63,134 nt of DNA from Ignavibacteria bacterium. GTDB taxonomy: Bacteria; Bacteroidota; Ignavibacteria; Palsa-1295. Both the position numbers and the translations under genes were made by a program. Positions 1 through 63,134 of this stretch are shown here, one piece after another (the first letter of the stretch is position 1; the number at the start of each line of letters is the position of its first letter). The notes under the pieces are model-generated. The model ran no database searches. It saw only the letters and a list, made by a program, of their open reading frames with translations, and was not told the origin of the DNA. The stretch spans positions 1 through 63,134 of the forward strand of contig JABDDM010000005.1 of the NCBI GenBank assembly GCA_013287605.1, read 5' to 3'.

Positions 1-1
1 C

Positions 2-493
2 AGCGCTGATGAATTAATGCGTCCCACCTATATGATGCGAGACGTCATGTATGATGATGGAACGCGGTTCTCTTTTTTCCGAAGAATTGAAGATCGTGTC
101 AAGCTTGAAACGGGTAAGAGCATTGTGTTCTCAAGAATCCCTCGTTTTGCAAGTTTCTATAAAAGAGCGTCTTACAGCTGGGAGCAGGAGACAAGAATTG
201 CGTTCAACCATCACTACTCTAGTTCGTTTGGCAAGTCGATCTACGGACTAGACTTTTATGAGAACACGTCAATAAACGAATCAGTACATGCACTACGCCT
301 CCCTCTATTCGATAGGTTAGAAGTTTCTGGCGCCTCACAGAGTCCGTGGATGGTGCAGCGTCGAAGCCCCAGTTTTAAGTTGGTCCTCGAAAAGATAATT
401 TTGGGAAAGAAAATGAATGAGAGAGACCGAACTCGCATCCAAGAGTTCGCAATATCACAATTTCCATCGACGTCAATCGAAATTTGTCGCTAG
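2..493 (+). CDS. hypothetical protein, probably 5'-partial at the window edge (weak DUF2971-like pattern)
   Basis: The frame is open from the window edge (no in-frame stop before the first ATG at 17) to the stop at 493. No confident family match. 'SYSWEQETRIAF' only weakly recalls the E-x-E-W-R core of DUF2971 proteins. Confidence 0.35.
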   Translation, partial: SADELMRPTYMMRDVMYDDGTRFSFFRRIEDRVKLETGKSIVFSRIPRFASFYKRASYSWEQETRIAFNHHYSSSFGKSIYGLDFYENTSINESVHALRLPLFDRLEVSGASQSPWMVQRRSPSFKLVLEKIILGKKMNERDRTRIQEFAISQFPSTSIEICR

Positions 494-1039
494 TTTTTTT
501 CCGAGACAACCGAAAGCCGCATTCAAATTTTTTCGGGAGCTGTACAGGGTACCCCGTTCAACTTTTCTTGGGGACGATTTTAGTTACTTCCGCAACTTCG
601 TGATAAGCTGGATAAACGGATCGACTCTCCGATTGTCAGCCGATATTTGGATCACGTGACTCGGACCATGCAAGCTGACCCGCTTCACCTCTCGGTCTAA
701 ACTCTGGTTGAGCGAATACCTAATGTCGCTCGTCTGAATCTGGTTGAACGGCCATCTAAGATAGTGTGCCATACGAAAAGTGCTTGCGAGATTGCGTCGC
801 TGTGAAATTCGAGAAGCGTCTATCGCTCTCACATCAACCTAGCTCACAACAGGTGTGCCAGCTAGTAGAGATGTGGGGAAAAATGGGGATGTACTATTGA
901 GGAAGCTTGCGAGTCAGAAAAGCCACCTAACTCTTTTCCGCAGGAACAGGAACTCTCTCGGGATAGTTTTATGTTTAATATATTGTAGCGCAGAAAGTAT
1001 CTTCCTCCACATGATTGATCCTCGGTTCGGAATCGGAGC

Positions 1040-1197
1040 AAGCAATCAGAGTTTTCACACTCTTTAAGTCACTGATAGAAAATGGGCCAAATCAGCGCGA
1101 ATTGATGAATTAGTTTTCTCCAGGAAGGAGAATTATGAATTTCGGATATACACACGCGGTGAAGTGGTCGGTGGCTAGTGGTCCGTGGTGCGGGAGA
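1040..1197 (+). repeat. degenerate copy of the dispersed intergenic repeat (ATTATGAATAAAGTTTTCAC-type boxes plus GAAGTGGTCGGTG tail)
   Basis: It contains 'gttttcacac' (about 1050), 'attgatgaattagttttc' (1101-1118), and 'gaaggagaattatgaat...cacacgcggtgaagtggtcggtggctagtggtccgtggtg' (1124-1190). These align with 16665-16830. Confidence 0.6.
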
Positions 1198-1402
1198 TGT
1201 CACACGGCTTTGAGTAGCCTGAATTGAACTTCGCAGTCTGCTCAAAAGCGTAGCGTAGCAATTCTTAATCCAGAATTGTCATTAACTGGACAAAACAGGA
1301 ACATTCGGAATCACTTCGTCGTTATCCGCGCGCATTGTATCCGGCTTTTTGGCGGGGATGTGACGTATTTTCTTTCGTAGGCAGGTGTGATAATCGTTCT
1401 GA

Positions 1403-1621
1403 ATGTCGAAACAGGGAGCAATTAAAGTTGATGGCGTAATTGAGGAAGCGCTACCGAACGCGACCTTTTTAGTGAAGTTAGACAATGGTCATCAGATACT
1501 CGCTCATGTTTCGGGAAAGATGCGAATGAATTTTATCAAGATCCTCCACGGAGATCGGGTGACAGTTGAACTCTCTCCCTACGATCTTTCAAAAGGGCGC
1601 ATTACATATCGGTATAAGTGA
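1403..1621 (+). CDS. infA: translation initiation factor IF-1
   Basis: 72 aa. '[67 protein letters not shown]' is a canonical full-length IF-1 S1-fold sequence. Confidence 0.97.
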
Positions 1622-1678
1622 TCGACGAGATGAGTGCTCTGCACCCATCTTCTATAAGTTTTTTAGAGAGGTGACGAA

Positions 1679-1795
1679 ATGAAAGTCCAGGCATCAGTAA
1701 AGAAACGCTGTGAGAATTGCAAAGTGGTAACACGTAAGGGCGTCGTTCGCGTTATTTGCAAGACGAACCCGAAGCACAAGCAGCGTCAGGGATAA
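1679..1795 (+). CDS. rpmJ: 50S ribosomal protein L36
   Basis: A 38-aa ORF translated by hand and absent from the ORF track: [38 protein letters not shown]. It has the typical C-x2-C...C...H zinc-ribbon L36 pattern and sits in the conserved position between infA and rpsM. Confidence 0.93.
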
Positions 1796-1869
1796 GTGAA
1801 TTGAGATAGTGAGCGCATCGCGTTCATCATCTCAAGTTGACAATCAAGTTTTAGCATCAAGTTTACTAC

Positions 1870-2253
1870 ATGGCACGTATCGCGGGTATCGACCTTCCGA
1901 AGAACAAACGTTCTGTCATTGGTCTGACCTACATCTATGGTATCGGCAGGACGACAGCAGAAAAGCTGCTCAAAGCTGCCGGCATCTCTGAAGACAAGAA
2001 GATCGCCGACCTGACGGAAGACGAGATCACGCAGATCCGTACGCTCATCACCAGCGACGTTAAAGTCGAAGGTGTCGCGCGCAGCGAAATGCAGCTCGCC
2101 ATCAAGCGCTTGATGGATATTGGCTCGTATCGCGGACTTCGTCATCGCCGTGGACTTCCCGTCCGCGGACAACGCACGCGTACCAATTCGCGCACGCGCA
2201 AAGGTCGTCGTAAGACCGTTGCCGGCAAGAAGAAGGCAGCAGCCAAGAAGTAA
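1870..2253 (+). CDS. rpsM: 30S ribosomal protein S13
   Basis: 127 aa. '[14 protein letters not shown]...[11 protein letters not shown]...[26 protein letters not shown]' is a canonical S13 sequence. Confidence 0.97.
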
Positions 2254-2314
2254 GAGCGAAGTAAGATTGTTCTAACGGCGGGTTTTTCCCGTCATTAAAG
2301 ATAGCAGAGAAGAC

Positions 2315-2707
2315 GTGGCAAAAGCAGTAGCAGGTCAAAAGAAAAAGAAGAAGGTCGTAGCGGAATCGCATGGCGTTGCACATATCAAGGCAACGTTCAA
2401 CAATGTGATGATCACGCTGACCGACAATGCTGGCAACACCCTTAGCTGGGCAACTGCCGGTAAAATGGGCTTCAAAGGCTCACGTAAGAACACGCCGTTC
2501 GCTGCGCAGGTCTCGGCAGAGAACTGTTCGAAGGAAGCTTTTGACATGGGCCTGCGTAAGGTCGATGTGCTGATCAAGGGACCAGGATCGGGCCGTGAGG
2601 CTGCGGTTCGCGCAATGCAGGTTGCAGGGCTGGAGATTCTCTCGATCCGTGACATTACGCCAATGCCGCACAACGGCTGCCGCCCGCCCAAAAAGCGCCG
2701 CGTCTAA
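2315..2707 (+). CDS. rpsK: 30S ribosomal protein S11
   Basis: 130 aa. '[46 protein letters not shown]...[18 protein letters not shown]' is a canonical S11 sequence. Confidence 0.97.
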
Positions 2708-2848
2708 AGTACTGTAAAGAATTTGTTCGAGGGAAACCTCGATGTGTTATATCATTAGCTGTAAACTTCACTCGAGCTATGTGTGAAGGAAGAAAGCAAG
2801 ACGGACCAAGGCCACAAGCCCTGATCCTGAATTCACATTAAAGAGAAC

Positions 2849-3481
2849 ATGGCTCGTTATACCGATTCTGTTTGTAAACTTTGCCGTCGCGAAAAGCAAA
2901 AGCTTTTCCTGAAAGGCACCAAGTGTTATTCCGATAAGTGCCCGGTCGAAAAGCGTAATTATCCTCCCGGTCAGCACGGACTCAACCGCCGCCAGAAGGT
3001 ATCTGAATATGGAGTTCAGCTTCGCGAGAAGCAGAAAGTCCGTAGGCAGTACGGCGTACTCGAGACGCAATTCCGCAACACGTTCGAGAAGGCTGCACGC
3101 CTTCGCGGTGTCACAGGTGAGAACCTCGTGAAACTTTTGGAGCGTCGTCTCGATAATGTCGTTTACCGTTTGAACCTTGCACCCAGCCGGAAGGCCGCTC
3201 GTCAGTTGATTCTGCACAGGCATCTTCTGATCAATGGCAAGATCGTCAACGTACCTTCTTTCCTTGTCAGTCCTGGCGACACGATCCAGGTCAAGGAAGC
3301 ATCACGCCGAATGACCATCATCCACGATTCGCTGAAGCGCCCACGTGGCGAAGCAGCAGCACCGCAGTGGCTGACGATGGACAAGTCAAATCTGACTGGT
3401 ACATTCCTCGCGATTCCCGAGCGCTCGGATATTCCGCTCAACGCGAACGAACAGCTCATCGTCGAGCTCTATTCGAAGTAA
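2849..3481 (+). CDS. rpsD: 30S ribosomal protein S4
   Basis: 210 aa. '[36 protein letters not shown]...GQHG' is the zinc-ribbon type S4 N-terminus. An S4 RNA-binding domain follows. Confidence 0.96.
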
Positions 3482-3586
3482 TCGTCGAAGACTGCATACA
3501 CTCTTTCTGCGCTTCATGCGCCTTAAGAGTCGATAGATTCTAAAATGTTTTTGGTATTTCACAATTAGGGAGCTCGAAGAACAAGT

Positions 3587-4579
3587 ATGACTAATCTGCA
3601 CATGCCTGACCGGATTGAGCTGGACGAGTCCAGCAAAACTTCCACGTATGGCCGCTTTATTGCGTCCCCGCTGGAAGAAGGCTACGGCACGACGCTTGGC
3701 AATGCCATGCGACGTGTGTTGCTTAGTTCGATCCCAGGTACTGCATTTACAAGTTTACGAATTGATGGTGTACTCCATGAGTTTTCGACCATCAAGGGCG
3801 TAATCGAGGATGTCGCTGAGATCATCCTGAACCTTAAAGCTGTTCGCCTTCGCGCTGAACAGAAGGTCCCGACTCGCTTACTCGTTGATGTCAAAGGACC
3901 GAAGGATTTTAAGGCTGCCGATCTTCAGGAGTTCACGACCGAACTCGAGATCCTGAATCCTGAGCATCACCTCTTCACACTCTCCAACGATGGACATGTG
4001 CAGATGGAGCTTCGCGTTGGTCATGGCCGCGGTTATGTGCCGAGCGATGAAAACAAGCAGCTCGATTCGCCGCTCAGCACGATGGCGATCGATTCGATCT
4101 ACACACCGATCGTGAACGTCCGTTTTATCGTAGAGCCGACGCGCGTTGGTCAGAAGACCGATTACGAGCGTTTGGTCCTGGAAGTCGAGACCGATGGTTC
4201 GATCACACCAGAAGAAGCTGTGACTGTTGCAGGTCGCATCATGCGTGATCATGTTAATCTCTTCGTTCGCTTTGGCGGACCAGAAGAGGAAGAGCCGGTT
4301 CGTCCGATCGCCGACACTGAGACAGAGCGTATTCGCGCAATGTTGCTTACGCCGGTCGATTCACTCCAGCTTTCGGTTCGCTCGCAAAACTGTTTGCGCG
4401 CTGCGAACATCAAGACGATCGCAGAGCTTGTGCGTCGTGACGAGCGCGAGTTGCTCACGTTCCGTAACTTCGGACGTAAGTCGCTTGACGAACTCGGCAA
4501 GATCGTCGATCAGCTCGGACTTACCTTCGGCATGGACGTCGATAAGTATCTCGAGAATAGCGGCGAACTCGTCCACTAA
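3587..4579 (+). CDS. rpoA: DNA-directed RNA polymerase subunit alpha
   Basis: 330 aa. The N-terminal domain 'GYGTTLGNAMRRVLLSSIPG' and the C-terminal HhH domain 'LSVRSQNCLRAANIKTIAELV...NFGRKSLDEL' are both present. Confidence 0.97.
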   Translation: MTNLHMPDRIELDESSKTSTYGRFIASPLEEGYGTTLGNAMRRVLLSSIPGTAFTSLRIDGVLHEFSTIKGVIEDVAEIILNLKAVRLRAEQKVPTRLLVDVKGPKDFKAADLQEFTTELEILNPEHHLFTLSNDGHVQMELRVGHGRGYVPSDENKQLDSPLSTMAIDSIYTPIVNVRFIVEPTRVGQKTDYERLVLEVETDGSITPEEAVTVAGRIMRDHVNLFVRFGGPEEEEPVRPIADTETERIRAMLLTPVDSLQLSVRSQNCLRAANIKTIAELVRRDERELLTFRNFGRKSLDELGKIVDQLGLTFGMDVDKYLENSGELVH

Positions 4580-4624
4580 GCAACCTTAACGTTAGCACTC
4601 AGTTTTAAGCATTTAGTAAGCACC

Positions 4625-5176
4625 ATGAGACACGGGAATAAAGGCAGAAAGCTCGGACGGACAGCGAGCCATCGTGCAGCAACGCTCAACGCGCTGGCAA
4701 CATCGCTTCTTCAGCATAAGAAGATCCGTACGACCGAAGCAAAGGCGAAGGAGACACGCATCTTCGTAGAGCCGATCATCACGCGCGCCAAGAATGCCAT
4801 CGCGCGTACTGGCGACGCGGCTGTTGTTTCTGCCGGACTCGTTCACGCTCGTCGTGAAGTTGCTCGTCAGATCAAAGATGCTGAAGTGGTGAAGACACTG
4901 TTTTCCGACATTGCTCCAAAGGTTGCCAATCGCGCCGGTGGATACACTCGTGTTGTAAAGCTTGGTCAGCGCCATGGAGATAATGCTTCGATGGCGATCC
5001 TCGAACTCGTCGATTGGAATGAGTCGACCGTAAGTGCCACACCGCAAGCTAAGGCAGCCAAGCCGCGTCCGACCCGTAACAAGGAAAAGACCGCTGAAGC
5101 CAAAGCCGCGAACGCCGAGGCTCCCAAAAAGCCCCGCGCAACACGCAAGAAAAAAGAAGCCGAAGCTTCAGCCTAA
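4625..5176 (+). CDS. rplQ: 50S ribosomal protein L17 with a Lys/Ala/Pro-rich C-terminal extension
   Basis: 'MRHGNKGRKLGRTASHRAATLNALATSLLQHKKIRTTEAKAKE...GGYTRVVKLGQRHGDNA' is L17. The last 50 aa or so (AKAAKPRPTRNKEKTAEAKAANAEAPKKPRATRKKKEAEASA) form a basic low-complexity tail. Confidence 0.95.
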   Translation: MRHGNKGRKLGRTASHRAATLNALATSLLQHKKIRTTEAKAKETRIFVEPIITRAKNAIARTGDAAVVSAGLVHARREVARQIKDAEVVKTLFSDIAPKVANRAGGYTRVVKLGQRHGDNASMAILELVDWNESTVSATPQAKAAKPRPTRNKEKTAEAKAANAEAPKKPRATRKKKEAEASA

Positions 5177-5200
5177 CCGAATTCTTCCACACTCAAAAGA

Positions 5201-5231
5201 ACAGCCCCGGCAATTTGTCGGGGCTGTTTTA
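5201..5231. terminator. hairpin terminator shared by convergent rplQ and pdxT
   Basis: The stem acagccccg (5201-5209) pairs with cggggctgt (5219-5227), followed by a T-run. It lies 25 nt after the rplQ stop and abuts the pdxT stop. Confidence 0.7.
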
Positions 5232-5840
5232 TGTCAAGGTTGTAAGGAGGCCCAGAAAGTACTCATGCACCCGTCGATCAGCCACAACCTCTGGATGAAA
5301 AACTGTCGCGAGAATATTCCTCTCGCGAGCCATGTAGATGCCGTCTTCGCCTCTAGCTAGTATCTTCACGTTGGGTCCTGTTGCGGTGATAATTGGTGCA
5401 CGAATGAAGACAGCAGGGAAAGGCTCATCACCAATTACAGGTATTGCGATCTCGCGCTCAGCGCTCCAGCGTTGGGCTCCGTAGGCGTTGCGCCGAATGG
5501 TGATGTCCATGACTGCAAGTCGTCCTTGCGCCGAGCCTTCGATCTCCTTTGCTAGAAGGATCGAACCCATGCAGGTGCCCCAGACCGGAAGACCCTCACC
5601 GATCTTGCGTTTGATCGCGTCGAAAATTCCTTCTTTTTGATCGAACTCAGTTTCAACTGATTCGAGGATCGCGATAGCGGTCGATTCGCCTCCTGGAAGA
5701 ACTAAGGCATCGATGCTCTCAAGTTGATACGTGCGACGGACCTCAACAGCTTTGCACCCCAACTGCTGAAACTTTCGCGCATGCTCTTTGAAGTCACCCT
5801 GGAGTGCGAGGATGCCAATTGTGGGAGACGCCTTCGTCAA
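5229..5840 (-). CDS. pdxT: pyridoxal 5'-phosphate synthase, glutaminase subunit
   Basis: 203 aa. '[17 protein letters not shown]...[11 protein letters not shown]...[13 protein letters not shown]...RNAYG...ATVFHPE' is the class-I glutamine amidotransferase PdxT pattern. It overlaps pdxS by 4 nt. Confidence 0.93.
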
Positions 5841-6778
5841 ATTCCTCTGGCAGCTAGCAATTCTGATTGAGCAAGCGACGTCACAGTCCGACCAACCATT
5901 GGTTCGCCGAGACCTCGACTAACCTGCGCGAGAATATCGGGATCATTGAAGTGAGTAGTCGCCTTGACGATCGCTCGAGCGCGCTTTGCTGGATCGCCAG
6001 ATTTAAAAATGCCCGAGCCTACAAACACGCCATCAACCCCAAGCTGCATCAGCAGCGCAGCATCTGCAGGCGTTGCAAGGCCACCGGCTGCGAAGTTGAC
6101 GACCGGCAGACTGGCATGCAAAGCAACATACTGCACAAGCTCGATCGGTGCCGCGATCGTTTTCGCATAGCTATAGAGTTCATCGGTCGACATCGCGGAG
6201 AGTCGGCGAATTTCGCCAAAGATCGAGCGAGCGTGGCGCACAGCCTCAACGACGTCGCCAGTTCCGGCTTCGCCTTTGGTGCGGATCATTGCTGCGCCTT
6301 CAGAGATGCGTCGAAGCGCCTCACCCAGATTACGTGCGCCGCAAACGAACGGAATGTCGAACTTGGTCTTGTCGATGTGATTCTCCTCATCGGCCATTGT
6401 GAGCACTTCGCTCTCGTCGATACAATCAACATTTAGCGCCTGGAGGATCTGTGCTTCGACAAAGTGTCCGATACGCGCCTTCGCCATCACCGGGATGCTC
6501 ACGGCTTCAATGATCTGGATGATCAACTCGGGGTCAGACATACGAGCAACGCCGCCATCCGCGCGGATATCGGCAGGCACGCGCTCGAGCGCCATTACTG
6601 CAACCGCACCGGCATCTTCGGCGATCTTCGCTTGCTCGGCATTGACAACGTCCATGATCACCCCGCCCTTCAACATTTGAGGGAAGGCGCGCTTTACTAG
6701 TTCACTGCCACGCTTTGGCTGTGCACCGTTTATACTGTGATCTTTTGAATGGCCGTTTGACTGTGGATTCTCGCTCAT
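5837..6778 (-). CDS. pdxS: pyridoxal 5'-phosphate synthase, lyase subunit
   Basis: 313 aa. '[49 protein letters not shown]...IDESEVLT...[18 protein letters not shown]' is a canonical PdxS sequence. Confidence 0.96.
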
Positions 6779-6850
6779 GATTGTTTGCTTTTCAAGTGCA
6801 GGAGTCGGAACACCGAAAGAGCGACATAAATTTTCCGGGAGTCAAAATCC

Positions 6851-7828
6851 TCAAACATTCCTATTCGCCACTCCCGCCAGAAACCCCGCAATCATACGAG
6901 CTGCCAATCGGCTGGTCCGACCATCAGCATCGTACTTGGGTGAGACTTCCACAATATCAAAGACCTTAACCGATCGATTGAGACCGGCAGCCACAGAGAG
7001 CTCAAACGCCTCCTCTGCCAAAAAGCCAACCGCCGCAGGCGCACTCACGCCAGGGGCATCCGCAGCTCGGATCGCATCCATATCGAAGGAGAGATAGAGT
7101 GGGGTGGAATCATCACCGAACGTAATACCAAATGCAGATTCTTCGAACGCGGTCGGCAGATGACTCGTCGTCGCGTCTTCGAAAGTTAGCACGCGAACGC
7201 CGTGCTGGATCGCCCACTCGTAATACGCCTCAGCATTCACGAACGGCTGAATACCGATCTCGCAAAAGCGCGAGCCCTGTACGATGCCTTCATCGATCAG
7301 CAACCGAAAGCTGCTTCCAGAATGGTGTTTGCCCTCGATCTTCGGACGAACATCCAGATGAGCATCAACATTGATCAGTCCAAGCCCTTTTGATCCCGAT
7401 GCTTCACTTAGACCCTTCACAAGCGGATAGGTAATGTCATGGCCTCCGCCCAGTGCTACGATGATCTTGCCCATCGTGGAGAGCTCACGGATGTTGCTCC
7501 GTGCCTCATCGTGCATTGCTTCGAGTGTGCCATGTCGAACGTCGCCCAGATCAACAATAGAGATCGATTCGAGATGATGCTTGAAGTTCGGTCCGCCATA
7601 CGTGGTGAGTTTTGCAAGGGCAGCGCGAATCGCCGAAGGTCCTCCCGATGCTCCGATGCGACCGCCGTTTCTTGCGATGCCTTCATCCGTCGGAATACCG
7701 AAGATCACGACATCAGCCGCCTCGAGAGCTTTTAAAGAGTATTGCTTGATCAGTTGCCCAAGTCTTGGGTCCTCTGGAAGGCTTTGAATAGAATATGTTG
7801 CGGCAGAGAGAAGAGTGAAGTCGACCAA
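6851..7828 (-). CDS. arginase-family ureohydrolase (formimidoylglutamase/agmatinase-like)
   Basis: 325 aa. The Mn-binding motifs of the arginase fold are present: 'GGGHDITYP', 'INVDAHLDVR' and 'LSFDMDAI...APGVSAP'. Confidence 0.8.
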   Translation of the reverse strand: MVDFTLLSAATYSIQSLPEDPRLGQLIKQYSLKALEAADVVIFGIPTDEGIARNGGRIGASGGPSAIRAALAKLTTYGGPNFKHHLESISIVDLGDVRHGTLEAMHDEARSNIRELSTMGKIIVALGGGHDITYPLVKGLSEASGSKGLGLINVDAHLDVRPKIEGKHHSGSSFRLLIDEGIVQGSRFCEIGIQPFVNAEAYYEWAIQHGVRVLTFEDATTSHLPTAFEESAFGITFGDDSTPLYLSFDMDAIRAADAPGVSAPAAVGFLAEEAFELSVAAGLNRSVKVFDIVEVSPKYDADGRTSRLAARMIAGFLAGVANRNV

Positions 7829-7831
7829 GTG

Positions 7832-9058
7832 TTATTCGTAACGAAGTGCTTCAATGGGGTTGAGGCGTGCAGCTTTGCGCGCCGGGTAATATCCGAAAAA
7901 TACGCCAACCATTGCCGCCGCGCCAAAAGAGAGCGCTGTCGCCGATGGCGAGATCAGGAGCACCCAGCCATTATTACTCGATATAATCGCACTCGCCAGA
8001 TAGCCGATGCCAACGCCGATGATCCCTCCAAGCAAAGAGAGCGTGACAGCCTCGGTCAGAAATTGCATCATGATGTCGAGCCGCTTTGCGCCGATCGACT
8101 TACGAATGCCGATCTCACGCGTACGCTCTGTCACTGTGACCAGCATAATATTCATGATTCCAATACCGCCAACGAGCAGGGCGATGATCGCGGCATTGCG
8201 CAGAAGGCTCGTCAACGTAGATGCATTTTGATCAGCAGCGGCCGCGAGTTCAACCTGAGAGCGTATCTGAAAATCATTGTCATCGTTCGGCTGGAGCTTG
8301 TGCGTTTGGCGAATCGTGGCTGTGATGTCGGCTTCGGCGGCTACCGTTGCATCCGACGAGACAGTGCTTGCGATGATCATGTTCGCCCATGTAATCCCCT
8401 GGATCTTCTTTTGAACCGTTGTGAACGGCGCAAGAATGATGTCGTCCTGATCCTGACCAAATGCATTCACGCCCTTCGGTGCAAGCACGCCGGTTACCGT
8501 GAAGGGGAGATGCTTGACTCTAATTATCTGCCCCACTGGACTCCCGTTTCCGGGAAATAGGTTATCGACAACCGTCTGGCCAAGCAGGCAAACTTTGTTC
8601 TCCGCTTTCATATCAGCAGCAGTGAAGTTCGCTCCATCGACAACATTCCAATTCCGAATGTCGAGATACTCAGGTGTACAGCCAGTTATCCTTGTCGCCC
8701 AATTCATGTTGCTGGCGACAACCTGCACGCTTGAATTCACGATTGGTGAGACGTGCGTCAGAAGCGAAGATTCTTTCTGAATCGAGAGCGCGTCATCGGC
8801 TGTCAATCGTTGCGAGGTCCCTGCTCCGCCGGATACACCGCCAGTGGTTGCCGCGCCTGGCAGGATCATCAGCACATTCGTACCCATTGCGGCAATCTGA
8901 TCGTTAACAGCTTTCTGAGCACCTTGACCGATAGCCGTCATCGTGATCACCGCACCAACGCCAATTATGATCCCAAGCATCGTAAGCATCGCACGCACTT
9001 TGTTGTGCATGAGCGAGTCGATCGCGATCATCAAACTTGCGCTGAGCTGCGAAAACAT
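7832..9058 (-). CDS. ABC transporter permease, MacB/FtsX family, with no fused ATPase domain
   Basis: 408 aa. The layout is an N-terminal TM helix, a large periplasmic MacB-like core domain, then a C-terminal FtsX 3-TM bundle ('ERTREIGIRKSIGAKRLDIMMQFLTEAV'). It ends 'NPIEALRYE'. Confidence 0.9.
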   Translation of the reverse strand: MFSQLSASLMIAIDSLMHNKVRAMLTMLGIIIGVGAVITMTAIGQGAQKAVNDQIAAMGTNVLMILPGAATTGGVSGGAGTSQRLTADDALSIQKESSLLTHVSPIVNSSVQVVASNMNWATRITGCTPEYLDIRNWNVVDGANFTAADMKAENKVCLLGQTVVDNLFPGNGSPVGQIIRVKHLPFTVTGVLAPKGVNAFGQDQDDIILAPFTTVQKKIQGITWANMIIASTVSSDATVAAEADITATIRQTHKLQPNDDNDFQIRSQVELAAAADQNASTLTSLLRNAAIIALLVGGIGIMNIMLVTVTERTREIGIRKSIGAKRLDIMMQFLTEAVTLSLLGGIIGVGIGYLASAIISSNNGWVLLISPSATALSFGAAAMVGVFFGYYPARKAARLNPIEALRYE

Positions 9059-9079
9059 TATCGTAATGTTAGACGAACG

Positions 9080-10501
9080 TTAGAACCGGCGCGCACCGCC
9101 ACCAGCGCCGCCAAGCGGGCTTGCGCCGGGCTGCTTCGCTGGCGCAGCCGTTCCGGACGATGATCCGTTGTACGCTCCGATCACGACGCTGTCGCCGGGT
9201 GCGATTGGGGGATTGCTCGAAACAATTTCAGTCGTTGAGCCATCTGACAATCCTGTTGTGATTTGCACAGGAGCAATCGGCACTTTCAGATCCTTGCTCT
9301 TGACATAGATCGTCGCTTTCGTCGAAGTTGCGGCGGCTCGTTTCGAAGTGTCTTTCGACCGCCCACCACCGCTTCCACGTTGGCCGCTACTGCCACTCTT
9401 TGTTGTCTGATCACTCGATGCAGTTGTTCCTCCGAGAAGGTCAGGTGGGGGAGTGAATCGAAGCGCAGCGGCCGGGACTTTCAACACACCCTGCTTCGCG
9501 GCAGAGATGATGCCCACTGTCGCCGTCATTCCTGGCAATAGCTTTCCAGTACCGTTGTCGACATTGATGATGACGCTATACGTCACGACATTCTGTTGGG
9601 TGATCGGATTGATCCTGATCTGCATCACGATTCCATGAAACTCCTGCCCAGGGTATGCATCAACAGTAAACTTCACGTCCTGGCCTTCTGAAACCTGGCT
9701 GATATCCGCTTCATCGACGTTCGCCGATACCTGCATTTTGCTGAGGTCTTCTGCGATCGTGAAAATAACAGGCGCATTCAACGACGCAGCGACCGTTTGG
9801 CCTACGTCGACATTTCTTGAGACTACCGTACCATTGATCGGGGAATGGATCGTCGTATAGGAAAGATTGACATTCGCTTTCTCCAGTTCTGCGGTAAACT
9901 GTTTTACGGTAGCTTGAGCCGTTAACAGTTTTGTCTTGGCAACATCATAATCTGCCTGCGCGATCAGTTGACGCTTGAGAAGTTCTGAAGCACGTGCCTC
10001 TTCCTTCGTTGCTTCAGTGAGACTTGCCTGTGCTTGCGCGAGGTTCGCTTTCGCTCCTTCGATCGTCGCTTTGTAAAATGTCGGGTCAAGCTGAGCGAGA
10101 AGCTGTCCTTTCGTCACGACCGAATTAAAGTCCGCATACAGCGTCAAGATCGTACCAGAAACCTGACTGCCTACCTGAACGGTCTTGGTCGCCTGCAGGG
10201 TACCCGTCGAGGTCACAGCTTTCGTGATGTCACCCTTTTCGACCGCAGAATAGCGGATGATATACGTGTTGGCTGTAGCCGGACGGAAAAAGAAGTATGC
10301 GCCGACGATGAGTGCGAGCCCTGCTACTGAAAAGAACACGCGCTGCAACGTACGTTTGCGACTGCGCGCACTGCGTTTCTTCTCGAGGGTTTCGGTAATG
10401 ACAACAGCAGGCGCTGGCTTTGTGCCGGGCGCTGGAGCTGGCTTTGTGCCAGGCGAAACCTGAGGGGTTTCTGTGACGGAACTTCGGCTAAAGGTCGACA
10501 T
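9080..10501 (-). CDS. efflux periplasmic adaptor subunit (MacA/HlyD family)
   Basis: It has a TM anchor, a coiled-coil hairpin ('AKANLAQAQASLTEATKEEARASELLKRQLIAQADYDVAKTKLLTAQ') and beta-barrel domains. I chose the ATG at 10501; the ORF-track start at 10561 is a TTG. A tandem 'GTKPAPAP' repeat sits near the N-terminus, and the C-terminal tail is Gly/Ser-rich. Confidence 0.88.
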   Translation of the reverse strand: MSTFSRSSVTETPQVSPGTKPAPAPGTKPAPAVVITETLEKKRSARSRKRTLQRVFFSVAGLALIVGAYFFFRPATANTYIIRYSAVEKGDITKAVTSTGTLQATKTVQVGSQVSGTILTLYADFNSVVTKGQLLAQLDPTFYKATIEGAKANLAQAQASLTEATKEEARASELLKRQLIAQADYDVAKTKLLTAQATVKQFTAELEKANVNLSYTTIHSPINGTVVSRNVDVGQTVAASLNAPVIFTIAEDLSKMQVSANVDEADISQVSEGQDVKFTVDAYPGQEFHGIVMQIRINPITQQNVVTYSVIINVDNGTGKLLPGMTATVGIISAAKQGVLKVPAAALRFTPPPDLLGGTTASSDQTTKSGSSGQRGSGGGRSKDTSKRAAATSTKATIYVKSKDLKVPIAPVQITTGLSDGSTTEIVSSNPPIAPGDSVVIGAYNGSSSGTAAPAKQPGASPLGGAGGGARRF

Positions 10502-10597
10502 GAAAGGAATAACGAAATTAGAACGATCGTGAATCTTGTGAGCCCCGGGCGGCAATATCAACCTATTGACACAAGATTGGCGTATTGACGAACAAAA

Positions 10598-11929
10598 TTA
10601 CGAAAAATGTTTTGACAGAAGCTCTGCCGCCCCAAAGCCATTACGCACAGCTCCCTCGATTGTTGCGGGCAGCATGTTCTGCACGAAGTCACCTGCAAGA
10701 TATAGGCCACTAATGGCGGTCGTTGCAATAGGTCTGCTCGACTGAGCCTCGGGCGTAAGCAACGGCGTGGCCCGTTTCTCGCGAATAATTTGGTAATGCA
10801 CGAGCTTTGCTCGATCGCCGGGCGGGACTGGTAAACCACGAGTAAGTTCGAGCCAGAGCTGCTGCGCGATCTGAGCATTATCAAGTCCACCTAACTCGTC
10901 GGCCGCACTCACGGCGAGTGCAATTCGCTCTGCGGCGGAGTTACTCGGTTTTGAGAAAGCCCATTGCAGCGTGCCGCCTACGAAGGCATGAATCGGCGCA
11001 CGCAACAGGGGTCGATCAAGCCAGAAATATGCGTTTATGATGGGGCTATGAGCAATTGGGTGGAGTTTCACTGATGATGGTAGCTCGATATTTTCCGTTG
11101 GGGATGCGAGAATTACGCCGTCAAAGCTCTGTTCGGAATCATCGGCGAACGACAGCTTAATACCGTCATTCTGTGCGCTTACTTGTCGCACCGGACATTT
11201 GAGCTTCACTTCGACACTGCTGGAAACCAAGAGTACGATCGCCGGATCAATCAGCAATTCGCTGAGCCCAACTTCTGGAAAAAGGAAGGTGGAATCCGAT
11301 CGTTTACCGAGCAGTGCAAGCTTGAGCACAGAGAGCAGCGGAATGGCACTCGCCACATCCATTCGAGCATTGATCGTTGCAAGGATCAGTGGCTCCCAAA
11401 GTTTTCGTACGAGACCTTCAGGCTGGTTGTGTTGCCGAAAAAGCTCAGCGCATGTAAGAGATTTAATCTTTGGGTCATCGAGCAACGACGAGACCTTAAG
11501 ACTCAGGCTGATCGCAGCTCGCTTTTCATCGACAGAAAGTAAGTCCGTGCGAAGCAATCCAAAAAGAGCATGGAACGGGGAGGGCAATAAACCATTAGTT
11601 CGGAATCGAGCTTGGCGAGAGTATCCGGTGAATGGATTGAATAGCGAGTAGGGGATATCGAGAGGACGTTCACGCGCAAGATGATCGGTGCCGATCATGC
11701 GCATATATTCGCGCGTTGCTGAATAACAACCCATCATGAGATGCTGGCCGTTATCTAACACATCGCCAGTCGTTTCATCGACATACGATCGCGTTCTTCC
11801 ACCAGTAATATGGCGCGCCTCGAATAGGGTGATTGCAAACTGCGGGCTGTTTGCAGAAGTAGCAAGTCGAAGTGCGGCAGCCAGGCCGCTTGTGCCCGAG
11901 CCAATGATCGCGATGCGGTGTTTCGTCAT
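10598..11929 (-). CDS. FAD-dependent amine-oxidase-fold oxidoreductase (HpnE / phytoene-desaturase-like)
   Basis: It has the Rossmann motif 'RIAIIGSGTSGLAAALRLA' and the C-terminal 'LAGDFVQNMLPATIEGAVRNG' signature. The start is taken at MTKHRIAIIG (11929) rather than the longer ORF-track start. Confidence 0.75.
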   Translation of the reverse strand: MTKHRIAIIGSGTSGLAAALRLATSANSPQFAITLFEARHITGGRTRSYVDETTGDVLDNGQHLMMGCYSATREYMRMIGTDHLARERPLDIPYSLFNPFTGYSRQARFRTNGLLPSPFHALFGLLRTDLLSVDEKRAAISLSLKVSSLLDDPKIKSLTCAELFRQHNQPEGLVRKLWEPLILATINARMDVASAIPLLSVLKLALLGKRSDSTFLFPEVGLSELLIDPAIVLLVSSSVEVKLKCPVRQVSAQNDGIKLSFADDSEQSFDGVILASPTENIELPSSVKLHPIAHSPIINAYFWLDRPLLRAPIHAFVGGTLQWAFSKPSNSAAERIALAVSAADELGGLDNAQIAQQLWLELTRGLPVPPGDRAKLVHYQIIREKRATPLLTPEAQSSRPIATTAISGLYLAGDFVQNMLPATIEGAVRNGFGAAELLSKHFS

Positions 11930-11961
11930 GCAGTAGTTTTGAGACTCGAACCCAACATCTG

Positions 11962-12354
11962 ATGGCCTCAAATCGGCACAAACTCACAGAAGGAATTCTT
12001 CGGGACCTTGATAAGAAACCCAGGAAAACCCAGAAGCCAAATTTCTACGAAAAGGTATACGAGCTCGTCATGCAGATCCCCTATGGAAAGGTCACAACCT
12101 ATGGCGCCATCGCAGAGACGATTGGTATGAAAGGATCATCCCGAATGGTAGGCCAGGCGCTCGGAGCACTGCCCGACGAATCCGATGTCCCAGCACATCG
12201 CGTAATCAATCATTTCGGAGCCCTCTCCGGCGCACACAAATTCGGCGGCTACGATCAAATGCGAGCGCTTCTGAGGAAAGAAGGTGTCACCTTCAAGGCA
12301 GAGTTGGTGAATATGGAGAAGCATTTTTGGCAGCCGCAGAAACATGGACGATGA
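11962..12354 (+). CDS. alkyltransferase-like (ATL) protein of the MGMT DNA-binding-domain family; active-site Cys replaced by Ala
   Basis: 130 aa. 'FYEKVYELVMQIPYGKVTTYGAIAETIGMKGSSRMVGQALGALPDESDVPAHRVINHFGALSG' carries PAHRV in place of the PCHR motif. Confidence 0.8.
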   Translation: MASNRHKLTEGILRDLDKKPRKTQKPNFYEKVYELVMQIPYGKVTTYGAIAETIGMKGSSRMVGQALGALPDESDVPAHRVINHFGALSGAHKFGGYDQMRALLRKEGVTFKAELVNMEKHFWQPQKHGR

Positions 12355-12574
12355 AGCTAGAAGAAAGAGTGGCCTAAACCAGGAGGTAACGCCTTAAAGT
12401 GTGTCTGCACGATGTACAGCGATTCTATCGGGACATCAACTCCATATTCGGGAAAACAATACGTCGAACTTTATTCGACTGCTGAGCCGAAGGAGGGATA
12501 GGCAGTTTGGAAACATCATTGCAATACCTTTACGACAAATACCACTGACTTTTAAATTTGTGGAAATGCGAGCA

Positions 12575-13795
12575 TCATTTACTCAGAATCATCTTCATCT
12601 CCCAACGCCCGCTACCCGCGATAAGCAGCGCAGTATAGATTCCGCTTGACAGATTGTTCGCATCAAACTTCACGCTGTGTGAACCTACATCCATCGCACC
12701 ACTGACAAGTGTTTGAATTTTCCGTCCAAGCATATCGAAGATATCGAGCTGGACTGTGCAACGCTCAGCGAGAACAAAGCTGATCTCAGTTGATGGATTG
12801 AATGGATTGGGATAATTCTGATCCAGCCTGAAGGTTACCGGCAGTAAACTTGTTGAGACACTAGCCGGAATCATTTCTGAGAGAGGGCGCCGCCAGACAC
12901 CGGTGACATCACCATAGAACGTCCCCGCAAAGAGGTTCGAACCCATTACAGCAATGTAACAAATATCCAAATCTGTCAGACCTGAATTAACGGATGCCCA
13001 GCTCATGCCATAATCGGTGCTAAGGAATATGCCGCTGAAAGTCCCCGCAAACAGATTTGTACCGCTCACCGATAGAGTATTAATTGAACTGGCAGTCAAA
13101 CCGTTATTGATCGGAGCCCAACTTTCTCCATTATCAGTGGACCGAAAAGCGCCTCCGGCAGTACCAGCGAACAAGTCCGTACTGTTCGCAGCGAGAGAAA
13201 AGACCTCTGTATTGTCTAAGCCGTTAATCACACGCGACCAGTGTCTTCCGTCATCACTCGAGCGAAAAATACTATCACCCCCGGCGAAGACATAGGGGCC
13301 AACAAAGGCTATGGCATTAACATAGTGAGATCCTAAACCCGTATTGACCGTCTTCCATGCTGTGCCGTTGTTCGTTGAGAGGTATACCCCGCCGCCGCCT
13401 GTTCCGGCAAATAGATTCGCACCGTTCGATGCGATCGTCCTAATTTCAGCAAACGTACCTGCATTGAGATTTATCCAATTCTTGCCATTATTAGTCGAGC
13501 GAAAGATAGCCCCAGCGAAGAAAGTACCGGCAAAAAGATTCTGGCCCGCAGCCGTGAGTGCAGTGACATGGGTATCGGTCAACCCGGAGTCGACCGCAGT
13601 CCAAGTCAAACCGCCATCAGTCGATGCAACAACACCTCCACCGGCAGTCCCAGCAAAGAGGTTTGTACCGTTCATTGCGAAAGAGTTCACCGTCGAGCCG
13701 TCGGCGCCGGAAGTTTGAACCCACTGTGTGCTAGCGCACCTTGGCGTGATAAAAAGTGCAGTTATCGAGAGTATAAAGTAGCTAATGGGTTTCAT
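12575..13795 (-). CDS. T9SS-sorted beta-propeller protein (Ycf48/BNR-like blades)
   Basis: It has a signal peptide, then about 7 repeats of '..NLFAGT..GG.f.StdnG.sW..vnsGL' (about 40 aa each), then a type-A T9SS sorting domain ('DQNYPNPFNPSTEISF...SSGIYTALLIAGSGRWEMKMILSK'). Confidence 0.85.
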   Translation of the reverse strand: MKPISYFILSITALFITPRCASTQWVQTSGADGSTVNSFAMNGTNLFAGTAGGGVVASTDGGLTWTAVDSGLTDTHVTALTAAGQNLFAGTFFAGAIFRSTNNGKNWINLNAGTFAEIRTIASNGANLFAGTGGGGVYLSTNNGTAWKTVNTGLGSHYVNAIAFVGPYVFAGGDSIFRSSDDGRHWSRVINGLDNTEVFSLAANSTDLFAGTAGGAFRSTDNGESWAPINNGLTASSINTLSVSGTNLFAGTFSGIFLSTDYGMSWASVNSGLTDLDICYIAVMGSNLFAGTFYGDVTGVWRRPLSEMIPASVSTSLLPVTFRLDQNYPNPFNPSTEISFVLAERCTVQLDIFDMLGRKIQTLVSGAMDVGSHSVKFDANNLSSGIYTALLIAGSGRWEMKMILSK

Positions 13796-13818
13796 GGCCT
13801 AAAGTTGAGCAAAAGTCT

Positions 13819-13899
13819 TTATTTGCTAAGGATCATCTTCATCTCACGACATAAGCGTGCGCTACTCTTGATGTTCCTGATGTGTTCGCCTATACAAAC
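13819..13899 (-). pseudogene. relic 3' stub of a paralogous T9SS-sorting-domain gene
   Basis: The minus-strand translation ends '...NIKSSARLCREMKMILSK*', against '...GSGRWEMKMILSK*' in the intact gene just downstream. 13821-13850 is about 85% identical in nucleotides to 12575-12604. An in-frame stop lies only 26 codons upstream. Confidence 0.6.
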
Positions 13900-13946
13900 T
13901 TAACCAAGAAAGTGTCTACGAATTTAGAGCAAGGTCAAGGTTTTTC

Positions 13947-14267
13947 CTATCTGTACTCCTTTAACACCGTGCGTATAGGATCCTGATTTGCCAAAAAACG
14001 GTATACGCCAGCTATAATGAGTAATTCAGGATCAATGTAATAAACAATCAAATCCTTGGGGATCGGAGGGAGTTGAGGGTCGCGATCGATGACGTCAGCT
14101 CTGAGGGAAAATGGAACGACATTGTGAAGTGCGCCAAGGTATCTAAGGGTATCTTCCGGAAGCCGATGGATTGTTTGAACCACCGTACCGCCAGTTGCGC
14201 TGCCAAAGCGTAGAGTATCAGTCGTCGAATCAGTGCCATTGCGGCACGACTTATGAGATAGACGCAA
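13947..14267 (-). pseudogene. possible frameshifted RelE/ParE-family toxin relic, with no antitoxin gene
   Basis: The C-terminal part of the 106-aa frame ('PKDLIVYYIDPELLIIAGVYRF') resembles the ParE beta-sheet end. A +1 frame over 14150-14300 reads 'VYLISRAAMALIRRLILYALAAQLAVRWFKQSI', which resembles a ParE N-terminal helical hairpin. This is pattern-level similarity only. Confidence 0.3.
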
Positions 14268-14378
14268 TTGAGAGTTGATTCTCGGAGCCTCTTATTTGCA
14301 ATTCTCGAACCGAGTCTTTCTACTACCCAAATTGTTGTCGTTTTCTGATTGCCTTATGTTAACCGCCAACACGCCGCA

Positions 14379-14840
14379 ATGAGAATTATCATCTTCTGCC
14401 TGTTCTTTCTCTGTCTTTTGTCTAGTGCTAAAGCTCAGACGATCGATAGCCTCATTGTCAAGCTAAGAAATGGAACGGAGGTGGCTATCGCGCTGTCGAA
14501 TATTGAGAACATCACATTTGACTCTGTAACTTCCGCCGTCAGGGAGTTTCCTCTCCTTCCAAATAGAGTCACTATTGTACGCAACTTTCCAAATCCTGCC
14601 ATAGCGGCAACAAAAATCGAGTTCGATGTGTCGACTCCCTGCCCAGTCGAGGTGGAAATCTATAACATTCATGGCGACAATATTCGCCGATTGCACAAAT
14701 CAAACTGTGAAGTAGGACCGAATTCTCTGAACTGGGATGGCCTCGACGGGGTCGGGACTAATGTTCCCAGTGGAACGTACTTCTATCGATTATCTCTTGG
14801 CAGCGACACACGTGCCGGCAAACTTATCATTTCGAGGTAG
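14379..14840 (+). CDS. small secreted protein with a T9SS/FlgD-Ig-like C-terminal domain
   Basis: It has the signal peptide MRIIIFCLFFLCLLSSAKAQ and the sorting-domain-like region 'RNFPNPAIAATKIEFDV...VEIYNIHGDNIRRL...VPSGTYFYRLSLGSDTRAGKLIISR'. The start is placed at the ATG at 14379. Confidence 0.75.
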   Translation: MRIIIFCLFFLCLLSSAKAQTIDSLIVKLRNGTEVAIALSNIENITFDSVTSAVREFPLLPNRVTIVRNFPNPAIAATKIEFDVSTPCPVEVEIYNIHGDNIRRLHKSNCEVGPNSLNWDGLDGVGTNVPSGTYFYRLSLGSDTRAGKLIISR

Positions 14841-14845
14841 CGATT

Positions 14846-16159
14846 GTGAGGACCTTAATACTTATACTTATCGCCTCGCTTGCAGCAGGAAAGTTATATG
14901 CGCAAGATGTGAAGATGCACATCCACTTAAAAGATGGACGTATTGAGACATTCAGCGTCGACAGCGTCAGCTCGCTAAGTTTTACGCCAATCGCTCCCCC
15001 AGTTTACTCCATAATGCATGTTTATCGGTTCTCAACGTATCTCGCAGGAGGAGATAAAGAATGGCGCACTGACCGCATAAGCAACTTGCATTTCTCGCGA
15101 GACGCAGCAGGTATTGAGGTGTTGGTTATTTCCCCACGCGATACTTTCCGTCTCGTAGGACCCCGGATCGATCCTCTTGGCTTTGGCAATCCATTAGATA
15201 GCATCCATTTCCCACAATTCTCCAAGAATCCGAATACTGTAGCGCTGCCTCGAAAGTTCAAGGATCCTGACCTTTCCGACAGCACGGCTGGAGACTATCA
15301 GAGTTCAGTCTGGTACGCAAATAGGGTTTATGCTTCGGGTCCCGTTGGATACTTCAAACTAGATAGCTCATTCTCATCAGCAGGTGATTCAACCTTTCAA
15401 CCACTCGCAAACTCGCTTGATCTGGCTATTAATGGGAGGGGAGACAGGCTCCTCATAGTGAGTTCCATCTTCCCGGATAGATCAGTCGGAGCCTTGATGG
15501 AGCGCAACCTGCAGTCTGGAGTAATGGAGGTGATTGATTCTACAGACAAGATATCTAGTGCTGTGTATGTTCCGGGGACGAATAATTTGATCTATTACTC
15601 ATACGGTAGTTCCACAGATACAAACGGACCTGGTTACTACTTTTTGAACCGCTCCAACGGTCAGAAAACAAGTCTGTTATATCACCTTTCGGACCTGGGG
15701 CCCGGTGAGACGATCAATGGGTTTGACATAAGTCCCGATGGCGGCAAATTGCTTGTTCCGTCTGTTAGTGGGAGCCGAATGCCGATTGTCTTTGAGTATG
15801 ACCTAATGACCCACATTTCAGATACCCTGAAAGTGAGCTTCGATACGTCGAAAGAACTAAACCTTCTATGGCTTCGCTACAATCACGTCGGATCTCAGAT
15901 TCTTTATGGTAATTACTCTGGCGGTATGTTCGCTGGAGGCTCTGCGTCTGTGCCTTCAGAAATCGGCTTAATCAAGAGATCCACACTTTCCAGGCACGTT
16001 CTCAATACTAATCCCGATAATCACCTTGTATGGGTTTCCGTGCTTCCGCAGTGGTCACCGGATGACAAGATGATCGTCTTCGGCAGCGGGTATATTTCAC
16101 CCGAACCCAGAGGGTTCATTCCGTTTTATCAATTGTATATTTTGACTAACTTTAACTAG
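14846..16159 (+). CDS. secreted TolB-like (PD40/WD40-like) beta-propeller protein
   Basis: It has the signal peptide MRTLILILIASLAAGKLYAQ and PD40-type motifs ('DISPDGGKLLVPS', 'PQWSPDDKMIVFGS'). It starts 6 nt after the previous gene and has no T9SS sorting domain. Confidence 0.7.
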   Translation: MRTLILILIASLAAGKLYAQDVKMHIHLKDGRIETFSVDSVSSLSFTPIAPPVYSIMHVYRFSTYLAGGDKEWRTDRISNLHFSRDAAGIEVLVISPRDTFRLVGPRIDPLGFGNPLDSIHFPQFSKNPNTVALPRKFKDPDLSDSTAGDYQSSVWYANRVYASGPVGYFKLDSSFSSAGDSTFQPLANSLDLAINGRGDRLLIVSSIFPDRSVGALMERNLQSGVMEVIDSTDKISSAVYVPGTNNLIYYSYGSSTDTNGPGYYFLNRSNGQKTSLLYHLSDLGPGETINGFDISPDGGKLLVPSVSGSRMPIVFEYDLMTHISDTLKVSFDTSKELNLLWLRYNHVGSQILYGNYSGGMFAGGSASVPSEIGLIKRSTLSRHVLNTNPDNHLVWVSVLPQWSPDDKMIVFGSGYISPEPRGFIPFYQLYILTNFN

Positions 16160-16664
16160 ATATTGGCGAGCGCAGCAGGCTTGGGCTTGAAGTTGGGTTA
16201 TCGCTACGTGATCGCTCGAATCGAGGAGTAAACCCAGGAGGTTCTCGGCGTGCTTGGGGAGTGGTTCTTCATCGATTATGTAACGCAAGCGGCTCCGATC
16301 AAGTGATTCAACTTGATGATTCAGGTCTGACCGAGTGGTCCAATCTGCTTCGTTCCTCCGTTAGCCAATCGACCATCACAACCAGGAAACCTATTCTTGG
16401 TAGGAATTGATTTAGGCAGATCGGGAACCATTATGCAGCAATTGTATGTTTCTTATATTGGCGAATCAAGACGATCATCCTTGACCGTCCTCCGCGAGAT
16501 GCATATAACCCTTTGGACACGGAAACCCCATTCTTACGCAACCCTCCATTTTTTGAACGCGAGCTAGAGCTCATCCACATAGAGTCTGGCATTTCTACAC
16601 CCGACAAGGCATGGGCTGAACGCGCTAACTGACTGGGCCCTGAAGCTCGGACATTGCCAGATAG

Positions 16665-16830
16665 CTTTCTGTGCGAAGGAGAATTATGAATAAAGTTTTC
16701 ACACACGCTAGCTTGGAAATTATAAAATGTCGATTCCAGCTTAGAATCGAGTGGTGGAGCTGTGGATTATGAATAAAGTTTTCACCACACACTGGAGAAG
16801 TGGTCGGTGATCAGTGGTCTGCGGTTGGTG
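16665..16830 (+). repeat. full-length copy of the dispersed intergenic repeat (box a, hairpin, box b, GTGGTC tail)
   Basis: Box a is 'gagaattatgaataaagttttcacacacgctag' (16678-16710). The hairpin is tcgattc/cagctta/gaatcga (16730-16750). Box b is 'ggattatgaataaagttttcaccacacac' (16764-16792). The tail 'gaagtggtcggtgatcagtggtctgcggttggtg' is shared with 1160-1190. Confidence 0.8.
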
Positions 16831-16849
16831 AGGGGACTAGGAAAAACAG

Positions 16850-17354
16850 CTACTTTTTGACTGTTGAAGGAAGGCGGGCTCTGAAGAGTTTTATGGCGTG
16901 ATCTTCGTCACGGGCTGTGACTGCGCCGCTCACGGCAACGTTTGCGGAAGGGTGGACCGCGTTAACTTCGAATGAATACATCTCGCTATCGGCTACCTTG
17001 GAGCCCTTTTCTGTATTAATTACCCAGCCGTCATCATCCATAAGACCATATTTTCCACGAGTTACCACCAGAGCCCTGCCGAGTGCGATGAGATGTCCAG
17101 CTCATCGTAGACTGGTTAGGATAGTGCGCGCTGAACTCCTCAAGCAGACGGTCGCGGGCAACTGCCCTATCTTCCTCATTATCGGTCGAGGAGTAGCATG
17201 TAAAGTCCAAGTCCGCTCCAATAATGTCTGATCTAAATCCATACGCATCCTGAACAGGGATGAAATTGATTGTAGCGACTGGGACACCCGTGTCCAGTAC
17301 AAGCCACCTGTTCCTGGCATACGGTTGCAGGGATAGGCCCTCTTTCATCCTCAT
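16850..17354 (-). pseudogene. hypothetical gene of about 165 aa split by a frameshift near 17070-17090
   Basis: The ORFs 17034..17477 and 16850..17068 overlap in different frames. The second frame stays open upstream of its GTG ('AGHLIALGRALVVTRGKYGLMDDDGWVI...'), so one indel would join them. No family was recognised. Confidence 0.35.
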
Positions 17355-17654
17355 GACATCAACCCTCCGAAATGTGAGACTAACTCTCCGACAGACTATT
17401 GCTCTTGGTGAGAACGACAAAGATACAACTCGACTCCGCAAATCCCTATACCGTTTCCTTGGTAGTCCACGTGTCAACTGCTATCGGCAGAGAAGGGCGG
17501 ACAGGCGAGAATTCCAAGATTCCCCCTATTCCCCGTTCCCTGACTAGAGTTTCCTGCCAAGAACGTGGACTGATTTTCGCTCAGAGTTGTTTACAGGCGC
17601 GAACAGAAAATCCCATCGGCGGGGCGAGAATGTGCCGAAACACTTTCATCTTAT

Positions 17655-19427
17655 ATGGCGACAGACGTTGTAATGCCCAAAATGGGCGAGAGCATTACCG
17701 AAGGTACCGTGCTTCGTTGGCTAAAAAAAGAAGGGGATACGGTTGCGAAAGATGAACCGATCCTTGAAATATCCACAGACAAAGTTGATACCGAAGTGCC
17801 GTCGCCAGTTGCAGGCACGCTCTTGAAGGTGTTGGTTCAGGAGAAAGAGACCGTTAGCGTTGGGACTCCGATCGCTTCGATAGGTGAAGCGGGAACAGGG
17901 AACGGGGAACAGGGGAAGAGTAAGCCGGCGGCGGTTAAAGCGGAAGTTGTTCCGGCGCCACAGAAGGCAGCTGTTCAGGAGGCTGCACCGCAACAGAAAG
18001 TTGCTCCACAGGCTGCGCAAGCGGCGCCTCCACAGCAAGCGGCAGCGCCAACTGAGCAAGCATCAAGTGGCGGTCAAGGTCAGGCTGTTGTGATGCCCAA
18101 GATGGGCGAGTCGATCACCGAGGGCACGGTGCTTCGGTGGTTGAAGAAAGAAGGAGATGCTGTAAAGAAAGATGAGCCGATCCTTGAGATCTCTACGGAC
18201 AAAGTTGACACGGAAATACCAGCTCCATTTGCGGGCACGCTCTCAAAAATCGTAGCCCAGGAAAAAGAAACCGTTGCGGTTGGTTCGACCATCGCCTACA
18301 TCTCAACCGGCGCTTCACAACCAGCTTCCGCAAAAGCTCCTGCCGCCAAACCTGCTGATCAAGCTGCACCGCAAAGTGCTCCGCAACCGGCCCAGCAACA
18401 ACCAGCTCAGAAACAGGAAACGGCTCCGCAACAAGTGTCGCAGCAAATAGCGGCGCCAGTCAGTCGCGGTACTGGCAATCGATTCTATTCGCCCCTTGTG
18501 CGATCGATCGCAAAAGCGGAATCCATTTCACAGGAAGAACTTGATAGCTTGAAAGGCTCGGGTCTTGAGGGACGAGTCACGAAAGATGATATTCTTGCTT
18601 ACGTCGAAGCCAAGAAATCGGGCAAGGTCGCTCCTGCACAGCAACAGCCTGCGCAAAAGAGCGTCGCGCCGGTAAGTTATGCTCTGCCTGCCGAGGGACA
18701 GTATACTGTGATCCCGATGGACAATATCCGTCAGCGCATCGCCGAGCACATGGTTCGTTCAGTACACACGAGTGCGCATGTCACGAGTGTGACCGAAGTC
18801 GATGTGACGAACATTGTGAACTTCCGCAACAAGTTCAAAGACGAATTCAAATCGCGTTATGGTATCAACCTGACGTACACACCGATCTTCATCGAAGCGA
18901 TGGTCCGCGCGATCCGCGATTTTCCGATCATCAACTCGAGTGTCGATGGAACGAACATTATCGTAAAGAAGGAGATCAACTTTGGTGTCGCAGTGAGTCT
19001 TCCACAAGTCGAGGGTTCTCCGCTTCCTCCAGCGCTCATCGTGCCGGTGATCAAACGCGCCGATGAGTTGAGTCTTCCGGGTCTAGCAAGGGCCGTGAGT
19101 GATCTTGCAGCCCGAGCGCGCACGAAGAAACTTACTCCGGATGACATCTCAGGTGGTACGTTTACACTGACTAATCCTGGCATCTATGGTAATCTCTTCG
19201 GAACGCCGATCATCAATCAGCCGCAGGTTGCAATCATGACAACCGGCGCCATCGTCAAGCGAGTCATTGTGAAGACAGATGAAGCCGGAAATGATACGAT
19301 GGCGATACGGAGTATGATGTACCTGGGGCTTAGCTACGATCACCGCGTGATCGATGGAATGTATGGCGTGAAGTTCACCGATGCGGTGAGGAAGTATCTC
19401 GAGGAGTTCTCAGCAGAGAGTATCTGA
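17655..19427 (+). CDS. 2-oxoacid dehydrogenase E2 (dihydrolipoamide acyltransferase) with two lipoyl domains
   Basis: There are two lipoyl domains ('VVMPKMGESITEGTVLRWLKKEGD...EISTDKVDTE' twice) and Ala/Pro/Gln linkers. The subunit-binding domain is 'FYSPLVRSIAKAESISQEELDSLKGSGLEGRVTKDDILAYV'. The catalytic domain carries 'LSYDHRVIDG'. Confidence 0.93.
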   Translation: MATDVVMPKMGESITEGTVLRWLKKEGDTVAKDEPILEISTDKVDTEVPSPVAGTLLKVLVQEKETVSVGTPIASIGEAGTGNGEQGKSKPAAVKAEVVPAPQKAAVQEAAPQQKVAPQAAQAAPPQQAAAPTEQASSGGQGQAVVMPKMGESITEGTVLRWLKKEGDAVKKDEPILEISTDKVDTEIPAPFAGTLSKIVAQEKETVAVGSTIAYISTGASQPASAKAPAAKPADQAAPQSAPQPAQQQPAQKQETAPQQVSQQIAAPVSRGTGNRFYSPLVRSIAKAESISQEELDSLKGSGLEGRVTKDDILAYVEAKKSGKVAPAQQQPAQKSVAPVSYALPAEGQYTVIPMDNIRQRIAEHMVRSVHTSAHVTSVTEVDVTNIVNFRNKFKDEFKSRYGINLTYTPIFIEAMVRAIRDFPIINSSVDGTNIIVKKEINFGVAVSLPQVEGSPLPPALIVPVIKRADELSLPGLARAVSDLAARARTKKLTPDDISGGTFTLTNPGIYGNLFGTPIINQPQVAIMTTGAIVKRVIVKTDEAGNDTMAIRSMMYLGLSYDHRVIDGMYGVKFTDAVRKYLEEFSAESI

Positions 19428-19431
19428 TTGG

Positions 19432-20607
19432 CTAGTCGCCGAATGCGCTGATGCCGGTGATATCCTGCCCAAGTACGAGCGTATGGATATCATGCGTGCC
19501 TTCGTAAGTCCTGACCGATTCGAGATTGGCCATGTGCCGCATTATTGGGTATTCGCCAAGGATGCCGTTCGCTCCGTGGATATCGCGAGCCACGCGTGCA
19601 ATGTTGAGCGCAATGTCGACATTGTTGCGTTTCGCCAGCGAGACTTGTTGCGGTCTCATTTTGCCTTCGTTCTTGAGTGTACCAAGTCGGAATGCGAGCA
19701 ACTGCGCTTTGGTGATTTCGGTCAGCATCTCGGCTAGCTTCGCCTGGACGAGTTGGAATCCGCCGATCGGCTTCCCAAATTGAATGCGACTCTTAGCGTA
19801 CTCGACCGAAGATTCATAGCAAGCCATTGCTGCGCCGATCGCGCCCCACGCTATACCATAGCGAGCCTGTGTTAGGCATCCGAGTGGACCTTTCAAGCCT
19901 TCAACATTCGGCAGCAGATTCTCCTCTGGCAATTCGACATCCTGAAATACGAGCTCGCTCGTTATGCTTGCTCGGAGCGAGTACTTACCCTTCATCTCTG
20001 GTGCAGTGAAGCCTTTCATTCCTTTCTCGACGAGGAAACCGCGGATGTCTTTCGGATCGTCTCCGTCAAGCTTGGCCCATACCACGGCGACATCCGCGAT
20101 CGAACCGTTCGTGATCCACATCTTTGCACCATTGAGCACAAAGCCGTTCTTGGTGCGTTTTGCTTTCGTGATCATGCCTGATGGGTTCGATCCGAAGTCT
20201 GGCTCGGTAAGTCCAAAGCATCCGACTGCTTCCCCGGTCGCGAGCCTTGGTAGCCACTTCATTCGTTGTTCTTCGGAGCCATAAGCATAGATGGGATACA
20301 TCACGAGCGAACCCTGCACGCTGGCGAATGACCGAATCCCTGAATCACCTCGCTCGAGTTCCTGCATGATGAGACCATAGGCGATGTTGTCCATCCCCGC
20401 GCATCCATACTTCTCCGGAAGCGTCGCACCGAGCAAGCCGAGTGCTCCAATCTTCGGGATCAGGTCTTTCGGGAAAGTCATCGCTTGATTGTGCTGTTCA
20501 ATTATAGGCAGCACCTCAGCTTCGACGAACGAGCGGACGGTGTCACGTACCATTCGCTGGTCTTCGGTCAGCAGCGAGGAGATATCGTAGTAATCGAGAT
20601 TGGTCAT
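19432..20607 (-). CDS. gcdH: glutaryl-CoA dehydrogenase (acyl-CoA dehydrogenase family)
   Basis: 391 aa. 'YGCAGMDNIAYGLIMQELERGDSGIRSFASVQGSLVMYPIYAYGSEEQRMKWLPRLATGEAVGCFGLTEPDFGSNPSGM' closely follows the GCDH consensus as I recall it. Confidence 0.85.
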   Translation of the reverse strand: MTNLDYYDISSLLTEDQRMVRDTVRSFVEAEVLPIIEQHNQAMTFPKDLIPKIGALGLLGATLPEKYGCAGMDNIAYGLIMQELERGDSGIRSFASVQGSLVMYPIYAYGSEEQRMKWLPRLATGEAVGCFGLTEPDFGSNPSGMITKAKRTKNGFVLNGAKMWITNGSIADVAVVWAKLDGDDPKDIRGFLVEKGMKGFTAPEMKGKYSLRASITSELVFQDVELPEENLLPNVEGLKGPLGCLTQARYGIAWGAIGAAMACYESSVEYAKSRIQFGKPIGGFQLVQAKLAEMLTEITKAQLLAFRLGTLKNEGKMRPQQVSLAKRNNVDIALNIARVARDIHGANGILGEYPIMRHMANLESVRTYEGTHDIHTLVLGQDITGISAFGD

Positions 20608-20704
20608 TAAGAGAAAGAAAAAGTAGGGCGGGTTTCAGCCCGCCCACTGCTACAAATATAGCGTGCACTGTGTCATGCGAACTGCGGACTCCAAGTCGCA
20701 GGAA

Positions 20705-20738
20705 TAAAAAGAGGGCCGAAACGATCATTTCGGCCCTC
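20705..20738 (-). terminator. rho-independent terminator after the lipoprotein gene
   Basis: An 11-bp stem, gagggccgaaa (20711-20721) with tttcggccctc (20728-20738), is followed on the minus strand by a T-run (A-run 20706-20710 on plus). A second GC hairpin, gggcggg/cccgccc, lies at 20626-20645. Confidence 0.75.
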
Positions 20739-20758
20739 AAACAAATTTCCAATTCAGG

Positions 20759-21514
20759 TTAGTTACGTCGATAGAGTTTTCGATCGATGACATAATCACC
20801 CTCATACGTGGTCGAACGGATCAATCCTATGTCCTTTGCAAACCATTTCACTAGGAGAATGTGATCATCCTTGCCTTCCTGCTGCTGTGAGTATGTGACT
20901 TCAGTTACGTGATAGTATGTATCATGAGTGCCTGTCGTTCCTTCAAGCCCGACAGTGAAATCGAAGAGGGTTACTCTTGCTTTTACTGTATCGCCAATGT
21001 ATGGATAGAACGTCCAAGTGGATGAGTCCTTCAGTGGTTGCTGCAGATCGAGCCAACGTGTGACCACAGGTTTGTGCTTCTGCGGATCGTAATACCAGGA
21101 GACATTGTACGCTTGATCAGAGCTGATAGCGAACAGTGTATCTGCGCCCGGATTCGACGTATGGTTTTTCCGTTTAGCGAAGTTAGAACGATAATACTGA
21201 AATCCAGAACCGGTGGGCATGGCATAACTGGGCAACTGTTGAAGCTGCTTGCTTGTGAGCATTCCTTGCGTGACGACGATCGCTGTGTCAAACCCGGAAT
21301 AGTGATTGTGCAGACTTGAATCGCGGATCGAATAGAAGAGCGAATCGCCAGGGTGGTCTACGTGCGAATAGATTGTCCGGACGTCGGTGATCGGTTGTGG
21401 AGGCTGAGGAGGGGCATCAACGAACGACGCACAGCCACTGCCGGAGCAAAGTGCTGCCAGAAGCAGCAAGTGCCCAAGAAGGCCTGAGGTTCGTTTTCGT
21501 ATGATCGTATTCAT
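20759..21514 (-). CDS. hypothetical lipoprotein, third gene of the ECF module
   Basis: The start is placed at MNTIIRKRTSGLLGHLLLLAALCSGSGC, a lipobox with Cys. It lies 19 nt downstream of the anti-sigma stop. No family was recognised. Confidence 0.7.
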   Translation of the reverse strand: MNTIIRKRTSGLLGHLLLLAALCSGSGCASFVDAPPQPPQPITDVRTIYSHVDHPGDSLFYSIRDSSLHNHYSGFDTAIVVTQGMLTSKQLQQLPSYAMPTGSGFQYYRSNFAKRKNHTSNPGADTLFAISSDQAYNVSWYYDPQKHKPVVTRWLDLQQPLKDSSTWTFYPYIGDTVKARVTLFDFTVGLEGTTGTHDTYYHVTEVTYSQQQEGKDDHILLVKWFAKDIGLIRSTTYEGDYVIDRKLYRRN

Positions 21515-21533
21515 GATCCGTGTGTGATAATTC

Positions 21534-22937
21534 TTAGAAGCGGTAGGCAAGCCCATATTGGATCCTGCCATTGAGCGTATTGCGAATGTCTGATCCCTGG
21601 AAGATGATCGGCATTTCGCCAGCAGATGATAGCTCACTAGAAATAACGTCGCGCATCAGTGGCGCGGTCGAGTGGATGCGCATCAATGAGAATCCTGCCG
21701 TGCCGGTCAGGTGCTCACCAAACGGTAACTTGAATCCGAGTTCGAACGAGAAGGTATTGCCCTGCGGAATCAGGCCAGCACCACCCGCGATTTCAAGTGC
21801 AAGTCCCGATTGAGGTGAAAGCAAGAAGCGGTGCCCGTAAAATACTTCTTCTGCAAGTTCACGCTGCTCCGAGAGATCGCGATGGACGACGATCGCACTC
21901 GAAGTCGTGCTCTTCACAATTGATGGCAGCGTCTGAAAAATACCAGAAGTAACCCTGAGTCCGACTACATCATGTTCGCCAAGGAAGTATGTTAGGTTGG
22001 CTCTAAAATCGGCAAAAGGATGAACTGTTGGCCCGCTAGCAGGATAGCTAAATCCGCTCGAGGTTTGCAGCCCTAATTCAAAATCAGAAATACCAGCAGG
22101 ACGATCGATGCCGATCGGTCGAATGTGCGTTAGAAAGTTCGTGCTGTGATAGCTGCTGCCAGCACTCGCGGCAATCGCAGTGTGAGGTGCCACCATCGTC
22201 ACAGAAGCAATGGATGCTTCATTGGCTACGGCTGACAGCACGTTTGCCTGCTCGGTAGCACTTGGTTGCGCAGAAATGTTTTGATCGGATGAATTTGGCA
22301 CCGGCAAAAGATCTGCATTTGCCTGGAATTCAGCCGAACGAGGTCCATGCTGTTGAACAGCATATACCCGATTGGTCACATGCACGTCACGAGAAATCCC
22401 GGCGGTGGGATTGACCGAACGAGTTGCTTGAGAAATATTCGCCTCCTGCTTTTTCAGCGAGCTTAGAGCCAGTCCGCCATTCGATGGTACATCACTTGGA
22501 GTCGTATTGTCTGGCTTGTCGATACTGCTGCTTTGCGAAGCAATGCTCGAACTCGTGGCAACAACATGATCACTACTTGAAGTTAACTCATAGATCGTAT
22601 AGCCTAAAACACCGAAGAGTAAGAGAGCAGCAGAAAGCCGGAACCACGAGTTCCACCAGAAGTAACCTGTACGGCGACGCTCAGCGGCGGCGAGTTGACT
22701 GACGTGTGTAAGGACACGCTCTTCGAGGGCAGGAGAGATGCTGCTTGCGAGAACAGCACGCTGCGAAATCTGCTGAAGTTGCTCATGCTCTGTAAAGAGC
22801 TGGCGGATTTCAGGGCTTACGCTTGCGCGATGCAAGAGCTCAGCACGTTCCGTGTCGCCGAGCTCGCCATCCATGTATTGAATGATGCGCTCCTCGACTG
22901 AACCCGCCGACATCGATTGTAGGTTTGTTTGTTTCAT
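21534..22937 (-). CDS. anti-sigma factor-like membrane protein with a C-terminal beta-barrel-like domain
   Basis: The N-terminus 'EERIIQYMDGELGDTERAELLHRASVSPEIRQLF' is an anti-sigma N-domain without the CxxC motif. One TM helix follows ('LSAALLLFGVLGYTIYEL'), then a Ser/Ala/Thr-rich linker of about 170 aa. The C-terminal 170 aa or so show alternating amphipathic strands and end '...GRIQYGLAYRF'. There is a 4-nt ATGA overlap with the sigma gene. Confidence 0.75.
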   Translation of the reverse strand: MKQTNLQSMSAGSVEERIIQYMDGELGDTERAELLHRASVSPEIRQLFTEHEQLQQISQRAVLASSISPALEERVLTHVSQLAAAERRRTGYFWWNSWFRLSAALLLFGVLGYTIYELTSSSDHVVATSSSIASQSSSIDKPDNTTPSDVPSNGGLALSSLKKQEANISQATRSVNPTAGISRDVHVTNRVYAVQQHGPRSAEFQANADLLPVPNSSDQNISAQPSATEQANVLSAVANEASIASVTMVAPHTAIAASAGSSYHSTNFLTHIRPIGIDRPAGISDFELGLQTSSGFSYPASGPTVHPFADFRANLTYFLGEHDVVGLRVTSGIFQTLPSIVKSTTSSAIVVHRDLSEQRELAEEVFYGHRFLLSPQSGLALEIAGGAGLIPQGNTFSFELGFKLPFGEHLTGTAGFSLMRIHSTAPLMRDVISSELSSAGEMPIIFQGSDIRNTLNGRIQYGLAYRF

Positions 22938-23692
22938 CGTGCGTAAACCTCCTCTTCGTCCTCGTGTCCTTTGTCCTGGTGCAGGGTCACCGTATCTGTG
23001 GGCTCAGTTTCCTCTGAAGCTGGCTGGGAAAACGTTTCCCGCGACCTCTGGCCCATGTTCCCGAAATACGGCTGCAGCAATTCTCGCAATCTTTTTTTAG
23101 CGCGTGTGATACGAACTTTGACGTTCATCACGGTGGTGTTGGCTACCTGTGCGATCTCTTCGTACGTGTAACCTTCGAATTCTCGAAGTAGAAATGCATC
23201 GCGGTACATCGGCGCGAGCTTACTCAGTGCGAGCTTCAGCAGATCGTCCGTCTGCATCGCCTCTCGCGGGTCGATCGTCAATTCCTTGTACTCCAGTCCC
23301 TCTCCATCCTGGCTATTGGAGAGCGCCGAACCGGAAGACGTAATTGGGACAAATTCCGGTGTAAATTTGCTTGTTCGGAGCATATTGAGGCAAACCGAAC
23401 GTGTAATCAGCATCAACCAACTCTTGAGCGCCTTGGGCTCGCGAAGCTGTTCGCGATGGGTAAAAACCCTCGCAAAGACTTCCTGGAAGGCATCTTCGGC
23501 GAGAACGCGGTCGCCGGTGTAATACAGACAGTACGAGTATACGTGCTGTCGATGGCGCGCATAAATAAACTTGAAGCCGGAAATCTCCCCGCGAATAAAT
23601 GCCTCAATCTGAAGCCTATCCGCCTGATCCTGATCAGGAGTAGTCTCTGGAAGTCCTGTTTCAGCTCGGCTTGCGCCTCGTCGATCCATCAA
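22934..23692 (-). CDS. ECF-type RNA polymerase sigma-70 family factor with an acidic C-terminal extension
   Basis: Region 2 is 'HVYSYCLYYTGDRVLAEDAFQEVFARVF'. Region 4 is 'MYRDAFLLREFEGYTYEEIAQVANTTVMNVKVRITRAKKRLRELL'. A tail of about 45 aa ends 'HEDEEEVYAR'. Confidence 0.9.
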   Translation of the reverse strand: MMDRRGASRAETGLPETTPDQDQADRLQIEAFIRGEISGFKFIYARHRQHVYSYCLYYTGDRVLAEDAFQEVFARVFTHREQLREPKALKSWLMLITRSVCLNMLRTSKFTPEFVPITSSGSALSNSQDGEGLEYKELTIDPREAMQTDDLLKLALSKLAPMYRDAFLLREFEGYTYEEIAQVANTTVMNVKVRITRAKKRLRELLQPYFGNMGQRSRETFSQPASEETEPTDTVTLHQDKGHEDEEEVYAR

Positions 23693-23812
23693 GAAATTCC
23701 GTACTGCGGATCAGTGCACTTGGGTCATCCGCAGGGATAAAGACACCTTTTCCACGGCTTGGGTTACAAAAGCACGAATTTTTGCTGAGAACGCAAATTC
23801 CCGGTCTAATTA

Positions 23813-23847
23813 CGAATTGGACCAAAATTTGGTCGTTCCAGAATTCG
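23813..23847. promoter_or_regulatory. palindromic candidate operator in the divergent sigma/adhesin intergenic region
   Basis: The perfect palindrome gaccaaa-a-tttggtc (23820-23834) is flanked by cgaatt (23813-23818) and aattcg (23842-23847). Confidence 0.35.
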
Positions 23848-23987
23848 GGCATCGAACGGGCATTGAAGTTGAGGGCGAGGGTGTTGCATTACTGATTGAT
23901 TGTGTCAACAAACGACGAAGAGTTGCTTCCGCTCCGGGCCAACTTTCTTTGTCGCACCTTCACCAGAACACTCACATCTGAACCGAT

Positions 23988-26894
23988 ATGAAACTACGCT
24001 CCATTGACTTTTGCAGAGTCATTTCTGTCATCCTCTTAATGTGCCTGCTTGGGGCAGGCTCTTCTCACGCACAAGGAAGGGTTGACCAGTACATTACAAC
24101 GACCTTTTCGGGAACTGTGCAGTCAATTTCCAGTACCGGGAATCCGCTGTCCTATGACGACGATGGCGTTTATTCTTTTAACGCTCCTTTCTCATTCGTA
24201 TATGATAGCACCACGGTAAGCTCCGGTACCCTGATGTACATAATGGATAATGGAATGATAGGGGTTGGCAGTTCGGCTAACGCGTCGTACAACAGCTCTT
24301 CATTAGGCTTTAGTACATATCCAAACCTCCTCTGTATCCTGAATACAGATCTGAATCACAACGGCAACCCTGGCAATTACTGGCAGGTTACAGGTACCTC
24401 GCCGAATCGCGTTTTGACGATGGAAGAATACAACGTCGAAGCCTTTGGCTACTCGACGGAGTCAGTGACCATTCAAACAAAGATTTACGAGTCCACTGGT
24501 GTTATTGAATTCTGGTATAGTAATTATAACTATACAATCAACGGAAGTGATGGATGCCAATGCGTATCGATCGGCTTGAATGGCGGCATAACTCCCTCGT
24601 TCAAATACTTGACATATGTAGCAAGCTCGACAACAACGCCAGGTTCAAATGTCCGTTTTACGCCGCCACCGCCACCCAAAGTTGCGCAATTGTCCGTTCA
24701 GCCGAAATCGGTTGATTTTGGATTTTTGCAGAGTGGACAATCATCGACGCTTTGCTCGATCATCGTGAGGAACACTGGTCCGAGCGATAACCTGCTTTTC
24801 CGAAGCATTTCAATGTCTGGTAATGCGGATTTCTCCATCGTTGGCGCAACCCCAACTTCTCTTGCGCCAGGTCTGGCGGATACAATTTGCATCAGGTTTG
24901 GGCCGCTCGCTTCTGGAAACCGCAGTGCGACGTTGACATTCATAACCAACGGTAGGGATAGCGCGATTCAGCTTGTCTCACTCCATGGATTCGGAATTGC
25001 GCCCGGAATTTCTGTTGCTACAACAAGCCTCTTTAAGAAGACGAGAACAAAATTGGGAGACTCGCTAACCCAGTCGTTCCTCGTATCGAGCACCGGAACC
25101 GGACCATTAACCTTTCTGAGTATTACTCCGACAGGACTCTACGCCGGTGAATACGCCGTGACTCGCATGCCACTCAGTCCGTTGCCACAAGGTACTTCCG
25201 ACACAATCTCTGTGACGTATAAGCCAACACAAGAGGGCAGTCGTCCAGCCTTTCTTGCGATTCAAAGCAACGCACTTAATCTTCCGAGCGATACCATCAA
25301 ACTCTTTGGGGTTGGGACGCTGCCACGCTTGACAGTGACACCAGAGCCTCTCAACTTTGATTCTGTTGGTGTTGGCGATCAACGATGCAGCGATGTTACG
25401 TTGTATAACCCCGGAACCGACACAGTGTTGATCACCCACAACTACTTATCAAGCTTCGATGCTGATTACACGATCACACCGCTGACTGGGCTGGATACGA
25501 TCATTCCTCCGGATAAGAGCAGGACAATTCATGTCTGCTTCACGCCTATTCGCAACGGCTTGCGTCAGGCGCGCCTCCGTGTCACGACCAGCATTCCACT
25601 GACGTTCGAAGAGCCACGCCGCGATACCAGTTCATTTTTCGTTGACATCATTGGCGAGGGCGTGCCGTTCGGGAGACTTTCGGTCAGAGGCACAGCCATC
25701 ATCGATTCCGCGATCGTTGGACAGAAGCTTTGCAAGACCGACACGTTCTATAACTCTGGATCGGCGGCTGTTACGATTTCGGGAGCAACGATCACTGGGA
25801 CTAGTGCGACGGACTATGTGCTAACCGGCGTCACATTCCCGATTGTTGTGCAGCCAGGCCAGAGTCAGGTATTCACGCTTTGCGTAACGCCTGCCCAACG
25901 CGGCGACCGCACAGCATTCCTAAATCTTGCTGCAACATCGAACGGTAAGCCCATCAACGACAGTCTTCCACTCGATATCTTTGGGCAGTTGGTCTGTGCA
26001 TCTGCAACGCCAAGTTCTGCCTTTGCAACAAAAACGTGCGTCGGGATGACCGATACTGCGTGGGTCGTTGTCTCGAATTGCGGTGATGTTGCAACGCCGT
26101 ACACTGCTTCGATTCCAACAACCGTGACTACGTACGCGGTTGCCGGCGCAGCCACTTCCACAGTCGTTGGCCCGAATGGCAAGGCGACGTTCCCGATTAC
26201 CTTCACGCCAACTGATCGCACGCCGCAAAATGCGACGCTGACGATCACAGGCAATAACGGTGTTTTGCAGACAGTGACGCTTACCGGTACCGGTCAGGCT
26301 GCGATCGCAGTAGGCTCGGGTGTCGCGGATACCACGCACATGCAGCAGTCGTCGAACTTCAATCTGAAGATCAACAACACTGGTGAATGTGAATGGAACC
26401 CAGGAACACCGACTTTCTCGGATCCGCAGTTCAGTTACGTGAGCGGTAGCACAAACATCCCAGCGGGTGGTTCGGGTACGATCGTTGTCAAGTTTGCGCC
26501 GACCAAGGGCGGATTGCAGACCGCGACGCTCGCATTCCCAACTGCAATTGGAGTTTCGCTTCCAGCAGCGAACGTCACTGTCTCCGGCTTCGCCACAGGA
26601 GTCCAGGGCGTGGCTCAACTTGCCGAGGCCAATGGCTATAGTTTGAAACAGAACTATCCGAACCCGTTCAACCCGACGACAGAGATTCGTTTCGTAGTTG
26701 CCAAGGAAGGAACTGTGACGATGAACGTCATCGACGTCACAGGTAAGGTTGTTCGCAACGTGCTCAATGAACGAATGAGTGCTGGCGAACACTCAACGGT
26801 CGTGAACGCGAGCGAGCTTTCGAGCGGTGTGTACTACTATCAGCTCATCGCCGGTAGCACAGTGCTAACTCGTCAGATGGTGCTTGCGAAGTAG
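23988..26894 (+). CDS. large T9SS-sorted surface protein with repeated Ig-like (choice-of-anchor-D / ASH-type) domains
   Basis: 968 aa. It has a signal peptide and at least 6 repeats of the 'L.v.P..ldFG.v.vG......i.v.N.G...l.i' type. It ends in the type-A sorting domain 'LKQNYPNPFNPTTEIRFVV...SSGVYYYQLIAGSTVLTRQMVLAK'. Confidence 0.85.
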   Translation: MKLRSIDFCRVISVILLMCLLGAGSSHAQGRVDQYITTTFSGTVQSISSTGNPLSYDDDGVYSFNAPFSFVYDSTTVSSGTLMYIMDNGMIGVGSSANASYNSSSLGFSTYPNLLCILNTDLNHNGNPGNYWQVTGTSPNRVLTMEEYNVEAFGYSTESVTIQTKIYESTGVIEFWYSNYNYTINGSDGCQCVSIGLNGGITPSFKYLTYVASSTTTPGSNVRFTPPPPPKVAQLSVQPKSVDFGFLQSGQSSTLCSIIVRNTGPSDNLLFRSISMSGNADFSIVGATPTSLAPGLADTICIRFGPLASGNRSATLTFITNGRDSAIQLVSLHGFGIAPGISVATTSLFKKTRTKLGDSLTQSFLVSSTGTGPLTFLSITPTGLYAGEYAVTRMPLSPLPQGTSDTISVTYKPTQEGSRPAFLAIQSNALNLPSDTIKLFGVGTLPRLTVTPEPLNFDSVGVGDQRCSDVTLYNPGTDTVLITHNYLSSFDADYTITPLTGLDTIIPPDKSRTIHVCFTPIRNGLRQARLRVTTSIPLTFEEPRRDTSSFFVDIIGEGVPFGRLSVRGTAIIDSAIVGQKLCKTDTFYNSGSAAVTISGATITGTSATDYVLTGVTFPIVVQPGQSQVFTLCVTPAQRGDRTAFLNLAATSNGKPINDSLPLDIFGQLVCASATPSSAFATKTCVGMTDTAWVVVSNCGDVATPYTASIPTTVTTYAVAGAATSTVVGPNGKATFPITFTPTDRTPQNATLTITGNNGVLQTVTLTGTGQAAIAVGSGVADTTHMQQSSNFNLKINNTGECEWNPGTPTFSDPQFSYVSGSTNIPAGGSGTIVVKFAPTKGGLQTATLAFPTAIGVSLPAANVTVSGFATGVQGVAQLAEANGYSLKQNYPNPFNPTTEIRFVVAKEGTVTMNVIDVTGKVVRNVLNERMSAGEHSTVVNASELSSGVYYYQLIAGSTVLTRQMVLAK

Positions 26895-26917
26895 GATTCT
26901 TTCGTGCCAATCGACTC

Positions 26918-26947
26918 AAAGCCCTGTCATATTGACAGGGCTTTTTG
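26918..26947 (+). terminator. rho-independent terminator
   Basis: The stem gccctgtca (26921-26929) pairs with tgacagggc (26933-26941) around a 3-nt loop, followed by TTTTT. It lies 24 nt after the stop. Confidence 0.85.
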
Positions 26948-27035
26948 TTCTAAATCTGGCAGTCGTGGCATTCTTGTTGCAAACCTATCTGTAGAATGAA
27001 TTCTCGAATCACAGAAATATTGAGGTAACAGAGCG

Positions 27036-27338
27036 ATGTGGATCGTAATCGGATTTCTGCTGCTAGTGGTCGGAATATGGCTCATTTTTTCGCACAATCC
27101 CACAACGAGTTCACGTTGGGCCTTCGCGGTGCCTGGACTTCTTGCCGCGGGGATCATGATGATTATAAGTGGCCTGAGCTACAGCGCAAGCACCACCTAC
27201 TGGCTCAATGGCAGCCCTGTGGTGACAGCGATTGTTGCGGTCGCATTTGCACTAATAATTTATGCGTTATTGCGAAGAATCACCGCTCGTTTTCGCATGA
27301 ACCAACCCGCGCCTCCGGACGAAGAGAAAAGTTTTTGA
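27036..27338 (+). CDS. small integral membrane protein (3 predicted TM helices)
   Basis: 100 aa. It has three hydrophobic stretches (WIVIGFLLLVVGIWLIF; FAVPGLLAAGIMMIISGL; VVTAIVAVAFALIIYALL). No family was recognised. Confidence 0.55.
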   Translation: MWIVIGFLLLVVGIWLIFSHNPTTSSRWAFAVPGLLAAGIMMIISGLSYSASTTYWLNGSPVVTAIVAVAFALIIYALLRRITARFRMNQPAPPDEEKSF

Positions 27339-27351
27339 GGGTATTTTGGTG

Positions 27352-28368
27352 CTATTCAACGTCCCGCAGTAGCAGCAACACCTCATCCACGTTCTTAGGA
27401 CTCCCGACAATAAGTGGCGTGCGTTGATGCAAACGCTCCGGTTGTACTTCCAGCACACGCTCTACGCCAGTCGTGGCTTTGCCGCCCGCCTGTTCGATGA
27501 CGAATGACATGGGATTCGCTTCGTAGAGGAGTCGCAGTTTGCCTTTGTGGCTCTTTACATCGGCAGGATAAAGGAAGACGCCACCATAAAGCAGTGTGCG
27601 ATGTACATCGGCGACCATCGAACCAATATAGCGCAGGCTGTAGGCTTTCTTATCTTCTCCCTCAATATCCTGCTTCGCCCAGTCAATATAGCGTCTCATT
27701 CGCGGATCCCACTTATGATAATTGCCTTCGTTAACGGAGTAAATCTGCCCATGATCAGGTATGCGAATGTTGTCGTGCGATAGAAGGAATTCACCAACCG
27801 ATGGATCATAGGTGAACCCGTAGACGCCTTTGCCAGCGGTATACACAAGCATTGTACTCGAACCATAGATCGCATAGCCAGCAGCGACCTGCTTGTATCC
27901 TGGCTGTAGGAAATCTGCCTCGGTGCCAGGAGTGTTCTCGGGTGTGACACGTCGAAGCACCGAAAAGATTGTTCCAATCGTCACGTTGACATCAATGTTC
28001 GATGAGCCGTCGAGCGGGTCGAAAAGAAGCACGTACTTTCCCTTCTCATAATGATCAGGGATAGCCATTATGTGCTCATTCTCTTCAGATGCCATGGCAC
28101 ATAGGTGACCGCCATGATCCATTGCTCTGTAGATCACCTCATTTGCGAAGTCATCGAGCTTCTGGACGATCTCGCCCTGAATATTCTGACGCTCGGTCGC
28201 GCCAAGAATATCGACCAGCCCGGCGCGAGTTACTTCACGATAGATGATCTTGAAGGCGAGCGAGAGATCGCGCAGGATTCCGGAAAAATCACCAGTGCCA
28301 TGCGTAGCGCGCTCCTGCTCAATGATATGACGCTCGATCGTGACGACTTTGTTGTGTACTAATGGCAT
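27352..28368 (-). CDS. fbp: fructose-1,6-bisphosphatase, class I
   Basis: 338 aa. 'ASEENEHIM...YVLLFDPLDGSSNIDVNVTIGTIFS...AAGYAIYGSSTMLVYT...GKLRLLYEANPMSFVIEQAGG' matches class-I FBPase. Confidence 0.95.
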   Translation of the reverse strand: MPLVHNKVVTIERHIIEQERATHGTGDFSGILRDLSLAFKIIYREVTRAGLVDILGATERQNIQGEIVQKLDDFANEVIYRAMDHGGHLCAMASEENEHIMAIPDHYEKGKYVLLFDPLDGSSNIDVNVTIGTIFSVLRRVTPENTPGTEADFLQPGYKQVAAGYAIYGSSTMLVYTAGKGVYGFTYDPSVGEFLLSHDNIRIPDHGQIYSVNEGNYHKWDPRMRRYIDWAKQDIEGEDKKAYSLRYIGSMVADVHRTLLYGGVFLYPADVKSHKGKLRLLYEANPMSFVIEQAGGKATTGVERVLEVQPERLHQRTPLIVGSPKNVDEVLLLLRDVE

Positions 28369-28402
28369 GTGCGTAGTTAGGAGAAGGGGGCGCGACTAAA
28401 TT

Positions 28403-28852
28403 TCAGGCTACGCCAGAATGGCCGAAGCCGCCTTCGGCGCGTCCGCTTTCAGCGAGGGCATCGCTTTCGGTAATCTCGACGCGTTCGTATCGGGCAATCA
28501 CGAGCTGCGCAATGCGCGAGCCGCGCTCAAACTTGACGGGCTCTTTGCCGTGGTTAATCAGGATGATCTTGAGTTCGCCACGATAGTCGGCATCGATGGT
28601 ACCGGGCGAGTTCAGGCATGTGATCCCATGCTTCAATGCTAAGCCGGAACGTGGACGCACCTGGCCTTCACAGCCTTCGGGAATTTCTACGGCTAGACCA
28701 GTTGGTACAAGTGTGACCATCCCCGGCGCAAGCAGAACATCTTCGGCGCTTCGAAGGTCCATTCCAGAACTATGAGCGGTTGCATAACCTGGCAATGGGA
28801 TGTCTTCGATGTCATCGCGAAGTCGTTTGAAGAGAAGAGTTTGCATGGGCAT
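28403..28852 (-). CDS. dut: dUTP diphosphatase
   Basis: '[14 protein letters not shown]...[36 protein letters not shown]...RIAQLV' matches dUTPase. The start is ambiguous: ATG at 28852 or 28846, or the TTG at 28876 used in the ORF track. Confidence 0.93.
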
Positions 28853-28975
28853 TTGAATGTAATTCCTCACTCCCAACAGCGGAGCGAGTTAACTAAGCTC
28901 CTTAATGGCAAGAATATTCCTGCCGGAATTGAGGCAGGCGACCATTTTTGCTTCAGTCGAGTTATACCTTCAACT

Positions 28976-29683
28976 ATGAAGGTTGTACCTAACATCGAAG
29001 ACTACGCCGATCCAATTCAGTATCTCCGTGCAATGCACCTCGTGATACTTGATCGGGTACACACACTGGAAGCACTTATTCAACGTGCCCAAAAGATTAA
29101 GACCACCGGCCTGGACCTGCAGGACCCCGTTTGGCCGGAGCTTCTGTATTTTTTTAGTCGGGTATTACCGCTCCATGAGCGAGATGAAGAAGAGGCACTC
29201 TTTCCTGTAGTACTTCAAAAGTTACCGCGCATGGGCTTCCAGCCTCGCAACTCACCGATCGATTTTTTGCTAAACGGTCACGAATTACTGACCGAGCGCA
29301 CCGAACTGTTAACCGACATTTGGCGGAAGTATATGGATGTTGGAAGGGCTGGCAGCTCGGAAGCAACAGAAAAGGCATTCCTTGATACAGCCACGGAGCT
29401 TGTGCAATTGTTGAGAGAGCATATCGCAACCGAGGATAAGCAGGTCTATTCGAAGGCAAACGATCTGCTAACGCCCGAGGAGCGTAGCTCGATCATGGCC
29501 AATATTGAGCAGCGCCATATGGAAACAGTGGCGATGCCTATGCCAGAATACGACATACCGATGTTTTCCTTGCCGCTTAAGTTTACTATCGGCGAACCTG
29601 AGGACAATCCCGCCGATGCAATATCCCAGGACGAGCTTTCCTCGGAAGAAGAGGACAGCGATGATGACAAAAGCGATAAGTAA
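28976..29683 (+). CDS. hemerythrin-like (HHE cation-binding) domain protein with an acidic tail
   Basis: The start is at MKVVPNIEDY (ATG 28976); the longer track ORF would overlap dut. The His/Glu spacing is 'MHLVILDRVH', 'LHERDEEE', 'GHELL' and 'EHIATED'. The tail is 'SSEEEDSDDDKSDK'. Its stop overlaps the moaA ATG (TAATG). Confidence 0.6.
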   Translation: MKVVPNIEDYADPIQYLRAMHLVILDRVHTLEALIQRAQKIKTTGLDLQDPVWPELLYFFSRVLPLHERDEEEALFPVVLQKLPRMGFQPRNSPIDFLLNGHELLTERTELLTDIWRKYMDVGRAGSSEATEKAFLDTATELVQLLREHIATEDKQVYSKANDLLTPEERSSIMANIEQRHMETVAMPMPEYDIPMFSLPLKFTIGEPEDNPADAISQDELSSEEEDSDDDKSDK

Positions 29684-30666
29684 TGGCCCTGCTCGATCGC
29701 TTTGGACGTGTTCATGATTATCTCCGAGTTTCGGTGACAGACCGGTGCGATCTTCGCTGCGCGTATTGCATGCCGGAAGAAGGCATCGATTGGCGCGATA
29801 GTACCGAGCTACTCACGTTCGAAGAAATCGAGCGAGTCGTAAGCATCTTTGTCCAACAAGGCGTCCGCAAGGTTAGACTCACGGGTGGAGAGCCTCTCAT
29901 TCGGCCTGAGCTTCCAACACTGGTTGCAATGCTCCGCAAGCTCCCAGGACTCGAAACGATCGCCATTACGACCAATGCTACACATCTTGCTCGGGACGCT
30001 TCGTCACTCAAGCGTGCTGGACTCGACAAAATAACTGTGAGCCTGGACACACTTCATCCGGCGCGATTTGCCGCAATCACACACCGAGATCGCTTCGCGG
30101 AGGTCTGGCGCGGGATCGAGGCCGCAATCGCGGAGGGTTTTTTACCGCTCAAGTTAAATGTTGTTTTGATGGCCCGAGTCAACGATGATGAGGTTCTCGA
30201 TTTCGTTAGACTCTCATGCGAACGCCCGATCATCGTTCGCTTTATTGAATTTATGCCGTTCAAAGAGAATGGATGGAGCACGACGAAACTGATAAGTTAT
30301 CGCGACCTGCTCCAACAGATTTCGCGAGAATTCACCCTTCAGCCAGTCGAGAGTAGCTCAAGATCTGATGTCGCAAAGGAATACACTGTCAATGGGGGGC
30401 TGGGCAGGATCGGATTCATTACCTCGATGACCGAAGATTTTTGCTCCACGTGTAATCGAATGCGTTTAACGGCTGATGGCGCGATCAAGAGCTGCTTGCA
30501 TGATGGCGCCGAATTCAGTATTCGAGACCTCATGAGATCTGGCGCAACCCAGGTGGAGATAGAAAACGTCATACGACGGTCATTGGCTGGTAAGCAAGAA
30601 CGCCACGCTGGCATCGATGAGCTCTATCAAATCGAAAACCGGACGATGATCCAGATCGGCGGATGA
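29683..30666 (+). CDS. moaA: GTP 3',8-cyclase (radical SAM, molybdenum cofactor biosynthesis protein A)
   Basis: 'LRVSVTDRCDLRCAYCMPEEG' carries the CxxxCxxC radical-SAM motif. The C-terminal auxiliary-cluster motif is 'FCSTCNRMRLTADGAIKSCL'. Confidence 0.95.
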   Translation: MALLDRFGRVHDYLRVSVTDRCDLRCAYCMPEEGIDWRDSTELLTFEEIERVVSIFVQQGVRKVRLTGGEPLIRPELPTLVAMLRKLPGLETIAITTNATHLARDASSLKRAGLDKITVSLDTLHPARFAAITHRDRFAEVWRGIEAAIAEGFLPLKLNVVLMARVNDDEVLDFVRLSCERPIIVRFIEFMPFKENGWSTTKLISYRDLLQQISREFTLQPVESSSRSDVAKEYTVNGGLGRIGFITSMTEDFCSTCNRMRLTADGAIKSCLHDGAEFSIRDLMRSGATQVEIENVIRRSLAGKQERHAGIDELYQIENRTMIQIGG

Positions 30667-31877
30667 TCACGCTAGAAGAAGCTCAAGCTATTATTTTGCG
30701 CAAGACGCAGGTGCTCTCGACCCTCGTTGTGCCTCACGCCAAGTCCCTCGGATACGCATTGAGTGAAGATATCTATGCTTCAACGGACGTTCCCTCTTTC
30801 GATAATTCGTCTGTGGATGGTTACGGAGTGAAGATCGCGGATGTGGATAATGCGAGCAATGCTCCTGTAGCGCTCACTCTCTCGCACACAGTCCACGCTG
30901 GTGAGACAACACGGAAGCAACTCTGCTCAGGTGAGACATTCAAAATCATGACTGGCGCGTTTGTCCCAAAAGGAGTTGAAGCTATCATCATGCGTGAGCA
31001 TGCTCGAGAGAGGAAAGGTCGAGTTATCATCTGTCGCTCGGCGGGAGCCGGACAGAACATTCGTAAACAGGGGAGCGAATTCTTAAAAGGGCAATCGATA
31101 CTTCAACAAGGCGCGATCATTACGCCTCCAGTTCTTGGCATCCTTGCTAGTCTTGGAGTCACACGTGTGACGGTAATACGAAAGCCAACAATCGGCCTTT
31201 TGATAACCGGTGACGAATTGATCTCCGGAAAGGAGAAACTCAGTCTTGCCAAGGTTCGAGATTCAAATTCTTCTATGCTTGAAGGGATTCTCCGAATACT
31301 CGGTGTTGAAAAAATATTGACCATCCGCACGAAGGACAACGCTGTTGCAATCCGCAAAGCAATCCTTCGATTGCTGGATAATGATGTATTAATAACGGTC
31401 GGAGGTGTTTCAGTTGGCGATCGAGATCTTGTCAAAGATCAACTTGAAGCTGCTGGAGTTCAGCGGCATTTTTGGGGGATTGATATGAAACCAGGCAAGC
31501 CAAATTACTTTGGGTCGCATGCAACAGGTAAGCGTAGAACACTTGTGTTTGGGGTTCCCGGAAATCCTGTTTCGGCTGCTGTGTCCTTTAAGAAGCTGAT
31601 CGAGCCCGCCATTTGGAAGATGCAAGGTGCAAAGCAGACGATACTTCGGATGCGGGCTACGCTCAAGGACACGATGCAGCCCGATAAGCATCGGGTGGAG
31701 TTTGCTCGAGGCATTCTCGAAACAAAGGAAGGGAATCTCTATGTCACACCAGTACGAGGTCAGGGTTCCGGAATGTTAGGTGGACTTGCTGAGGCTAATG
31801 TGTTGATCAAACTCCTTCCAGGAGATTCTGAAATCGCAAAGGGAAGCGAGGTGGAAGTTGAGCTTCTTCATTGGTGA
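30663..31877 (+). CDS. moeA: molybdopterin molybdotransferase
   Basis: 404 aa. It shows the MoeA pattern 'SSVDGYGV', the MoCF-binding domain 'IGLLITGDEL...VRDSNSSML...ITVGGVSVGDRDLV', and 'FGVPGNPVSA'. It overlaps moaA by 4 nt. Confidence 0.92.
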   Translation: MITLEEAQAIILRKTQVLSTLVVPHAKSLGYALSEDIYASTDVPSFDNSSVDGYGVKIADVDNASNAPVALTLSHTVHAGETTRKQLCSGETFKIMTGAFVPKGVEAIIMREHARERKGRVIICRSAGAGQNIRKQGSEFLKGQSILQQGAIITPPVLGILASLGVTRVTVIRKPTIGLLITGDELISGKEKLSLAKVRDSNSSMLEGILRILGVEKILTIRTKDNAVAIRKAILRLLDNDVLITVGGVSVGDRDLVKDQLEAAGVQRHFWGIDMKPGKPNYFGSHATGKRRTLVFGVPGNPVSAAVSFKKLIEPAIWKMQGAKQTILRMRATLKDTMQPDKHRVEFARGILETKEGNLYVTPVRGQGSGMLGGLAEANVLIKLLPGDSEIAKGSEVEVELLHW

Positions 31878-31890
31878 CGAAGTTCAAAAG

Positions 31891-31962
<72 letters not shown>

Positions 31963-31984
31963 ATTCAATAATGGAAGGCAAATT

Positions 31985-32027
31985 TACAAAAGAACTGCCC
32001 CCTCACACACAAGTGCTGAAGGGGCAG
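31985..32027 (-). terminator. probable terminator after the DUF1501 gene
   Basis: The stem ctgcccc (31995-32001) pairs with ggggcag (32021-32027) around a long 19-nt loop. On the minus strand it is followed by a T-rich run. Confidence 0.45.
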
Positions 32028-32049
32028 TCGTTGTAGCTTCAATTTTTAC

Positions 32050-33639
32050 TCAGTGTAAGATCATCATCTGTCGCGTCAGTTTATCTTGCGGTGTGATAAG
32101 CCGATAAAAATATCTGCCGCTGGCCAGACCACTGGGTCTGAATTCGACTCGATGATTGCCTTCGTGCAAGAGACCATCAACGAGACGTGCTACTTCCTGG
32201 CCAGCACCATTGAAAACTCCAAGCGTCATGTTGGTGGAGGCAGGCAAGGCAAATTCAATCGTGGTTGATGTGATGACAGGATTCGGATGGTTCTGCATCA
32301 GCATCAAGCCAAATTGTGATCCAGCCGCAATAGGATCGAGTCCCTGACTTGGCTTAAACAGACCAAGCTTGATCCAATTCGCATTCGTAGAATATGTTTC
32401 GGAATTCGATGCGGTGAGCACGTTCGAGATCGTTTTATCGTCTACTCCGAGCCATTCGCTCATCATCGTTGCATAGACATTCCTGAAGTCATGACGCTGA
32501 TCATAATTCAGATTGTCGTAGATCAGATTGTCAAGATCGGGGTCGTGGCCAAGGATGCCACCCTTAACGCGTGTTCCAACTACGAAGAGTGGATAGCTTG
32601 CGCCATGATCTGTTCCGGAGCCATTCTGGACTGGCCGTCTACCAAATTCCGAGTAAGTCATTGTGATGACTTTGTCGGCGATCTTTAGCGCTTCGAGATC
32701 ATTCTGAAACGCCCAGAGTGCGGCATCGAGATCGATATGATGAGCAGATTGGCCCGACCAAAGCTCGCTATGAAAATCGTAACCGCCCTGGGTGACGACA
32801 TAAATCCTGGTCTTCAGTCCGCTTGCAATAAGCTGCGCAACGCTGGCCAATTGCTGTCCGAGCAAGGTGTCAGGATAGATCACTTTGTTTTTCGTGACCG
32901 CGCGGTTCGCTAGTGTACTGTTATAGACCTCGGTTTCCTGTTGAATGTCTCGCACATACGAAAGCGATTGGTGTGCAAGATCAGGATTTGATCCAATAGG
33001 ATCATAGGTGTGCACACTGTTCATGACTGGATCAGGCAGTTGGGCGACCGGTATCCCCATCTCTCCGTTCCTACCGTGAAAAATGTTGATTGGCACGGTC
33101 CCGAAGTGGATGGCGAGTGGATCGCTACCTTTTGTCACCGTGCTCATCGAAAACGCTGGGTTCTGTTCAGTCAACAATCTTCCGACCCAGCCGGTCTGAC
33201 GATACAAATTTGAGTCGGTCGCCGTGTGTACGATGTCCGTCCCTCGAAAATGTGAGAACTCAGGATTCGGATACCCAACGTTTTGAAGGATCGTCATTCT
33301 GCCGGTCTTATACAAATTGAACACCTCCGGCAGATCCTGGTGCATCGCGAGCGAGCCATGATCGGGCAGAAAATTCAACTTGAATTCTGGCTTATTGAGC
33401 CTAAGGTCCGGGCGAAGACTCGTGTACGTTGGATTGTAGTAAGGTACGAGACAATTCAACCCGTCATTTCCGCCTGAGAGTTGGAGCATGACCAGCACCT
33501 GACCGTTATCGGCAAGTGCTTTTTGTCCGTTGCCACCTTTTCCAAAGACCTGCAGCGGCATACCACCAACCAGCAGTGGAAGTGCGTTGGCAGCTAGACC
33601 AACCTGAATACCTTTGCGCAAAAATTCACGTCGTTTCAT
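32050..33639 (-). CDS. DUF1501 (sulfatase/alkaline-phosphatase-fold) protein with a Tat signal and a T9SS C-terminal sorting domain
   Basis: The Tat signal is 'MKRREFLRKGIQVGLAANALPLLVGG'. The DUF1501 hallmarks 'LQLSGGNDGLN' and 'GSGTDHGAS' are present. The sorting domain is 'QNHPNPVITSTTIEFALP...LASGRYFYRLITPQDKLTRQMMILH'. Confidence 0.88.
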   Translation of the reverse strand: MKRREFLRKGIQVGLAANALPLLVGGMPLQVFGKGGNGQKALADNGQVLVMLQLSGGNDGLNCLVPYYNPTYTSLRPDLRLNKPEFKLNFLPDHGSLAMHQDLPEVFNLYKTGRMTILQNVGYPNPEFSHFRGTDIVHTATDSNLYRQTGWVGRLLTEQNPAFSMSTVTKGSDPLAIHFGTVPINIFHGRNGEMGIPVAQLPDPVMNSVHTYDPIGSNPDLAHQSLSYVRDIQQETEVYNSTLANRAVTKNKVIYPDTLLGQQLASVAQLIASGLKTRIYVVTQGGYDFHSELWSGQSAHHIDLDAALWAFQNDLEALKIADKVITMTYSEFGRRPVQNGSGTDHGASYPLFVVGTRVKGGILGHDPDLDNLIYDNLNYDQRHDFRNVYATMMSEWLGVDDKTISNVLTASNSETYSTNANWIKLGLFKPSQGLDPIAAGSQFGLMLMQNHPNPVITSTTIEFALPASTNMTLGVFNGAGQEVARLVDGLLHEGNHRVEFRPSGLASGRYFYRLITPQDKLTRQMMILH

Positions 33640-33671
33640 ATATCGTAAGATCTTGTATAGTGGAAGAGAGG

Positions 33672-35405
33672 TTAAACCAACTGAAATTCAGGATACGTGG
33701 CTATCGAACGCGCATAACCTGCGCCGTAATCGACACTGAAGTGCCATCCGCCTTCGGGCAGATCAAGCACGTTCACAACGTGATAGAGTGCTGCTGTCTC
33801 TACCGGTCCGGGCGGCAATCCCATGATATGTGCTTCGATTCCTGAGGAGAGAGCTTTGATCATAATGTCCTTTTGCCCGGGATAGGATTGCATCCAATCA
33901 TCGGCCTTAAAATGGAGATTCACCCCATTGACACCGGCTGAACCATCAAAGGGATCGGGATACGCCAAAAGATTCAACGCCATTTGTTGGCGATCCTGAA
34001 ACGTCTTTGTGGTAATCCAGTCTGGGCCTGTCGGCCAGCCCTTCACGTTCGGCGGGTTGAGGATTTCTTGCCCGAGTGCAGCGGCTACCGTTTCTGAAAG
34101 ATATGTCAGACTCGGGTTTGGATCCGTGTAAGAGTTATAGCCCTGCGCGTCAGTTGATTTGACCGCTGGATCCTGAGCAACAAAGGTTGGGTAGGTGATC
34201 TCAAACTCGCGCACCATACTTCCAACCCACTCTACCGGCGATTTCAGATGTGCACCCATTACGCTCGTATCAAAGAAATGCGCACTGGAGAGCAGCGCGC
34301 TCATGACTGGCTTGATCTCCCAGTTGCTACTGAGAAGAAGATTCGCCATTGTATCAATGACCGCAGGATTTGGCACCCAATAAACGAAGGTAGTATAAAT
34401 GCGCTGTGAAATAAAGTACGCAATGTTGTACCCGCCGCCTTGAGCGAAGATGGTATCGATGATTTCGGTTAGTCCGAAATTCTTAGTCTGGCCAAAAAAG
34501 GTTTTGTTTGATGTATTGTGACACTGGGGCAGCAATTTTCCAACGAACGGGGCCGATGTTGTTGGCTGCCAGCCGGAGAGCGCCTGGCCGGCGTTGCGGA
34601 TGTCAGTCTCAGTATAGTTAGCCGCACCTGTCTTTGGGTCCAGTCTTCCAAGAGTAAAGAGCTCCATTAGCTCGCGTCCGAAATTTTCATTGACGTGATT
34701 GCCAGCGAAATTACCTTTCGGATCCTGTCCGAAATAGCTCTGGTTGCCATTGAGATACAAGAGCATCGCTGGATCGGTCGAGATCGCCATCACTAAATCT
34801 TTCAGATTTCCGAGCGCATTATTTCGAAGCGTCTGTGAGTACTGGTACATGTAGCCAGCATGACCAACGACACCTGAGCCGGTCACGAAATGGTTGCTCC
34901 ACATGAACGTCATCTTTTCCCAAATGCTCAAGTTCGTGCTCAACATCAGATCCAGCCACCAATTGCGCAACTGTTGCACGCGGGCAGCTTCTAACGACGC
35001 TTTATTGTGAGTGTCAATGTCGAGAAGCTTCGGATCGGTAATAGACGTGTCCGGCGCCAAGTACTCATCGACCCAAGTCGCAGGTTTTGGCGGAAGCCCT
35101 GCCGATGTATCAAGCAGCTTTGTGACCAAAACAGGCAAGCTCATCTTGCTCGCAGCATCCCACTGATCCCAAGGTACACCGAGCATCGTACGTCGGAGAA
35201 GGTGCCGCACTTGAATAGGGGTCCAAGCACCTGTATAGGGAGTGAGATCGTTCGAGAGGGTTTGAAGCGGCTGACCGTTCATCGCCGGTTCGAGTCGCGG
35301 ATTGCTTTTGCCCGAGGCTTGGGCAATGTTAGGTGCTGACACTGCACCGAGTGCGGTAGCTCCGGCCAACGCGCCTGAGTACTTTAAAAAACTTCTACGT
35401 TCCAT
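33672..35405 (-). CDS. DUF1800 protein with a Tat signal
   Basis: The Tat signal is 'MERRSFLKYSGALAGATALGAVSAPNIAQA'. The DUF1800 hallmarks 'VRHLLRRTMLG', 'MTFMWSNHFV' and 'NENFGRELMELFTLG' are present. It lies 32 nt upstream of the DUF1501 gene. Confidence 0.85.
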   Translation of the reverse strand: MERRSFLKYSGALAGATALGAVSAPNIAQASGKSNPRLEPAMNGQPLQTLSNDLTPYTGAWTPIQVRHLLRRTMLGVPWDQWDAASKMSLPVLVTKLLDTSAGLPPKPATWVDEYLAPDTSITDPKLLDIDTHNKASLEAARVQQLRNWWLDLMLSTNLSIWEKMTFMWSNHFVTGSGVVGHAGYMYQYSQTLRNNALGNLKDLVMAISTDPAMLLYLNGNQSYFGQDPKGNFAGNHVNENFGRELMELFTLGRLDPKTGAANYTETDIRNAGQALSGWQPTTSAPFVGKLLPQCHNTSNKTFFGQTKNFGLTEIIDTIFAQGGGYNIAYFISQRIYTTFVYWVPNPAVIDTMANLLLSSNWEIKPVMSALLSSAHFFDTSVMGAHLKSPVEWVGSMVREFEITYPTFVAQDPAVKSTDAQGYNSYTDPNPSLTYLSETVAAALGQEILNPPNVKGWPTGPDWITTKTFQDRQQMALNLLAYPDPFDGSAGVNGVNLHFKADDWMQSYPGQKDIMIKALSSGIEAHIMGLPPGPVETAALYHVVNVLDLPEGGWHFSVDYGAGYARSIATYPEFQLV

Positions 35406-35831
35406 GGGGTAAGCAGATGAAGAATTGTTGAGACAAAAACGAGATCAAGCGAACACAAACTCACGCATGAACCAATCGGGGGCTCCTGATGTGCGATCCT
35501 ATGGTGTAAGAACCCTCACGGTGGAATAAGTTACAGGGGGGACGAATTTCTACCCCCGTTGCCTAAGCACGCTCAATCGGAGCAATCTGACGAATTATTG
35601 CAAACTTACGACATCTGCGACCATGAGGCTTCCTTTGCAACCGGCAGGGCCTTTCCCGATCAATTATGCAGCCTGTAGTTCCTATTCCGTAGATGCCCGC
35701 CATTCGTGCTAATTGTGCTTTTAAACAAAGATACTTTGGCCACGGTGCACAATTCCGCTAAGAAAGAGTTATTTTGCCGCCGCGGGATACGCAATAGTGT
35801 TGTTTTGCCTTCGCTCTATCGTGCCTATTCT

Positions 35832-37901
35832 ATGAAAATTTCGATACTACGCCTATTTGGTGCGGTGATTCTCATCGCTGCTTCATCTCTCGTTCTGCGC
35901 GCTCAGGTCTGTGAAAATTTCGCCGTTGTTGCCAGCGCTACTGTACAGCTTTCTCCAAACAAAGTGACGATCACATGGCTGCCTGATGTGCTCGCCACAG
36001 GATATGCGGTGTCTCGCAGAATTTATGGAGGTTCAGATGACTTCGCACTATTGGCGAGCTCTACTGGAAAAGATTCAACATACGTCGACACCAATATCAC
36101 GCTGGGCTACCGATATGAGTACCAGATCATCAAGACCTTCAAACAAAATGGAGTTCAATTTTTTGGCTATGGATATCTCGCGGTAGGGGTGAATGCACCG
36201 CTAGTCGATCACATGGGCGGGGTCATCATCCTAACGGACAGCGTGATCTCGCAACCCCTAAAGACCGAGCTTGCTCGGCTTGAGCTGGACCTTATCGGAG
36301 ATGGTTGGACTGTAACAAGCCACGTTGTAGGTCGGTCGATGAAAGTTACCGACATCAAAGCAATTGTAAAAAAAGACTATCAGGTAGATCCAATGCACAC
36401 TCGATCCCTTTTTATCTTCGGGCATGTACCGATTCCTTATTCGGGATTGCTTAATCCAGATGGGCATTCCAATCATCTAGGTGCGTGGCCTACAGATCTG
36501 TACTACGGAAATTTCGATGGCGACTGGACTGACAACGTGATCAATGATGACTCTACTGTGCTCGTTCGACCTGAAATCCGAAATGTGATAGGCGATGGGA
36601 AATTTGATCAAAGCTCGATTCCTGCGCCGATGAATCTCGAGGTGGGCCGCGTCGATCTTTGGGACATGCCTGCCTTTGCTAAATCGGATACTGAACTTCT
36701 AAGGCAATATCTGAACAAGGACCATGCATTCCGTTTCCAAACCCTCACTGCTCCTGCACGTGGACTGATTAGTGATAATTTCGGTGCTTTCACTGGACTA
36801 GGTGAGGCCGAGGCGTTTGCTTCCGATGCGTGGCGTGCATTCCCGGCATTCTTCGGTCTTCAAAATACGCATGTATTGAGCTGGTTCGGAACACTCGACA
36901 CTGCCGCTTATCTCTGTGCATACGGTTGCGGAGGTGGATGGTTCACGAGCGCTGACGGCGTGGGGAATACTACGCAGTTCGATACAATAGGTAGCAAGGC
37001 GATCTTCACGATGCTATTTGGAAGTTACTTCGGTGATTGGGACTATGAAAATAGCTTTTTGCGAGCTCCTCTTTGCACAACCTACGGTCTTACTTCAAGT
37101 TGGTCAGGCCGCCCACTTTGGGTTTTTCATGCCATGGCAGTAGGCGAGCCGATAGGAACTTCCGCTCGAATGACGGAGGATAGCTCCGCAAGATATGTCC
37201 AATGGAGATACAACAATCGCTGGGGCAATGCCGCTAATAATGACGGCGGTGATGCGAGTTATGTAAGTGCCGAACTGTTGGGAGATCCTACACTCAAGCT
37301 CTTCTATCCATTGCCAATTGCCGATCAACATGCTTCACTCGTAGGTCAGAAGACAGTTCACCTCACGTGGGTGCCACCCAAGAATGATGGTGATCTTGTC
37401 GGTTTCAATCTCTACTCATCTGCTAAGCGAACCGGACCTTTCACCAAGATCAACCCGCAGCCGGTCTCTGCAACGAGCTATGACGACATAGCTCGTTATA
37501 CGGATTCGAATTTCTATATGGTCCGTTCGGTGAAGCTGATCACTACTGCAAGCGGCAGCTACTACGCTGCCTCGGAAGGGCAGGTGATGCAGGTCAATGG
37601 AGTCGCAGGTGTAGAAACTGGGGTAAGCCAGTTTGTGAATACGCTTACGGTGAAACAGAGCGCGCGAGGCGTCATTGTTACGATCTCTAATGCAGACGTT
37701 TCTTCAGCTCATCTTGCGGTCTACGACCTTCTTGGTCGCGAAGTCGCAGTGCTGCATGATGGTACTATTTCCGCAGGGATCTCGACGTATGGCTGGGATC
37801 TTCGAACCGTATCCGGAGCTACGGCAAATTCCGGCACCTATTTCGTTCGCATGACGGGCTCGGGCAACGAGAGAAGCGCAAAGTTCAACGTGAATCGTTA
37901 A
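35832..37901 (+). CDS. T9SS-sorted protein: FN3-like domain, gingipain (C25)-like domain with a substituted catalytic dyad, FN3-like domain, sorting domain
   Basis: The start is at MKISILRLFGAVILIAASSLVLRAQ. The C25-like blocks are 'VIILTD...', 'SLFIFGHVPIPY', 'TDLYYGNFDGDW', 'LEVGRVDL', 'YGCGGGWF', 'MLFGSYFGDW' and 'LGDPTLKLF'. The sorting domain is 'HLAVYDLLGREVAVL...NSGTYFVRMTGSGNERSAKFNVNR'. Confidence 0.65.
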   Translation: MKISILRLFGAVILIAASSLVLRAQVCENFAVVASATVQLSPNKVTITWLPDVLATGYAVSRRIYGGSDDFALLASSTGKDSTYVDTNITLGYRYEYQIIKTFKQNGVQFFGYGYLAVGVNAPLVDHMGGVIILTDSVISQPLKTELARLELDLIGDGWTVTSHVVGRSMKVTDIKAIVKKDYQVDPMHTRSLFIFGHVPIPYSGLLNPDGHSNHLGAWPTDLYYGNFDGDWTDNVINDDSTVLVRPEIRNVIGDGKFDQSSIPAPMNLEVGRVDLWDMPAFAKSDTELLRQYLNKDHAFRFQTLTAPARGLISDNFGAFTGLGEAEAFASDAWRAFPAFFGLQNTHVLSWFGTLDTAAYLCAYGCGGGWFTSADGVGNTTQFDTIGSKAIFTMLFGSYFGDWDYENSFLRAPLCTTYGLTSSWSGRPLWVFHAMAVGEPIGTSARMTEDSSARYVQWRYNNRWGNAANNDGGDASYVSAELLGDPTLKLFYPLPIADQHASLVGQKTVHLTWVPPKNDGDLVGFNLYSSAKRTGPFTKINPQPVSATSYDDIARYTDSNFYMVRSVKLITTASGSYYAASEGQVMQVNGVAGVETGVSQFVNTLTVKQSARGVIVTISNADVSSAHLAVYDLLGREVAVLHDGTISAGISTYGWDLRTVSGATANSGTYFVRMTGSGNERSAKFNVNR

Positions 37902-37903
37902 AT

Positions 37904-38992
37904 CTATTTCTGTGCTCGCGCGATCACAATGATCGCTACGATCAGGAACAAAGCGTTTGCGAGCCATGCTGTTGGGATTGGACTCAATAAACCTGAGTAA
38001 CCGAATGTTTGCGAGACTTTCGTAAACGCGAGGAAAATGAAACTGATGAAGATGGCGACTGAGAATTCCAGGCTTAGTCCACCACGCTTTTTTCTCGAAG
38101 CGAACGGAACTCCGAAAAACACGACGATGAGCGAGGTAAAAGCCATCGCGTATTTCGAGTGATAATCAACGAGGTCGTGGTTGGTGTCCTGTCCTGTTTG
38201 CTTTGCGATCGCGATACGCTCGGCAAGTTGTGTGTTTGTCATCTCCTCGATGTGCATCTCATGCTCACGAAGCGCCAGGGGAGTGAAGCTAAAACGTACG
38301 TATGATTCTGCAGGAGTAAGCGGGCGGATCTGATCGCTCGATGAATCGCTGGAAAAGTCGCGCTCCACTGCCCCTTGCAGGAGCCACTTGTTCTTTGTAG
38401 AATCCCAGGTCATGCTTGTTGCATCGATGCGTTTGATCAGATGTGTCTTTGTAGCCGGATCAAAGAATTGAATGCTTACGCGATTTGCTTTGGTCTGTGC
38501 GAACGAAAAATCGCCCAGTGAAACAATGCTCGAGGCGGATTCCTGTAAGTGCAAATTGAATCTCGAGCCGGTAATCTGATTTTCTCCCTGGATCGCAAGA
38601 ACGCGTGCGTTCGCTCTGGGCAAGATCCATCCATCAAAATAGATCGATCCAAGCGATAAGATCACCGCAACCAGAACGAACGGAGCCATGAACCGATAGA
38701 GCGACATTCCTGACGATCGCAATGCAATGATCTCATTATTCGAGGACATCCTGCCCGCCGTGAAAAGCGAACCGAGCAGAAGGGCAATCGGGAGGATCAG
38801 CGCGATGATCTGCGGAGTAAAGTTAATGTAATAATCGACCATCGTCATACCAGTCACATGTTTGTCGAGAAACTTGTCCAGTTTCTCCATGAGGTCGATC
38901 GCGACATAAAGGATGATGAACGCGATAAGCGATACGCTGATCGAGACAAGAAACTGCCGGATGATATAACGGTCGATGCGCTTCATGATCAT
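37904..38992 (-). CDS. LptF/LptG-family (YjgP/YjgQ) lipopolysaccharide export permease
   Basis: The start is at 'MIMKRIDRYIIRQFLVSISVSL', the typical family N-terminus. It has 6 TM helices with a periplasmic beta-jellyroll insert. The longer ORF-track start is unlikely. Confidence 0.85.
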   Translation of the reverse strand: MIMKRIDRYIIRQFLVSISVSLIAFIILYVAIDLMEKLDKFLDKHVTGMTMVDYYINFTPQIIALILPIALLLGSLFTAGRMSSNNEIIALRSSGMSLYRFMAPFVLVAVILSLGSIYFDGWILPRANARVLAIQGENQITGSRFNLHLQESASSIVSLGDFSFAQTKANRVSIQFFDPATKTHLIKRIDATSMTWDSTKNKWLLQGAVERDFSSDSSSDQIRPLTPAESYVRFSFTPLALREHEMHIEEMTNTQLAERIAIAKQTGQDTNHDLVDYHSKYAMAFTSLIVVFFGVPFASRKKRGGLSLEFSVAIFISFIFLAFTKVSQTFGYSGLLSPIPTAWLANALFLIVAIIVIARAQK

Positions 38993-39061
38993 GGTGCTAC
39001 GCAACACGTGGCCGAATGTGTCAGTGCGACAAATCAGAATGGGGCTTCGTTCTCCACTCAG

Positions 39062-39841
39062 ATGATTCAAGAACCCAAGATCGAAGTCCTAGGCCCTGTA
39101 ACAAAGCGAGAACAGCTTTGGAGGATTGAGGTCGAACTCGATTGCCCAGGCCGATATAACATGGAGCGAGATGAGGAAATCACGCGTGATCTCATCGAGA
39201 ATGAGGACAGTCCAAACTGTCTTCGGCTTTACTCATGGAAACCGTCTTCGATTTCCCTGGGCTATCAGCAATCAGTAGAGAGCATTGATGTCGAAGCATG
39301 CCGCAGCGCCGGAATCGATATCGTCCGACGCCCAACCGGCGGTCGAGCGGTGCTTCATGCGAATGAATTGACCTATGCAGTAGCGCTGCGCTCGGATGCT
39401 TCTGATGGCATTGCTGCGGTGCACAACACGATTACGCTCGCAATTCTGCATGGTCTTCAACAGCTAGGAAATGGGGAGGAATTGACGATTACATCCGGTA
39501 GCAGTAAAATACGTGATGCCTACATGCCTGGCGAGATTTCTAATCTTGCATGCTTTGCGAGTATCGCGCGTCATGAGGTGACGTATCGAGGAAGAAAAAT
39601 TATGGGTTCAGCGCAGCGTCGATTTGGAGATGTTGTTCTGCAGCATGGCTCGATTCCGCTTGGACCAGAACACCTGCGGTTGCCGGATTTCATGGCTATT
39701 CCAGACGATCGTAAGGCAGCTATGAGCAGACTCCTCATCAAGGAGACCGCAACGCTTTCAGACGTTTTTGGGCGATCTATCACCGTTTCGGAAGCGGCAG
39801 ACTGTGTCGCGCGTCATTTTGTTGAGCATATTTGTTCGTAG
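39062..39841 (+). CDS. lipoate-protein ligase / octanoyltransferase family protein (BPL/LPL catalytic domain only)
   Basis: 'LRLYSWKPSSISLGYQQ...DIVRRPTGGRAVLHANELTYAVAL...YRGRKIMGSAQRRFGDVVLQHGSI' includes the conserved catalytic Lys context. The start is placed at the ATG at 39062. Confidence 0.8.
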   Translation: MIQEPKIEVLGPVTKREQLWRIEVELDCPGRYNMERDEEITRDLIENEDSPNCLRLYSWKPSSISLGYQQSVESIDVEACRSAGIDIVRRPTGGRAVLHANELTYAVALRSDASDGIAAVHNTITLAILHGLQQLGNGEELTITSGSSKIRDAYMPGEISNLACFASIARHEVTYRGRKIMGSAQRRFGDVVLQHGSIPLGPEHLRLPDFMAIPDDRKAAMSRLLIKETATLSDVFGRSITVSEAADCVARHFVEHICS

Positions 39842-39880
39842 ACCTTCGTTCTGATCTCACCAATTAATGTCTTCGAATAC

Positions 39881-40732
39881 ATGGAGCAGGGGAAACCGGG
39901 TGCAGCATATCATGGCAACGCGGAGCGCGCAGCTCGGCGGGTGACAACGCGGACCGTTCACGACATGAAAGTGCGTGGCGAGAAAATCTCGATGATCACT
40001 GCGTATGATTACACATTTGCCGCACTTTTCGACCAGGCTGGTGTCGACATTCTCCTCGTTGGAGATTCCGTCTCGAATGTGGTGCAAGGCAATGAGACGA
40101 CGATTCCGGTTACACTCGATGAAATGATCTATCACGCGCGCATCGTCGCACGCGGTGCCTCCGAGCATGCGCTTGTACTTTGCGATATGCCGTTCATGTC
40201 CTATCAAGCAAACGCGGAAGAGGGCTTTCGGAATGCCGGGCGCATAATGAAAGAGACCGGCGCAGGGGGAGTGAAGATAGAAGGAGGCAAGCGAGTTGCG
40301 CCGCTGGTCAAGATGATGTCTGAAGCAGGCATTCCGGTAATGGGGCATCTTGGTCTGACACCACAATCTATCCATCAATTCGGGACCTACCAAACACGAG
40401 GCACAACTGAAGATGAGGCAAACAGCATTCTGCATGATGCCAAAGTACTAGAGGAGGCAGGGGCGTTCGCTCTTGTGCTGGAGAAGGTCCCAGCAGCGCT
40501 CGCCGAACGCGTAACGAAGAGTCTATCCATCGCAACAATCGGAATTGGTGCTGGCCCGCACTGTGATGGTCAGGTCCTCGTCATGCATGACATGCTTGGA
40601 TTATCAGAAGAATTCAACCCACGATTCGTTCGGCGATATGCACACCTAGCCGAGGAGGTTCGGAAAGCAGCACGAAGTTATAAGACTGATATTCAAAGTG
40701 GGAGCTTCCCATCTGAAAAAGAGAGTTATTAA
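39881..40732 (+). CDS. panB: 3-methyl-2-oxobutanoate hydroxymethyltransferase
   Basis: 'KISMITAYDYTFAALFDQAGVDILLVGDSVSNVVQGNETTIPVTLDEMIYH...GVKIEGG...MGHLGLTPQS' is a canonical PanB sequence. Confidence 0.94.
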   Translation: MEQGKPGAAYHGNAERAARRVTTRTVHDMKVRGEKISMITAYDYTFAALFDQAGVDILLVGDSVSNVVQGNETTIPVTLDEMIYHARIVARGASEHALVLCDMPFMSYQANAEEGFRNAGRIMKETGAGGVKIEGGKRVAPLVKMMSEAGIPVMGHLGLTPQSIHQFGTYQTRGTTEDEANSILHDAKVLEEAGAFALVLEKVPAALAERVTKSLSIATIGIGAGPHCDGQVLVMHDMLGLSEEFNPRFVRRYAHLAEEVRKAARSYKTDIQSGSFPSEKESY

Positions 40733-40748
40733 GAATGAGCAAACACAT

Positions 40749-43277
40749 ATGAGAGCGATCATCATGGCAGGTGGATTCGGGACGCGGCTAAGGCCGCTGA
40801 CGATGCACGTCCCAAAGCCGATGGTCCCGATGATGAATCGGCCAATGATGGAGCACATCGTTGGGTTGCTCAAACAGCATGGTTTCGCTGATATCACAGC
40901 GCTGCTTTTTTATAATCCTGAGGTCATCGCTTCTTATTTCGGAGACGGAAGTCACTTTGGTGTCAGAATGAATTATGTCCGCGCCGAGGCGGATTTCGGC
41001 ACTGCCGGAAGTGTACGTAACGCTACAGAAGAACTCGGGCTGAACGAACGGATTCTCGTTATTTCTGGTGATGTGCTGACCGACTTTGATCTTTCGGCTG
41101 CACTCAAATTCCATGTTGAGCGCAAGGCACGCGCAACTATCATCCTTACGCGAGTCAGCAATCCATTGCCATTCGGAGTTGTCATGACGAATGAGCAATC
41201 GGAAATCACGAGGTTTGTGGAAAAGCCGACATGGGGTGAAGTCTTCAGCGATACGATCAACACGGGCATCTATATCCTGGAGTCCGAAGCGTATCAGCTC
41301 ATTCCCCACAAGAAGGATCACGATTTTAGCAAAGATCTTTTTCCTGCATTGCTTCAAGAGCCGGGAGCATTGCTTGGATTTATCGCCGATGGCTATTGGC
41401 GTGATATCGGAAACCTTGAAGAATACCAGGAGGCGCATCTTGACGCGCTCAAAGGCGCGATCAAACTATCGTTCACGTCAACGGGGAGTACACTGTTGTC
41501 AGGCGCAGGTCGTGGAACATTCGAGGGCGCCGAATTTCGAGGCAACAATCTTGTCGCCGAGGATGCGGAAATACATACTGGCGCAATTATCACGAACTCA
41601 GTGATCGGTCCGGGTGTCGTGATCGGCGCAGGAAGCAGGATCGAGAACAGCGTACTCTGGCGAGGTACGAGAGTCGGCAGAAGTGCCTCACTTAGTGGCG
41701 TCGTCGCATGCACTGAAGTTGACATTGGTGACAGAGTCACGATCGCTGAGAATGTCTATATCGGCGATAGGTCACGCGTCGAGGACCGCGCAGAGATCGC
41801 GTCAAATCTCAAACTGTGGCCAGGAAAACATGTAGAAGCAAGTGCGCGCCTGACGACCAGCATGATATGGGAGGATCGTTGGTCGCGTTCGCTCTTTACT
41901 AACTCTCGCATCACCGGAATATCGAACATAGAGGTGACGCCCGAATTCAGTGCGAAAGTTGGGGCCTCGTTGGGCGCGCAAGTCGGTATGGGACAAACGG
42001 TTGTTATTTCCCGCGATAGTGACCCTGGTTCGCGTGTGATCTCTCGCGCGATCACAAGCGGGCTCATGTCTGCTGGTGTTAACGTGAGTGACATGCAGGA
42101 AACCCCAATACCGCTCACACGTCACCACTTGCGCGGTGGCAGGCAGTCTGCGGGTTTGCATGTGCGCAAGAATCCGATTGATCGCAAGCGTTCAGATCTT
42201 ATATTCTTCGCTGCTGGTGGTTATGATCTCCCTGCAAACAAAGCGAAAGCAGTCGAGCGCTATTTTTTCGGTGAAGATTTTCCACGCGCGCCATATGACA
42301 AAGTCGGAACAATAGAATTTCCAGCGCATACGGGTGAGGCCTATACAAAGCGCTTCAAGAATGCACTCGACACTGCACTGATCTCAAACGCCCGTTTCAA
42401 GATCGGCGTAGACTATGCATACGGTATCACAAGTACGATTTTCCCGAATATCCTTGGTTACCTGGGAGCTGAAGTCGTTTCATTGAATGGCTATCTTGAG
42501 CCCTCGCGATTAACACGTGCTCGTGAGGAGTTCGAGCGCTCCATGCGCAATCTTGCGAACGTTGTCTCCTCGTTGCATTACGATATTGGATTCATTCTCG
42601 ACTCGGGCGGAGAGCGGATCGGCGTCGTCGACGAACTAGGTGAAGTTTATTTGAACAATGAACTCCTGACGCTCATCACGAAGCTCTTTCTCGAATCCGA
42701 GCGGAAGCGCGGCCGCAGCATCCAGCGTATCGCAGTTCCTGTCTCTGCCACGAGCGAGATCGAATTGCTCGCGAAGGAGTACGGTGTAGAACTCACCTAC
42801 ACGAAGAACACGCACGCTTCAATGATGGAAGCTGCGAGTGAGGAGGACAACTCCTACGTTGGGGGCACGCTTGGCGGCTTTATTTTCCCTGAATATTTCT
42901 TTGCCGTTGATGGGATGTTCTCTGCCGCGAAGATTCTGGAGATGCTGGCTGTTGTCGGACTTAAACTGAGCGAAGTTGCGAGCAAGCTTCCCAAACGCGT
43001 ACAGATACGAAAGAGAGTTGCCTGTTCGACGGATCACCTCGGTACAGTGATGCGTCACGCGATGGATCACTCACGCGGCATGCGACCTGTGCTTATTGAT
43101 GGAATAAAATTCTATCCACGTAAATCCGAAGATACATGGGTGCTGATCCTTCCTGAAAAAGACCGCCCGTTCTGCGAAGTCCTTGTTGACGCAGGAGAGA
43201 AAAAGAAAGCGGAATCGACCGCCAAGGAATACGCAGAGCTGGTTGAGGTCTGGCGATCGAATGCGGCGACGGTGTAG
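40749..43277 (+). CDS. fused sugar-1-phosphate nucleotidyltransferase, left-handed beta-helix and phosphohexomutase (ManC/ManB-like)
   Basis: The start is at 'MRAIIMAGGFGTRLRPLT' (NTP-transferase G-x-G-T-R motif). Hexapeptide-repeat region: 'VIGPGVVIGAGSRIENSVL'. The C-terminal half of about 450 aa has a phosphoglucomutase/phosphomannomutase layout. Confidence 0.8.
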   Translation: MRAIIMAGGFGTRLRPLTMHVPKPMVPMMNRPMMEHIVGLLKQHGFADITALLFYNPEVIASYFGDGSHFGVRMNYVRAEADFGTAGSVRNATEELGLNERILVISGDVLTDFDLSAALKFHVERKARATIILTRVSNPLPFGVVMTNEQSEITRFVEKPTWGEVFSDTINTGIYILESEAYQLIPHKKDHDFSKDLFPALLQEPGALLGFIADGYWRDIGNLEEYQEAHLDALKGAIKLSFTSTGSTLLSGAGRGTFEGAEFRGNNLVAEDAEIHTGAIITNSVIGPGVVIGAGSRIENSVLWRGTRVGRSASLSGVVACTEVDIGDRVTIAENVYIGDRSRVEDRAEIASNLKLWPGKHVEASARLTTSMIWEDRWSRSLFTNSRITGISNIEVTPEFSAKVGASLGAQVGMGQTVVISRDSDPGSRVISRAITSGLMSAGVNVSDMQETPIPLTRHHLRGGRQSAGLHVRKNPIDRKRSDLIFFAAGGYDLPANKAKAVERYFFGEDFPRAPYDKVGTIEFPAHTGEAYTKRFKNALDTALISNARFKIGVDYAYGITSTIFPNILGYLGAEVVSLNGYLEPSRLTRAREEFERSMRNLANVVSSLHYDIGFILDSGGERIGVVDELGEVYLNNELLTLITKLFLESERKRGRSIQRIAVPVSATSEIELLAKEYGVELTYTKNTHASMMEAASEEDNSYVGGTLGGFIFPEYFFAVDGMFSAAKILEMLAVVGLKLSEVASKLPKRVQIRKRVACSTDHLGTVMRHAMDHSRGMRPVLIDGIKFYPRKSEDTWVLILPEKDRPFCEVLVDAGEKKKAESTAKEYAELVEVWRSNAATV

Positions 43278-43406
43278 CGCTGTATTATGTTGTGGGCGAA
43301 TCATGTCCTCCATGGTCATTCAAGCAACGACATTCTGCTTTCAGAACAGGTCTTATATTGGGCATGCTTAGACCTAGAATAGGCGAGTCTGCCGTTACAA
43401 ATCCCG

Positions 43407-45215
43407 ATGAGGAAAGTTAGTCTTACTGACACGCTAAAAAAAGAACGCGATCCACGACATAGAGTCTATCTCTTACTCGCTGAAGCGGAAGCCCTGGCGC
43501 GCCCGGATATTCAACGGAGCGTGCAACTGAGTCTTCAGAGCATAAATGAAGCGAGGATATCGAAGATGAAGGATCTCATTGCCGCAAGCTTTGCGATCGC
43601 GGGCAAAAATACTTTCGTTGGCGGAGATCGAAAGAAAGCTGCAGGATACTTCAAACAAGCTTTGACGATTTATGATAGGCTGGGGGATGTAGACGCAGTA
43701 CTGGAGATGGAGTTCGAATTGGCTTCGGCAAAGCTGACGACAGGGAATGAGAGAGACACCTTGGTGCAGTTGCATCGGATACTTCATGATCGGACTCAGA
43801 CCCCATACCAAAGCCCAGCCGCAAGACAAGAGCACCTGCCGATTCGTACTACCGGCTTAGATGCGGTAGCCCGCTTTTTCATCCCGCGTTCATGGCAAGA
43901 TCGCGTTCAGAGACGGATTCCCACACCAGCGCAAATCGAAAAAAACCAGAGAATTCAGCTTGGAGCTTTGTATGATTCTCTTGGCCTTGCCTACATCGTG
44001 ATCCGCGAACATCACAAGGCCGCTTCATTCCTGGAGGAAGAACTTGCGATCTACAAGAGTTTGAATGATCGTCCCAGAATAGCTAATGCCATCAACAATT
44101 TGGGGTATATTCATGCACTCTTGGGAAACAACGTCCTCGCATTGGAGTATTGTCAGCAAGGATTGAAACTATCACGGCAATTGCAGGACAAGCGTGGCAT
44201 CGCGATCAATCAGCGAAATCTAGCACAACTCTATCTTACGACCGGCCCCGCAAGCCTTGGAAAGCGATTCGCAATGAAGTCATTCGAAACCGCCTCTGAG
44301 ATCGGAATGTCGGAGTTAGCTTGCCGAGCACTTGTCTTGCTTACCAAATATGAGCGCCTGCATGGTTCCCTTACTAAGTCCTCAAGTCTCAATGCAAAAG
44401 CATTGCGAATGTTGAAAAAAGGAGACAAAGGCAGACAATTCTTTTTCTTCTCTCTGCAACAATTGCTCATCGAGCATGCGCGGCAACCTTCGCGTAGTAA
44501 TTACACAAAGCTTCTTCGCCTGTACAGAGGCGCCAAAGCAAAGGGCTTGGAATTGCACCACGAAATCGCTCAGGAGATCGCCCGTGTGACCGAAGAACTT
44601 CACCTGCTTCCAGAGGCCGTCCGCTGGTTCAAGAAGGTTCAGGAGTATGAGATCCAGCGTTTGAACACAGAGCAGAAGAGTGCACTCGTTAGCTTGCAAA
44701 CGGAGCAAGAACTTGAGCGACTGGCAAAAGAACGAGAACTCCAGAAGTTGCAAATGGATAAACTCGAAGTGGAGTTGAATGCCAAAGCTCGGGAGACGCA
44801 GTTGCTTGCAGTACTTCTTGCCAAGAAAGGATCGGTCCTTGCAACACTAACCGATCAGTTGTCGACCATGAAGTCCTCCAATCCCAAATATTCGGAAGAG
44901 ACGATTGATGCAGTCATCGAGCTGATTGAGACGAGTCGTCACAAAGACAAAGAGTATGAGCATCTTGAAGAACGCGCCGAAGCGCTTCATCATGAGTTTA
45001 TCGTCTCGCTCTCGCAGCGCTTTCCAGAACTGACAGCCGCGGAAAAACGAATTTGCATACTCCTAAAGTTAGGGCTTAGCTCAGTTGATATTGCGAATGT
45101 TCTTTTTACGTCCGTTCGCACGATCGAAACACATTGTCTCAGTATCCGGAAGAAACTCCGGATTCCCTCGAGCACACGTCTCGCCAAGTTCTTAATAGCA
45201 TTTGAGCCCGCCTAA
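43407..45215 (+). CDS. TPR-repeat / coiled-coil transcriptional regulator with a C-terminal LuxR-type HTH
   Basis: It has TPR-like repeats ('ALEYCQQGLKLSRQLQDKRGIAINQRNLAQLY') and a coiled coil ('EQELERLAKERELQKLQMDKLEVELNAK'). The LuxR HTH is 'LTAAEKRICILLKLGLSSVDIANVLFTSVRTIETHCLSIRKKL'. Confidence 0.85.
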   Translation: MRKVSLTDTLKKERDPRHRVYLLLAEAEALARPDIQRSVQLSLQSINEARISKMKDLIAASFAIAGKNTFVGGDRKKAAGYFKQALTIYDRLGDVDAVLEMEFELASAKLTTGNERDTLVQLHRILHDRTQTPYQSPAARQEHLPIRTTGLDAVARFFIPRSWQDRVQRRIPTPAQIEKNQRIQLGALYDSLGLAYIVIREHHKAASFLEEELAIYKSLNDRPRIANAINNLGYIHALLGNNVLALEYCQQGLKLSRQLQDKRGIAINQRNLAQLYLTTGPASLGKRFAMKSFETASEIGMSELACRALVLLTKYERLHGSLTKSSSLNAKALRMLKKGDKGRQFFFFSLQQLLIEHARQPSRSNYTKLLRLYRGAKAKGLELHHEIAQEIARVTEELHLLPEAVRWFKKVQEYEIQRLNTEQKSALVSLQTEQELERLAKERELQKLQMDKLEVELNAKARETQLLAVLLAKKGSVLATLTDQLSTMKSSNPKYSEETIDAVIELIETSRHKDKEYEHLEERAEALHHEFIVSLSQRFPELTAAEKRICILLKLGLSSVDIANVLFTSVRTIETHCLSIRKKLRIPSSTRLAKFLIAFEPA

Positions 45216-45327
45216 ACAGCCTACGTAGTTTATTCAGTAGTCCCACAAAGAATTCTCTTCACAACGAGTCGTTTGGTATTTCGGGTCTTGACATGACTCA
45301 ACTGTGAAATTCATTCAGGAGGACTTT

Positions 45328-46944
45328 ATGAACAAGGTGCACAGCGCCTCTTCTACCGCTATGGATCCCTATGCCGGTCCCTGGGGATTTGCCCAGGCCG
45401 CTCATTTATTGCGACGTTGCATGTTTGGCGCCACAGCGAAGGATATCAGTACTATGCAGCAGTTGACGATGTCACAGGCAGTCGATTTGCTACTTGCAGA
45501 TCAAGTTCCAGAGAGCAGCGCCCCTCTTGTTTGGTATCATTATGACATTAACGGCGTCAGTCAAGGTCAAACGTGGGTCAATCTTGATTATGACGCTTCT
45601 CACGATTTCAATAGGACCCAATCATTGGGGTCTTGGTGGCTCGGGCTCATGATCGCTCAAAATCTTTCGATTCGTGAGAAGATGACACTTTTCTGGCACA
45701 ATCATTTTGCCTGCGGCGCGGCGGCCGTAAGTGATGCTCGCTATTCCTATAAACAATGCGCGCTACTCAGAGCGAATGCACTTGGCAATTACAAATCCCT
45801 CGTAAAAGAGATTACGCTCGACCCTGCAGTACTCCGATACTTGAGCGGCAATAAGAATATCAGCTCGGCCCCTAATGAGAACTACGGGCGTGAATTACAG
45901 GAATTGTTCACGATTGGAAAAGGCCCCGAAGTATCCACTGGAGACTATACAACGTATACGGAAGCCGACGTCAAGGCGGCGGCACATGTACTGACTGGCT
46001 GGAGCGATGATCAGCAGACTGTTGGGCGTGTCTTCAACGCGGCCAAACACGACCCATCCGATAAGCAATTCTCGGCACGCTATGGCAATACCATCATCAA
46101 AGGAGGATCGGATCAAGCAGGAGCCGAGAAAGAGATAGACGCCCTGATAACGATGATCTTCAGTCAGGATGCTACCGCGAAATACATTTCAAGGAAGCTG
46201 TACCGCTGGTTTGTCGATTATGTGATCGACGATTCTATCGAACAGAATGTGATCGCACCCATGGCAGACGCACTAAAAACAAATAACTTCGAGATCAAGC
46301 CGGTGCTCTCATTGCTCTTCAAGAGTTCACATTTTTATGACGCGGCTTACACAGGATGCGTCATCAAGACGCCCATGGATTATATCGTGGGTACGCTGCG
46401 ATGCATCGATGTTGTGATGCCGATGAATGAGGGTGTCATTACCCAGTATTATGGCTGGATCGGTCTCCTGGTGACTGGAGCGAATCTTCAAATGGACTTG
46501 ATGGAACCTCCTAATGTCGCGGGTTGGCCAGCGTATTATCAGCAGCCCGAGTTTCATGAGCTCTGGCTAAATGCAGACACACTCGATTCCAGGATCAAAC
46601 TCGTCGATGATTTCGCATCAAACAAATACGCGATCGCTGTCCAGGTGCAGTACAAGACAAGCATCGACCCAACGTTGTTGGCGCAAAAGTCTTCCGATCC
46701 ATCGAATCCCGATACACTGATCAATGATTGGGCGAAGCTACTTTATCCAAATCCACTCACTCCAGATCAATTGAAGACGTTGCATGACACGCTTCTACCG
46801 GGATTGCCGAGCTACGAGTGGACCAATGAGTGGGCCGCTTTTATCAATAATCAGAGTGACGCGGCGAAGAAGCAGGCGGTCAGCGACAAGCTGACTATTC
46901 TCTTGAAGTACATGCTGGAAATGGCGGAATACCAACTGATGTAA
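45328..46944 (+). CDS. DUF1800 protein, second paralogue, with no signal peptide
   Basis: The ATG at 45328 follows AGGAGG by 6 nt; the track start at 45304 is a GTG. The hallmarks 'AAHLLRRCMFG', 'MTLFWHNHFA' and 'NENYGRELQELFTIG' are present. The N-terminus 'MNKVHSASSTAMDPYAGPWG' has no hydrophobic or RR signal. Confidence 0.85.
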   Translation: MNKVHSASSTAMDPYAGPWGFAQAAHLLRRCMFGATAKDISTMQQLTMSQAVDLLLADQVPESSAPLVWYHYDINGVSQGQTWVNLDYDASHDFNRTQSLGSWWLGLMIAQNLSIREKMTLFWHNHFACGAAAVSDARYSYKQCALLRANALGNYKSLVKEITLDPAVLRYLSGNKNISSAPNENYGRELQELFTIGKGPEVSTGDYTTYTEADVKAAAHVLTGWSDDQQTVGRVFNAAKHDPSDKQFSARYGNTIIKGGSDQAGAEKEIDALITMIFSQDATAKYISRKLYRWFVDYVIDDSIEQNVIAPMADALKTNNFEIKPVLSLLFKSSHFYDAAYTGCVIKTPMDYIVGTLRCIDVVMPMNEGVITQYYGWIGLLVTGANLQMDLMEPPNVAGWPAYYQQPEFHELWLNADTLDSRIKLVDDFASNKYAIAVQVQYKTSIDPTLLAQKSSDPSNPDTLINDWAKLLYPNPLTPDQLKTLHDTLLPGLPSYEWTNEWAAFINNQSDAAKKQAVSDKLTILLKYMLEMAEYQLM

Positions 46945-46970
46945 TCAGAAAAAGGGTAAGGAATACGAGT

Positions 46971-48536
46971 ATGAAACGTAGAGATTTCTTAAGAGCCGCA
47001 GCACCGGCAGCATTGTTGCCTTTCCTCGTTGGTGGCTACTCTGTAAAGGCGTTCGCAAACAATCCATTTCTGCATTCGCTAATGGCGAGTGGAGTGCCAT
47101 CTGACCGAGTTCTCGTGCTGATACAACTGATTGGAGGCAACGATGGGCTACAAACCGTCATCCCGCTCGATCAGTACGCGGCGATCATGGCAGCACGATT
47201 GAATATTGCGATTCCTGAAAAAGACGTTCTCAAGCTCAGTACCACTGTCGGATTGCATCCCGTGCTCACAGGAATGCAGACATTATATGCTCAAGGGAAA
47301 CTTGCGATCGTTCAGAACGTCGGATATCCGACCCCAAATTTCTCACACTTTCGATCGACAGACATCTGGCTTACTGGAGCTGACTACAATCAAGTCCTCC
47401 CGACTGGGTGGATGGGAAGATATCTGGACCAGGAATTCCCGGGTTATCCGACGGGATATCCAAATACTCAAATGCCCGATCCTATCGGGATCCAGATTGG
47501 ATCCGCCGTCTCACTTGGATTCGAAGGCCAAGGCGCAAATATGGGTATGGCATTCTCGAATGCCAACGAATTCTACAATATCATCAACGATACAACCTCT
47601 CCAACAGCTAATACTCGTGCTGGACATGAACTTGCATATGTGCGCTCCATAGGCGTCCAGCTTCAGAAATTTGCGTTGCCGGTAAAAACTGCATCCGGCA
47701 AAGGAGTGACAAAATCAACCCAATGGCCAAGTGCAAAAACGAATACGCTCGCCGATCAACTTCAAATTGTTGCAAGGCTCATTTCGGGTGGTCTCAAAAC
47801 GAAAATCTACGTTGTAAACCTGGGCGGTTTTGATAGTCATACCAATCAGCGTAATGGTCAGGATCCGCTGCTAGCGAAGCTTTCTATTGCCATTTCGGCA
47901 TTCCAGGATGAGCTTAAGCTTAATGCTCTAGAAGACCGAGTGCTCGGCATGACGTTTTCCGAGTTCGGACGCAGGATCAAATCAAACGACAGCGGCGGCA
48001 CCGATCATGGCGCTGCTTCCAGCATGTTCGTCTTTGGATCAAAGGTTATAGCTGGTATTCAAGGATCGAATCCAGTGCTTCCGACAAATGCTACGTTCGA
48101 CGATAATCTGAACATGCAATTCGACTTCCGATCGGTCTATGCCTCCGTGCTGCGAGAGTGGTTCGGTGCAGGTGATGCAGAAGTCACGAACACGCTGTTT
48201 AAAGAGTATCCGACAATTCCGATCATCCAATCTTCTGGAGTGAGCGCTCCGGCGCCGATCGAGCCGGCAGACCTTCTTCAGAACTATCCTAACCCATGCG
48301 GAGCGGCTGGCATCTCTCGTACAACACAGATCACGTTCCGAACAAATGGCGGTCGAACAACTCTGCGCCTCTACAACACGAAGGGCGATCTTGTAAGCAC
48401 GATCATCGACAACGTGGTCGCGCGGGGTAAACAAAGCATCGCCTTCGATGCAGGGAGCCTCGCAAGTGGCACTTATTTTTACCGGCTGGAGACAGGAGGA
48501 GCAACGCTGACAAAATCGATGGTCGTGCTCAGGTAG
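46971..48536 (+). CDS. DUF1501 protein, second paralogue, with a Tat signal and a T9SS C-terminal sorting domain
   Basis: The Tat signal is 'MKRRDFLRAAAPAALLPFLVGGYSVKAFA'. The hallmarks 'IQLIGGNDGLQ' and 'SGGTDHGAAS' are present. The sorting domain is 'LQNYPNPCGAAGISRTTQITF...LASGTYFYRLETGGATLTKSMVVLR'. Confidence 0.88.
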   Translation: MKRRDFLRAAAPAALLPFLVGGYSVKAFANNPFLHSLMASGVPSDRVLVLIQLIGGNDGLQTVIPLDQYAAIMAARLNIAIPEKDVLKLSTTVGLHPVLTGMQTLYAQGKLAIVQNVGYPTPNFSHFRSTDIWLTGADYNQVLPTGWMGRYLDQEFPGYPTGYPNTQMPDPIGIQIGSAVSLGFEGQGANMGMAFSNANEFYNIINDTTSPTANTRAGHELAYVRSIGVQLQKFALPVKTASGKGVTKSTQWPSAKTNTLADQLQIVARLISGGLKTKIYVVNLGGFDSHTNQRNGQDPLLAKLSIAISAFQDELKLNALEDRVLGMTFSEFGRRIKSNDSGGTDHGAASSMFVFGSKVIAGIQGSNPVLPTNATFDDNLNMQFDFRSVYASVLREWFGAGDAEVTNTLFKEYPTIPIIQSSGVSAPAPIEPADLLQNYPNPCGAAGISRTTQITFRTNGGRTTLRLYNTKGDLVSTIIDNVVARGKQSIAFDAGSLASGTYFYRLETGGATLTKSMVVLR

Positions 48537-48649
48537 TGGGCCTCCGCCTTTGAACCTTCGAGTTCGTCCCCATGCATTTCTTGATCACCCGCCACGGCAT
48601 TGCCATGACGGGTTTTTCTTGTAGTTTTGCTCGAGATAATATTGACATT

Positions 48650-50491
48650 ATGGAAACAACATTCCAACCTTACTCGGCCAAGTCCCTCTCTTCAATTGTC
48701 TGCTTTCTGCAGTCCAGTAGAAGAAAAAGTTTTTGCATCGTTGGTTTGCTGACATTGTGCTTACTCTTGTCACAATCTGTTTCACAAGCACAATGGCCGC
48801 CTGTGCTGTTAACACCTTCTCGTGCACTCCAGCATTTGCGCCTTCCAAACCACCGCTTTGTGCCATCGACCCGGCGCTGGAATCTGGTCTGGGCAGATCA
48901 GATTGTCCCCGGTAATTTCACTCAAGGCAAACTGGTGTTTGCCGCAGAGCACTACGTCGCAACTCAAAAGATCTTTGCCAGCCAGGCGGCACAGTTTCGC
49001 GCGATTAGCCCGAATTTTCTAGTGATCGCGTATCATCTGGCTGCAGGTTTGAATCCGCTGCATAACGATGATTGTCCCGATCCAAAAAATAACAAGGGCG
49101 CGGGATTTATCGGAATCATTGGTCCTAAGGGATACGTGAGCGAGTATCAAGAGTACTTTCGTCCGTGGCTCGCACTTAATAACATTACCGAAGGCGATGC
49201 TCGGTTTGAAGCGATGTTCCAACATTACGATGCGACGGATCTCGCTCATCGTGTCTGGCATGGAGATCCTGCGTGGCTGATGAACATGGCCAATGTGGAT
49301 TGGAAGAAATATCTCGGCGATGTCACTCTTGACTGGATGAATGGTAACTCCAATGAAGGAGTCTTTTTCGACGTAGCTGTTGAGACCAACTCCTCGCTCT
49401 ATAATCCAAAGTCAGGTGATCCCGCACCGGTCAACTTTGACTGGTGGGCGCCGCCGCATGGTCCGTCTGGCGAAGCTTCCCAGACGCAGGATCGCTCCGC
49501 CTTCTCGAATTGGATGAACCGCCGTTACCTCGGGTGCTATCAAGAGATTTACAAGCGCTTTCACACAGGTGTCGATTATCTTGTGATCCCGAACACTGAT
49601 CAAATGGTCACGACAGTCTACGATCCGCTCTGGACTGATGGCGACTCACTCGGAGAAACCATCGATGGAGCGATGATGGAAAGTTTCGGATCGTACCACG
49701 GACAGGATATGTGGCTGACACTCGAGCGCGGCGTGAGACACATCACCGGAAGAGGAAAAATTCTCATCGCACAATTCTACGGAGTTGATTCCACTGAACG
49801 ATTGCGGCGTACCGCAATGTACATGCTCATCAAGAATGAGAATAGTTTTCTGAATATCATCAATGATGATGGTGTTGAGTGGTATCCAGAGTATGAAATA
49901 GATTTAGGTGATCAAAGCCCATTGCCGCACTCGCTTGATTCGCTGCGCATAGCTGGGCAGACCTGGCAATCGGTATGGGCGCGAGACTATGCTCACGGTC
50001 GCGTCCTCTGTAACACCTCCGACGCAGCGATGCAGGTGGCAGTTCCAACCGTAGGGAAGTGGGCTCAAATCATTACACATGGCGGCGGGAAAGTCTTAGA
50101 CGACGGCACGGCGTTGCCACAATCTGTTTCTTCCTTGCCGGTCACTGGTACCATCACCATCCCTGCTTCAGGTGGAGTTATCCTTCTTAGACAGGATACG
50201 GCAGCATTCGTAACCAACACTCCTGAATTAGTCGGAGCGACCTTAAAGATCAATCCCAATCCTACCTATGGCTCAACATACATTCACATAACAAATGATA
50301 CACGGAGTGTCGTTGATGTTTCCATCATCGACATGTTGGGTAAGGAAGTCGCTCACGTATTCTCGGGTGAACTTGATGCCGGAGAGCATTCCTTCAGGTG
50401 GGATTCGAAGGAATTATCTGCAGGCATGTACGTATGTAATCTCCTCATTCAAGGACGAACGGACCGAGTGCCAATGATTCTCGCCAGATAG
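48650..50491 (+). CDS. T9SS-sorted hypothetical protein (possibly a TIM-barrel glycoside-hydrolase-like fold)
   Basis: The start is placed at METTFQ..., followed by the hydrophobic signal 'FCIVGLLTLCLLLSQSVSQAQ'. The sorting domain is 'LKINPNPTYGSTYIHI...LSAGMYVCNLLIQGRTDRVPMILAR'. The central 450 aa or so are unrecognised, and the hydrolase idea is only an impression. Confidence 0.6.
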   Translation: METTFQPYSAKSLSSIVCFLQSSRRKSFCIVGLLTLCLLLSQSVSQAQWPPVLLTPSRALQHLRLPNHRFVPSTRRWNLVWADQIVPGNFTQGKLVFAAEHYVATQKIFASQAAQFRAISPNFLVIAYHLAAGLNPLHNDDCPDPKNNKGAGFIGIIGPKGYVSEYQEYFRPWLALNNITEGDARFEAMFQHYDATDLAHRVWHGDPAWLMNMANVDWKKYLGDVTLDWMNGNSNEGVFFDVAVETNSSLYNPKSGDPAPVNFDWWAPPHGPSGEASQTQDRSAFSNWMNRRYLGCYQEIYKRFHTGVDYLVIPNTDQMVTTVYDPLWTDGDSLGETIDGAMMESFGSYHGQDMWLTLERGVRHITGRGKILIAQFYGVDSTERLRRTAMYMLIKNENSFLNIINDDGVEWYPEYEIDLGDQSPLPHSLDSLRIAGQTWQSVWARDYAHGRVLCNTSDAAMQVAVPTVGKWAQIITHGGGKVLDDGTALPQSVSSLPVTGTITIPASGGVILLRQDTAAFVTNTPELVGATLKINPNPTYGSTYIHITNDTRSVVDVSIIDMLGKEVAHVFSGELDAGEHSFRWDSKELSAGMYVCNLLIQGRTDRVPMILAR

Positions 50492-50605
50492 CCTACTGTC
50501 TGTGGGCACGCCTTTTCGAAGATCTGAGGGAATGACTATGCCGTGTGAATGTTGAGTTGTCCGCTCATAATCGCATGAGCAACGATTCCGACTACTACTG
50601 ATTCA

Positions 50606-52012
50606 ATGCCATTTAAGTCACTAAACATCATTGAGCCGATCCTGAGGTCGCTTCATGAGGAAGGCTACCGCACTCCGACTCCGATTCAACAGCAGGCAAT
50701 TCCGATCGTCCTCGAAGGCAAAGACCTTCTTGGAGTTGCGCAGACCGGAACAGGAAAGACAGCCGCGTTCGCAGTCCCGATCATTCAACTTCTGTCGGAT
50801 CGGCAACATTCTCACAGCGACAAGAGCAAGCGAAAGAACATACGAAGCTTGATTCTCACGCCCACACGTGAACTCGCTGTGCAGATCGATCAAAGTATCA
50901 AGGCCTACGGCAGGCATACGGGCATTAGCAGCGTTGTTATTTTTGGCGGAGTCAAGCAAGGTCAGCAGACCAACGCGCTTCGCCGAGGGGTTGATGTTGT
51001 GGTTGCAACCCCCGGGAGGCTGCTCGATCTGATGGATCAGGGATTTGTTCACTTGCAGCACGTCGAGATTTTTGTCCTTGATGAAGCTGATCGCATGCTC
51101 GATATGGGGTTTGTTCGCGATGTCCAGGATATCCTTTCAACGATTCCCAAAAAACGGCAGTCATTATTCTTTTCTGCCACGATGCCGCCAGCGATTGTAA
51201 AACTTGCGCACGACATTCTTGATCATCCTGTAAGAGTTGAAGTGACACCAGCAAGGGATACGGTCGATTTGATCGAGCAATCGGTCTATTATGTCGACAA
51301 GTCCAGAAAGCCCGCGCTATTGTTGCAATTGCTGGAGAACGACGATATCAGGAATGCTCTTGTCTTTACTCGCACCAAACATGGCGCCGATTCTGTCGTG
51401 CGGACGCTCGAACGAAACCACATCAGCGCGGACGCGATCCACGGCAACAAATCACAGAACGCACGCCAACGCGCACTCGACAATTTCAAGGCACAAAAGA
51501 CCAGAGTACTCGTAGCGACGGACATCGCGGCCCGCGGCATCGATGTTGATAATCTCGAATATGTCATCAACTATGAGATCCCGAATGTCCCGGAAACTTA
51601 CGTGCACAGAATTGGCAGAACCGGTCGTGCCGGTGCTTCAGGGACCGCACTCTCATTGTGTGGTCCCGACGAGAAAGGGTACCTGCGTGAAATTGAGAGG
51701 CTGATCAAGAAGCGTATACCCGCGGCACACGATCATGCCATCGCAAAACTCGATCGCTTGCCCGTAGAGGTGCATCCGAGCGATCGTCGCGAACGACCGG
51801 CCAGGCCGCAACAGCACGCAAGGCCACAGCCGCAGCATTCCCGAGCGAAGCCTCAAAACTCTGAACCACAGCTACAACACATCAAGCCCGAATTAAAGCT
51901 TGCCAGACCTCAACATCCACCTGCGAAACAGCAGACGCCTGCAGCAAAACCTCAACCTTCCGGTGGACAGAAGAAGAAGCCGAATCACGGCTGGAGGCGA
52001 AAGAAGGGTTAG
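50606..52012 (+). CDS. DEAD-box ATP-dependent RNA helicase (RhlE-like) with a basic Pro/Gln-rich tail
   Basis: Present are the Q-motif 'GYRTPTPIQQQAIP', motif I 'AQTGTGKTAAF', 'PTRELA', 'VLDEADRMLDMGF', 'SAT' and 'HRIGRTGRAG'. Confidence 0.94.
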   Translation: MPFKSLNIIEPILRSLHEEGYRTPTPIQQQAIPIVLEGKDLLGVAQTGTGKTAAFAVPIIQLLSDRQHSHSDKSKRKNIRSLILTPTRELAVQIDQSIKAYGRHTGISSVVIFGGVKQGQQTNALRRGVDVVVATPGRLLDLMDQGFVHLQHVEIFVLDEADRMLDMGFVRDVQDILSTIPKKRQSLFFSATMPPAIVKLAHDILDHPVRVEVTPARDTVDLIEQSVYYVDKSRKPALLLQLLENDDIRNALVFTRTKHGADSVVRTLERNHISADAIHGNKSQNARQRALDNFKAQKTRVLVATDIAARGIDVDNLEYVINYEIPNVPETYVHRIGRTGRAGASGTALSLCGPDEKGYLREIERLIKKRIPAAHDHAIAKLDRLPVEVHPSDRRERPARPQQHARPQPQHSRAKPQNSEPQLQHIKPELKLARPQHPPAKQQTPAAKPQPSGGQKKKPNHGWRRKKG

Positions 52013-52146
52013 GCTGCATCTCTGTCGAAAGACTGAATTTTGGGCTGAAAGCGAACTTATAGGGTGCTGGGAAAGTTATTTGCGCGCTTGCGTTCGGATT
52101 CCGATCGTGTGCAATAGATGAGTGGCCTTAGGGCTAGTTGTTCAAT

Positions 52147-52220
52147 GGAGTGGTAGTTCAGTTGGTTAGAACGCCTGCCTGTCACGTAGGAGGTCGCGGG
52201 TTCGAGTCCCGTCCGCTCCG
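52147..52220 (+). tRNA. tRNA-Asp (anticodon GUC)
   Basis: It folds as a cloverleaf: acceptor GGAGTGG/CCGCTCC, D-arm GTTC-AGTTGGTTA-GAAC, anticodon loop CTGTCAC, T-loop TTCGAGT, discriminator G. CCA is not encoded. Confidence 0.93.
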
Positions 52221-52229
52221 CATTCATTT

Positions 52230-52260
52230 GACGTCCCCATTCGGGGACGTTCTTATTTTT
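52230..52260 (+). terminator. rho-independent terminator after tRNA-Asp
   Basis: The stem acgtcccc (52231-52238) pairs with ggggacgt (52243-52250) around the loop attc, followed by 'tcttattttt'. Confidence 0.8.
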
Positions 52261-52358
52261 GAGCGTACTTTTCATTTGATGGTCAACTGGCTCGTTATTT
52301 TCACCATACTTATTCGACTATGATCTATGGTGTTTAGAACGAAATTCTCTACGCGAGT

Positions 52359-52991
52359 ATGAAAAATCTTCAACGATCTGTCTCTTTTGGAGCATTTGCC
52401 CTTCTTGTTATCGGCGCTGTGGCATGGGTTGGTTCGCTGCAATCATGCGCGGCGATCAGTGCACTTACAAATCTTTCACATCTCGAATTCAAGATTCAGG
52501 ATGTCGCCCACGTTTCGCTTGCTAATGTGGACATGTCGAACAAGTATTCGATCAGCGACTTCAATGTCATGGACGGACTTAATCTTGCCAACGCGTTCCG
52601 CACCGGGCAATTTCCACTCACATTCACGCTGAATGTCGCTGCCCGCAATCCGAACCCGGCGAACGCAACGTACTCTGCTGTGCAGCTCACTCAATTTCCG
52701 TGGAAGCTCATGCTCGATGGTCATCAGACGATCTCGGGTGGCATCGGCGCACCGCTCTCAATTCCGAACGGTGGTACGACCCAGATCCTGCCGTTGCAGG
52801 CAACTGTCGATCTGAAGCAGTTCTTTGCGGACAAAGGCTACAATGATATTATCAATCTCGCGCTCTCGTTATCGGGACAGGGTGGAGCGTCGCACGTTCA
52901 GCTTCTTGCACAGCCGACGATCGGAACGCCCTATGGCAGCTTTAAATATCCGAACGAGTTGACGATCGTTAATACAGAATTCAGGAGCTAA
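52359..52991 (+). CDS. lipoprotein, possibly LEA_2 (NDR1/HIN1-like, water-stress) domain
   Basis: It has a signal peptide with the lipobox 'GSLQSC'. The beta-sandwich-like pattern 'LTFTLNVAARNPN...FPWKLMLDGHQTISGG...LPLQATVDL' recalls LEA type-2 domains. This is pattern-level only. Confidence 0.5.
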   Translation: MKNLQRSVSFGAFALLVIGAVAWVGSLQSCAAISALTNLSHLEFKIQDVAHVSLANVDMSNKYSISDFNVMDGLNLANAFRTGQFPLTFTLNVAARNPNPANATYSAVQLTQFPWKLMLDGHQTISGGIGAPLSIPNGGTTQILPLQATVDLKQFFADKGYNDIINLALSLSGQGGASHVQLLAQPTIGTPYGSFKYPNELTIVNTEFRS

Positions 52992-53018
52992 GTCATCCAG
53001 CAATCCCAGACAGACAGC

Positions 53019-53684
53019 ATGCGGCCGAAGGGGATCATCATAGCGATCGATGGCCCCACGGCCTCAGGAAAGAGTACCACAGCCAAACTCGTGGCGAACG
53101 CGCTTGGCTATCTGCATCTGAATACCGGAGCGATGTATCGAGCTGTCGCCCTGCTTGCTGATAAAGAAGGCGTCACAGAAGCGGACGGCAGGCTTTCCGA
53201 CCTTCTGAAACAAGCAGAGATCACCTTCGAAGCCACAGGCGCGGTCTGCCTGAATGGAAGAAATATCTCTGCGGACATCGACTCACTTGAGATAGCATTA
53301 CGCGCTAGCGAGCTCTCGACGATCGGTTTTGTCCGCGAGCATCTTGTTGAGCGGCAGCGCAAAATCGCTCGAGACGGCGGAGTGGTTCTTGAAGGACGCG
53401 ACATCGGTACTGTAGTGTTTCCCGATGCAGAACTCAAGATCTTTTTGGTTGCTGATCCCGCCGCGCGTGCAGTTCGGCGCCAGCATGAGATGGAAGAGCA
53501 TGGCCGCCACATTGCAATCGAAGAGATGAAGGCGCAACTTGCTGAGCGCGACAAGCGCGATCGCGAGCGGAAGCTGAGTCCGCTCAAGAAAGCCGATGAT
53601 GCGATCGAGATCGATACGACGTCACTCTCGATCGAGGAGCAGGTGCAAAAGGTCATCGATCTCGCAAGGAGCGTCTCGAAGTAA
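53019..53684 (+). CDS. cmk: (d)CMP kinase
   Basis: 'IIAIDGPTASGKSTTAKLVANALGYLHLNTGAMYRAVAL...GVVLEGRDIGTVVFPDAELKIFLVADPAARAVRR' is a canonical Cmk sequence. Confidence 0.95.
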   Translation: MRPKGIIIAIDGPTASGKSTTAKLVANALGYLHLNTGAMYRAVALLADKEGVTEADGRLSDLLKQAEITFEATGAVCLNGRNISADIDSLEIALRASELSTIGFVREHLVERQRKIARDGGVVLEGRDIGTVVFPDAELKIFLVADPAARAVRRQHEMEEHGRHIAIEEMKAQLAERDKRDRERKLSPLKKADDAIEIDTTSLSIEEQVQKVIDLARSVSK

Positions 53685-53737
53685 GGCTGTAGAATTATCA
53701 TCGGAACGGCCTCTGATAGCCGTTTCGTTAGCCACAT

Positions 53738-54697
53738 ATGATTGTAACGGTCGATAAAAATTCGGGCTTTTGCTGGGGTGTTGTACGTGCCGTCGATTTT
53801 GCTGAGCGCGAACTGCATGATCAGGACGAACACGGCTACGCTCCAAAGCTCTATTCGCTGGGCGACATCATTCATAATCCAGTTGAAGTCGAGCGGCTTT
53901 CCGACGAGGGGCTCGAATCGATCTCCCACAAAGACTTCGAGCGCATCGCCCTAGAGAACCGCCATTCCGATCATCAAGCCAAGATCCTCATCCGCGCTCA
54001 CGGCGAGCCGCCATCGACCTATGCGAAGCTTCGCGAACTTGGACTCGATGTGATCGATGCGACCTGTCCGGTCGTCACAAAAGTCCAGGAGCGCATTCGG
54101 AAGTTTTACGACAAGCAATTTCAAATCGTCATTTTTGGCAAGCGCGACCATGCCGAAGTCATCGGACTTCGTGGCGTAGTCAATGATGAAGCGGTCGTCG
54201 TTCTTACCGTAAAGGAAGCGCTCGATAACATTGCGCTCGACAAGCCAACAGTCCTCTTTTCGCAGACGACGATGGACCGCCCGACATTCCGCGCCATACG
54301 GGATGCACTCAAAGAGCGCATCAAAGATCTCGTTGTCGCTGAGATGGAGGAGGATGCAGTCGAATTTCATGCGAAGGATACGATTTGCGGGCAAGTCTCG
54401 GGTCGAGAAACAAAGCTTGCTGAGTTTGCGCGAGCGCAGGACGTAATGATCTTTGTTGCTGGCCGTAACAGCTCGAACGGGAAAGTCCTCTTCCACGTAG
54501 CCGAGGGCGCAAACCCTAGAACCTATTTCATCGAGGACGAGCGCGAACTTGATGGAGCTTGGTTCGAACACGTTAACGCCGTCGGAGTAAGTGGCGCAAC
54601 CTCAACTCCTCAATGGCTGATGCAGCGCGTAGCCGATGCGATCTATAAGATGTGCGGCGAACCTGAGAAGGCGAGTCTGCTTCCGATGATCGGTTGA
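53738..54697 (+). CDS. ispH: 4-hydroxy-3-methylbut-2-enyl diphosphate reductase
   Basis: 'SGFCWGVVRAV', 'LGDIIHNP', 'VIDATCPVVTKV', 'FSQTT', 'TICGQV' and 'MIFVAGRNSSNG' are the three Cys-containing IspH blocks plus conserved motifs. Confidence 0.93.
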   Translation: MIVTVDKNSGFCWGVVRAVDFAERELHDQDEHGYAPKLYSLGDIIHNPVEVERLSDEGLESISHKDFERIALENRHSDHQAKILIRAHGEPPSTYAKLRELGLDVIDATCPVVTKVQERIRKFYDKQFQIVIFGKRDHAEVIGLRGVVNDEAVVVLTVKEALDNIALDKPTVLFSQTTMDRPTFRAIRDALKERIKDLVVAEMEEDAVEFHAKDTICGQVSGRETKLAEFARAQDVMIFVAGRNSSNGKVLFHVAEGANPRTYFIEDERELDGAWFEHVNAVGVSGATSTPQWLMQRVADAIYKMCGEPEKASLLPMIG

Positions 54698-54709
54698 TCA
54701 TCTCTCCCA

Positions 54710-55132
54710 GTGCTCTCCAACCCGCTCGTTCCCGAACTTGATTGTTCCGATCTCGATCGGAGTACCCATTTCTACGTTGATGTGCTTGGATTCAAGATTC
54801 TCTACGCGCGTCCGGAAGATAATTTTGTCTTCCTTGAACGAGAGGGAGCGCAGTTGATGATCGAGCAGATTGGCGTCGGACGCAATTGGGTGACTGCTGA
54901 ATTGGAATATCCATTCGGGCGAGGGATCAATTTCCAGATCAAGACGAGCGATATTGATGCTCTTTATAATCGAGTCCAAGCCGCCGACCATCCGATCTTT
55001 TCTGAGATAGAGGAGAAGTGGTATCGTCGCGACGATGTTTTGTTGGGTAATCATCAATTTCTCATTCAGGACCCAGACGGATATCTTCTGCGCTTTTTTC
55101 AGGACCTGGGTTCGAAGCCTTCTCCACTCTAA
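54710..55132 (+). CDS. VOC-family (glyoxalase / bleomycin-resistance-like) protein
   Basis: 140 aa. 'VPELDCSDLDRSTHFYVDVLGFKILYARPEDNFVFLEREGAQLMIEQ...FLIQDPDGYLLRFFQ' matches the family. It starts at a GTG. Confidence 0.75.
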   Translation: MLSNPLVPELDCSDLDRSTHFYVDVLGFKILYARPEDNFVFLEREGAQLMIEQIGVGRNWVTAELEYPFGRGINFQIKTSDIDALYNRVQAADHPIFSEIEEKWYRRDDVLLGNHQFLIQDPDGYLLRFFQDLGSKPSPL

Positions 55133-55139
55133 CAGTATC

Positions 55140-55334
55140 ATGATGAAGAACAAACTCCTAATTGCTTTATCGGTCATTATCGCTTTTGTCGGCATCGTAT
55201 GGTTCGGCCAAGGCATCGGCCTCATCCACGGAAGCTTCATGACCGACCAGTCTCGCTGGGCGGTGATAGGAGGAATCATGATCGTGGTGGCGGCCGGGCT
55301 ATTCTGGTTTGCAAGGCGCCGCGGACCGGGCTGA
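55140..55334 (+). CDS. small 2-TM membrane protein
   Basis: The 64-aa sequence is 'MMKNKLLIALSVIIAFVGIVWFGQGIGLIHGSFMTDQSRWAVIGGIMIVVAAGLFWFARRRGPG'. It starts 8 nt after the VOC gene stop. Confidence 0.55.
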   Translation: MMKNKLLIALSVIIAFVGIVWFGQGIGLIHGSFMTDQSRWAVIGGIMIVVAAGLFWFARRRGPG

Positions 55335-55335
55335 G

Positions 55336-55478
55336 ATGTGTGTGGTCAAAACTTTTTTCATAATCCAAGCTTTCCGCCATACCACAGTCCTCGATTCTGA
55401 GCTGTAATCGACATTTTCCTTTTAGCCAACCTAGTGTGTGTGAAAACTTTATTCATAATTCTCATTCTCACAGAAAAC
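55336..55478 (-). repeat. second full-length copy of the dispersed intergenic repeat, in inverted orientation
   Basis: The reverse complement reads 'ttttctgtgagaatgagaattatgaataaagttttcacacacactagg...aatgtcgattacagctcagaatcgag...cttggattatgaaaaaagttttgaccacacacatc'. It is collinear with 16665-16795: box a, hairpin, box b. Confidence 0.8.
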
Positions 55479-55743
55479 GGCCAGAACCTGGATTACTCGG
55501 ATTGAAAGGATTACTCTGATTTCTTTCGCCAATTTGACTGGCGGGGCTGCTGGGCGAGGATCCAATGAATAATGACAGAATTAAAGTAGCGAGCTGTAGC
55601 TTGCGTTTAAGAACATGGAACAGAAGGGATCTCCTCTCCGCAGGTATGGAAGGCTCGACGGCCGAACTACCGCTTAGTACAAACGCATCATCAAGCCGTA
55701 AAGTTTCATTAATTATAGCATTAACACACTCCTTCCAAATCAT
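55468..55743 (-). pseudogene. possible decayed stub of a T9SS cargo gene (signal-peptide-like stretch then 'NPFNPS'), truncated at the repeat
   Basis: The 91-aa ORF ends '...LATLILSLFIGSSPSSPASQIGERNQSNPFNPSNPGSGRFL*'. 'NPFNPS' matches the start of the type-A sorting-domain motif. It is encoded by the direct DNA repeat ggattactc x2 (55490-55525). Confidence 0.25.
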
Positions 55744-55949
55744 ATCCCAATCACGAAAATCGCATAAATCACAGTCCAGACATCCTTCACAATCTCATAG
55801 ATCATGCTTGGGGCAGTTCTCGACATGAATGATTCTTCATCCTATCTCACCAACTTGTAAGACTGATCATGCGTTAAAATTCGCGCTACACCTGAAGTGT
55901 GTCGCCGTTCGTAAGCTCTCTCGATTCACGCTGCAATGATGTTTATTAT

Positions 55950-56729
55950 ATGAGAATTGGTCTGCCCAAAAAATTCCGACACTCCTTGCTTGGACTGAGT
56001 TTATTCATAACCGTCGGCGGATGTTCCAGCTCGAGTCCTACTACCGGCACATCAATCACACGCAATGAGATTCCTGCACGCCAAAGCATCGCAGAAACTT
56101 TGAACGGGCAGCGTGTGGTGATACTCAAGCCGCTGATTATCGAAGCAAACTTTCCGCGAGAAGGGGACAGCCGGTATCAGGATCCAATCATGCGACAAGG
56201 TCTCACGGATTCTGCTGCGACAAGTTTTTGGAACACGTTCGATCTTGTCTTTCGAGTGACGGTTCGAAATGAAAGCCTGGCACGTCCCGTCCTGCCGCCA
56301 TCCATGCCTGTCGACAGTCTTCGAGCTTATGACAGCTTAATGAGACTCTGCGATGCTGGTACGTTCGATTTAGCTATTATTCCGGATCTTCTCCAGGTTA
56401 TTCCCGCCAGCGAACACGACAACAGCAATGAGGGAGAAATTGCGAGGAGTGGCTCAACCGGCCGAGGTGGAAGCAGAGGCGGAGGCGGTGGAATGGGCGG
56501 AGGTGGCAGGCGAGGTGGAGGAGGTGGTTCGAGAGGTGGCGGCGGCGGCAGCCATCGAGCTGCGCTAGCAACGCTCATCTGCAACTATACTATTGTGCGC
56601 GCTTCTGACAAGAAAACGATCTTCTCAGGACAGTTTACAAGTGCAAATGTTGCCATCGGAGATCTCGGTCAGACAGATGCTGCCGTAAAGGGACTCTGCG
56701 AAAAATTCCTAGAGTGGAAGAATCAATGA
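55950..56729 (+). CDS. lipoprotein with an internal Arg/Gly-rich (RGG-like) low-complexity insert
   Basis: The start is at MRIGLPKKFRHSLLGLSLFITVGGC (lipobox). The internal insert is 'GSTGRGGSRGGGGGMGGGGRRGGGGGSRGGGGGSHR'. No family was recognised. Confidence 0.65.
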   Translation: MRIGLPKKFRHSLLGLSLFITVGGCSSSSPTTGTSITRNEIPARQSIAETLNGQRVVILKPLIIEANFPREGDSRYQDPIMRQGLTDSAATSFWNTFDLVFRVTVRNESLARPVLPPSMPVDSLRAYDSLMRLCDAGTFDLAIIPDLLQVIPASEHDNSNEGEIARSGSTGRGGSRGGGGGMGGGGRRGGGGGSRGGGGGSHRAALATLICNYTIVRASDKKTIFSGQFTSANVAIGDLGQTDAAVKGLCEKFLEWKNQ

Positions 56730-56765
56730 TTCGTCATTGATGAGCGCAGCATTTGGTATGTTGTC

Positions 56766-57368
56766 TTACGCTGTCTGCTTCAATGCCGCACGAATTAATG
56801 TTTGCAGTGCCCTTCCAGCTTCGGGATCCGTTCGTAGAACGGACTGAATTGCCTTTTCGGCAGTTGCTCTTGGGTAGCCTAGCGAGATCAGCGCCTGGAT
56901 GGCGTCGGCTCGGAAGTTTGTCTCGCCGTTTGTTTGTGGTTGTGCGTAGGAGTGGGTGAATTCTTCTTTGACGAGTTTGTCGCGCAGCTCGACGATGAGT
57001 CGCTCGGCTGTTTTTTTGCCTACTCCGGGGATGTGGGTTAGTCGATCAATGTCGCTGGTGCGGATCGCTTCGCGTAACTGTTCGGGTCCGGTGGAGGAGA
57101 GAATGACGAGTCCGGTCTTTGGACCGATGCCGCTTACGGCGATGATCTGATCGAACACGGTGCGCTCCTCGACATCTGAGAACCCGAATAGCGTCATCGA
57201 ATCTTCGCGAACGATCAATCGAGTAAGTAGCTCATACTCGATTCCAACAGCAGGTGCCTTCTCGTACGCTTGCTGTGTGCAGAGTACTTCGTAGCCAACT
57301 CCATTCGCGTCAAGGACAAGTGTGAAGGGTGTCTTGTGTCGTACAATCCCTCTAACAAGAGCGAGCAT
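56766..57368 (-). CDS. ruvA: Holliday junction branch-migration complex subunit RuvA
   Basis: 'MLALVRGIV...LDANGVGYEV...LLTRLIVREDSMTLFGF...ERTVFDQIIAVSGIGPKTGLVILS...LTHIPGVGKKTAERLIVELRDK' is a canonical RuvA sequence. Confidence 0.95.
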   Translation of the reverse strand: MLALVRGIVRHKTPFTLVLDANGVGYEVLCTQQAYEKAPAVGIEYELLTRLIVREDSMTLFGFSDVEERTVFDQIIAVSGIGPKTGLVILSSTGPEQLREAIRTSDIDRLTHIPGVGKKTAERLIVELRDKLVKEEFTHSYAQPQTNGETNFRADAIQALISLGYPRATAEKAIQSVLRTDPEAGRALQTLIRAALKQTA

Positions 57369-57418
57369 TTGGATGTTAGGCTGTAGTGAGTCTCAATTCG
57401 CTTGACGCACCTGAAACC

Positions 57419-59569
57419 ATGACTCTGCGACTTTCTTTCCCTCGCCGACATACGTATCTCGTTATTCTCGCACTAATAGCTATCATTGGTGCGTATTCCA
57501 GCTCACTCGCCCAGCGGCCGTTTCTCGGCTACAGCGATTCTACAACTGCTGTCGAGTCCAGAACAGAGGCGAAGCTTCAGCCGCTCATCAAACCTGCGGA
57601 TCTTGACACAATCGTACGATATCTCAGTGGAGAAAATCGGATTGCAGGATCGGAATCCGACATACGAGTGCGCGATCGAGTTGTGTCGATGCTCGAAGAG
57701 TCCGCGATGGCTGTGACGATTCATCCGTACAAAGTCTATTTACCCTATGCGACTTCGGTCAGTTTGGAGATGGTCTCTCCAACCAAAAAAATATTTCAAC
57801 TGAAAGAGAAGCAATATCCTGGTGAAGGGAGGGTGAATGGTCCTGAGTATCCGTGGGCGAATGGTTATTCTGGCAGCGGCACGATGCAGGCTCCGTTGAT
57901 CTATGTAAACTATGGGTTACGCGCTGATTACGATACGCTCGACTCAATGCGTATCTCAGTCCGCGGAAAAGTAGTACTCGCGCGCTATGGAAGAAGTTAT
58001 CGTGGCATCAAGGCGAGACTTGCCGAAGAGCATGGGGCGGTCGGTCTTATGCTATATACCGATCCAGGCGGAGATGGCTATGCAGCGGGCGATCCATTTC
58101 CCGAAGGTCGGGCGCGACCAATGGATGGCGTCCAGCGGGGCTCGATCTATAATGGTCATGGTGATCCGACCACACCTGGTTATGCTTCGACGGAAGATGC
58201 CGATCATCTTTCTCTCGAGGCTGCGCAAGTGCTGCCGAAAATCCCGGTGATCCCGATCTCGGCCGCGATCGCGTTAGAGTTATTTAGTCATATGAATCAT
58301 CGCGACATCCCGAACTCAGAGTGGCAGGGATATTTGCCATTACGTTATCATGTGGGAGGTCAGTCACCGGTGGTAAAGTTGTCTGTGCAAACTGACGGAA
58401 AACTCAGGACGATCTGGAATACTGTGGCGATGATTCCTGGAAGCGAGCTGCCGAATGAGTGGGTCATCGTTGGTGGTCATCGTGATGCATGGGGTCCGGG
58501 CGCTGAGGATAATGGCTCTGGGGCGGCGGCTGTAATCGCAGCCGCGAAAGCAGTCTCGGCTCTCGCATTACAGGGCATGCGTCCACGGCGGACGATGCTG
58601 TTTGCGACGTGGGATGCTGAGGAGTGGGGAATCATCGGCTCGACTGAGTGGGTGGAGCAATATGGACGCGAGATAACAACGCGTACACTTCTCTATATAA
58701 ACGAAGACGAGTGTGCGACGGGTCGTCTGTTCGAGGCATCGTCTGATCCGCTCCTGCGCCCATTTATCTGGGACGTAACGTTATCGGTTGCTGATCCCAC
58801 GGGCGGGAGCATCTATGATCGGTGGAAGGCGCACCTGAAACCGGTCGCTTCTCCTGATATTCACGGAGGAGTCGCAGAGCCTGCAGTCGGATTGCTTGGC
58901 GGCGGCAGCGACTTTTCAAGTTTCTACGGACACATCGGAGTGCCTTCGATCAATCAAGGCTTCGATGGCTTGTTCGGTCAGTATCATTCGATGCATGACA
59001 ACTATTATTATGTCAAACATTTAGGCGATACCAGTTTCGCTTATCATGCAGCGATAACAAGGCTGCTGGCGACCGAAGCATTGCGAATGGCGAACGCAGA
59101 CGTTGTGCCATACGACTATGAAGAATTGGTCATCAGCATTCAAGCGTTTGCTAGCTCGTTGTCAATCGAGACACCTCAGGATTGGAATGCCGTGCCGCAG
59201 TTTGTGGCGCTTGACAGCGCTCTTACCAGAATGCGTGTAGCATCGGCGTTGATGAATAGCGCCAGGGACAGAGCAATCGCAGCGATGAACCCAATGCAAA
59301 AGCATCAAGTGAATACACGCCTGCACAAACTGATTTATCTCTTCATGCCAATGGGCGGACTGCCTGATGATCCCTGGACACACAATCAACTCGTCACCAG
59401 CGATCCAGAAAATGGCTATGCGGATCTTACGCTTCCAGGACTCCACTCCTCACTAAAAAAGAAGGCAAAGCAGGAATTCATAGATCAACTCGCTTCACTT
59501 ACGATGAGCGTTGAAGGAGCTACCCGCGAGATCGTCGACATCACCCGTCTGATTCGCGATGGTAAATGA
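57419..59569 (+). CDS. M28-family metallopeptidase of the glutamate-carboxypeptidase-II / transferrin-receptor-like type
   Basis: It has a signal anchor and a PA domain. The M28 core is 'VIVGGHRDAWGPGAEDNGSGAAAVIAAAKA...ATWDAEEWGIIGSTEW'. It ends in a helical dimerisation-like domain. The start at 57419 (ATG) is preferred over the GTG at 57386. Confidence 0.85.
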   Translation: MTLRLSFPRRHTYLVILALIAIIGAYSSSLAQRPFLGYSDSTTAVESRTEAKLQPLIKPADLDTIVRYLSGENRIAGSESDIRVRDRVVSMLEESAMAVTIHPYKVYLPYATSVSLEMVSPTKKIFQLKEKQYPGEGRVNGPEYPWANGYSGSGTMQAPLIYVNYGLRADYDTLDSMRISVRGKVVLARYGRSYRGIKARLAEEHGAVGLMLYTDPGGDGYAAGDPFPEGRARPMDGVQRGSIYNGHGDPTTPGYASTEDADHLSLEAAQVLPKIPVIPISAAIALELFSHMNHRDIPNSEWQGYLPLRYHVGGQSPVVKLSVQTDGKLRTIWNTVAMIPGSELPNEWVIVGGHRDAWGPGAEDNGSGAAAVIAAAKAVSALALQGMRPRRTMLFATWDAEEWGIIGSTEWVEQYGREITTRTLLYINEDECATGRLFEASSDPLLRPFIWDVTLSVADPTGGSIYDRWKAHLKPVASPDIHGGVAEPAVGLLGGGSDFSSFYGHIGVPSINQGFDGLFGQYHSMHDNYYYVKHLGDTSFAYHAAITRLLATEALRMANADVVPYDYEELVISIQAFASSLSIETPQDWNAVPQFVALDSALTRMRVASALMNSARDRAIAAMNPMQKHQVNTRLHKLIYLFMPMGGLPDDPWTHNQLVTSDPENGYADLTLPGLHSSLKKKAKQEFIDQLASLTMSVEGATREIVDITRLIRDGK

Positions 59570-59587
59570 GGAAGCGGTTGTCCGCCA

Positions 59588-61015
59588 GTGCCTTCTGGTA
59601 TATTTGCACGAACAACGGCAAAGGAACGACGCGTGAAGAAAGCAATCAGGGGTGGGAAGAAATCGAGGTTGGGACCGAGTAGAGTGCACAAGGTCCGCCC
59701 GCTCTATGCAGGTCTGGCAAAGCTTGTACGCCCCGAAGAACTGCCAGCCGTTGATGTTGCCGAACGAACGTTTGGTGACGGTCTTCGCGTCATCAGCGAA
59801 CGTTTGCCAGGTGCTTCGAGTGTTGCGACCGGCCTGTGGGTCAATGCCGGCTCACAGGATGAGGCAAAATCGAAAGCAGGCATCGCGCACTTCATCGAGC
59901 ATATGGTCTTCAAGGGCACGGCAGGGAAGTCGATGCGCGAGATCATGCGATCGATCGAATCTCGAGGCGGCGTCCTCAACGCGTTCACAACAAAAGAGCA
60001 TACGAGTTACTATACATGGTCGCGGACCACTGAACTCGACCATGCTGTAGAGATCCTCTTCGAACTTGCCGCAAGGCCGATGTTTACCGATCGCGATATC
60101 GAGCGTGAGAAATCTGTCGTGATCGAGGAGATCAATGGTCTGGATGACGAACCCGATGAGCTTGTATTTGACTTGTTCGAAAAAGAATTGTTCGGCGAGC
60201 ATCCGCTGGCACGGCCGATCATTGGTACGGCTTGTTCCGTTGGTTCGCTGACACGTGGAGATCTTCTCCGCTTCCATAGCCGTCATTATCGCTCTCGTGA
60301 GATCACGCTTGTTGCGAGCGGTGCACACCAGCATGAAGCACTCTTCGCAGCCATCGAACGATCGTACATGCATCTGAATGAAGGCATCGCGCGTCGATTG
60401 CCAAAACAGTCAACGCGTCGAGGTCGGACGAATGGCGAGTCCGATATTCATCGCTTTGGCGGACAGCAAGCGCATATCATTCTCGGTCGACGCGCGCCGG
60501 GCGCCCGATCGAGAGATCATATGGCGCTGAATGCGCTCGTGACTCTGCTCGGCGTCGGAATGGGCAGCCGTTTGAATCTCCGATTGCGTGAAGAACTTGG
60601 ACTCGCATACGATGCCACTGCATTTTATTCGCCTTTCGAAACGGAAGGGACGATCGGCATTTATGTTGCGACTGCGATCGAAAATCGCGCGCGCGCAATA
60701 CGCGAGATGCGGCAAATTGTGCGTGGGCTGTTTTCTCGACCGATCTCTCAAGTTGAGCTCGCGCGAACGAAGGACCAGCTCATTGGCGGTGTCCTGCTTT
60801 CGCTTGAAGCTGTCACGAACCGGATGATGCGCATGGGGCAGAACGAACTCTATTTTCATTCCTATGTGCCGGTCGAGGAGGAACTCGAGAAGATCGCACG
60901 TCTTACGCTCGAAGATATTCATCGTGTTTCCGATACTTTTTTTAAGGACGAAAGTAAACTTTCGCTTGTTTCGGTGCTGCCTCATCCGGAGGAAGGGGCC
61001 AAGAAGCACAGTTAG
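59588..61015 (+). CDS. M16-family (pitrilysin/insulinase) zinc peptidase
   Basis: The inverted zincin motif is 'GIAHFIEHMVFKGT' (HxxEH), with a downstream 'EREKSVVIEEI' Glu. The exact start is uncertain: GTG at 59588, with a basic N-terminal stretch. Confidence 0.85.
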   Translation: MPSGIFARTTAKERRVKKAIRGGKKSRLGPSRVHKVRPLYAGLAKLVRPEELPAVDVAERTFGDGLRVISERLPGASSVATGLWVNAGSQDEAKSKAGIAHFIEHMVFKGTAGKSMREIMRSIESRGGVLNAFTTKEHTSYYTWSRTTELDHAVEILFELAARPMFTDRDIEREKSVVIEEINGLDDEPDELVFDLFEKELFGEHPLARPIIGTACSVGSLTRGDLLRFHSRHYRSREITLVASGAHQHEALFAAIERSYMHLNEGIARRLPKQSTRRGRTNGESDIHRFGGQQAHIILGRRAPGARSRDHMALNALVTLLGVGMGSRLNLRLREELGLAYDATAFYSPFETEGTIGIYVATAIENRARAIREMRQIVRGLFSRPISQVELARTKDQLIGGVLLSLEAVTNRMMRMGQNELYFHSYVPVEEELEKIARLTLEDIHRVSDTFFKDESKLSLVSVLPHPEEGAKKHS

Positions 61016-61060
61016 GAGCCCAGTTTTTTTGCCAACTGACATTATCACGGAAGCGAACAG

Positions 61061-62176
61061 ATGAAGATCGGAGTACCTCGGGAGATCAAGCAGAACGAAA
61101 ACCGCGTAGCCCTTACACCTTCAGGTGCGGAGATCCTGGTGATGAGCGGACACACCGTCTATGTCGAGACAAATGCTGGAGTGGGATCAGGCTTCAAGAA
61201 TCAGGATTATATCGAGGCGGGCGCTCACATTCTTCCGAATCCAAAGGATATCTTCGACGCTGCTGACATGATCATGAAGGTCAAGGAGCCGATCGCTCAG
61301 GAATATGCGCTCATTCGCCCAGGCCAGTTGCTCTTTACCTATTTCCATTTTGCAGCCAACCGTGACCTGACGGATGCGATCTTAAAATCGCGAGCGACCG
61401 CTGTTGCGTACGAAACGGTCCAGCGCATTGACAACTCGCTGCCGCTACTCATTCCGATGTCTGAAGTGGCTGGTCGAATGGCACCGCAAGAGGGCGCGAA
61501 GTATCTCGAGAAAACACAGGGCGGCCGCGGTGTGCTGCTGGCAGGCGTACCAGGCACCGAACCTGGAAATGTGGTTGTCTTGGGAGGTGGGGTTGTGGGT
61601 ACGAACGCAGCCAAGATCGCTGCTGGTCTGGGCGCACAGGTGACCATCCTTGATTCAAATCTTTATCGTCTGCGTTATCTGGATGACGTAATGCCCAAGA
61701 ATGTTGCGACGATGATGTCGAATCCGTATAACATTCGCAAGGTAGTGAAAAAAGCCGATCTCACTATTGGCGCAGTGCTTATTCCTGGCGCGAAAGCTCC
61801 GCATCTCGTGACGCGCGACATGTTGAAAGACATGAAGGAAGGCTCCGTTGTTGTGGACGTGTCCGTCGATCAGGGTGGATGTATCGAGACTTGCAAGCCG
61901 ACAACGCATGAGAACCCGACATACGTGGTCGATGGTGTTGTTCACTATTGCGTAGCGAACATGCCTGGTGCAGTGCCGATGACCTCAACGATCGCTCTCA
62001 CGAATGCGACACTCTCATACGCGTTGCAACTTGCAAATGAAGGTTACGAAAAAGCCATTCGCAATAGCAAAGAATTGCGCCTTGGGCTCAACGTGATCGA
62101 TGGGGCTGTGACCTATCAGGGTGTAGCGGATGCCTTTGGTATGAAGCACGAGGATTCTCTCAAATTCATTAAGTAA
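61061..62176 (+). CDS. ald: alanine dehydrogenase
   Basis: '[23 protein letters not shown]...', the NAD motif '[28 protein letters not shown]' and '[13 protein letters not shown]...[12 protein letters not shown]' are a canonical Ald sequence. Confidence 0.95.
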
Positions 62177-62219
62177 TCAAATGTTGCGAGGATGGGCTCT
62201 TGTCCTCGAATAGAACTGC

Positions 62220-63134
62220 ATGCCGAAAGTAACGATCGACGGACAGGAATTCGAAGCCGCAGCCGGAACAACGATCATTCAGGTCGCGCTCGAGAATGGC
62301 ATCGAGATCCCGCATTTCTGCTGGCATCCCGCACTGACGGTTGCGGGAAATTGCCGCATGTGTTTGGTCGAGATCGAGAAGATGCCAAAGCTTGCAATCG
62401 CTTGCGCGACGACGATCGCAGAAGGAATGGTCGTGAAGACTGCATCCACGATGGCGGTCACGGGTCGTGAAGATGTGATGGAGTTCCTGCTTATCAATCA
62501 TCCACTCGATTGCCCGATCTGCGACGAAGCCGGCCAGTGCAAGCTTCAGGACTACGCATACGAGCATTCTGCCGGTGAGTCTCGATTCACCGAACTCAAG
62601 GTCAGCAAAGAGAAGCGCACACCGCTTGGTCCAAATGTCTTGTTCGATGCCGAGCGCTGCATCAGTTGCTCTCGCTGCATTCGCTATGCTACCGAGATCG
62701 CCGATCAGCCTGTACTAACGTTCGTCGAGCGAGGAGACCATGTTACGATCGAAGCGTATCCCGATCAGGGATTCGATAATATCAATTCGATGAATGTCAT
62801 CGATCTATGCCCTGTCGGCGCGCTCACTAGTCGTGACTTCCGGTTCAAAGCTCGTGTGTGGGATATGTCATTCACGGATTCCATATGTCCGGGATGTGCG
62901 CGTGGCTGCAGCACCCGGGTTGGTGTTCGCAATAATGAGGTGCTTCGCTTAGAGCCTCGCCCGAATCCGAATGTGAATGAATACTGGATGTGTGATTACG
63001 GCCGATTGAATGCATATCCAGGCGTCAATGCCGACGATCGCATTCTAGGATGCAAGATCAAGATAGATGGCAGCTTTGTCGAAGCAAGCTGGGAAGAAGC
63101 CGCACGCCTGACTGCCGAGACACTCAAGAAATAC
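62220..63134 (+). CDS. nuoG: NADH-quinone oxidoreductase subunit G, 3'-truncated by the window end
   Basis: A hand-translated open frame, absent from the ORF track because it has no stop. 'MPKVTIDGQEFEAAAGTTIIQVALENGIEIPHFCWHPALTVAGNCRMCLVEIEKMPK...INHPLDCPICDEAGQCKLQD...CISCSRCIRY...CPVGALT' gives 2Fe-2S plus 4Fe-4S motifs. Confidence 0.9.
   Translation, partial: MPKVTIDGQEFEAAAGTTIIQVALENGIEIPHFCWHPALTVAGNCRMCLVEIEKMPKLAIACATTIAEGMVVKTASTMAVTGREDVMEFLLINHPLDCPICDEAGQCKLQDYAYEHSAGESRFTELKVSKEKRTPLGPNVLFDAERCISCSRCIRYATEIADQPVLTFVERGDHVTIEAYPDQGFDNINSMNVIDLCPVGALTSRDFRFKARVWDMSFTDSICPGCARGCSTRVGVRNNEVLRLEPRPNPNVNEYWMCDYGRLNAYPGVNADDRILGCKIKIDGSFVEASWEEAARLTAETLKKY

Follow-up and report, generated by a model that had tools for sequence, protein, structure and literature searches.

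To our knowledge, the Dma design is the only one in which a regulator resides in the two membranes of a diderm bacterium at once, and all work on it so far concerns gut Bacteroides. Anti-sigma factors of this one-chain, two-membrane type were described and fractionated as the Dma family by Pardue et al. (PNAS 2024, PMC10927553), who reported the family to be restricted to Bacteroidota; its features are also listed in a follow-up preprint (10.1101/2025.09.27.678952). In Bacteroides thetaiotaomicron, Dma1 (BT_4721) occurs at full length in total membranes, whereas only C-terminal fragments, and with them the C-terminal barrel, are recovered in outer-membrane vesicles (OMVs). Its N-terminus pulls down Das1, and its proteolytic fragments depend on the growth phase (PMC10927553). 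Reo of B. fragilis, which had been studied earlier, is a Dma1 orthologue, and both proteins bind their sigma factor via a region equivalent to the N-terminal domain of the protein considered here (PMC10927553). The barrel of Dma1 is eight-stranded and annotated by Pfam as OMP_b-brl_2 (PF13568), and a sigma factor of the ECF21 group adjoins it; the family was nevertheless defined by its authors through architecture, not through PF13568. The same authors ask how the BAM machinery folds a substrate that is still anchored in the inner membrane (PMC10927553). The main text of the ECF classification paper gives no account of ECF21 or of a barrel-fused anti-sigma factor (PMC7826278).

Two further groups of systems resemble the locus in part. 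In FecA-FecR-FecI and in the Bacteroides trios of a SusC-like protein, an anti-sigma factor and an ECF sigma factor, signals likewise pass from an outer-membrane barrel via an inner-membrane anti-sigma factor to an ECF sigma factor. These systems divide the task between separate polypeptides, namely a TonB-dependent transducer of 22 strands and a FecR-type regulator, whereas in the present protein receptor and anti-sigma factor are joined in a single chain with a small barrel, and neither a FecR nor a DUF4974 domain is matched in Pfam at E <= 1. The RpoE-RseA-RseB system of Escherichia coli, together with DegS and RseP, shares the operon of a sigma factor, a single-pass anti-sigma factor and a periplasmic modulator, and its signaling is tied to C-terminal Y-x-F motifs of outer-membrane proteins. 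In E. coli, however, the Y-x-F signal comes from other, unassembled outer-membrane proteins and is sensed by the PDZ domain of DegS, and RseA itself ends in the periplasm without a barrel. The RseA_N model, moreover, matches only one of 20 members of the present family, below threshold (E 0.028).

A conserved three-gene operon

The locus was found in the genome of an Ignavibacteria bacterium (GCA_013287605.1, contig JABDDM010000005.1), in a stretch of 63,134 nucleotides which was analyzed as a whole and is referred to as the window. Its features are as follows:

20711..20738 (-), intrinsic terminator at the end of the three-gene operon: 12-bp stem with 7 G-C pairs, then TTTTT
20759..21514 (-), lipoprotein gene, 251 aa, lipobox ...SGSGC; predicted DUF3108/YmcC-like, LolA-superfamily-like open beta-barrel fold (AF2/Foldseek)
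21534..22937 (-), anti-sigma factor gene, Dma-type, 467 aa plus stop; ATGA overlap with the sigma gene, 55 full-length relatives alike
21537..21560 (-), C-terminal beta-signal QYGLAYRF, residues 460-467 (polar-x-G-x-x-aromatic-x-aromatic)
21537..22091 (-), predicted outer-membrane-type beta-barrel domain, residues 283-467, 185 aa (AF2 and Foldseek)
22092..22586 (-), disordered Ser/Ala/Thr-rich periplasmic tether, residues 118-282 (pLDDT < 50 over 120-282)
22587..22655 (-), single transmembrane helix and inner-membrane anchor, residues 95-117 (sole strongly hydrophobic 19-mer)
22662..22937 (-), cytoplasmic helical domain, putative sigma-binding anti-sigma domain, residues 1-92 (AF2 helices, sub-threshold HMM matches)
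22934..23692 (-), ECF sigma factor gene, 252 aa from TTG, with an ATG one codon further (Pfam, NCBIfam)
23742..23768 (-), putative autoregulatory promoter of ECF type, TGTAAC-N16-GTGTC; the sigma start lies about 50 nt downstream

The first gene encodes an ECF sigma factor, as indicated by Pfam matches to Sigma70_r2 (9e-16) and Sigma70_r4_2 (5e-16) and by the NCBIfam model TIGR02937 (sigma70-ECF), which scores 92 bits against a cut-off of 42.9 bits. None of the NCBIfam equivalog models reaches its cut-off on this protein, and the Bacteroidetes models TIGR02985 and NF058625, which are among the best NCBIfam matches, likewise score below theirs. The sigma and anti-sigma reading frames overlap by 4 nt (ATGA), a coupling already recognized in an earlier note made from the sequence and borne out here. 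Since the overlap is seen again in most of 23 loci, Met1 is favored as the anti-sigma start over Met9, from which an alternative database gene call (P0002, 459 aa) begins.

The order sigma factor, anti-sigma factor, lipoprotein is constant across the loci of the family, and in 22 of the 22 loci with DNA at that position the lipoprotein gene begins 10-70 nt past the anti-sigma stop codon or slightly overlaps it. The AF2 model of the lipoprotein (pLDDT 84, pTM 0.77) is matched best in Foldseek by 3FZX, which is BF2203 (E 9e-6, probability 1.00, TM 0.42-0.49), and by 4FVS, with LolA and LolB following at low TM-scores of 0.2-0.36. Pfam DUF3108_like is matched by one of 15 members, at E 0.08 and with 13 bits where the cut-off is 27 bits. 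A NigD-like identity was rejected, as NigD_N and NigD_C are not matched at E <= 10 in 15 members and no NigD-like protein is named among the 50 best Foldseek matches.

Upstream of the sigma gene, a two-block motif with the family consensus TTGTAAC-N16/17-GTGTC[CT]T is present in all 21 non-redundant loci (best count in shuffled controls <= 4). It occurs once per locus in 23 of 24 loci and exactly once in the window, where 0.04 occurrences would be expected. At the other end of the operon, the terminator lies 21 nt after the stop codon of the lipoprotein gene. Paralogues of the sigma, anti-sigma and lipoprotein genes were searched for elsewhere in the window, and none were found.

The family is small, with about 50 clusters among 1.84 billion representatives: a profile search of these with the C-terminal domain returned 52 matches, of which almost all are 370-490 aa long and carry the domain at their very C-terminal end. 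When a profile of 43 sequences was used in a word-indexed search, no relatives beyond the anti-sigma family were retrieved. The fusion of the barrel to the anti-sigma part is obligatory in this family. The earlier note had asked whether the C-terminal domain always accompanies an ECF sigma factor and whether the reading frame might be two genes in homologues. Sigma factor and anti-sigma factor occur together in 23 loci, the latter as a single reading frame in every locus with enough DNA, and no stand-alone barrel gene was found among the 52 matches. A split, two-gene version was rejected, since the short matches lack signal peptides and are fragments that run up to the ends of short contigs (0.9-1.9 kb), one of them with an apparent frameshift.

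Domain layout of the anti-sigma protein

The protein consists of four parts, and this layout is constant in 55 of the 55 full-length relatives. Because both the layout and the C-terminal ending recur in these relatives, they are not due to chance.

AF2 predicts helices at residues 14-22, 28-40 and 42-64 of the N-terminal domain, with a further helix starting at 69 and block-mean pLDDT values of about 77-86 over residues 11-60. The first 60 or so residues are the best conserved stretch of the family outside the barrel. The domain contains no Cys and is therefore not zinc-binding; zf-HC2 is the top Pfam match in 14 of 20 family members, in each case below threshold (best E 0.0015). The NCBIfam anti-sigmaE model PRK13920 matches the protein at E 5e-4, far under its cut-off, and a PDB profile search with the N-terminal alignment retrieved no anti-sigma structure, only designed helical bundles (E 0.03). 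By analogy with characterized anti-sigma factors, residues 1-92 are considered a putative cytoplasmic domain that would bind the sigma factor.

The single transmembrane helix proposed in the earlier note agrees with our analysis: one hydrophobic segment (approximately residues 95-117) lies inside a long AF2 helix spanning 69-120. It is only moderately hydrophobic, its best 19-mer scoring 1.52 on the Kyte-Doolittle scale, and an equivalent segment is present in all full-length relatives with scores of 1.5-2.5. The linker that follows had been described as about 170 aa rich in Ser, Ala, Thr and Gln. Its length of 165 aa is close to that figure, and Ser, Ala and Thr are indeed abundant, although Val ranks with them and Gln is less prominent (S29 A23 V13 T12 P11 N11 I10 Q9). 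In the relatives, the tether is not conserved in sequence and varies in length from 108 to 191 aa (median 131).

A predicted outer-membrane-type barrel and its beta-signal

For the C-terminal region, the earlier note had proposed about 170 aa of alternating hydrophobic strands, to be checked by structure prediction. The strands quoted there do show strong dyad hydrophobicity, while the domain is somewhat longer, at about 185 aa. In the AF2 model, built from an alignment of 13 sequences only, the domain is all-beta and confidently predicted (pLDDT 80-94), with mean pLDDT values of 10-residue blocks mostly at 82-94 from approximately residue 310 onwards and at 59-74 for residues 281-310. When this model was compared with the PDB using Foldseek, all 19 matches with E <= 0.001 were outer-membrane or designed transmembrane barrels; lipocalins, avidins and sandwiches are absent among them. 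The outcome that would have spoken against a barrel, a soluble sandwich or a disordered region, was thus not obtained.

The best structural matches (probability 1.00, TMt 0.53-0.70) are the small eight-stranded barrels NspA (0.70), the N-domain of OprF (0.67), the N-domain of OmpA (0.65), OmpX and Ail, and a designed eight-stranded barrel reaches 0.75. The corresponding TMq of 0.25-0.26 amounts to roughly 0.63-0.66 once rescaled to the 185-aa domain. The domain resembles these small barrels in its short periplasmic turns, polar lumen and C-terminal aromatic beta-signal. It differs from them in sequence, with about 10% identity and no HMM relation, and also in that they carry cleaved signal peptides and no inner-membrane tether, whereas the present barrel is tethered. 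Judged from the model, the fold class of the domain is that of an outer-membrane barrel. Its strands are long (11-17 residues), and their number is most likely eight, a figure derived from DSSP segments and the best-covered PDB folds; the same segments and the matching PDB folds suggest that the barrel is closed. Ten DSSP segments are counted in the model. A ten-stranded barrel was judged less likely, given that a designed ten-strander reaches a TMt of only 0.37-0.39 as compared to 0.65-0.75 for the eight-stranded PDB barrels.

The pattern of conservation bears on the orientation of the strands. The most conserved barrel residues are charged and lie on one strand face (E287, D310, R312, R328, E364, E399, R403, R420, H422, R458), whereas on the opposite face L, I, V, F and A interchange freely across the relatives. 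In terms of sequence, such a distribution is what one would expect if the barrel faced lipid on its outside and had a polar lumen. Among the middle strands, the segment 341-360 is polar, which fits a protruding surface hairpin. The model most likely contains one long surface hairpin (approximately 323-372) and one helix-containing surface loop (approximately 424-452); the other surface loops are predicted to be very short.

Curated sequence families do not cover this domain. The HMM check proposed in the earlier note, against models of the OMP_b-brl type, was negative: Pfam and NCBIfam searches with the whole anti-sigma protein and with the isolated barrels of 11 relatives matched neither PF13568 nor any other outer-membrane protein family at E <= 10. 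When the barrel alignment was used as a profile to search PDB sequences, only chance matches resulted (E >= 0.08).

The signal recognized by BAM and SAM on the last strand of a barrel follows the consensus polar-x-G-x-x-aromatic/hydrophobic-x-aromatic and ends in Phe or Trp. The C-terminal QYGLAYRF agrees with this consensus in full, with hydrophobic residues at positions -1, -3, -5, -7 and -9 of the strand. Among 55 relatives, the terminal F467 is conserved in 53, Y465 (-3) in 53 and G462 (-6) in 50. The suggestion of the earlier note that the final Phe marks a BAM substrate is supported on the computational level. A signal this canonical argues for ordinary BAM recognition of the barrel, as far as can be judged from sequence.

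Relation to the Dma family

The earlier note had inferred an envelope-spanning sensor in one chain and knew of no characterized anti-sigma factor with such an architecture. The layout, the barrel fold and the beta-signal are supported by computation, but the novelty is not, since Dma1 had been demonstrated in 2024 (PMC10927553). As in Dma1, an N-terminal sigma-binding region (putative here) is followed by one transmembrane helix and a long disordered tether, and at the C-terminus stands a small outer-membrane barrel (predicted here). In both cases, the gene adjoins that of an ECF sigma factor in the same operon, a lipoprotein gene lies beside the pair (NigD2, BT_4719, at dma1 and an unrelated lipoprotein here), and the organism belongs to the phylum Bacteroidota. 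The relatives at all 19 genome loci come from metagenome-assembled genomes (MAGs) whose titles name Candidatus Kapaibacterium, Ignavibacteriae, Bacteroidota or an unclassified bacterium, and as NCBI places Kapaibacterium within Bacteroidota, the family shares the taxonomic restriction reported for Dma proteins.

The differences are substantial. The barrel of Dma1 is annotated as OMP_b-brl_2, whereas the present one matches neither this nor any other Pfam family; profile searches tie the Kapaibacteria family to nothing else, and the comparison with Dma1, Dma2 and Dma3 is by description. A word-indexed search with residues 1-120 for N-terminal relatives carrying PF13568 returned four members of the family and nothing else. 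Since no relation in sequence between the barrel and OMP_b-brl_2, or any other Pfam or PDB family, could be detected, common ancestry with Dma1 is unproven. Furthermore, the partner lipoprotein is predicted to be DUF3108/LolA-like, not NigD-like, the sigma factor reaches no Bacteroidetes-specific NCBIfam cut-off, and the lineage consists of Kapaibacteria and 'Ignavibacteriae' from soil and sediment MAGs, as opposed to gut Bacteroidia. Control of OMVs is a function on the side of Dma1, while the present family is known from sequence and models. The protein is a divergent, unannotated Dma-type member from uncultured Kapaibacteria, and not a new kind of sensor. What is new is the barrel without a Pfam match, the small family, the constant three-gene operon, the conserved promoter and the terminator.

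Possible mechanism and alternative explanations

We therefore regard the protein as a Dma-type anti-sigma factor of Kapaibacterium-like Bacteroidota, encoded in a self-regulated operon of sigma factor, anti-sigma factor and lipoprotein, with a probability of about 0.75. Domain layout, fold class of the barrel, beta-signal, conserved fusion, operon structure and promoter motif were obtained directly by computation. How the sigma factor would be bound and then freed by proteolysis, how the barrel would enter the outer membrane, what the signal would be and what the lipoprotein would do are pictured by analogy with Dma1/Das1 and RseA. Residues 1-92 would bind the co-translated ECF sigma factor and keep it on the cytoplasmic side of the inner membrane, in which helix 95-117 would fix the chain, and the disordered tether of about 165 aa would span the periplasm, so that BAM could fold the 185-aa domain into the outer membrane via the terminal QYGLAYRF. 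A disturbance of the outer membrane or the cell surface, or a failure of barrel assembly, would then expose the tether to periplasmic proteolysis and next to intramembrane cleavage, which would free the sigma factor; regulated proteolysis, as for E. coli sigma-E, is the likely mechanism of release here too. The freed sigma factor would transcribe from TTGTAAC-N16-GTGTC, its own operon first and hence also the downstream lipoprotein gene.

The barrel might serve not as a receptor but as a sentinel substrate of outer-membrane assembly, in which case every newly made molecule would depend on BAM for its folding, and impaired BAM function would lead to periplasmic degradation of the tether and of the unfolded C-terminal domain, whose Y-x-F end would be exposed, and thereby to release of the sigma factor. 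A single protein would then do the work of the pathway from outer-membrane protein peptides via DegS to RseA, and the LolA-like lipoprotein would act as a modulator in the way RseB does. The perfect, highly conserved beta-signal ending in Y-R-F, surface loops predicted to be very short save for one hairpin and one helix-containing loop, and the growth-phase dependence of Dma1 fragments (PMC10927553) are all consistent with such a role. So is the operon partner with its DUF3108/LolA-superfamily-like fold, a fold that recalls RseB. The large domain of RseB is LolA-like. The likeness is weak, however, given the low LolA TM-scores, and conserved lumen residues as well as a conserved protruding hairpin would be needless in a mere reporter of assembly. 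We consider this role quite improbable, and it would in any case be a sub-case of the Dma-type reading and not an exclusive rival.

Two other explanations depart from the Dma-type reading altogether. If the C-terminal domain stayed in the periplasm as a beta-barrel, soluble or peripherally docked, and bound a ligand or a partner there, the protein would be an anti-sigma factor of the ordinary single-membrane kind, albeit with an unusual sensor. The lack of a match to any curated outer-membrane protein family and the polar middle strands at 341-360 would agree with this, and shallow alignments can cause AF2 to over-predict barrels. Against it stand the Foldseek result, which comprises membrane barrels only, the length of the strands, the canonical beta-signal and a pattern of conserved polar and variable hydrophobic residues that is the opposite of a soluble core. 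In addition, a domain remaining at the inner membrane would have no need of a linker 108-191 aa long, and the Dma1 barrel is recovered in OMVs (PMC10927553), so that a soluble domain appears very unlikely. Even less credible is the notion that the protein is not an anti-sigma factor at all but a structural tether between the two membranes, or an outer-membrane protein that is processed and whose export signal is unusual or not cleaved, placed downstream of the ECF sigma factor as part of its regulon. The anti-sigma HMM matches do all remain below threshold and no PDB anti-sigma sequence is matched, yet the overlap with the sigma gene is conserved in most of the loci, the N-terminal 60 residues stand out in conservation, and zf-HC2 predominates among the Pfam matches, with RseA_N matching one member. 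A helical bundle followed by a transmembrane helix is also the layout of class I anti-sigma factors, and Dma1 and Reo bind their sigma factors via the equivalent region (PMC10927553).

A more far-reaching and, in our view, unlikely proposal concerns the origin of the family, which might be an independent, sequence-unrelated invention or an ancient sister clade, and not a group of diverged Dma1 orthologues. The system would then consist of three obligate parts, with the lipoprotein binding lipid or LPS or the tether and gating tether proteolysis in an RseB-like manner, and with the barrel reporting on BAM function. If this were true, signaling from the outer membrane to the cytoplasm in one chain would be older and more varied in the FCB group than the work on gut Bacteroides suggests.

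The Dma design is now seen in a deep-branching, uncultured, environmental lineage of Bacteroidota, and since none of the curated models detects its barrel, surveys based on OMP_b-brl_2 would under-count such sensors. The family offers components for testing: a compact barrel of 185 aa that ends in a textbook beta-signal, the sharply defined promoter TTGTAAC-N16/17-GTGTC, usable for regulon mapping, and an invariably linked lipoprotein with a LolA-like fold, which may belong to the signaling mechanism. It also bears on the question, raised by the Dma authors, of how BAM folds an inner-membrane-anchored substrate.

The lineage that carries the family is uncultured, its MAGs originating from soil and sediment, and the target sequence was found in only one soil-metagenome DNA run. 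In the window, a gene for a T9SS cargo protein, identified by Pfam, adjoins the locus.

Layout of the putative anti-sigma factor and its gene

The sigma factor and the anti-sigma factor are encoded by two overlapping genes:

22934..23692, minus strand: ECF sigma factor gene (Pfam Sigma70_r2 9e-16, Sigma70_r4_2 5e-16)
21534..22937, minus strand: anti-sigma factor gene (ORF, 467 aa)

The sigma product passes the NCBIfam TIGR02937 cut-off, and no equivalog NCBIfam model reaches threshold on it. The anti-sigma ATG and the upstream sigma TGA share four bases (ATGA), which, together with these ECF sigma matches, bears out the coupling described in an earlier note made from the sequence alone. A public gene call for the anti-sigma factor (P0002) begins at Met9 and comprises 459 aa; we favor the ATGA-coupled start at Met1 (467 aa), since most relatives likewise have a 4-nt overlap at the end of the sigma gene. 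The protein contains only one hydrophobic segment (approximately residues 95-117), followed by a 165-residue linker with abundant Ser, Ala, Val and Thr (S29 A23 V13 T12) and a final 185 residues of strong dyad hydrophobicity, ending in QYGLAYRF. The measured layout therefore agrees with the earlier description of one TM helix, a Ser/Ala/Thr-rich linker and alternating hydrophobic strands ending in Phe, save that both latter regions had been put at about 170 aa and that Gln is less prominent in the linker than stated there.

A predicted outer-membrane barrel at the C-terminus

AlphaFold2, supplied with a 13-sequence family alignment, modeled three short helices at residues 14-64 (10-residue block-mean pLDDT approximately 77-86 across 11-60), a long helix (69-120) containing the TM segment, an unstructured stretch (120-282, pLDDT < 50) and an all-beta domain at residues 283-467. 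Block-mean pLDDT of this C-domain is 59-74 over 281-310 and mostly 82-94 from about 310; its strands are 11-17 residues long, and its single short helix spans 428-438. A Foldseek search of the PDB gave 19 matches at E <= 0.001, all of them outer-membrane or designed transmembrane barrels, including FadL, PcoB, OmpA, a Legionella Dot/Icm porin, Ail, NspA, FapF and the OprF N-domain. The structure prediction proposed in the earlier note thus returned a confident all-beta C-domain with membrane barrels as its only matches at this threshold. Eight-stranded targets are well covered (TMt 0.70 for NspA, 0.67 for OprF-N, 0.65 for OmpA-short and 0.75 for a designed 8-strander), compared with 0.37-0.39 for a designed 10-strander, and the TMq of 0.25-0.26, normalized to 467 residues, corresponds to approximately 0.63-0.66 when rescaled to the 185-aa domain.

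From the DSSP segments and the PDB folds that match, we infer closure of the barrel and eight membrane strands, proposed as follows:

Strands 1-4: residues 286-298, 306-318, 323-344, 349-372
Strands 5-8: residues 380-390, 393-406, 410-423, 453-466

In this assignment, strands 3 and 4 would project as a polar surface hairpin, loop 424-452 would carry the helix, and the periplasmic turns would be short, with both domain ends facing the periplasm as required.

Conservation was counted over 55 full-length relatives sharing the layout of N-domain, TM helix, disordered tether and barrel. The C-terminal motif is near-invariant (F in 53/55, Y at -3 in 53/55, G at -6 in 50/55) and fits the published beta-signal consensus, polar-x-G-x-x-aromatic-x-aromatic. 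Along the clearly amphipathic strands, polar and charged residues are conserved (for example E287 52/55, R328 48/55, E399 45/55, R420 50/55, H422 52/55), and the residues of the hydrophobic face (L, I, V, F and A) replace one another freely. Such a pattern fits a polar packed lumen and a lipid-exposed exterior; a soluble core would show the opposite. Clusters of aromatic residues mark the periplasmic strand ends (F286, Y317, F406, Y465, F467). Beta-signal, conservation pattern and aromatic clusters all support a membrane barrel at the sequence level.

Fusion of the barrel in relatives

Across 1.84 billion cluster representatives, exhaustive HMMER searching with the C-domain profile yielded just 52 proteins, nearly all of which are 370-490 aa long and carry the domain at their very C-terminal end. 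The shorter matches begin in sequence resembling the linker or the TM segment and have no signal peptide. Two of them were traced. One lies at the end of a 1.9-kb contig; the other, a 199-aa "stand-alone barrel" (P0017) on a 901-bp metagenome contig, is overlapped upstream by a 57-aa ORF running off the contig start, and probably reflects a frameshift or misassembly of a fused gene and not a true split form. The earlier note had considered that homologues might carry two genes; in 23/23 loci from genomes and metagenomes, a single ORF extends from S[VI]SPEIR, the conserved motif of the N-terminus, as far as the Y-x-F end, and the two-gene alternative is therefore dismissed. The locus sequence itself is present in one soil-metagenome DNA run only.

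Operon, probable promoter and lipoprotein

Wherever the DNA of a locus extends far enough, the gene order is the same: ECF sigma, anti-sigma factor and lipoprotein. The sigma/anti-sigma overlap is usually 4 nt, and the lipoprotein (214-254 aa) starts 10-70 nt downstream of the anti-sigma gene or slightly overlaps it. The remaining elements here are:

23742-23768, minus strand: putative promoter motif, sole copy in the 63-kb window versus 0.04 expected
20759-21514, minus strand: third gene, lipoprotein with lipobox SGSGC
20711-20738, minus strand: strong intrinsic terminator (12-bp stem, 7 G-C pairs, then TTTTT), 21 nt past the lipoprotein stop

In 21/21 non-redundant loci, the sigma gene is preceded by the two-block motif TTGTAAC-N16/17-GTGTC[CT]T, compared with a best two-block word in <=4 loci in shuffled controls; the motif has a single copy in each of 23 of the 24 loci scanned. 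With an AAC-containing -35 element and a GTC-containing -10 element, it has the form of an ECF promoter, and it is probably the cognate, autoregulatory ECF promoter of the operon; it could be used for regulon mapping in complete genomes. The terminator divides the operon from a downstream acyl-CoA dehydrogenase gene, 19432-20607(-).

The lipoprotein is modeled well (AlphaFold2 pLDDT 84, pTM 0.77) and its conserved motifs include WxDLxxPL...W.F and KWFA.G.G. Its closest folds are BF2203 (3FZX, "YmcC-like fold", DUF3108) and BDI_3050 (E approximately 1e-5, TM 0.39-0.49), followed by LolA/LolB-superfamily proteins (TM 0.2-0.36). The only Pfam match is a sub-threshold DUF3108_like. A NigD-like identity was rejected: no NigD domain matched any of 15 members at E <= 10, and none of the top 50 Foldseek matches is described as NigD-like. 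A 292-aa call for this ORF, from a GTG within the anti-sigma gene, is an over-extension.

Relation to the Dma design

A dual membrane-spanning anti-sigma (Dma) design has been described in Bacteroides, where a barrel is proposed to detect surface or outer-membrane perturbation, leading to proteolysis and sigma release; it was found in Bacteroidota only, with Dma1 in 27/29 genomes (Pardue et al., PNAS 2024; PMC10927553). As this was published in 2024, and at least 25 papers now refer to the family, the statement in the earlier note that no anti-sigma factor of this architecture had been characterized is superseded. Dma1, Dma2 and Dma3 were put together by structural similarity, Dma being defined by architecture (PMC10927553), and a 2025 preprint gives four defining parts and an association with ECF21 sigmas (10.1101/2025.09.27.678952). 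The anti-sigma factor here agrees in all four architectural features (a putative sigma-binding N-domain among them), in ECF sigma adjacency and in phylum: the MAGs of its relatives bear the titles Candidatus Kapaibacterium, Ignavibacteriae or Bacteroidota, and Kapaibacterium belongs to Bacteroidota according to NCBI. In sequence, however, Pfam and profile searches showed no agreement, and the family is likened to Dma1-3 by architecture; neither PF13568 nor another Pfam OMP family matches the protein or its relatives, and profile searches from the family reached nothing outside it. On this architectural definition of Dma, we file the protein as a divergent member of that design, whether by descent or by convergence.

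By sequence, the anti-sigma assignment of the N-domain is the weakest link. zf-HC2, the Pfam model for the initial helices of anti-sigma domains of class I, is the commonest match among 20 family members (14/20, best E 0.0015, always under the cut-off); RseA_N matched once, and NCBIfam anti-sigmaE PRK13920 matched at E 5e-4, far under its cut-off. A PDB sequence search with the N-domain matched no solved anti-sigma structure. The N-domain has no cysteines and therefore does not bind zinc. These weak but consistent matches, a helical bundle followed by a TM segment, conserved coupling of translation with the sigma gene, and the precedent of Dma1 and Reo are the grounds for the putative assignment.

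Proposed mechanism

Beyond the computationally established layout, fold class, beta-signal, obligate fusion, operon, promoter motif and terminator, the N-domain would sequester the sigma factor, while BAM would insert the barrel of a chain still anchored in the inner membrane. A tether of 108-191 aa would span the periplasm, with a contour length of approximately 39-69 nm (at 0.36 nm per residue) that is greater than the width of the periplasm. A signal at the outer membrane or the surface, or a failure of assembly, may then trigger proteolysis and sigma release, and the freed sigma factor would drive its own operon. In a variant, the barrel would be a sentinel BAM substrate and the LolA-like lipoprotein an RseB-like gate.

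Neighboring genes

Two further genes lie on the plus strand:

17655-19427, plus strand: 590-aa ORF with two N-terminal lipoyl-type repeats (VVMPKMGESITEGT...DKV) and Ala/Pro/Gln-rich linkers between
23988-26894, plus strand: divergently transcribed 968-aa protein with several HYDIN/ASH/Cep192-type Ig-like repeats and a T9SS C-terminal sorting domain (Por_Secre_tail)

By eye, the former looks like a 2-oxoacid dehydrogenase E2 acyltransferase and has no relation to the anti-sigma finding. The gene for the 968-aa protein lacks the ECF promoter motif, and in more distant loci it does not belong to the core cassette. Its counterpart in the closest relative (L001) encodes 966 aa and occupies the same position, where another locus (L005) has a different T9SS cargo gene.

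Follow-up and report, generated by a model that had tools for sequence, protein, structure and literature searches.

Two DUF1800/DUF1501 gene pairs lie in the window analysed here, a stretch of 63,134 nucleotides. Pair 1 comprises the following features.

33672..35405, minus strand: DUF1800-1 gene, 577 aa, PF08811 288.8 bits (gathering score, GA, 26.1), without a sorting domain; putative helical partner subunit
32050..33639, minus strand: DUF1501-1 gene, 529 aa plus stop, PF07394 70.5 bits (GA 27); assigned from modelling as the probable catalytic subunit
33640..33671, minus strand: spacer between DUF1800-1 and DUF1501-1, 32 nt
35316..35405, minus strand: Tat signal peptide of DUF1800-1, residues 1-30, with MERRSFLK, an h-region and a cleavage site between AQA and S
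33541..33639, minus strand: Tat-type signal peptide of DUF1501-1, residues 1-33, with MKRREFLRK, a 24-residue uncharged h-region and a cleavage site between VFG and K
32053..32301, minus strand: type-A T9SS C-terminal sorting domain of DUF1501-1, residues about 447-529
31987..32029, minus strand: intrinsic terminator hairpin and U-tract at the 3' end of the pair-1 operon, predicted by folding

Open reading frame calling bore out the two-gene minus-strand unit of the original prediction, with the DUF1800 gene first, the DUF1501 gene second and a 32-nt gap between them. The terminator folds with a dG of -29.8 kcal/mol (z -5.6), and none of 200 shuffled sequences folded equally well; pair 1 is, as judged from these sequence features, a self-contained two-gene operon closed by a strong terminator. 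A tRNA-Gly(CCC) is located beyond the terminator, at 31890-31962. Profile searches of the 63-kb window detected no genes of the Tat machinery and no genes of the T9SS machinery. The window encodes at least seven sorting-domain proteins, at least five of them in addition to the two DUF1501 proteins.

The second pair spans 45328-48536 and consists of two plus-strand genes.

45328..46944, plus strand: DUF1800-2 gene, 538 aa from an ATG after AGGAGG, PF08811 322.7 bits (cut-off 26.1)
46971..48536, plus strand: DUF1501-2 gene, 521 aa, PF07394 66.8 bits, with a type-A T9SS sorting domain (PF18962 27.6, above 27)

DUF1501-2 is 35% identical to DUF1501-1 over its full length and carries a Tat-type signal, MKRRDFLRAAAPAALLPFLVGGYSVKAFA, which runs from MKRRDFLR to AFA and is followed by N. 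DUF1800-2, which shares 33% identity with DUF1800-1, is without a signal peptide and has no room for one because its frame opens at 45304. Its orthologues (63-79% identity) all lack a signal as well.

A survey of species-representative genomes yielded 594 relatives, and the detailed counts given here refer to the best 80 of these loci, all 80 of which contain DUF1501. A DUF1800 gene was found immediately upstream on the same strand in 77 of the 77 loci with measurable spacing, so that the predicted gene pairing held without exception in this set. The spacer had a median of 19 nt and did not exceed 30 nt in 49 of the 77 loci; in one genome, three tandem DUF1800 genes with Tat signals accompany a single DUF1501 gene.

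In pair 1, the N-terminus of DUF1800-1 (MERRSFLKYSGALAGATALGAVSAPNIAQA, followed by SGK) passed both curated Tat models, PF10518 TAT_signal (23.9; GA 22.7) and TIGR01409 (21.7; cut-off 16.7), in agreement with the Tat motif originally noted on this protein. The 12-mer hydropathy of its h-region is 1.57, below that of the Sec signals in the window, and most Kapabacteria orthologues of DUF1800-1 keep the Tat signal. The AlphaFold model of the protein was confident (pLDDT 85.8, pTM 0.86), and its comparison with the PDB gave no fold match (best E 1.2). DUF1800 thus modelled would be an obligate helical partner of a fold class without a known PDB counterpart.

The N-terminus of DUF1501-1, MKRREFLRKGIQVGLAANALPLLVGGMPLQVFG, shares with those of DUF1501-2 and DUF1800-1 the Tat consensus (S/T)-R-R-x-F-L-K, a moderately hydrophobic, uncharged h-region and a peptidase site. 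The generic Tat HMMs PF10518 and TIGR01409 gave no match to DUF1501-1 at E <= 0.1, and at E <= 0.01 they matched 2 and 7 of the 80 relatives, respectively; the Tat assignment is thus based on motif, h-region properties and conservation. Accordingly, the KRREFLRK motif and h-region of the original Tat claim stood, but the curated models did not call this N-terminus. In the alignment of the 80 relatives, R3 and F6 do not vary, and conservation at R4 is at least 90%. RR followed by an h-region is present in 70 of 79 relatives, the remainder having RK, RD or RH (about 9% of relatives) with a full h-region, and the signal is complete in every non-truncated relative. Hydropathy of the Tat-type h-regions is 1.6-2.0, compared with 2.1-3.5 for the Sec signals of the other sorting-domain proteins in the window, and in a control, the ten further ORFs of this DNA that carry a sorting domain proved Sec-like without exception. 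Basic residues occur near the cleavage site in most DUF1501 orthologues (RALGRSPLR). DUF1501-1 thus lacks the Sec-type N-terminal signal expected of T9SS type-A cargo. Tat motifs on DUF1501 proteins of other phyla have been noted before (PMC5122149; PMC3542564), and PRED-TAT called such proteins Tat substrates (PMC5122149).

At the other end of DUF1501-1, the C-terminal 80 aa (QNHPNP...GRYFYRL...MMILH) passed TIGR04183, the model of the T9SS type-A sorting domain (27.3; cut-off 23), as the original prediction had anticipated, while the PF18962 score of 21.3 fell below GA 27. This region was modelled as a beta-sandwich at pLDDT 80-95, and its Foldseek match was the C-terminal domain of PorZ (5m11). 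Both TIGR04183 and PF18962 detected the domain in 79 of the 80 relatives (best E 3e-14), and 23 of the 80 also matched the FlgD_ig Ig-like model. In an orthologue from Latescibacterota the Tat signal is retained, but a dockerin-type anchor replaces the sorting domain. All full-length relatives among the top 120 from protein clusters, down to 36% identity, combine MKRR[DE]F[LI]K with a sorting domain, and with RR motif and domain found together in essentially all full-length relatives, their combination is more than chance. The combination extends over Kapabacteria, Ignavibacteria, Rhodothermales, Balneolaceae and many Bacteroidota families, so that the co-occurrence which the original prediction proposed to survey in Ignavibacteria and Bacteroidota is conserved. 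The computational refuting conditions examined here all fell out in favour of the original prediction. A Tat-type signal with a T9SS tail, both recognised by motif and profile, is thus a family trait of DUF1501 in hundreds of Bacteroidota-group genomes. Carriers of the operon include Pedobacter lithocola, Spirosoma sordidisoli and Daejeonella.

The middle part of DUF1501-1 aligns with PF07394 through residues 230-401 alone (profile positions 206-365), and 80 of 80 relatives match this profile. The GGNDG and GTDHG motifs, which had been pointed out from the sequence, were located at residues 56-60 and 342-346. A sequence search against the PDB gave no match for DUF1501-1. Its structural model (pLDDT 75.7) matched S1 sulfatases, YejM/PbgA, LtaS, ARSA, autotaxin and PlcN by Foldseek (E 2.5e-5 to 1e-3) with probabilities of 0.96-1.0, but with TM values of 0.26-0.47 and sequence identities of 7-14%. 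Residues invariant in the 80-relative alignment are D59, S129-H130-F131-R132, D135, D288, H290, E331 and D344-H345. Fold and conserved residues, the latter placed by sequence, agree at this level with the alkaline phosphatase superfamily, and we assign DUF1501 a metallo-hydrolase fold of this superfamily on the basis of the model. Ser129 is the probable nucleophile, and the Asp and His residues are probable metal ligands. An S1 (formylglycine) sulfatase was considered and rejected: the C/S-x-P-x-R motif is absent from DUF1501, which has the invariant SHFR (S129-R132) instead, and PF00884 Sulfatase matched 1 of the 80 relatives weakly (E 0.007). The predicted sulfatase fold therefore survives at the superfamily level, but the name sulfatase is too specific. 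The enzyme may act on a phospho- or sulfo-ester and serve in nutrient scavenging; the DUF1800-DUF1501 operons and DUF1501-PSCyt/PSD modules of other phyla have no assigned function (PMC5122149; PMC3542564).

The signal of DUF1800 is mostly lost, a new finding that the original prediction did not contain and the most informative one. It is complete in 6 of the 77 loci, about 35 having an RR stub and about 31 no signal; among 147 diverse representatives, 9 have a full signal, 61 a stub and 73 none, and among the relatives of pair 2 effectively 0 of 119 have a full one. Many DUF1800 relatives thus retain an MDRRDFL stub only, without an h-region, and in the RRxF[LF] stub RR is present in 35 of 35 and F in 34 of 35. 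Pair 2 and most relatives, but not pair 1, therefore show the hitchhiker arrangement, in which one of two adjacent subunits bears the signal. The usual loss of its own signal suggests that DUF1800 is exported attached to DUF1501, and pair 2 and most relatives probably turn what pair 1 presents as two Tat signals into a piggy-back export system. Proteins that are not exported can bear remnants of Tat motifs (NarG), so an RR stub alone is no proof of DUF1800 export. Neither the 150 best DUF1800 representatives nor a concatenated-query search revealed a natural DUF1800-DUF1501 fusion; both are weak tests.

Taking these observations together, we consider it fairly probable that DUF1501 and DUF1800 form a two-subunit extracytoplasmic enzyme that crosses the inner membrane folded through Tat and then enters the T9SS by means of the DUF1501 tail; Tat dependence, T9SS transit and complex formation are all inferred from sequence. 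Both proteins would fold in the cytoplasm, where metal loading and association would probably take place too. Each subunit of pair 1 would use its own complete signal at the inner membrane; in pair 2 and most Bacteroidota relatives, where only DUF1501 has a signal, DUF1800 would be carried piggy-back. In the periplasm, the type-A C-terminal domain of DUF1501 would pass the folded enzyme to the T9SS, and the enzyme would be set free or fixed at the cell surface; DUF1800 might remain attached to it. The T9SS moves folded cargo, and its cargo is described as Sec-dependent (PMC9251779), as the original prediction had also stated. In the T9GPred compilation, 102 of 102 experimentally verified T9SS substrates are of the Sec type, and the rule of this predictor requires that no Tat signal be present; because the signal of DUF1501-1 is of the Tat type, T9GPred would exclude it. 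We found no report of a Tat-dependent T9SS cargo in the literature, and a Tat-type signal on a T9SS-tailed enzyme departs from the current Sec-only description of cargo. A bolder version, which we regard as unlikely, is that the T9SS naturally secretes a cytoplasm-assembled, Tat-exported heterodimer, in which a signal-less DUF1800 rides DUF1501 through both membranes and the M-[DN]-R-R-x-F-[LF] stub is a functional second TatC-docking motif. The stub would then engage the TatC receptor without membrane insertion or cleavage. If true, the stub would be a partial Tat signal of a new class, and DUF1800 the first T9SS cargo to travel piggy-back.

The absence of an h-region or of any signal from most DUF1800 proteins also fits a different division of labour, in which DUF1501 alone takes the Tat and T9SS steps and a signal-less or stub-bearing DUF1800 stays in the cytoplasm as a maturation or proofreading factor. 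It would insert a cofactor or metal, or modify the active site, before export, by analogy with REMP chaperones or sulfatase maturases, and would be exported in the pair-1 clade only. RR remnants occur on non-exported, chaperone-bound enzymes (NarG/NarJ), which provides a precedent, and the invariant SHFR of DUF1501 at the superfamily nucleophile position could need modification. However, in the pair-1 clade the Tat signal of DUF1800 is complete, scores with the HMMs and has an AxA site, so that the protein works outside the cytoplasm there, and two locations for one conserved 1:1 partnership are less parsimonious. The near-invariance of the RRxF[LF] stub fits the consensus recognised by TatC, and three tandem Tat-signal DUF1800 genes per DUF1501 resemble exchangeable subunits, not a chaperone. 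We therefore regard a cytoplasmic DUF1800 as doubtful.

It is quite improbable, in our estimate, that the DUF1501 signal is a Sec or promiscuous Sec/Tat signal with an RR inherited from the wider DUF1501 family, which would make the enzyme an ordinary Sec-dependent T9SS cargo. The failure of the curated Tat models on DUF1501-1 and nearly all relatives, the RK, RD and RH variants and the uniformly Sec-type verified cargo speak for it, as does an h-region hydropathy of about 2.0, barely under the least hydrophobic Sec signal of the window (2.08). However, R3, R4 and F6 are kept at 32-53% overall identity while the remaining signal drifts, which argues for selection on the Tat consensus itself. 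The basic residues at the cleavage site are a typical Sec-avoidance feature, the PRED-TAT calls agree, and an obligate partner that has no signal would be difficult to account for if export did not take place in the folded state. The tail has been weighed similarly: the beta-sandwich could be a binding or stabilising Ig-like module, and the pair could be exported by Tat to the periplasm and stay there, as in Proteobacteria and Planctomycetes. The sub-threshold PF18962 score of pair 1 and the FlgD_ig matches are compatible with such a module, and DUF1501 proteins of other phyla, presumed periplasmic, lack the domain (PMC5122149; PMC3542564). This is nevertheless very improbable, because TIGR04183 exceeds its curated cut-off on DUF1501-1, both curated models match nearly every relative, and the domain lies at the very end of the protein, as required of a sorting domain, with conserved PNP...G.Y.Y.L motifs in members from T9SS-bearing phyla. 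The replacement of the domain by a dockerin-type anchor in the Latescibacterota member likewise points to a localisation function.

The proposed Tat-then-T9SS route can be compared with several known systems. S1 sulfatases, NPP/autotaxin, LtaS and YejM/PbgA have the core alpha/beta fold in common with DUF1501, including, by superfamily likeness, the Asp after strand 1 (GGNDG), S129 before a helix and the DxH and DH motifs; S-H-F-R distinguishes DUF1501 from the S1 sulfatases. The DUF1800-DUF1501 operons of Proteobacteria contain the same two Pfam families and, like the DUF1501-PSCyt/PSD modules of Planctomycetes and Verrucomicrobia, show the Tat motif on DUF1501 and the same operon logic (PMC5122149; PMC3542564). 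Unlike the enzymes described here, these DUF1501 proteins lack a T9SS sorting domain and are taken to be periplasmic, and PVC bacteria have a cytochrome-like PSCyt/PSD protein as the partner instead of DUF1800. Type-A T9SS cargo such as gingipains and secreted Flavobacterium johnsoniae hydrolases likewise carries a C-terminal beta-sandwich of about 75 residues on a hydrolase (TIGR04183/PF18962), but with Sec signal peptides (PMC9251779), whereas DUF1501 has an n-region with an invariant twin-arginine consensus and an obligate co-operonic partner.

In Tat hitchhiker pairs such as the small and large subunits of [NiFe] hydrogenase, the genes are adjacent and one subunit bears the signal; its partner, which has none, assembles with it in the cytoplasm and is translocated along with it. 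The same asymmetry is found in pair 2 and most relatives, but DUF1501/DUF1800 has no evident redox cofactor, an intermediate RR stub without an h-region exists among DUF1800 proteins, pair 1 keeps full signals on both subunits, and a further outer-membrane step is predicted. The closest precedent, by analogy, is PlcH-PlcR2 (PlcHR2) of Pseudomonas aeruginosa, a folded heterodimer that passes through Tat and then the T2SS with a signal-less partner (PMC3601568). There, too, a Tat-signal phosphoesterase and a partner lacking a signal are co-expressed from a single operon, and a second system takes them across the outer membrane; the fold matches of DUF1501 include the PlcN structure 9gy2. PlcHR2 differs in belonging to another phylum and to the PlcH family, not DUF1501, and in its 17-kDa chaperone-like PlcR2, compared with the conserved DUF1800 protein of 55-60 kDa. 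Its outer-membrane step uses the T2SS with no linear signal, whereas DUF1501 carries a C-terminal sorting domain for the T9SS.

Pair 1 had been predicted to form a minus-strand unit of two genes with a 32-nt gap, and the ORF coordinates bear this out:

33672-35405, minus strand: DUF1800-1 ORF, 577 aa (PF08811, 288.8 bits against a GA of 26.1)
33640-33671, minus strand: 32-nt spacer between DUF1800-1 and DUF1501-1
32050-33639, minus strand: DUF1501-1 ORF, 529 aa (PF07394, 70.5 > 27)
about 31987-32029, minus strand: terminator hairpin with U-tract (dG -29.8 kcal/mol, z -5.6, 0 of 200 shuffles as good)

The hairpin and U-tract, after which comes a tRNA-Gly(CCC), were recovered by direct folding; a promoter/terminator scan returned counts at chance level and missed this terminator. 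MoaA and MoeA genes of molybdenum-cofactor biosynthesis (29683-31877, plus strand) are convergent with pair 1. In two Kapabacteria contigs the genes around the orthologous pair are unrelated and include no adjoining MoaA/MoeA, so this adjacency is probably coincidental.

Both proteins had been proposed to carry motifs for Tat, the system that exports folded proteins across the inner membrane. The DUF1800-1 N-terminus, MERRSFLKYSGALAGATALGAVSAPNIAQA/SGK, passed both curated Tat models (PF10518, 23.9 > 22.7; TIGR01409, 21.7 > 16.7). In DUF1501-1, the motif MKRREFLRK and a following stretch of 24 uncharged residues are indeed present, but the same generic HMMs made no call on this signal. DUF1501-1 also contains both GGNDG and GTDHG, and the predicted sorting domain at its C-terminus was recognized by TIGR04183, the NCBIfam model of the type-A T9SS domain (27.3 > 23), though the corresponding Pfam score was under threshold (PF18962, 21.3 < 27).

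It had been asked whether a Tat signal and a sorting domain co-occur on DUF1501 across Ignavibacteria and Bacteroidota, and the combination proved to be conserved. Among the best 120 relatives of DUF1501-1 in a collection of 5.8 billion proteins, nearly all are annotated with PF07394 and PF18962, and the full-length ones, down to 36% identity, all start with M-K-R-R-[DE]-F-[LI]-K and end in sorting-domain motifs. A genome survey with one genome per species (185,579 species) yielded 594 relatives, of which the best 80 loci were analysed. These came from Kapaibacteria, Ignavibacteria (Stygiobacter and Melioribacter), Rhodothermales, Balneolaceae, Chitinophagaceae, Saprospiraceae, and Cyclobacteriaceae, and included the cultured isolates Pedobacter lithocola, Spirosoma sordidisoli, Daejeonella sp., and Lacihabitans sp. 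In scans of these 80 proteins with curated HMMs, the DUF1501 model matched all 80, and TIGR04183 and PF18962 both matched 79. Overall identity was 32-53%, with R3 and F6 invariant and R4 conserved in at least 90%. When a complete Tat-type signal was taken to require RR.[hydrophobic]2 and no fewer than 12 uncharged residues, it was present in 70 of the 79 non-truncated proteins and borderline in two; the other seven, in which an RR-only regular expression had indicated loss of the motif, turned out on inspection to be RK/RD/RH variants with intact h-regions. Most orthologues furthermore have basic residues beside the cleavage site (…RALGRSPLR…), and basic residues at this position are a Sec-avoidance feature. 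Judged from these sequences, the pairing of Tat-type signal and sorting domain is a trait of the DUF1501-1 family. The lone member of the 80 without a sorting domain, a Latescibacterota DUF1501 protein (locus L041, 6004-7422), keeps the Tat signal (TIGR01409, 19.0 > 16.7) and has a GC-type dockerin instead (NF041540, 31.1 > 29), and this replacement suggests that the C-terminal module serves to localise the protein.

The window encodes a second pair and further sorting-domain proteins:

12575-13795, minus strand: BNR/sortilin-like protein with T9SS sorting domain
14349-14840, plus strand: 163-aa protein with T9SS sorting domain
23988-26894, plus strand: 968-aa HYDIN/ASH Ig-rich protein with T9SS sorting domain
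35706-37901, plus strand: 731-aa protein divergent from pair 1, with T9SS sorting domain (TIGR04183, 26.5 > 23)
45328-46944, plus strand: DUF1800-2, paralogue of DUF1800-1, no signal
46971-48536, plus strand: DUF1501-2, DUF1501 with sorting domain (PF18962, 27.6 > 27)

Besides the two DUF1501 proteins, at least five sorting-domain proteins are found in the window, and all have classic Sec-type, more hydrophobic signals. Over the best 12 residues, hydropathy is 2.1-3.5 in these proteins, 1.96 and 2.02 in the two DUF1501 signals, and 1.57 in the DUF1800-1 signal. As a control, 10 of 10 other ORFs from the survey loci and the window that encode a C-terminal sorting domain had Sec-like signals even when an RR reading was prioritised. 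The 35706-37901 protein shows weak peptidase-C25-like and fn3 matches, and its signal (internal start MKISILRLFGAVILIAASSLVLRAQ) is of the Sec type. Downstream of pair 2, 48572-50491 encodes a GHL15 glycoside-hydrolase-like protein that also carries a T9SS sorting domain; its start is ambiguous (48572-48810, plus strand), and it contains ...SSRRKSFCIVGLLTLCLLLSQSVSQAQ. Its h-region is strongly hydrophobic (2.95) and its RR does not have the spacing of the Tat consensus, so the signal was judged Sec-type. A density of seven or more sorting-domain proteins in 63 kb indicates heavy reliance on the T9SS; no genes for the Tat or T9SS machinery were found within the 63-kb window. Sizeable ORFs with no Pfam match (E <= 0.001) are located at 14846-16159 (plus), 20759-22937 (minus), 54698-55279 (minus), and 55899-56729 (plus).

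Pair 2, which is preceded by a TPR and LuxR-type regulator (43407-45215), is 33-35% identical to pair 1. The DUF1501-2 N-terminus, MKRRDFLRAAAPAALLPFLVGGYSVKAFA/N, carries the motif MKRRDFLR. The frame of DUF1800-2 opens just eight codons ahead of an ATG preceded by AGGAGG, leaving no room for a signal, and the conserved domain begins immediately at MNKVHSASSTAMDPYAGPWG... All orthologues of DUF1800-2 with at least 63% identity are likewise signal-less.

Conserved pairing of the two genes was clear: in the best 80 loci, DUF1800 is directly upstream of DUF1501 on the same strand wherever upstream sequence is present, and the 77 measurable spacers have a median of 19 nt, with 49 being 30 nt or shorter. 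Nothing else in the neighbourhood of these loci is conserved, except for a TonB-dependent receptor gene immediately 3' of DUF1501 in about 10 of the 80 (L018, 7605-10094, and about nine others), and the pair can thus be regarded as a self-contained two-gene operon. The receptor hints weakly that a nutrient released by the enzyme may be taken up. A search for fusions with a concatenated DUF1800 and DUF1501 query returned, as its best 120 matches, single-domain DUF1800 proteins only, all above 560 bits, a level beneath which weaker fusions could not surface; none of the 150 best DUF1800 representatives has 900 aa or more.

A full signal is retained throughout on DUF1501. On DUF1800, by contrast, signals are distributed very unevenly, and many proteins have an RR stub, a twin-arginine motif at the N-terminus with no h-region.

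N-terminal signals of DUF1800 proteins in three samples
77 non-truncated ORFs from the 80 loci: complete Tat, 6; RR/RK stub, about 35; none, about 31; ambiguous, 3
147 diverse representatives from 21,627 (E <= 1e-3): complete Tat, 9; stub, 61; none, 73; Sec-like, 4
119 relatives of DUF1800-2: complete Tat, effectively 0; stub, 71; none, 45; Sec-like, 1

Full signals are mostly kept in the Kapabacteria clade of pair 1. The stub consists of an N-terminal M-[DN]-R-R-x-F-[LF] followed by a charged, Lys/Arg-rich hydrophilic sequence, e.g., MDRRDFLTAKRKK; RR was present in 35 of 35 stub proteins and F in 34, with a mean of 4.1 charged residues at positions 8-20. It was seen in L043, L047, L063, L064, L066, and about 30 other loci, and some members of the signal-less group have decayed RK forms. 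In a Bacteroidota MAG (L006, 534-7668), three tandem DUF1800 genes with complete Tat signals are upstream of a single DUF1501 gene with a sorting domain, which suggests exchangeable partner subunits. The extreme C-terminus of DUF1800 is also conserved (...LPEFQL-x in alignment A2; Q575 in at least 90%, L576 invariant): DUF1800-1 ends in YPEFQLV (33672-33692, minus strand) and DUF1800-2 in AEYQLM (46924-46941, plus strand). This segment could be a docking tail.

DUF1501 had been described as sulfatase-fold. A model of DUF1501-1 (pLDDT 75.7, pTM 0.70; moderate confidence) matched the alkaline-phosphatase superfamily with a probability of 0.96-1.0 and low TM scores (0.26-0.47), with S1 sulfatases, YejM/PbgA, LtaS, arylsulfatase A, autotaxin, and PlcN among the matches. 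The fold assignment stood in this broader form, but the sulfatase signature C/S-x-P-x-R is absent. The C-terminal sandwich matched the T9SS CTD of PorZ, and a PDB sequence search with the DUF1501 profile gave weak sorting-domain matches only. Invariant residues D59 (after strand 1), S129-H-F-R132 (before a helix), D288-x-H290, and D344-H345 of DUF1501-1 appear to fit the metal-ligand and nucleophile pattern of the superfamily; together with the missing signature, this pattern predicts a metal-dependent enzyme, hydrolase or transferase, that acts on phospho- or sulfo-esters with Ser as its nucleophile. The AlphaFold model of DUF1800-1 is confident (pLDDT 85.8, pTM 0.86) and mainly helical. It had no structural relative in the PDB (Foldseek best E 1.2, TM <= 0.11) and no sequence relative there, and function transfer is therefore impossible.

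We infer the Tat dependence, T9SS transit, complex, and substrate of this system from the observed architecture, conservation, pairing, signal asymmetry, and fold. A two-subunit enzyme would fold in the cytoplasm, probably with metal loading and subunit assembly there as well; the folded pair would cross the inner membrane by Tat, and the sorting domain of DUF1501 would then direct the enzyme to the T9SS. All sequence-level expectations of the original prediction held for this route, and we regard the route itself as moderately probable. Decay of the DUF1800 signal beside a DUF1501 signal that is kept throughout is expected if the pair crosses as a complex, for which one signal is enough (Tat hitchhiking), and at ~115 kDa combined the two do not exceed the size that Tat is known to carry. 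It seems doubtful that DUF1800 piggy-backs through both Tat and the T9SS, the RR stub serving as a partial but functional Tat signal. A signal-less DUF1800 is possibly a cytoplasmic maturation factor, and NarG, which is not exported, does carry a remnant RR motif; however, DUF1800 of the pair-1 clade is exported with a bona fide signal of its own, which makes this reading less parsimonious, and the three tandem Tat-signal genes per single DUF1501 in one genome resemble exchangeable subunits.

The silence of the Tat HMMs and the modest hydropathy gap to Sec signals would agree with a DUF1501 signal operating through Sec, yet the invariance of RR..F, the basic c-regions, and a partner without a signal make this improbable. 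It is still harder to believe that the DUF1501 C-terminal domain has no use in secretion, since two curated models match it, it is terminal, it is restricted to T9SS-bearing phyla, and it is swapped for a dockerin.

A Tat motif on DUF1501 and the DUF1800-DUF1501 operon have already been noted in Proteobacteria and Planctomycetes/Verrucomicrobia with no function assigned (PMC5122149, PMC3542564), in line with the original prediction; both are very large families of unassigned function, with about 21,600 cluster representatives for DUF1800. The premise that T9SS cargo is normally Sec-dependent also agrees with reviews, according to which T9SS substrates use Sec and the T9SS moves folded proteins (PMC9251779), and with T9GPred, which demands "no Tat signal" on the basis of 102 verified substrates. 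Prediction software likewise defines cargo as Sec-dependent, and proteins with both a Tat signal and a sorting domain are currently missing from predicted T9SS secretomes. Full-text searches of the freely accessible literature found no report of Tat-dependent T9SS cargo. Three features appear to be undescribed: a Tat-signal DUF1501 enzyme whose fusion to a T9SS sorting domain is conserved, a DUF1800 signal that is lost by degrees, and the RR stub.

If this large conserved family holds, the accepted input of the T9SS would be widened to natural cargo that is folded, perhaps oligomeric, on reaching the periplasm, offering a clean probe of the folded mass handled by the SprA translocon and PorV shuttle. 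The DUF1800 series from full signal through RR stub to none would be a natural experiment on the evolution of Tat hitchhiking, and the stub bears on the role of the twin-arginine motif apart from the h-region. Since the operon is present in the cultured T9SS-bearing genera Pedobacter, Spirosoma, Daejeonella, and Lacihabitans, these predictions are directly testable. For the T2SS, it is established that Tat substrates are secreted in two steps. In particular, PlcH-PlcR2, a phosphoesterase with a Tat signal and its signal-less partner, is exported as a folded heterodimer, first through Tat and then through the T2SS (PMC3601568), and it is an exact logical precedent for the DUF1800-DUF1501 pair, although its outer-membrane step is the T2SS and not the T9SS.
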